Shown here one piece after another: positions 1-20,000 of a DNA stretch of 20,000 nt. The position numbers were made by a program, and so were the translations under genes. Source of the DNA: an uncultured virus (IMG/VR IMGVR_UViG_3300031823_000005). Lineage: Duplodnaviria > Heunggongvirae > Uroviricota > Caudoviricetes. Where the stretch lies: IMG/VR virus record IMGVR_UViG_3300031823_000005. One strand, written 5' to 3'. Each line of letters starts with the position of its first letter. Positions within the stretch are counted from its first letter, which is position 1. The notes under the pieces are model-generated. The model did no database searches. It saw only the letters and a list, made by a program, of their open reading frames with translations, and was not told the origin of the DNA.

Positions 1-2559
1 CGAGACGATTCTGCCCTGCGTCTGCACATTACCGGGGACACCTGAATTGTCGAAGGTCTGGCCGTGACCCGCATTCGAGTCGGCTTCGCGATAGAAATAC
101 GGGATGCCATTTCCGAGGTCGGCATTGTGCAGCGTCACGGAGCGCAAATCGCCCGAAGAACCGTTCCCGCACAATGTAGCGGTCGAGTTCCCGGCATCGC
201 ACATCGTCATCCAGTAAAGAATGTCCCACGTGGTAAGTGGGCCGTGAGCAGGACCGCCGCCTGTGGCATTGAAGTTAACGGGATAGAAGCCGATCCCTGC
301 CGTCGTTGCCGCAAGTGTCTGATTCGCTCCAGCAAGGCCGGTCACTTGCGCGGTGATGAGCGACGGAGCCACAGGCAACGCGCCATCCCAGTTCGGGATG
401 AATCCCGCGCGCGCAAAGTAGCCCATCTTATAATTTGTGTGAACAAGAGGCCCGCACACATCGCGATTGCCTTTGCCGGTGCCATTCGCGCACCACACCT
501 GATGCCAGCGAGTACGCGGCGTCTGCGTGAATGATGCGAACGAAGCAACCTGCAACGGACTGCTATTACCGACCGTTAGTTTCACGCTATACGTCTGATC
601 GCGCGCCGAACTGGTCGTCGTGGTCGAGGCCCAATCATTTTCCAGCGTGAAGCCAACTAGCGCCTGCGAGGTCGATGGGTAGAACCAAGCCTCGAACGAT
701 GGGTGAAGCGGGGGTGATCCCGTATCATTATTCGGATTCATGTCGTACGCGCGTCCGATGCGGTCTTCGAGAATGACCGCAGTGACGATCGACCCCTGTA
801 ACCAATACGTACAGAGGTGGCCACTAGTGGCGATAGCGCCGTCGATGTCGCCTCCAGAAGGTGCCGTGCAGCCCGAGCCCGATTGTGCCGCCGTCAATAT
901 CGTGCGAGCACTCGCTAATGGTGTCTGTGCACCGTTCGTCAACTGGATCTGTGCATCGAAATTGTAGTTCGCGAGCATGTTCGCGACCGTCTCGGGGCTC
1001 GTGTTATTCCCTGATGATTGGTTCACGAAATGTACGTTGACTTGCGCACTCACCGGGATGGACGCGACGACAAAGCTCGCGATGCCGTATTTCCAACTAC
1101 CATCCGGCCAGCGGTTTTTCACATCCGCCTGTGTCGTCACCAAGGAGCCCGCAATCTGCGCTTGTGGGAAGTTCGCGATGTCGCCGTCAGCCGCGACTAC
1201 CGGGACGGAATACACCTGACTCGTGATTGCCACGGACGATGAGGGATTCGTGAGCGTGACCATCGGCATTGGCTTAAACGCCCAAGCGGGTAGGCTGTAA
1301 GCGTCATCCACAACATACAGATCGTTCACGGAGTCGTAGTGGAAGCGGCCAAGAACGCCGCCAGCGGCGGGATTTGGGTCGCTACCGAAGAGGGCCGGGT
1401 AATCGACGCCCGCAGTCGAGCCGGATGAGACGGTCGTGCAGGTGATGATATTCGACGTCCGGTTCAGCGTCACATAGTAGATGGCGTTGTCCTGCCCGGT
1501 GTAGGCGATGATTACGCCGCGAGTGGAGTCCCAATCTCCACTTACTCCTCCAGTGTTGTTGACGTTGTTGCAGGAGGCGTCGATGCTAGGCACGTGCGTG
1601 GCGAAACTGTCCGCGCCGGTGAGGTCGTACCAGTGGGGACCTGCTCCGCCGTTGGCGTTACCCATGATGATAGCGATATCTTGCTTCTCGTCGATAAAAA
1701 TATGTTGAAGGTCATTCGAGCTTGGACCGAGCGCGCCGATGCGGTCAGTGTAGGCGTTCGCTACAGGATCATAGACGCTGAGGCTGGCCGAGTTCGTGTG
1801 GTCGGCAGGTTGCCAAATATAAATCTTTCCGTCCACATGATTGTACTGCGCGTATGCTTCCACGATGGTGCTGGACGTCGGGAGGTTGGCGGGCGTGAGC
1901 TGGACCCATGATGCTGAGCATCCCGTCGATGTCTCGGCATTGCACGATGCACCGATACTGGTGACGTCGAGCGCCCAGAGTTTATAGGTTCCACAAAAGT
2001 CGCCCGCCGTGTCGCCCGCGCCAACCTGCCACCGGAAGACCTTGTTCACGTTCGGCGCGTAGACGAAGAACTGGTAACTATGCCCTTGGTTGGGCGCGGT
2101 CGGATTCGACAAGGGGTCGATGTTCGTACAGGACGACGCTGGCTGACTCGGATTCGTCAGGCGCAACTTGCGACCAGGTGGCTGCCCGGTGCCATTGTTG
2201 AAAGCGGCGGATAACTCGTAGAGTTCATTCCCGGCATAGTCGCTGTGCCCGCCACCCGCTTCCAGCATGATCCCACCATCGACGGTCGGGACATAAGCCC
2301 ATGCGGTCCACGCCTTCACGACACCTTGGCAGTTGTTTGAGAAGTTGTAGCCAAATCCGCCGAAGCCGTTCGCGGGGCAGTGGTTCACGCTTCCCTGAAG
2401 CGCGGTGGACGCCGCCTCTTTCGTCCACTGTCCGGATGGGAACAAGGGCGAAGGCGCGCTCTGGGCGATGCTGATGCCAGCCGAGCCAACGACGACGCTC
2501 TGCGCGATAGTAGGAGGCGCGAATAGGAGTACGAGTAGAAGGTATCTCTTAATGTACAA
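1..2559 (-). CDS. Exported protein >853 aa, running off the left edge: signal peptide, Kelch-like beta-propeller, then RIFT/PcRGLX(YetA)-like region; putative glycan-binding or lytic receptor-binding protein
   Basis: Absent from the ORF track because it has no stop in the window. TTG start at 2559 with GGGAGG 8 nt upstream, overlapping the previous stop. Translation: MYIKRYLLLVLLFAPPTIAQSVVVG...GGGHSDYAGNELYE...GGVLGRFHYDSVND...TTQADVKNRWPDGSWKYGIASF...LHPSFEAWFYP...LVGFTLENDW. I found no in-frame stop in the stretches I translated (1-1380 and about 2215-2559); the middle was not read codon by codon but both ends are in the same frame. Confidence 0.85.
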   Translation of the reverse strand, partial: MYIKRYLLLVLLFAPPTIAQSVVVGSAGISIAQSAPSPLFPSGQWTKEAASTALQGSVNHCPANGFGGFGYNFSNNCQGVVKAWTAWAYVPTVDGGIMLEAGGGHSDYAGNELYELSAAFNNGTGQPPGRKLRLTNPSQPASSCTNIDPLSNPTAPNQGHSYQFFVYAPNVNKVFRWQVGAGDTAGDFCGTYKLWALDVTSIGASCNAETSTGCSASWVQLTPANLPTSSTIVEAYAQYNHVDGKIYIWQPADHTNSASLSVYDPVANAYTDRIGALGPSSNDLQHIFIDEKQDIAIIMGNANGGAGPHWYDLTGADSFATHVPSIDASCNNVNNTGGVSGDWDSTRGVIIAYTGQDNAIYYVTLNRTSNIITCTTVSSGSTAGVDYPALFGSDPNPAAGGVLGRFHYDSVNDLYVVDDAYSLPAWAFKPMPMVTLTNPSSSVAITSQVYSVPVVAADGDIANFPQAQIAGSLVTTQADVKNRWPDGSWKYGIASFVVASIPVSAQVNVHFVNQSSGNNTSPETVANMLANYNFDAQIQLTNGAQTPLASARTILTAAQSGSGCTAPSGGDIDGAIATSGHLCTYWLQGSIVTAVILEDRIGRAYDMNPNNDTGSPPLHPSFEAWFYPSTSQALVGFTLENDWASTTTTSSARDQTYSVKLTVGNSSPLQVASFASFTQTPRTRWHQVWCANGTGKGNRDVCGPLVHTNYKMGYFARAGFIPNWDGALPVAPSLITAQVTGLAGANQTLAATTAGIGFYPVNFNATGGGPAHGPLTTWDILYWMTMCDAGNSTATLCGNGSSGDLRSVTLHNADLGNGIPYFYREADSNAGHGQTFDNSGVPGNVQTQGRIVS

Positions 2560-3892
2560 TGGCGTTGCCTCCCAGTTTTATCGCTCCGCTTTGCAGGGTC
2601 CCTCCGGTGGTCGGGTACATGAATGTCGCCGCGAATCCGGCAATCTCGCCTGAAGTTGAGGTAGTGATGGAAGCGGTATAGCTACCCGTCGAGGTTACGA
2701 CACGAACCTCATCCGCAAGCGTAGACACCTGCGCGAGAATAGTGAAGTTCGCGCCCGCAGTGAAGGTCAATGCGTTCGCGACGCCAAACACAGCGAAAAT
2801 AATCTCATTCGCGCTGGTCGTGGACATGCTCGACGTGGTAAGCGAGGTAACGGCGAGCGTGTCGGTACAGTTTGAAGTCTGGTCAAGGACCCCTGATAAG
2901 GCTAGACCGGAAATCTCCGCGACGATAATTACTTTGTGGCTGGACGTGCCGCCGTTCGCCATTGTCACGGTATCCGTGCCGCTCGCGCCAATCTTGGCGA
3001 ATGACGCGCCGATAGTGTCGCCATCGGTCGCGAGATTGCAAGGAGCACTACCACCCGGAGTGAGTTGTGTGAATGAATCACTCCCGCCATCCGTAAAGGT
3101 GATATTGACTCCAGTGTTTAGTCCGTCGTATCCGGCGACGATGAAATAATCTCCAGCGACCTTTGGGAACGTGAGTGCTTGTGCGTTTGTCGTGGCGGTC
3201 GTGGAGCTGCTTGCGACCTGTGTGTAGTTTATCTTCGCCGTCGAGAACTCCACTGAGGAGACGCTGTACGCCGAACTCGTCGTCCAGGTGAGCGAGTTGG
3301 TTGTGGACGCTGGCGACGCCGAGGAATTGTCGAACATGGCGCCGGTAGAGACGCCGTGAAAGAGCGCGTTCTGGCGCATATTGCCAGCGGTGGCAACCGG
3401 AGTATTCCCATCGGGGAGCATGAACATCGAGACGACGGTGTTGTTGCTGGCTTGCGTTGTGGTGGAAGTAGTGCCTGATGTGCTACCAGCGGCCGAGCCC
3501 GCGACTCCGGACTGTCCGATACCCGAGTAGCCGGAACCCTCCCAAACGATCCCCTCGATCGCTGGTCCTGCAGTGAACGTCACCGTAAACGACGTGATTC
3601 CTGATGTGACGTTGCAAAGCGCGTAGATATAAGAGAACGATGATGACGCCACGGCTGGCTGTGACCGCTGCGGATAAACGACGTTGTTGTTGTCCTTGAC
3701 CGAACTGATGGTCGCCGCCGCGCTCGTCGCTACGCCAATGGCAACGCAATTTCCAGCGGTCGGGCTGTAGGTGATCGTGATGCTAGTCGCCGTTCCGGTA
3801 TTGTCGATGACCGGCGAAGACGAGCCTACGTAGGTTGCCCGCGCGGACGCGGCACAGAGAAGAAGGGTGAGAAGTGGGAGTATCTTTCTCAT
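2549..3892 (-). CDS. Exported Ser/Thr-rich 447-aa protein with two tandem homologous beta-sandwich-like domains; putative fibre-associated adhesin
   Basis: Start re-called at ATG 3892, which forms an ATGA overlap with the stop of the 2337-aa gene. This gives MRKILPLLTLLLCAASARA|TYV (basic n-region, hydrophobic core, A-x-A). Two similar halves begin TATSITITYSPTAGNCVAIGV and TTNAQALTFPKVAGDYFIVAG. Confidence 0.85.
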   Translation of the reverse strand: MRKILPLLTLLLCAASARATYVGSSSPVIDNTGTATSITITYSPTAGNCVAIGVATSAAATISSVKDNNNVVYPQRSQPAVASSSFSYIYALCNVTSGITSFTVTFTAGPAIEGIVWEGSGYSGIGQSGVAGSAAGSTSGTTSTTTQASNNTVVSMFMLPDGNTPVATAGNMRQNALFHGVSTGAMFDNSSASPASTTNSLTWTTSSAYSVSSVEFSTAKINYTQVASSSTTATTNAQALTFPKVAGDYFIVAGYDGLNTGVNITFTDGGSDSFTQLTPGGSAPCNLATDGDTIGASFAKIGASGTDTVTMANGGTSSHKVIIVAEISGLALSGVLDQTSNCTDTLAVTSLTTSSMSTTSANEIIFAVFGVANALTFTAGANFTILAQVSTLADEVRVVTSTGSYTASITTSTSGEIAGFAATFMYPTTGGTLQSGAIKLGGNAIVH

Positions 3893-6800
3893 TGTCCCGC
3901 TCTCGTGACTACCGCTTGGAGCTGATATGTTCCCGTTCCCGTCCCACAGGCCGTATACCCCGTCGCGTACTGGATGACTGAACCATTCGTCGAGATGTTG
4001 AAGTCTCCACTGCCCCACGCCGCCGCGAGCGAAGTCTGAAAGTGAAAAGTCTGTGATACGGCGTTGATCGCGGAAGCGTCGTCCATACCGAGCGAAACGG
4101 CGGAATGCGTCGTACCGTTGCTGTCCGTCCAGGTGAGAAGGAAGGTGACGCCGCCCGTTCCAGGAACCGAACACGCCGTGCCTGTCTCGATGAAGGTCCA
4201 GCTTATGTGATACTGCCCCGCGACATTGCAGGCTCCCGCGCTCGCGGCGCATAGGGTCGCAGTAGAGATAGCTCCGGTGTTCCCGGTGGAATTAATCGGC
4301 GCGGGTTGTGCGCGAATCAGCATCCCCGCCGCGGACGCGCCGTTGGTCTTCGCAAAGAACTCATGCGCCGAGGAGTCGGCGTATACGCCTGCGGTTGCCG
4401 AGACGTTCGTGAAGGCCGCGCTTTCCGCCATGCATAGGAAAGTCCCTGACCCGGTGCAGGCCGGAGCGGTCCCGGTACTGATGGAGGTCGTCGCGTTGAA
4501 ATTCGCGGCGTTAACCGTGAATGTCCCTGCGCTGGTGCCTGAGTGGCCTAGCGTGGCGACGATGGCTGCGTCATTGCCATTTCCCGGCAGCTCGCCAATA
4601 GTGAGACAGTCCTCTACGTCCGCGCTTCCATGCCATGCGCGACCGCAGATCGCCGGAATAGGGGAACCTTGACTCGTACTAGAGGTCGCCGCCGTGGTGT
4701 TCTTCCATGCGAACATCTGCGCTTCGGCAGTGGTGGTGCTGAAGATGGAGGTGTTCGCGCCCATCGTGAGGGACAGGTTCCCGGTGGGATTGACGTTGGA
4801 ATTCCACGGGATAGCAGGCAGGTCGCCCGTAGCGATGGCGCGCGGATTGTAAATGCCAGCGGTTGCCGTGGCGAAGAGCGCCTGTGTCATCGTCGTGGTT
4901 GTACTTGTGGTCGCGGCGGCGATGCTATCCGCTGCGTTCGTACGGATATGTGTGAGCTTCGCCGTGGAGTCGTAATCCACGACGCCATCGGAAGCGGCGG
5001 TTGCTCCGGCCTGCACGGGAACCTTGAACGCGCTCGCGCCGGTCGCGCCGGAGAGGTCGAGAATGCCCGCTGAGGCTGCGGTGATGGTGTTGGATGCGAA
5101 GGTGAACGGCACGACGCAGCCGAACGCGCCAGAATTGTTATATTGCAGAGCGTTCGCGGTGCCTGTGCAGGGCGTTCCGCCTCCGCCGCCACCAGTAGCG
5201 GTCTGGGGGTTCTCAAGCTGCCACTCCGTACCGTCGTAAATCACCGTGGCAATGGCGTTCGTGGTCAGGTCATTCGCGACAAGTGCGGTACTGCTACCGA
5301 ATTTTGTGATGGTCTTTGCGGTCAGGCCATTCACCGCTAGTGTTGGCGCGGAACCCGTGTTGGCTGCAACCGGGAGGAAGTTAACCTGCGTGCCGATGGT
5401 CAGAGCGGTCACGGCAGGCGTGAGCGCAACTACCTGAGCTTGGGCCGTGCCGGTCGCTGCGGCGTACCAGTTCGGCGTAATGTCGCTCGTGCCGATGAGC
5501 GAAGGAGCCGGTGCCGCACTGCTACTGGTGTTATTCCCGAGGAACTGGTGCGCGGAAAAGTTGGCGAACATCGCGCCGGACGCATTGACGCAAGTGAAAC
5601 CAGTAGTCGTAGACCAGCTCTCGATGTTCGCGCAGGTGGAGCCGAAGGACGCGAATGTCGGGACCTTGAGCGTCCACCAGTTGCCCGGAACGCTAGAACT
5701 ATCGGAGTAGACGAACGCGGCGAAGGTCGGGAGCAGCGTAGCCGAGCCACCCGTTGCGCTTCCGTCAATCTTGTCGGCGGCGTTCGCGGTCAGCGTTTCG
5801 TTCCCGCTATTTAGATTCTGGGTTACGAATTGGAAATTGGATGCCGTCGCTCCAGTAATTTGCGGGAGCGTCAGCGTGGCCGTGCTGGTCCCGCTCTCCT
5901 TGATGTAGTTGAGCCGATCACTGTAGAGAAGTGAATAATTCCCCGCCTGAGCGTTGACAGGAACGCCTTGCAATCCGCAGGTGGGATCCACCGCCGCGCC
6001 AGCGGTGACATTAAAGAACACCACACACGCGCCGTTCGTGGACGGCGAGGTGACGAGGTTCATATTGCCGGAGCCTTCCGCCACGAGCAGGGAATGCGCG
6101 GTCGGGCTGGATAGGCCCGTGCCGCCGCCAATGGGAGCAATGCGTCCGGTCAGTTCGAATATCTCCTGTCCGCCAGTGGGATTCGACGGCGTGATGGTCC
6201 CGCCGATGGCGTTCGTTGTGCTGGTGAGGAAATTGAGGGAAGTCTGCGTGATGTTATTCGTGCCGTTCGTCTGGAGGGTGATGGAGGAGCCGCCGCCGGT
6301 GGATGTCTGGGGATTCTGTAACTGCCACTCCGTACCGTCGTAGATGGCGAAGGCGATGGCGTTAGTTGTGAGGTCTCCAGCAGTCAGGGGCGTGCTATTC
6401 CCGAACTTTGTAATCGACTTGGCGGCGAGCCCGTTGACTGCGAGCGTCGGCGCGGCGCCGGTATTGGCGTTCAAGGGGAGCCAATAGGCTTGCAGACCAG
6501 CGACGAGTGAGGTAGCGGCAGGACTAAGAGTTACGGTCTGAGCCTGGGCCGTGCCGCCGCCAGCCGCATAGAGGTTCGGCGAGATGTCGTTCGTGCCGAT
6601 GGCGACGGAAGATGGAACACCAGCGGTGCTGATGGCGTTAATCCACTGGTGCGCGACCGCTGTGTAGGATTCAATCCCACCGAGCGTGGATGCGGTCGGT
6701 GTCGGGAGTTGCGCGGCGGAGGCGACGCCAGCGAGATTTGTGAAGGATGGCTGCGCGCAGGCAGCTTGAGTGGTCGCGGTCGCGGGAGTGTTGACGAACT

Positions 6801-9800
6801 GATTCGCGGCACAGGCGGAACTGGACAAGCCGAAGGACACGGTTGCACCGTTCTGGCCGAACACCCATTTCTGGTTCGAGGAATCGTACCCTTCTTGGCC
6901 GCTCGTCGTGGGCGCGTATAAGGCGCTGGTCGGGAGGGTGAAGCTAACTGCCGCGCTCATGTTCTGCGCGCCAGTGGACCAAGTGTTTGCTTGATTATTA
7001 TAGACAATGGTCGCGGGAAGCTGGCCGGAGGTCGCGGAACCGAAGAGATTGCTGAATGCTGGCTGCGTGCAGGCTGCCGTCGCGGTTCCAGTCGCAGGAG
7101 TTGAAACCCATTGGTTCGCGGAGCAGGCTGCGGAGGAGAGGCCGAAGCTCACCGTTGAGCCGTTCTGGCCGAAGACCCACTTATTCGCCGTGGAATCGTA
7201 TCCCGGACGACCGTTAGCGGTGGGAGCAAGCCCCGCGCCAACTGGCATCACTGTCGTCGCGCCACTGTAGTCCCATACGTTCCCGGTCGCGATAAAATTC
7301 CCTGAAGTGTTGTTCGTCGCCGGGGTGAGAGCCGAGAATGCAGTCGCAGCGGTGGCGGAGGAAGTGATGGTGCAATTCGTCGAGACTCCCGCGCTGTCTG
7401 TGCAGGTGATTGTGATGTTCGTCCCAGGGATAAAATTAATAGCGGGCTCTTGCGTCTGCGAAGTTCCGTTGTTCTTTACCGTCTGGTAGAAGGACGCGGA
7501 AGCTGGGCAGCCGGAAGTGGTCGCGCCGCCGAGGGCGTCCGTGCAGAGGGAGGCTCCGGTGCCGGAGACGGTCCCGGCGGAGAGCACTTTCGTGTCGGTG
7601 CCTTGGACGCCGGTGCCGGAAATGGTGCCGTTAAGCACGGGGGAGGTGAGAATCTTGAGGGTGAGCGTATCTGGGGAGTTCCGGTAGACGAACGTATCGT
7701 TGACGTCTTGCAAAGCTTGCGCACGATTCGCAGTGAACGTGCCAGAAATCACATCCTTAAACCCACCACCAAGAATATTTAACGCGAAAGTTCCGATACC
7801 ACCAGATCCAAGCGTTGAAGATCCTGCTCGATTGCTCGTTGGAATACTTTGGCCACATCCAAAAGCAAAAGTGTCAACATAATTGGCTCCGAATGGAAGG
7901 AAAGCAGTACCACTACATCCCACTGGTATATTTGCAAGAGCACATCCACCAGTTAACACACTGCAACGATACGGTTTCCATCCAACTGCCCCAACCGGAG
8001 CGGCCGGAGGAGTTACAGTAATAGTTTGGGTTCCCGGAGTTGGAGTGACTTGATTCGAAGCCGGCCCTACAGAACTTTCGTTTCCGTTAACGTCTTCTAC
8101 TGTTACATAGTAAAAAATATTTCCGGCGTTTGTTGGTACACTTCCACCAGAACTAAGCGCAATTGTCGAAGCCACATTGTTCTGAATCGGGTATATAAAC
8201 TCACCAGCACCATTCACAGCTACAGCGTTGTTAGAAAAATATGCTCCAACAATAGAACCAGAGTTTTGGCCGGAAGCTGTTCCCGTAACACTCGCTACAG
8301 GATATCCAGTCATATTTCCATAGCCTATTCCGGCACCAAAAGTAATTCCGTTAAACACCACATTGATATCCGCGCAAGGATCGAGATTTTCAAAAATATT
8401 CATCTGCGTCGTATCCATCTCGACTTGCGTAAGAAGAACGTTTCCACCAACACAACCACCGCCTATGTGCGGAGCAAACGTGAGGAACGGTGTAATTCCA
8501 CCTTGTACGTGATTGATGCCAGTAACCTGAACCTGAATGCCAGCGGATGACCCAATGTAGTAAATCCCGCGGTCCTGAACAGACATATTGTTGAAAGTTA
8601 TATCCCCAACATTCAGGATGGCTGCGGGAGTAGAAGTGGATCCGATAAAACCACTGCCTGCCTGACCGGGACCAGAGTTCAAAGCAATGTGATCAAGGTC
8701 ATACCAAAAGCCGCCGCGCATCTGAAGAGGCGTGCTCATGTAATCTGTTGGCGACTGATCATCAAAATTTAGATTTTTGAAATGTCCTTGAGATCCCCCA
8801 TTATCTACAAATAAACCAGTTCCACCATTTCCGTCGATTAGGTACCTGATCCCTTCTTGATAATTGAAACCCTGCCCATCAATCACACCAGGATTAGCAC
8901 GATGAGATTCGATAGTTCCGCCAGTTACCCATCCAAAAGATGAAGCGTCAAATGCCTGTGGCCCATTAAGCCCATAGAAACGCAACCCCTGACCGAACAA
9001 CGTTTCATTGAGATAAAGATTGGCGCCGGCCAACGCAAAAGACGGACCGAACGGAATATTTGTAAAAGAATTGACGACATATCCTCCTGGCGGAAAATAA
9101 ACAAGTCCATCACTTCCAACAGCGGTAGCTGCTGCCAAGAGACCTGGACCATCGTCAAAAAGGATTGTCTGATTTGTTGCCGGAGTAGTTGCGGGATTCG
9201 CAACAACAAGATTAACCGTTCCTGCTCCAGAAACGATCGTTGTTGTTAAAGGACGAGGGAATGAAGCAACTGGAGGTGTCGATGGCAACCAAAAAGGAAA
9301 CAACTGGCCAGCCATCATCGTTGATCCCCAATCCTCCCAAGAAGTAATCGTGAATCCACCACCAGGATTATTTACAGGACTAGTGAAAACAGGAGACAAA
9401 CTTCCACTTATTCTTCCATAACCAAAATAACGATAGGCTCCAGCGGTAGCAGACCAACTAACCTCATTTCCAACCCAATAAAAACCGGTTCCACCTCCTT
9501 GACTTACGGACGGCGCACCTAGAGCTACTTGATTCCCTGTTACATACGTAAATGTAGTTCCGCCAGTTACGGTAATTACATACCAACCACCAAAAAAATT
9601 TGCATCAGGAGTTGTCGACGTACTGATATAAATACGCGCTCCGGTGGCAAGTGCGGCAGTAGAAGAAGTTGTGGCCGTAACCACATTCCCAGATTGCGTG
9701 AATCCTGTAATAGTAAAATTATGAGCCCCGAGTGAAGCTGCTCCGGTAGAAGTAGAAGCTATTGCGCTTGCCGCAGGATAACATCCAAAAAAATCAACCG

Positions 9801-10902
9801 GTAATACAGCATAGCTGTACGATGTGGATCCTGCCGGCGCCGGAACTACGAGCCCCGTACCAGTAGGACCAGCAGCAAGTACAGGAGTAACTGTCACCCC
9901 GGTCGTAGATGAAAGTCCGCAAGCCGCACCAGCACCATAAATCGTTACACCATCTCCATTTTGAAAAGTACTTGCGGAAGAAAGAACAACGTTAGTGCCA
10001 GTGACACTAGCGAGGACACCCGGGATCTGAGGAGCAACATTAACGTTAACTGATCTCACGCCATAACTAGTGACGTCCGTATAAGGATTAGGACCAAGAA
10101 AACGTGAATTCGTTCCAACGATGAAATTCGTTCCGTCATCCGACTCCGCGGTAGGCGCAAAAAGACCACCACCACCATTCTTCTGAAGAATGTTTACGTT
10201 TCCAGTTGGAGGAGCTCCACCACTTCCACCGCCGCCAACACCTTGCCAATTCACACCATCGTAAAGAAACTCGATGTTGTTACAATTCCCAGATCCAGTT
10301 TGAAAAATAAATCCAACCGGAAGAACGAAATTCGTTGGAAAAACAAACGTGTGCCCACCAACACTGTCCTGACACAAAGAAACAGCAGTGAAAGCCCCAG
10401 GAGACGGAGACCCACTTATCGTTGAACTGATCACATTGCCAGTCAAAACCATTTTGAAAAAAGTATTCGGAAGAAAAGAAAAATTCGGAGTCGAAGAGAA
10501 GCTTAACGCTGAATAATTGAACGTCGTTGTTACGTTACTCGGCAGATTAGGAAGCGTGACATCGTTTTGAGTGTAGGTTCCACCAGTCGATGAAGTGACC
10601 TGGATAACGTAATTTCCGGCCGTAGCATAAAAAAAGTAGTTCCCATTCACATCAGCAGTGAATGGATTCGCAAGAGGGATCGTCTCAAAAGAATCTCCCC
10701 AAATATTCGCCAAAGGAGTACACGGAAGTCCAACAGCCCCATTCTGGCAAACCCGAATAGAAGCATTCGGAATAGGAGAAAAGAAACCACCAACATTCTG
10801 AAGAGCAACATCGTCTTTTCTTGTTCCGGTCTGAGCAAAACAAGAAGAGACCATCATCAAAAACAAGACAGACAGATACGCAATCCTCTTACGAAGTCCC
10901 AT
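3889..10902 (-). CDS. Giant 2337-aa tail fibre/tailspike-like protein with signal peptide, pectin-lyase-like beta-helix region and internal repeats
   Basis: GGGAG RBS. N-terminus MGLRKRIAYLSVLFLMMVSSCFA|Q. Virion-anchor-like segment 'LANPFTADVNGNYFFYATAGNYVIQV'. Pectate_lyase_3-type motif 'DDGPGLLAAATAVGSDGLVYFPPGGY'. Fibre motif 'DTLTLKILTSPVLNGT'. G/S/T/A-rich, and located downstream of head and adaptor genes. Confidence 0.85.
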   Translation of the reverse strand: MGLRKRIAYLSVLFLMMVSSCFAQTGTRKDDVALQNVGGFFSPIPNASIRVCQNGAVGLPCTPLANIWGDSFETIPLANPFTADVNGNYFFYATAGNYVIQVTSSTGGTYTQNDVTLPNLPSNVTTTFNYSALSFSSTPNFSFLPNTFFKMVLTGNVISSTISGSPSPGAFTAVSLCQDSVGGHTFVFPTNFVLPVGFIFQTGSGNCNNIEFLYDGVNWQGVGGGGSGGAPPTGNVNILQKNGGGGLFAPTAESDDGTNFIVGTNSRFLGPNPYTDVTSYGVRSVNVNVAPQIPGVLASVTGTNVVLSSASTFQNGDGVTIYGAGAACGLSSTTGVTVTPVLAAGPTGTGLVVPAPAGSTSYSYAVLPVDFFGCYPAASAIASTSTGAASLGAHNFTITGFTQSGNVVTATTSSTAALATGARIYISTSTTPDANFFGGWYVITVTGGTTFTYVTGNQVALGAPSVSQGGGTGFYWVGNEVSWSATAGAYRYFGYGRISGSLSPVFTSPVNNPGGGFTITSWEDWGSTMMAGQLFPFWLPSTPPVASFPRPLTTTIVSGAGTVNLVVANPATTPATNQTILFDDGPGLLAAATAVGSDGLVYFPPGGYVVNSFTNIPFGPSFALAGANLYLNETLFGQGLRFYGLNGPQAFDASSFGWVTGGTIESHRANPGVIDGQGFNYQEGIRYLIDGNGGTGLFVDNGGSQGHFKNLNFDDQSPTDYMSTPLQMRGGFWYDLDHIALNSGPGQAGSGFIGSTSTPAAILNVGDITFNNMSVQDRGIYYIGSSAGIQVQVTGINHVQGGITPFLTFAPHIGGGCVGGNVLLTQVEMDTTQMNIFENLDPCADINVVFNGITFGAGIGYGNMTGYPVASVTGTASGQNSGSIVGAYFSNNAVAVNGAGEFIYPIQNNVASTIALSSGGSVPTNAGNIFYYVTVEDVNGNESSVGPASNQVTPTPGTQTITVTPPAAPVGAVGWKPYRCSVLTGGCALANIPVGCSGTAFLPFGANYVDTFAFGCGQSIPTSNRAGSSTLGSGGIGTFALNILGGGFKDVISGTFTANRAQALQDVNDTFVYRNSPDTLTLKILTSPVLNGTISGTGVQGTDTKVLSAGTVSGTGASLCTDALGGATTSGCPASASFYQTVKNNGTSQTQEPAINFIPGTNITITCTDSAGVSTNCTITSSATAATAFSALTPATNNTSGNFIATGNVWDYSGATTVMPVGAGLAPTANGRPGYDSTANKWVFGQNGSTVSFGLSSAACSANQWVSTPATGTATAACTQPAFSNLFGSATSGQLPATIVYNNQANTWSTGAQNMSAAVSFTLPTSALYAPTTSGQEGYDSSNQKWVFGQNGATVSFGLSSSACAANQFVNTPATATTQAACAQPSFTNLAGVASAAQLPTPTASTLGGIESYTAVAHQWINAISTAGVPSSVAIGTNDISPNLYAAGGGTAQAQTVTLSPAATSLVAGLQAYWLPLNANTGAAPTLAVNGLAAKSITKFGNSTPLTAGDLTTNAIAFAIYDGTEWQLQNPQTSTGGGSSITLQTNGTNNITQTSLNFLTSTTNAIGGTITPSNPTGGQEIFELTGRIAPIGGGTGLSSPTAHSLLVAEGSGNMNLVTSPSTNGACVVFFNVTAGAAVDPTCGLQGVPVNAQAGNYSLLYSDRLNYIKESGTSTATLTLPQITGATASNFQFVTQNLNSGNETLTANAADKIDGSATGGSATLLPTFAAFVYSDSSSVPGNWWTLKVPTFASFGSTCANIESWSTTTGFTCVNASGAMFANFSAHQFLGNNTSSSAAPAPSLIGTSDITPNWYAAATGTAQAQVVALTPAVTALTIGTQVNFLPVAANTGSAPTLAVNGLTAKTITKFGSSTALVANDLTTNAIATVIYDGTEWQLENPQTATGGGGGGTPCTGTANALQYNNSGAFGCVVPFTFASNTITAASAGILDLSGATGASAFKVPVQAGATAASDGVVDYDSTAKLTHIRTNAADSIAAATTSTTTTMTQALFATATAGIYNPRAIATGDLPAIPWNSNVNPTGNLSLTMGANTSIFSTTTAEAQMFAWKNTTAATSSTSQGSPIPAICGRAWHGSADVEDCLTIGELPGNGNDAAIVATLGHSGTSAGTFTVNAANFNATTSISTGTAPACTGSGTFLCMAESAAFTNVSATAGVYADSSAHEFFAKTNGASAAGMLIRAQPAPINSTGNTGAISTATLCAASAGACNVAGQYHISWTFIETGTACSVPGTGGVTFLLTWTDSNGTTHSAVSLGMDDASAINAVSQTFHFQTSLAAAWGSGDFNISTNGSVIQYATGYTACGTGTGTYQLQAVVTRAGQ
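5181..6600 (-). repeat. Duplicated ~105-aa fibre domain, copies at ~6291-6600 and ~5181-5496 (offset 1104 nt)
   Basis: IGTNDISPNLYAAGGGTAQAQ...APTLAVNGLAAKSITKFG...YDGTEWQLQNPQT versus IGTSDITPNWYAAATGTAQAQ...APTLAVNGLTAKTITKFG...YDGTEWQLENPQT. Identical 21-mer ctgccactccgtaccgtcgta at 5218 and 6322. Confidence 0.92.
6733..7224 (-). repeat. Duplicated ~60-aa Cys-pair unit, copies at 7045-7224 and 6733-6912 (offset 312 nt)
   Basis: PTANGRPGYDSTANKWVFGQNGSTVSFGLSSAACSANQWVSTPATGTATAACTQPAFSNL versus PTTSGQEGYDSSNQKWVFGQNGATVSFGLSSSACAANQFVNTPATATTQAACAQPSFTNL. Confidence 0.92.
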
Positions 10903-10910
10903 AAATCTCC

Positions 10911-11471
10911 CTACTGTTGCCAGAAAGAAGCCAAATATTTGTCTGGGTTGGTTCCAACAATCCAGTACTGCCCCAAATCTTCTGGGTTCTGTCCATTCGG
11001 ACGGCGAATATACATATCCTGTGGCTGAGTACCAGCGGTCGTGAAGATCAATTTCTTTGCAGCGAAAGCTCCAGCATTCGTCAACAAACTCGATGTTCCA
11101 ACCATAATTGCCGCAGTGTTTCCATCAGCCGGCTGAATATAAATATCGTTGGCCAACGAAGCGAGACGCACAAAAGCTCCGTTCACATGAGCAAACTGCA
11201 TACCCTTAACCTGAACATGGGTACCATCGGGAACTTTCATAACCAAAACGCGCTCTTCAACGGCTGCTCCAGTACTGTCCAACATCAACCAATCACCTTG
11301 AATAAACATCGAACTGTCAGCAACAGGAAGCGTCGTCAACTGATCGCTGATGGCAATCTGTGAAGCAGACGGAGCAGGAGGATTCACCGCGGCCGTCAAC
11401 GTTGTGCCGATCAACGGTTGTGCCGTACCTGTCACCCCTAGCGTGAAATACTTGAATGCCCTGAGAGACAT
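10911..11471 (-). CDS. 186-aa hypothetical virion protein (beta-rich)
   Basis: Start overlaps the upstream stop (TAATG). 'TTLTAAV...TTLPVADSSMFIQGDWLMLD...EERVLV' resembles small beta-barrel modules of phage structural proteins. No signal peptide. Confidence 0.75.
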   Translation of the reverse strand: MSLRAFKYFTLGVTGTAQPLIGTTLTAAVNPPAPSASQIAISDQLTTLPVADSSMFIQGDWLMLDSTGAAVEERVLVMKVPDGTHVQVKGMQFAHVNGAFVRLASLANDIYIQPADGNTAAIMVGTSSLLTNAGAFAAKKLIFTTAGTQPQDMYIRRPNGQNPEDLGQYWIVGTNPDKYLASFWQQ

Positions 11472-11662
11472 TACTTGCCCCCTTTAACCTTCTCGCTTGT
11501 ATATTTGAACTCATTGAACCGACTCGGAGTAGGAGTAGGAACCTCGTGAGGCTTCCCATCCGGCCAGCTAATCGGTTTCGTATTTGTCGGCCCAACATGA
11601 GGAAGACCATGAGGAAATTTAAAATCGTGCGGGACACACTCGGAACTCTTTTTGCGGCTCAT
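11471..11662 (-). CDS. 63-aa hypothetical protein
   Basis: AGGAG RBS, with stop/start overlaps to both neighbours. Confidence 0.65.
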   Translation of the reverse strand: MSRKKSSECVPHDFKFPHGLPHVGPTNTKPISWPDGKPHEVPTPTPSRFNEFKYTSEKVKGGK

Positions 11663-11940
11663 ACTTCTCTCCTTCTTGGTGCATCTCCAAAATTTTTGGA
11701 ATCCTGATTAAACGCCACACTCTGAACACCATGCTCCGCCTCGAGCTTACGAAGATGGCGAAGAGACTGAACCTCAACGTTTCCTGGCTTGCCGGCAATC
11801 CCAAAAGTCACAAACGGGAAAACATTCTTTCTCTGGATCTCAACACGAGGCGCACACTCCAAACAGAGCCACCCAATCCCTTCTACAAATCTCGCTCTCG
11901 TTACTTCTCGATTGCATTTCGGATTCGCACAAATCGTCAT
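11659..11940 (-). CDS. 93-aa putative zinc-ribbon protein
   Basis: Start re-called at ATG 11940 (GGAGG RBS, ATGA overlap with the LAGLIDADG stop). MTICANPKC...WLCLEC provides four Cys ligands. Confidence 0.75.
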   Translation of the reverse strand: MTICANPKCNREVTRARFVEGIGWLCLECAPRVEIQRKNVFPFVTFGIAGKPGNVEVQSLRHLRKLEAEHGVQSVAFNQDSKNFGDAPRRREV

Positions 11941-12332
11941 GCCGCCCTCCGTCCAATAGATCCATACCTCAAACGTCTCGTTTCCCAAGAAAGCTTTGCT
12001 GACATTGAACCCAAAATACTTGGGAAAGCTTTTCTAAAACGAAGAACATCTTGGGCTATGACTTTTTTAACTCGAAGATAAGGAAGCATGAATTCAAGAA
12101 CTTTGTGAGAACTATCATCATCCTTAGCTTGAAGTTGAAGACCATTAAGCTTTCCAGGACAAATAGAAAAATAAGTCCCATGAAGCTCCAAAAAGAATTT
12201 GATCTCCTCGAGAACAGCCCGATCGTTTTGATAAAAGCAAACTCTACCGTATCCCCTCTTTTGTCCAAGAGGCGGATTGACAGTTCCTTCACCATCAAAA
12301 AATCCAGAGACATACCCCCAATCCATCTTCAT
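11937..12332 (-). CDS. Freestanding single-motif LAGLIDADG homing endonuclease-like protein (131 aa)
   Basis: WGYVSGFFDGEGTV LAGLIDADG helix, 'YQND..VLEEIK.FL', 'LPYLRVKK'. Start re-called at 12332 (ATGA overlap, GGAG upstream). Confidence 0.85.
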   Translation of the reverse strand: MKMDWGYVSGFFDGEGTVNPPLGQKRGYGRVCFYQNDRAVLEEIKFFLELHGTYFSICPGKLNGLQLQAKDDDSSHKVLEFMLPYLRVKKVIAQDVLRFRKAFPSILGSMSAKLSWETRRLRYGSIGRRAA

Positions 12333-13306
12333 AATCCACTCCATGAATCAATATCGTGACTCTGTGTCCAATCTGCCCCAAACTGCGTAAACGGATACCT
12401 TGAAAACTCCCAACGAAGATCTTGTGGATACTGGTTGTCATCATTCCTTGCCATCTTGACAACCTCTTCGTGCTGAAGACTTAAAAAACCCTTCGCTGTG
12501 GCCGGATCGTAATACTTCGAATTCTTTCCACGGAAAACCAAAGCAAACGCAATCGCGCCGTACATAATCACGTCAGTTCGCATCCACGACGCTGGAAAAT
12601 CCTGATCGTTAACCATATCCGGAGGCTGCACGCTGGCCAGAAACGGAAACGACTGCTGAAAGGTAGGCGCCGGGTAAAGCTCGAACAGCGGACTCCCATC
12701 TACGGGAGAAGGCGCATAATTTGAAACCAAATACGTCCAACCTGTCGTCGTCCTCCAGGTGTCATAAATATTCAGAACTTCTTGAGGAATGTGAAGCTTC
12801 ATCCGATACCCTTGACGTTGATTCACTACCGCCAAAAGTTTCTTGATATTGTTCCCAAAACTCACGATGTTCTGAAAAATCATGTAGCTTACGGTCGACT
12901 GTGACGGCCCTCCCCAAATCAAATCCAAAGTGATCTGTGTTGGCGATTGAAAACCAGCAATCCTGTAAATCGGTGTCGAGAACCCAACCCGAAAAGAACT
13001 CCCAATCATTGCTGGCGTCCAAGCCGTCCCGGTACCAGTAACAACAGCACTCCCGTTCGTTACCGCTACCGTCCCTGTCGTGTACGCATTCGGAACGTTT
13101 ACCTGTCCTTTCTGAAGAAGCCCATACCAAAGTCTCGAGTCCACCACACGCCTGTAGGCATTGTTAATGAGCTTCTGAGCCATCTGGACAGGCATATCCG
13201 GATTCCACTGAAGCAATTCACCAATCATCTGGCGAAAGTTTGATTGAGTGGTTGCCGGCCGCTGCTGCGTTAGTCCTACGCCTGATCCTGGCGGTGCTAC
13301 TGGCAT
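12329..13306 (-). CDS. Head-tail adaptor / tail tubular-like protein with an inserted beta domain (325 aa)
   Basis: Helical N-terminus 'AQKLINNAYRRV', then 'ELYPAP', 'DFPASW...DVIMYGAIAFAL', typical of podophage adaptors. Insert 'YTTGTVAVTNGSAVVTGTGTAWT'. Located after the capsid genes. Confidence 0.7.
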   Translation of the reverse strand: MPVAPPGSGVGLTQQRPATTQSNFRQMIGELLQWNPDMPVQMAQKLINNAYRRVVDSRLWYGLLQKGQVNVPNAYTTGTVAVTNGSAVVTGTGTAWTPAMIGSSFRVGFSTPIYRIAGFQSPTQITLDLIWGGPSQSTVSYMIFQNIVSFGNNIKKLLAVVNQRQGYRMKLHIPQEVLNIYDTWRTTTGWTYLVSNYAPSPVDGSPLFELYPAPTFQQSFPFLASVQPPDMVNDQDFPASWMRTDVIMYGAIAFALVFRGKNSKYYDPATAKGFLSLQHEEVVKMARNDDNQYPQDLRWEFSRYPFTQFGADWTQSHDIDSWSGL

Positions 13307-13320
13307 CAGTCCCTCTCACG

Positions 13321-13368
13321 AAAAAGGCGGGCGAGTTGTCGAGTTGCCTCGAAAACCGCACCCGCCTT
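13321..13368 (-). terminator. Long GC-rich hairpin with GCAA tetraloop followed by a U-tract (intrinsic terminator)
   Basis: Minus strand GGCGGGTG-cGGTT-t-TCGAG-GCAA-CTCGA-c-AACT-CGCCCGCC-TTTTT. Confidence 0.7.
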
Positions 13369-13430
13369 CCCGTTCTTAGCCAATCCCCAACTGCTTGGGG
13401 AGTCTTTGCGTCTACCTTCCGACGCGAGCC

Positions 13431-13757
13431 CTAGTCGTCATTGCTGATAAAGAGAAGTTGCACAACCACCGCAGAAAGGTTCGTCGCGGCCGCAACTTCA
13501 GCAAGCACTCCAGAAATCACTGGACCGGTCCACAAAAACTGAAGTTTCCCGGTAGCAGGATTCCAGAATGGAACGTAAAGCGCCGAATTGATTCCCATGA
13601 CAATTACGCCACGGATTGATCGGAGCCCCAAGTTCGGAGGTGTGTCACCACCGGCAACGTACGAGTTTGAGCCAGTGTAAGTAACGTGCCTTACACGCCA
13701 TCTACCTAGTACATTGTCCGGATCGGGTGTAGCTGCTGCAAAGGTTCCTGCGGCCAC
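13431..13757 (-). CDS. 108-aa putative head decoration/minor capsid protein
   Basis: GTG start with GAAGGTGA RBS. 'TYTGSNSYVAGGDT...GKLQFL...LAEVAAATNLSAV' resembles small post-capsid virion proteins. Confidence 0.6.
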   Translation of the reverse strand: MAAGTFAAATPDPDNVLGRWRVRHVTYTGSNSYVAGGDTPPNLGLRSIRGVIVMGINSALYVPFWNPATGKLQFLWTGPVISGVLAEVAAATNLSAVVVQLLFISNDD

Positions 13758-13769
13758 TGTTCACCTTCC

Positions 13770-14162
13770 CTAATTCTGAATAACTTTGTAATACGTGTTG
13801 TAGTTTGGAGTCCCGCCACAACTTGCATCAGATTGAACCTTTATGGCATCTCCCGACAAGGCATGAAACGCATAAAGACCGGACTGATTAATAGTTCCTG
13901 TATGAGAACCTGCGTTGTCAGTCCAATAAACATAATTCTGAACACCCCAACCAGCAATATCCTCCACCGTAAAATCAACAACAAAATCACCATCCGCAGA
14001 AGGAGTGTAAGTTGTTACTAGGGTATTGAAACCACAAGATGATTGGCTTAATGCACTTCCGACAGCTACAACAGTTGGGCCGTACGGCCTAAACGAACAC
14101 TGCGAATAAACACCAACCGCTGTAAAAACAAAAGCTGCCAAAAAAGCAATCAACTTTTTCAT
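13770..14162 (-). CDS. 130-aa exported beta protein with four Cys
   Basis: GGAGG RBS. Signal-peptide-like MKKLIAFLAAFVFTAVGVYS|QC. AT-richer than the flanking capsid genes by eye. Confidence 0.8.
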   Translation of the reverse strand: MKKLIAFLAAFVFTAVGVYSQCSFRPYGPTVVAVGSALSQSSCGFNTLVTTYTPSADGDFVVDFTVEDIAGWGVQNYVYWTDNAGSHTGTINQSGLYAFHALSGDAIKVQSDASCGGTPNYNTYYKVIQN

Positions 14163-14171
14163 CTTTCCTCC

Positions 14172-14218
14172 AAAGAAATTTTAAGCGGGCCTTCCCAATT
14201 GAGACGACCCGCTTAAAA
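14172..14218 (-). terminator. Hairpin with an 11-bp perfect inverted repeat, probable terminator after the cement-like gene
   Basis: TTTTAAGCGGG (14179-14189) pairs with CCCGCTTAAAA (14208-14218), followed by TTTCTTT on the minus strand. Confidence 0.6.
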
Positions 14219-14220
14219 AT

Positions 14221-14820
14221 TTACGTCTCGATATTGATAAAGACATCTGCTGTGCCACCACCAATGGCAGTCATCAGATATCCAATCGGAGCATAGGTTG
14301 TGGTGTAGGTTCCAGCCGCAACTGTTGTAGTTAACTGCTGACCAGCCAAAGGAACAATCAAGCCTCCCGCGCCGGCCGCGCCGCCAACCACCATTGAACC
14401 GATGTTGGCCGCACCAATGAAACCAAGAACCAAAATAAAGCAATAGTTCCCATTGGTGATGTTCGGATTCAGAAGAATTCCAGCGCAACCATTAAGCGTT
14501 GCCGGAGCTTCCGAAGCCAAGGTTGTGACCACCTGGAAAGTGTTGTCCTTCCAGTAGACCGGACCCACTACAGGAGTTGGGTTGATCGTCGTCGCGTTCA
14601 TACGAACGTAACGAACTTTCCACCGACGTCCCGTTCCCGAACCAATCGTGCCGTCCGAGATATACGCAGCCTCACCTACAGGATTGCGGGCGCCGTTCGG
14701 ACTTCCGAACTGGCCCTGCCCAATAGGTAGACCACTTTGAAATGGATCGTTGACCGTCGCAACGTTTCCGGTCGAGATTTGAAGGGTTTGGATATTGCCA
14801 TCAAAGACTTCGTTTGCCAT
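14221..14820 (-). CDS. 199-aa putative capsid cement/decoration protein
   Basis: Immediately downstream of the major capsid gene with a strong GGAGG RBS. 'RRWKVRYVRM...GPVYWKD...GNYCFILVLG' resembles post-capsid cement proteins. Confidence 0.65.
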   Translation of the reverse strand: MANEVFDGNIQTLQISTGNVATVNDPFQSGLPIGQGQFGSPNGARNPVGEAAYISDGTIGSGTGRRWKVRYVRMNATTINPTPVVGPVYWKDNTFQVVTTLASEAPATLNGCAGILLNPNITNGNYCFILVLGFIGAANIGSMVVGGAAGAGGLIVPLAGQQLTTTVAAGTYTTTYAPIGYLMTAIGGGTADVFINIET

Positions 14821-14835
14821 GGTCGGTCTCCTCCC

Positions 14836-15801
14836 TTATCCCGTAATCCCGTTGATCTGTCCGTTCAAACGGGGAGCAACGAACAGAAGGTTTCCGGCAA
14901 ATAGATACTGGCCGGCGACGTCATCCGTGTTCTGAGCTTCCTTCCAACCAGTGAAACCGAACTGGTACTTCGGAAGAGTCGAAATCCAGAACTGGATGTA
15001 CTTCGTGTTAAGGAACCACATCACTCCGGTTGGAGCGTACTGGTCAACAACGATGGAGGCACCGTTGTAACGAAGCGCCTGGAACCCGATCTTCGCAACG
15101 TCCGAAGACTCTTCCAAGAACCGCTGTTGCGGCTGAATTTTGTTCCAAAGAATGTCCCACACTGGCTGTGTGGTTGGGATCAAATCAACGTGCTCGTTTC
15201 CGAACCACGTTGATCCGTAAGCGGTCTGGACCGCTGCCAAAGACAATGTTCCGATGGCAGCGTTCTTGTAACCGTTAATTCCAACGTTGGCGCCAGAGGC
15301 GATGTCTGTACGGGTGATGCCACCGTACGTCGTGTACGTAGTCCCATCGTCCAGTGCTTCCTGCATTCCATCAAGCTGGATGATTGAACTGTTCACGCCT
15401 GTTCCATCCAGGAACAGGTCGGTTCCCAAAAGCTTTGCCATCTTGCCGGCCGCGTTGACCAACTTCGTCTCCACGTAGCTCATGGCCGCTTCCGGGCCGC
15501 GGTTCAACACGTTGTCCGTGCCGAACAAGGTTGCGTTCACGTAGTAGTACTTGATATTGACTTCAAGCGCCGTGTCCGTCTGGACATAGCTGATGTCAAA
15601 CGTACCGCCACGCGTGAACGCGCCGCCCTTCAATTCCGCATACATGATTGGATGGCGAATCGTTGTACCGCCCTCGAACCGCTCCATGTTGTTCGTCCGA
15701 AGACGAGTCAGGACCGGAGAGGACTTGTAAACGTTATCTACGAGCCTCGGGACGATGAACTTATTCGTCTTCGAGGAGATATCGTCATACGTTAAAGCCA
15801 C
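14836..15801 (-). CDS. Major capsid protein (HK97 fold, 321 aa)
   Basis: GTG start with AGGAGG RBS. 'LVDNVYKSSPVLTRL...GGTTIRHPIMY...LFLDGTG...LDGM...YGGITRT...GFQALRYNGASIVVD...MWFLNTKYI...GNLLFVAPR' is a capsid signature. Follows the scaffold gene. Confidence 0.9.
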   Translation of the reverse strand: MALTYDDISSKTNKFIVPRLVDNVYKSSPVLTRLRTNNMERFEGGTTIRHPIMYAELKGGAFTRGGTFDISYVQTDTALEVNIKYYYVNATLFGTDNVLNRGPEAAMSYVETKLVNAAGKMAKLLGTDLFLDGTGVNSSIIQLDGMQEALDDGTTYTTYGGITRTDIASGANVGINGYKNAAIGTLSLAAVQTAYGSTWFGNEHVDLIPTTQPVWDILWNKIQPQQRFLEESSDVAKIGFQALRYNGASIVVDQYAPTGVMWFLNTKYIQFWISTLPKYQFGFTGWKEAQNTDDVAGQYLFAGNLLFVAPRLNGQINGITG

Positions 15802-15953
15802 AGTCTCCTCCTAGAGAGATAGATTTGAATGTCTACTACTCGCTCGAGAAGGCTGCGTCCCAATTGAGACTTCCAACTCTTTGCGTCTATCCCTGCGGCC
15901 TCGGCTGCGGTTTAACCCTTCCGTGGAACCCGGCAGGTACAACTACAAAATCG
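15802..15953 (-). promoter_or_regulatory. Structured 152-nt leader of the capsid gene
   Basis: Two hairpins with GGAAG...CGCAGCC internal loops (15899-15926 and 15851-15874). Contains TAGACGCAAAGA and GTCTCAATTGGGA, both shared with other intergenic regions. Confidence 0.5.
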
Positions 15954-16850
15954 TTAGCCTTTACCTTCAGACCTCAACTCGGCTGCGGCTGCCATTGCTG
16001 CCGCTGAAAGCGTTGCATCCTCGGGGAGCCCATCCGGACCCTTGCCGGCCCTCCGAAGCTGAAGAGGACCAAGATCGGACGGTGCAGGAGAAGCGCCACT
16101 TCCCGGAAAATTCTTTTTTGAAAGCTCTTCTTTCACTCGCTTGTCCGTCTCGGTCTTGATCTTATTCTCAGTGCGCTTGTCATTCACAAACGCCTTGTAA
16201 GCCGTATCCAAATCCTCGATCTTGTTATCTGCTACAAACTTCGAAAAAGCTTTGCGATCGAACGGCTCACCAAACTCTTGACGGTGTTCGTAATTGAAAT
16301 CCATCATCTTCTGATTCCACTCCAAAACATTCGGGAGTGTGTCTTTCAAAAACGAACTACGTTCCTGATCAGCAAGCTTTTTTGCTTCAGCAGCTACGAT
16401 CTCACCCAACTCAGTTTTCGAAACGTAACCGCGCTTGTTGATCTCCTCCTGAACTTTCGACATCAATTTCGTTTCATCCACTTCGCCACCCCCGCCGCCA
16501 GATCCAGATCCTCCACCACCGCTCCCTTCTGCCGCTTTCCGAACCTGCTCCTCGAGATCTTTGTTTTTCTCAGAGAGTTTCTTGAACTCATCCATCAACT
16601 GAGTGTGCCGAGGCGCGTTTTCGTCATACCACTTCTGGAATTCAGCAGCTTTTTTTCTGGCAGCCAAAAGAGCTTCTTGTTCCTTTTCCCGATCCGTCTT
16701 CACTTCATTCATCTTGCGATCGTAATCGCTCTGACGGAGATACCCTTCAGAAAGAACCGGGTATTTTTCAAGAAGCTTTCTTTGTTCTTCTCTCTCTTTC
16801 TCATCCGGGATGGACGCTAAAAGATCTTCCAATTCCTTCTTCAATGCCAT
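15954..16850 (-). CDS. Capsid scaffolding protein (298 aa)
   Basis: Highly charged coiled-coil with a Gly/Ser linker, located between portal and capsid genes. AAGGAG RBS. Confidence 0.8.
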   Translation of the reverse strand: MALKKELEDLLASIPDEKEREEQRKLLEKYPVLSEGYLRQSDYDRKMNEVKTDREKEQEALLAARKKAAEFQKWYDENAPRHTQLMDEFKKLSEKNKDLEEQVRKAAEGSGGGGSGSGGGGGEVDETKLMSKVQEEINKRGYVSKTELGEIVAAEAKKLADQERSSFLKDTLPNVLEWNQKMMDFNYEHRQEFGEPFDRKAFSKFVADNKIEDLDTAYKAFVNDKRTENKIKTETDKRVKEELSKKNFPGSGASPAPSDLGPLQLRRAGKGPDGLPEDATLSAAAMAAAAELRSEGKG

Positions 16851-16863
16851 ACTGCATCTCCTT

Positions 16864-16892
16864 TTCCCCTTCCGCTATGCGGCTGCGGGGAA
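16864..16892 (-). promoter_or_regulatory. Hairpin abutting the scaffold RBS
   Basis: TTCCCC-GCAG-CCGC-ATA-GCGG-AA-GGGGAA directly 5' of AAGGAG. Confidence 0.5.
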
Positions 16893-16900
16893 CTGCGGAT

Positions 16901-17305
16901 TTAACCTGGGAAGCCCTTCGCTGATTCACCTTGCGCTGGCTTTGCACTCATACCAGATCCTTCGGACCCAGACTCCGAAGGACTAGCATTCGGCTTTTTC
17001 TTGGAAATTACGTCGCCAACTCCCTGTTCGAGAATCGACGTCGCCCGATTAACAAAGGGAGCCATCCCCTCATCCATTCGAGCTAATTGATTTGCAGCTT
17101 TTTTGATCGTATCGAGAAGAGCAAGCATCGCGCCTTGCGGATGGACACCTGCTACAGATTCCATGTTGTCAGAAGTCGAATCTTTCTTCAGCTTCCCGGC
17201 CAACATCGAACTCAAACCGGACAGGTCCCCACCACCTTGCTGGCCCGTAACTTCCGGTGGCTGTGGTGGGGGACTACTTAGATTTGTGGCTTGGAACCCG
17301 CCCAT
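16901..17305 (-). CDS. 134-aa hypothetical protein with disordered ends and a helical core
   Basis: Fills the operon slot before the scaffold gene. Pro/Gly/Ser-rich termini. No clear RBS. Confidence 0.7.
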   Translation of the reverse strand: MGGFQATNLSSPPPQPPEVTGQQGGGDLSGLSSMLAGKLKKDSTSDNMESVAGVHPQGAMLALLDTIKKAANQLARMDEGMAPFVNRATSILEQGVGDVISKKKPNASPSESGSEGSGMSAKPAQGESAKGFPG

Positions 17306-17324
17306 GAGATCGTCTCAAAAGAGA

Positions 17325-17498
17325 CTACCCTTGCTCTCCGCCGCCGCCGTGCCCGGTCTTTGCGTCCGTGCTTACCGGCCTGTGATTCAGCGGAACTACG
17401 CTTCCAACCTGAAGGAAATTCCCCTTCTTCACTCCTTCAACCTTAGAATCGTCACCGTGACCTTCCCGGCGCTCTGCTTTCTCGCGTTTCACTGCCAT
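17325..17498 (-). CDS. 57-aa small protein (below the ORF-track cutoff)
   Basis: GGGAGG RBS. MAVKREKAERREGHGDDSKVEGVKKGNFLQVGSVVPLNHRPVSTDAKTGHGGGGEQG. Confidence 0.7.
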   Translation of the reverse strand: MAVKREKAERREGHGDDSKVEGVKKGNFLQVGSVVPLNHRPVSTDAKTGHGGGGEQG

Positions 17499-17508
17499 GG
17501 CTGCCTCC

Positions 17509-17673
17509 CTAAACTCGGGCTCCCGCCCGTCTTGCCTTACTCAAAAAAATCGCTCGACGCTGCTTCTCGGCCTGCTTACGGCCTTTCTTCTTTCGAGTCT
17601 TCGCCAAAACTTTCGGCGGATTGTTTTTCAACTCCATCCCAATACGGTGCTTAATGTCGTCATTACGACTCAA
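17509..17673 (-). CDS. 54-aa highly basic protein with a DUF6496-like C-terminus
   Basis: TTG start overlapping the LAGLIDADG stop (TTGA). MSRNDDIKHRIGMELKNNPPKVLAKTRKKKGRKQAEKQRRAIFLSKARRAGARV; 19 of 54 residues are K/R. Confidence 0.7.
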   Translation of the reverse strand: MSRNDDIKHRIGMELKNNPPKVLAKTRKKKGRKQAEKQRRAIFLSKARRAGARV

Positions 17674-18146
17674 GCTGCACCACGCTTATTTAAAACACGA
17701 ATCTTTGATCTCAAATCCTCACGTACCGTCAACTCCAAACTCGTCAAAGGATTGCTTTGATTTCGCCCATCAGAAAATGTCCTACGAAACGCAATTGCGA
17801 TTTCAGCCTGCTGTTTCTTTAAAAGAAGCCAAGGATAAACCCCTAAAACAATCTCCTCGGCATGTTTACTTCTCAAACTCCACTGATAAAACTTTTTAGC
17901 CTTTTTGTTAGGCAAAAACCTTGGTTCACCAGAACACTTTGGTCCACCAAAAGTCTCTCTCAACCAAACAGTCAATCTTGGATCAGTGTTAGAAATACTC
18001 ACTTCAAGAGCAAGATGACCAGTGGCCTTATCAGAACGGATAAAAATACTGCCTTCACCATCGACAAAAGCAGCCAATCTAATCCAATCTGCTTGACAAG
18101 GACTCTTACCAGTCCTCTCCAAGATCGACTTTGACTTTGGAGCCAT
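17670..18146 (-). CDS. Freestanding single-motif LAGLIDADG homing endonuclease-like protein (158 aa)
   Basis: WIRLAAFVDGEGSIFI helix, 'VSISNTDPRLTVWLRETFGG', 'YQW', 'PWLLLKKQQAEIAIAF', C-terminal 'IRVLNKRG'. Confidence 0.9.
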   Translation of the reverse strand: MAPKSKSILERTGKSPCQADWIRLAAFVDGEGSIFIRSDKATGHLALEVSISNTDPRLTVWLRETFGGPKCSGEPRFLPNKKAKKFYQWSLRSKHAEEIVLGVYPWLLLKKQQAEIAIAFRRTFSDGRNQSNPLTSLELTVREDLRSKIRVLNKRGAA

Positions 18147-18151
18147 CGCCG

Positions 18152-18292
18152 TTAGTAGCGGCTACGCCCGCCGCGGCGCCCAGGAGCAATCTTGCGATGC
18201 TTGCTCGGGTTGTCACCGTGACGAAGACCGCGCGTCTTCTTACCCCACTTTGAATCCACTTGCCCCTTATGGTGTCCACGCTTTGCGGCCAT
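18152..18292 (-). CDS. 46-aa highly basic, protamine-like protein
   Basis: AGGAGG RBS. MAAKRGHHKGQVDSKWGKKTRGLRHGDNPSKHRKIAPGRRGGRSRY; 15 of 46 residues are K/R. Confidence 0.75.
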   Translation of the reverse strand: MAAKRGHHKGQVDSKWGKKTRGLRHGDNPSKHRKIAPGRRGGRSRY

Positions 18293-18312
18293 CTCATTCC
18301 TCCTGGTTTTGC

Positions 18313-18350
18313 AAAAAAAATGGCCCCCAAAGATTTCTCTTTAGGAGCCA
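18313..18350 (-). terminator. Strong intrinsic terminator
   Basis: TGGCTCCTAAAGA-GAAA-TCTTTGGGGGCCA-TTTTTTTT: 13-bp stem with two G-U pairs, GNRA loop, 8 U. Confidence 0.85.
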
Positions 18351-18412
18351 ACTACCAGCCAAATCCTTTTTCAGGGAGCTAGTGTCAAAGGCCCGAACTA
18401 CTTTCGACGTTG

Positions 18413-18443
18413 AGTTTACGCTTTTCGTCTACCTAATTGTCAA
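18413..18443 (-). promoter_or_regulatory. Putative sigma70-type promoter
   Basis: Perfect TTGACA (18443-18438) and TAAACT (18418-18413). The 19-nt spacer is longer than optimal. Confidence 0.5.
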
Positions 18444-18445
18444 GT

Positions 18446-18655
18446 CTATTTGTAAATCTGTCGCGTAACCGTCTCTACTCCCGCAACTCCACCTGTCTTA
18501 AACTGAATCGTCACAGATCCAGTCTTCCTTTCCCTGATAAAACAATCGACGGCTGCAAACAGTTCTTTTGGAACAGTGACAACATCTTTTTCATCAGGAT
18601 CAACAATAACTGCCAATCCTTTAGGAATATTCGTCAAAACTTGAGGCATTGTCAT
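18446..18655 (-). CDS. 69-aa small protein, DUF2292(YezD)-like
   Basis: ATGA overlap with the portal stop. 'KTGSVTIQFKTGGVAGVETVTRQ' resembles the DUF2292 helix plus beta-hairpin pattern. Confidence 0.6.
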   Translation of the reverse strand: MTMPQVLTNIPKGLAVIVDPDEKDVVTVPKELFAAVDCFIRERKTGSVTIQFKTGGVAGVETVTRQIYK

Positions 18656-20000
18656 TTCTTTACCATATCCCCACCGGGTTGCTTCCCACCTTTCCCGGCA
18701 TGCATTGGAACTCCAGCTTGCGCTTCACGCTTCAACTCTTTCTCAACATCCTCGACGTCGTAACCGAGATCGAGAATTTCAAACAAATGCTTGCGGTCCA
18801 TGTCTCCCATCAACCTCAACCGGAGCATAACCATCGCCTTCTCAAACCGCCGCGCATTCAGCAAAGAATCAGGCTCGATCATAAACTTAAATCGACGCGC
18901 GTGATCTTCTGGATTAACTCCACCAGGAATCATCGTATCCGGATCCCAATCAAAATCCTCAAACGTCAAACCTTTCTGTCCCAACAAAAACAAACGGCGC
19001 TTCGCATCGTAAAACTGAAAGATGTTAGAAATTTGCTGCGATCCCAAATCCCGCAGAAACACTTCGATATTCCGGCCCTTCAAACGAATCGGAGTCAATT
19101 GCATTTCTTTCATCCGATCAAGAGACTCTCCGGAAGGAACTTGCTTCTTTTGCATTGCCTGATTAACAGCAGACACGCCGGAAGAAGTATCCATCTCTCG
19201 AGCAGCCAACATCATCATCTGCATGACATAACTCGGAAGATTAGGCGCCTGCGTAAAATCAGGCTTCTGCGCGGCTACCGGACTATACGCCGCCTTCATC
19301 CCAGGCATTCCCCAATCCATTGACTCCCACTGCCCTTCAGTGAAAGCATTTTTAGGGGCAAAGAAACCAGGATTCGTCGCCTTCTTGATCATGTCAATGA
19401 CGCCGGCAAGAATATTGTTAATGATGTCCTGAAGCTGAACCATACTATTCAGGTCACTCAACCCCATGATTTGCCACGGCACAGCATTCATGCGAAGCAT
19501 CCCAAATGGATACTTACCATGCCAATACGGATTCGGGACATCCGCCATAATTTGACGGCCACCCATAATCAAAAGTCGGCCGCGCGGATACAAACGCTCA
19601 CCCGGCTTAACTGAATAGCACCGATTAGTTCCCTTCTCTCCCATCAAAACATTCGCGTTTGATTCGTTGTAGGACCAATCCTGAATCCAAAACTCTCGGT
19701 ACAAAGACTCAGGATAAGTGCTGTTCGAAACCCTCGCTGGATTTCCAATCAATCTCTTCATCGCAGGACTAAGATTGTCGTAGAGCATCGCTGGAACATG
19801 CCCAGGTCTTTCTGGCATAGAGGCATAACGAGAGTAAGCAGGATCCGCCTCAACTAAATGAGCCCGCCGAGGAAACTTTCTTCTGAAAAATCCAAGAGAC
19901 TGAACAGATTGATAAACCACTGCCTGAGCAGTTTGAATATGATGCTTCGCTTTCAAAGTCATCACATCGTTTGGACCTAGAGGAAGACACTCCAAATCTC
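18652..20000 (-). CDS. Phage portal protein (C-terminal part; start lies beyond the window)
   Basis: 'LYPRGRLLIMGG...DVPNPYWHGKYPF...GLSDLNSMVQLQDIIN...MDTSSGVSAVNQ...SGESLDRM...RLKGRNIE' has a P22-like portal pattern. The frame stays open to the edge. Confidence 0.88.
   Translation of the reverse strand, partial: DLECLPLGPNDVMTLKAKHHIQTAQAVVYQSVQSLGFFRRKFPRRAHLVEADPAYSRYASMPERPGHVPAMLYDNLSPAMKRLIGNPARVSNSTYPESLYREFWIQDWSYNESNANVLMGEKGTNRCYSVKPGERLYPRGRLLIMGGRQIMADVPNPYWHGKYPFGMLRMNAVPWQIMGLSDLNSMVQLQDIINNILAGVIDMIKKATNPGFFAPKNAFTEGQWESMDWGMPGMKAAYSPVAAQKPDFTQAPNLPSYVMQMMMLAAREMDTSSGVSAVNQAMQKKQVPSGESLDRMKEMQLTPIRLKGRNIEVFLRDLGSQQISNIFQFYDAKRRLFLLGQKGLTFEDFDWDPDTMIPGGVNPEDHARRFKFMIEPDSLLNARRFEKAMVMLRLRLMGDMDRKHLFEILDLGYDVEDVEKELKREAQAGVPMHAGKGGKQPGGDMVKK

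Follow-up and report, generated by a model that had tools for sequence, protein, structure and literature searches.

Known systems closest to the locus

To our knowledge, the particles of tailed phages are held to be built wholly in the cytoplasm. Known tailspikes of the P22 type fold there, and P22 tailspikes attach to heads in vitro. In the accessible parts of the tailed-phage literature only lysis enzymes are named as users of Sec, among them the Sec-exported and SAR endolysins fOg44 Lys44 and P1 Lyz (PMC6116005, in part). Like the proteins described here, these are late proteins of tailed phages that use the host Sec pathway, but they are lysis enzymes and not parts of the virion. Our literature search, with most subscription journals outside its reach, returned no description of Sec-exported fibres of tailed phages, and the accessible parts of PMC11778308, PMC5723332, PMC13184272 and PMC8143477 hold nothing on the topic.

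Tailspikes of the P22/Sf6/Pam1 type (PDB 2vnl, 7sg7, 7eeq, 8eb7) resemble the 2337-aa protein of the present locus in the fold of its N-terminal anchor, in the predicted trimer and in their position after the neck genes. Unlike them, the anchor proteins found here have a cleavable leader, an extra invariant Cys pair and no match to PF09008, and the exported proteins carry 10–36 paired Cys per chain and reach 2337 aa. An export signal ahead of a trimeric, tailspike-like protein is also found in WceF of Pantoea stewartii, a Tat-exported bacterial enzyme (PMC7949094, in part; PDB 6tgf) that appears in the fold list of the anchor (Z 5.4). WceF differs in that its gene is bacterial and lies in an EPS cluster with no virion genes nearby, and in its Tat (folded) export. 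The traits of WceF/AmsF-like glycanases are absent from the cassette: none of the four leaders in the window has a twin-arginine motif, and the neighbouring genes are virion genes.

The closest experimental hint of exported proteins on tailed virions may come from the Cellulophaga phages phi10:1 (gp091–gp094) and phi18:3 (gp085–gp087), in which consecutive genes encode Sec-type leaders with Gln after the cleavage motif and are annotated in GenBank as 'structural protein, experimental MS/MS proteomics'. These proteins differ in having 0–3 Cys and a Bacteroidota host; the likeness lies in leaders and annotation, and they may have co-purified with the virions. The GenBank notes are silent on the leaders.

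Organization of the cassette and its leaders

The window, the whole stretch of 20,000 nucleotides analyzed here, probably derives from a short-tailed (podovirus-like) soil phage of about 100 kb with a host in the Acidobacteriota, the host being judged only from a shared domain. Its features are as follows.

1..2559, minus strand: leader-bearing protein of at least 853 aa, TTG start, 14 Cys in the visible part
2549..3892, minus strand: 447-aa leader-bearing protein, Thr/Ser-rich, four mature Cys
3889..10902, minus strand: 2337-aa putative tailspike/fibre with leader (aa 1–23), head-binding-like anchor (aa 24–120), mosaic stalk and C-terminal domain
7700..7850, no strand: GC step inside the 2337-aa gene, from about 46% to 61% (base composition)
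10543..10833, minus strand: P22/Sf6/Pam1-type head-binding-like domain with the Cys52–Cys61 pair (fold search, homotrimer model)
10834..10902, minus strand: predicted Sec/SPI signal peptide of the 2337-aa protein (scan, alignment, model helix 3–22)
10911..11471, minus strand: 186-aa protein, leaderless and Cys-free, modelled as a single jelly-roll with an inserted beta-barrel
12329..13306, minus strand: SU10-type head-tail adaptor, leaderless, no Cys (PF24175, E 5e-6)
13770..14162, minus strand: 130-aa protein, the fourth with a leader (h=2.9), three mature Cys
14221..14820, minus strand: 199-aa leaderless product encoded behind the capsid gene, by its position alone a probable decoration protein
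14836..15801, minus strand: major capsid protein, leaderless, no Cys (phrog_9953, E 4e-37)
15954..16850, minus strand: probable scaffold protein (position and composition)
18652..19995, minus strand: portal protein, C-terminal part (PF16510, E 6e-10; PF23899, E 2e-9; phrog_156)

The three cassette genes are adjacent on the minus strand (10902–3889, 3892–2549, and from 2559 past the window end); the last has no stop codon within the window, and the contig extends 2,209 bases further at this gene. An earlier note on this DNA had reported signal-peptide-like N-termini on three consecutive genes. A rule-based scan confirmed all three in their place, but also found one that had been missed, in the 130-aa gene of the head module. 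Sec-type leaders were thus assigned to 4 of the 17 minus-strand genes tested (2337-, 447-, at least 853- and 130-aa), by our own hydropathy rule (8-residue Kyte-Doolittle mean, n-region and cleavage motif) and not by SignalP. The cassette leaders consist of a basic n-region, a hydrophobic core (best 8-residue mean 2.7, 2.8 and 3.5 for the 2337-, 447- and at least 853-aa proteins) and a small-residue cleavage motif (−3/−1), features that by scan and alignment mark them as putative Sec/SPI substrates. The remaining 13 genes score at most 1.7 and have no leader, in agreement with the claim that the core structural genes (capsid, adaptor and others) lack one. Of the proposed stop/start overlaps, that between the 2337-aa and 447-aa genes is a true ATGA overlap, whereas the third gene has a TTG start 11 nt inside the 447-aa gene, preceded by GGGAGG. 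Ribosome-binding sites are present ahead of the cassette gene starts.

Within the 447-aa protein, which probably comprises two beta domains, the mature Cys (positions 49, 93, 285 and 342) include no two within 20 aa, and no family was found in Pfam or PHROGs. For the protein of at least 853 aa, a PHROGs scan found no family and the PDB gave no match; that it binds or cuts sugars is a guess. Atlas gave only leads below 0.9. The 130-aa gene lies between the 199-aa and 108-aa genes, and its product has homologs in three related loci, two of them leader-bearing as called. A comparison with the 2337-aa protein gave no support for its being a free copy of the C-terminal domain found there (E 0.61). 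With three mature Cys, it is an exception to the even-Cys rule described below.

The 186-aa protein is conserved, often with a leader-bearing gene directly behind it, and its jelly-roll resembles PM2 P1 (Z 8.4) and SH1 chain Y (Z 7.9). It may be a docking base made in the cytoplasm. The head spike of RcGTA consists of a jelly-roll base pentamer and a head fibre (PMC7296036, in part), and the likeness lies in a small jelly-roll whose gene stands ahead of a fibre-like one; the mature N-terminus of the fibre-like product is often rich in Gly. In contrast, a barrel is inserted in the 186-aa protein, the accessible part of that source does not speak of export of the RcGTA fibre, and the RcGTA base is not among the listed fold matches of the 186-aa model.

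The 2337-aa protein resembles a tailspike

The earlier note assigned a fibre or receptor-binding identity to the whole cassette. For the 2337-aa protein this is supported by a head-binding-like fold and a trimer model, whereas for the 447-aa and at least 853-aa proteins only position suggests it. When the anchor domain was compared with 48,161 PDB representatives, the top five matches were chains of phage tail complexes (Z 8.0, 7.8, 7.0, 6.7 and 6.5; rmsd 2.6–3.6, one 7.2; 77–91 residues aligned), four of them named tailspike N-terminal domains. Next in the list (Z 6.5–5.9) were domains of secreted proteins with unrelated folds, transthyretin-like and pilin. The scores of the modelled anchor are middling, and their margin over unrelated folds is small. 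The model had 11 BFVD matches at E ≤ 0.001 and none in a Foldseek search of the PDB at the same threshold, and the anchor profile reached Pam1 (7eeq) at E 0.036 only. Pfam Head_binding (PF09008) did not match the window protein (no Pfam hit at E ≤ 0.1), nor any of five relatives. As a homotrimer the anchor scored 0.86 (best control 0.01), against a mark reached by 20/30 solved pairs and 1/23 single chains, with at least 91% contact agreement between runs and pLDDT of at least 92; this score may stem from solved P22-type trimers and is silent on docking to the particle.

No Pfam or PHROGs family was found for the 2337-aa protein, and PDB sequence searches were empty or at chance level. The stalk is long, mosaic and rich in Thr, Gly and Ala, with Cys pairs; a right-handed beta-helix region may lie behind the anchor within the first 900 aa, a lead that comes from PF12708 in two chromosomal homologs and from Atlas leads below 0.9 for the protein itself. 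The C-terminal domain is common to other leader-bearing or head-module proteins of relatives. The GC step probably marks a natural recombination event by which the distal stalk was acquired along with the two genes downstream of it.

All six Cys motifs quoted earlier are at matching positions (52–61, 980–987, 1120–1132, 1167–1177, 2149–2157 and 2218–2225), and the closely spaced pairs exceed chance. The 34 mature Cys form 17 consecutive pairs whose summed internal gaps (346) were matched by 0/20,000 shuffles, and for 27 of the 34 the nearest other Cys is no more than 20 aa away (shuffle mean 14.9, p = 0.0006); with the limit set at 12 aa, the excess loses significance (13/34, p = 0.21).

Leaders and paired cysteines are conserved together

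Among the best 150 homologs of the 2337-aa N-terminus, 145 carry the leader and all 150 the Cys pair, counts of related, not independent, sequences that are biased because the query held both leader and Cys loop. Gln24 (mature residue 1), C52 and C61 are invariant in 27/27 aligned homologs. Even Cys counts were found in 28/30 leader-bearing and 68/128 leaderless proteins of related phages, and, for complete anchor-bearing genes, in 65/70 chromosomal and 34/41 viral ones. Weak homologs of the anchor in four cultured phages (Sulfitobacter phiGT1, Oceanospirillum GJ44, Idiomarinaceae 1N2-2 and Pseudomonas KT1) show 35–40% sequence likeness (E 6e-4 to 0.4), and three are annotated as tail spike or fibre. 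They differ in that the chain carries no leader and begins with the domain itself, which has no Cys. A search of a word index for shorter homologs of the anchor gave four proteins, too few for a leaderless control, and no match was obtained when viral contigs were scanned with a single query, either the adaptor or the N-terminal 120 aa.

Export and oxidative folding, as proposed in the earlier note, are thus well supported by the conserved leaders, the even Cys counts and the leaderless weak homologs without the Cys pair. That the cassette proteins are exported by Sec and carry disulfides is very likely on these sequence features.

Occurrence in related phages and on chromosomes

In two complete relatives, every recognizable large fibre-like gene is leader-bearing. 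None of 97 leaderless proteins of the relatives matches a fibre or spike PHROG, a weak negative because most leader-bearing fibres escape PHROGs too. Other podophage lineages (L195, L197 and L198) also have the leader-plus-anchor gene at the tailspike position, and it is found in a GTA-like, conserved chromosomal virion cluster of Acidiferrales, where it is single-copy and vertically inherited. In chromosomal homologs the anchor is followed by the beginning of a pectate-lyase-like region (PF12708, E 2e-6 and 5e-5). In three genomes (G001, G002 and G003) the anchor gene is far from the morphogenesis genes, and since the cassette can sit elsewhere in the genome, the leader label of the MCP tree, which was read from flanks of 10 kb, is unreliable. 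In a phylum-wide sample of Acidobacteriota, with seven candidates scored per genome, the anchor profile matched 2/401 genomes, so that by this measure it does not extend across the phylum. DsbA-family genes were found in 5/5 Acidobacteriota genomes searched, and VKOR in 0/5.

A proposed assembly route and its alternatives

The best explanation, to which we give a probability of about 0.65, is that the adsorption apparatus is assembled in two compartments. Head, neck and nozzle, encoded by leaderless genes, would assemble in the cytoplasm as usual. The fibre or tailspike proteins would, very probably to judge from their sequences, pass the host Sec channel and be cut by signal peptidase I; Cys pairing and parity suggest that they would then fold, form local disulfides and trimerize in the periplasm. 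Once the inner membrane is breached at lysis, or after release, the trimer would dock on the finished particle via its head-binding-like domain, and the remaining exported proteins might, more speculatively, attach via the stalk or via the 186-aa jelly-roll protein, itself leaderless. That the exported proteins join the virion at this stage is plausible, with an indirect precedent in the Cellulophaga phages, and seems the likelier outcome.

The proteins could instead be exported and act off the particle, as periplasmic depolymerases, lectins or decoys that are released at lysis and loosen capsule or biofilm or occupy receptors, the anchor being a trimerization module only. WceF works off the virion (PMC7949094, in part), soluble phage depolymerases freed at lysis are known (PMC5380687, in part), the anchor fold is common among secreted proteins, and the cassette is variable and can sit apart from tail genes. 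We nevertheless consider this unlikely, as it would leave the two complete genomes without a recognizable fibre (a weak test), the gene keeps the tailspike position in virion operons of several lineages, and leader-bearing proteins are present in Cellulophaga virion preparations; in addition, proteins of 1000–3155 aa with long stalks would better suit a tethered appendage.

Leaders and disulfides are typical of surface proteins. Display on the surface of infected or carrier cells, as adhesins or for superinfection exclusion, would account for both, and the vertically inherited chromosomal copy in Acidiferrales fits it, as does a ParB-like gene in one relative, which makes a plasmid-like carrier state possible. 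Display on the lysogen, the alternative offered in the earlier note, is weakened because integrase, prophage and membrane anchor are lacking: tyrosine integrase (PF00589) was found in 0/5 relatives, four of them at least 90% complete, in a search limited to tyrosine integrases; 400/401 Acidobacteriota genomes have no prophage of this capsid family, the one match being weak; and no membrane anchor is evident by hydropathy (highest 19-residue value ≤1.55 in the three large proteins of the window and ≤1.97 in 11 relatives). There is also no apparent lipobox in the leader-bearing proteins, and the cassette genes overlap and follow late genes. Surface display is therefore improbable.

A basic n-region puts the rest of a chain outside. 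This argues against a reading that we regard as very improbable, in which uncleaved leaders anchor the fibre subunits on the inner membrane, their bulk stays cytoplasmic and disulfides form in air after lysis. The short h-regions, the small-residue motif and the invariant Gln at +1 fit cleavage, and Cys parity is confined to leader-bearing proteins; on the other side, the leaders were scored by a simple rule, and signal-anchor-release domains occur in phage endolysins (PMC6116005, in part). An artefact of chance hydrophobic N-termini, wrong starts or chimeric assembly, which the sharp GC step and the TTG start might suggest, is largely refuted by the leader conservation, the ribosome-binding sites, the layout shared with complete relatives and a single contig of run X1, possibly the window's source, that spans 2670–20000 without differences.

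Implications

Assembly in two compartments would, if true, be a second route of virion assembly, with export of the receptor-binding appendages and their addition at lysis. Maturation of the particle would include an extracytoplasmic step dependent on host Sec and Dsb factors, which would be necessary for infectivity, and phages could use disulfide-stabilized, very long, mosaic fibres. Leader-bearing genes in viral metagenomes, often taken as host-like extras, would be structural. Phages phi10:1 and phi18:3 of Cellulophaga are in culture and would allow a test of the idea, and a single-copy version exists in Acidiferrales. As a tentative extension, which we hold possible rather than probable, several unrelated Acidobacteriota podophages and the resident Acidiferrales GTA-like element may build bald particles in the cytoplasm that, during lysis or later, take up all their adsorption appendages from a pool in the periplasm. 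Since the anchor domain is shared, a phage might take spikes made by a co-resident element and thereby shift its host range while its genome stays the same.

Gene content of the window

The minus strand of the window carries a podovirus-type morphogenesis module, with the following genes in order:

Portal, minus strand (PF16510, PF23899)
Probable scaffold, minus strand, between portal and major capsid protein
Major capsid protein, minus strand (phrog_9953)
199-aa gene, then 130-aa and 108-aa genes, minus strand
SU10-type adaptor, minus strand (PF24175)
Three small genes, then the 186-aa gene (11471–10911), minus strand
Cassette genes of 2337 aa (10902–3889), 447 aa (3892–2549) and at least 853 aa (2559 to past the window end), minus strand, at the end of the module

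Two LAGLIDADG/HNH-type homing endonuclease genes (11937–12344 and 17670–18146) lie in the module, and HNH genes are numerous in the related phages G001 and G003. Searching the protein collection with the major capsid protein gave 704 relatives; among 50,697 GenBank phages it matched three records only, at 26–29% identity, and these phages therefore include no close cultured family member. The window DNA is present in three soil metagenome runs. Inside the 2337-aa gene the GC content steps from approximately 46% to 61% (7700–7850), which we read as a natural recombination joint because a single contig of run X1 (possibly the source run) spans it. The part beyond the step, comprising the distal stalk of this gene and both genes after it, has the look of a recent acquisition. 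That the leaders or the cassette are an artefact is barely credible.

Leaders and the anchor domain

An earlier note had assigned Sec leaders to the three cassette genes. A rule-based scan of 17 genes bore this out, identifying a basic n-region and a hydrophobic core (2.7–3.5) in four genes, against a core of ≤1.7 in the remaining 13; the list was incomplete, as the fourth, the 130-aa gene, had been overlooked. The third cassette gene starts with TTG. The first 120 aa of the 2337-aa protein retrieved 1,589 homolog clusters (E ≤ 0.001). Leader conservation, a check proposed earlier, was found in 145 of the best 150 clusters and the Cys pair in 150/150, counts inflated because the query itself contained both; the five homologs without a called leader mostly look like wrong starts. 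Aligning 27 homologs showed no variation at Gln24, Cys52 or Cys61. The Gln at +1 is reminiscent of the pyroglutamate 'Q-rule' for signal peptidase I substrates in Bacteroidota. We consider it improbable that the leaders are uncleaved anchors.

The N-terminus of the 2337-aa protein was modeled (pLDDT 92.5) as a helix (residues 3–22) followed by a small beta domain, the anchor (residues 24–120). In a fold search against 48,161 PDB representatives, this domain best matched a Pan3 tail complex chain (Z 8.0, rmsd 2.6, 77 aligned), the Pam1 tailspike head-binding domain (Z 7.8, rmsd 3.0, 81 aligned), Sf6 gp14N (Z 7.0, rmsd 2.9, 81 aligned) and, fourth and fifth, P22 gp9N (Z 6.7 and 6.5). By predicted fold, the domain directly behind the leader is thus like a tailspike anchor. 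The margin is small, since transthyretin-like and pilin domains, which are unrelated, come next with Z values of 6.5 and lower. Foldseek against the PDB gave no match at E ≤ 0.001, and BFVD gave 11, the named ones being pectate-lyase or uncharacterized phage proteins. A Pfam sequence search gave no PF09008 (Head_binding) match for the anchor or in five relatives; the anchor would function as a head-binding domain does, though it is not a PF09008 member by sequence. Three copies modeled as a trimer with a score of 0.86 (best control 0.01; pLDDT ≥92; ≥91% of contacts shared between runs); 20/30 solved pairs and 1/23 single chains attained that mark, and the trimer's pass may be owed to solved P22-type trimers.

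Weak anchor homologs (E 6e-4 to 0.4) in four cultured phages, out of five distinct phages in the match list, begin right at the domain and have neither leader nor Cys in it; three of them are annotated as tail spike or fibre. Leader and Cys loop have thus been added to an ordinary anchor.

Cysteine pairing and parity

Of the 35 Cys in the 2337-aa protein, one belongs to the leader. Taken two by two along the chain, the 34 mature Cys give 17 pairs, and 0/20,000 shuffles were paired as tightly. The close pairs described earlier stood at 20 aa, within which 27/34 have a neighbor (p = 0.0006), but not at 12 aa, where the excess was not significant. The 447-aa protein has four mature Cys, widely spaced.

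Counted from the first Cys of the domain, Cys numbers are even in 65/70 chromosomal and 34/41 viral complete anchor-bearing genes (128 hits, 17 left out as cut or without the motif; 8 to 32 Cys). Among dereplicated complete proteins (≥300 aa, at least two Cys) of related phages, the number of Cys is even in 28/30 leader-bearing versus 68/128 leaderless proteins, with a Cys content of 1.9% versus 0.8%; 3/33 and 81/209, respectively, fell below two Cys. Kinship inflates the significance of parity, yet within the family the counts change two at a time. Judged by these patterns, the cysteines of leader-bearing proteins behave like disulfides. A 3155-aa leader-bearing protein of G001 (G001:C1:24644–34111) contains 100 Cys in its mature part, and its C-terminus gives a hydrolase-like match (phrog_18474, E 6e-19).

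Related phages

The capsid protein recovered 73 viral loci. Two relatives, G001 (101.8 kb, 84% capsid identity) and G003 (103.7 kb), are complete genomes bearing terminal repeats. In both, terminase, portal, capsid, adaptor, a 1050–1100-aa nozzle-like gene and large ejection-like genes are leaderless, and leader-bearing Cys-rich genes form a block separate from the head genes: four of 735–3155 aa in G001, with the 186-aa homolog among them, and seven in a row in G003. The anchor profile matched 8/10 records of the window's clade plus a second clade, and 4/4 of those at least 90% complete; leaders were confirmed in G001–G005 and G614, unlike G611 and G612. In a weak test, no fibre/spike PHROG was matched at E ≤ 1e-4 by any of 97 leaderless G001 and G003 proteins of ≥140 aa; the scan covered proteins of up to 2000 aa that lie within one region and short of the final few kb.

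For the 186-aa protein, the predicted structure is a jelly-roll into which a barrel is inserted. The gene directly after it is leader-bearing at 11 of 20 loci, conserved leaderless structural at seven and unclear at two. The base of the RcGTA head spike (PMC7296036) offers an analogy from which one might guess at a docking role.

Sister clades of the same capsid family (64–74% identity; L009, L011, L015, L016, L041, L017, L036, L040) have leaderless fibre genes, and the anchor profile matched 0/5 of such records; a host switch coupled to a switch in fibre biogenesis is possible. At L068:12087–13496, a gene for 469 aa, in which no leader is seen from the start as called, adjoins head genes and shares a C-terminal domain (66%) and stalk segment with the 2337-aa protein. 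Both G001 (C1:46678–48336) and G003 (C1:34215–35567) encode a Ro60/TROVE-like RNA-binding protein (phrog_850), and in G003 glycosyltransferase genes sit between neck and nozzle genes. Lipoprotein-like genes near a SleB-type endolysin, one with a twin-arginine-like start, are possibly spanins (phages, G001:C1:77714–78352 and G002:C1:8066–8683; chromosomal cluster, L304:14045–14743); their likeness was judged by eye, and tblastn found no link among them.

A chromosomal cluster in Acidobacteriota and the probable host

In podophages of other layouts (L195, L197, L198), a leader-plus-anchor gene stands where the tailspike gene belongs, and such genes occur at 305 places in GTDB genomes; 77/80 kept places are labeled Acidobacteriota, mostly Acidiferrales, the subgroup from which the query was built. 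The chromosomal genes run on into a pectate-lyase-like start and sit in a conserved, single-copy virion cluster with a different capsid family (L074–L153; L302–L313, from G006, G007, G009 and G010):

Terminase (phrog_979)
Portal-like gene
Capsid (phrog_14242)
Leader-plus-anchor tailspike
Adaptor
Nozzle-like gene
Small ejection-like gene

The G007 copy also has an endolysin, and host genes on the other strand are interleaved with the cluster. Its capsid gene is present in 123/201 Acidiferrales genomes (118/196 without five unpublished ones), and among 60 full-length loci synteny holds for capsid (58), adaptor (60) and nozzle (50). The cluster is a candidate gene transfer agent. In 3/4 regions examined (L307:749–1642, L304:15829–16737, G009:C4:373362–374180), its downstream end is immediately bordered by nadE and a DsbA-family gene with a CPHC motif, which may be no more than host flank. 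DsbA-family genes were found in 5/5 Acidobacteriota genomes searched, and VKOR in none of these.

With this cluster as the sole basis, the host of the window phage is probably an acidobacterium. The window's capsid family gave one weak match in 401 Acidobacteriota genomes and no tyrosine integrase was found in five relatives, favoring a non-integrating phage. Display on the cell surface, which the earlier note had offered for a lysogen, is unlikely.

Probable export and proposed attachment of the tailspikes

The cassette proteins are best read as podovirus tailspikes of a new variant, in which leaders, their conservation, Cys pairing and parity, and an anchor-like fold right after the leader are evident at the sequence level. 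They are very probably exported by Sec and form disulfides; that they then attach to particles at or after lysis is our main reading, at a probability of roughly 0.65. P22 tailspikes can join completed heads in vitro, so late docking is feasible. Leaders of the cassette type also occur in Cellulophaga phi10:1 gp091–094 and phi18:3 gp085–087, annotated as structural from MS/MS, whereas the other structural genes checked there are leaderless; the leader-bearing Cellulophaga proteins have 0–3 Cys only.

The main rival, that the proteins are exported but soluble, is considerably less probable. In its favor, PMC7949094 describes WceF of Pantoea stewartii as a Tat-exported, tailspike-like enzyme working off any virion, and PMC5380687 reports soluble phage depolymerases. 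In a literature search, no description turned up of tailed phages that export their fibres through Sec; endolysins are known Sec substrates of such phages (PMC6116005). Export of tailspikes followed by attachment at or after lysis, if shown, would be a new assembly route for tailed phages.
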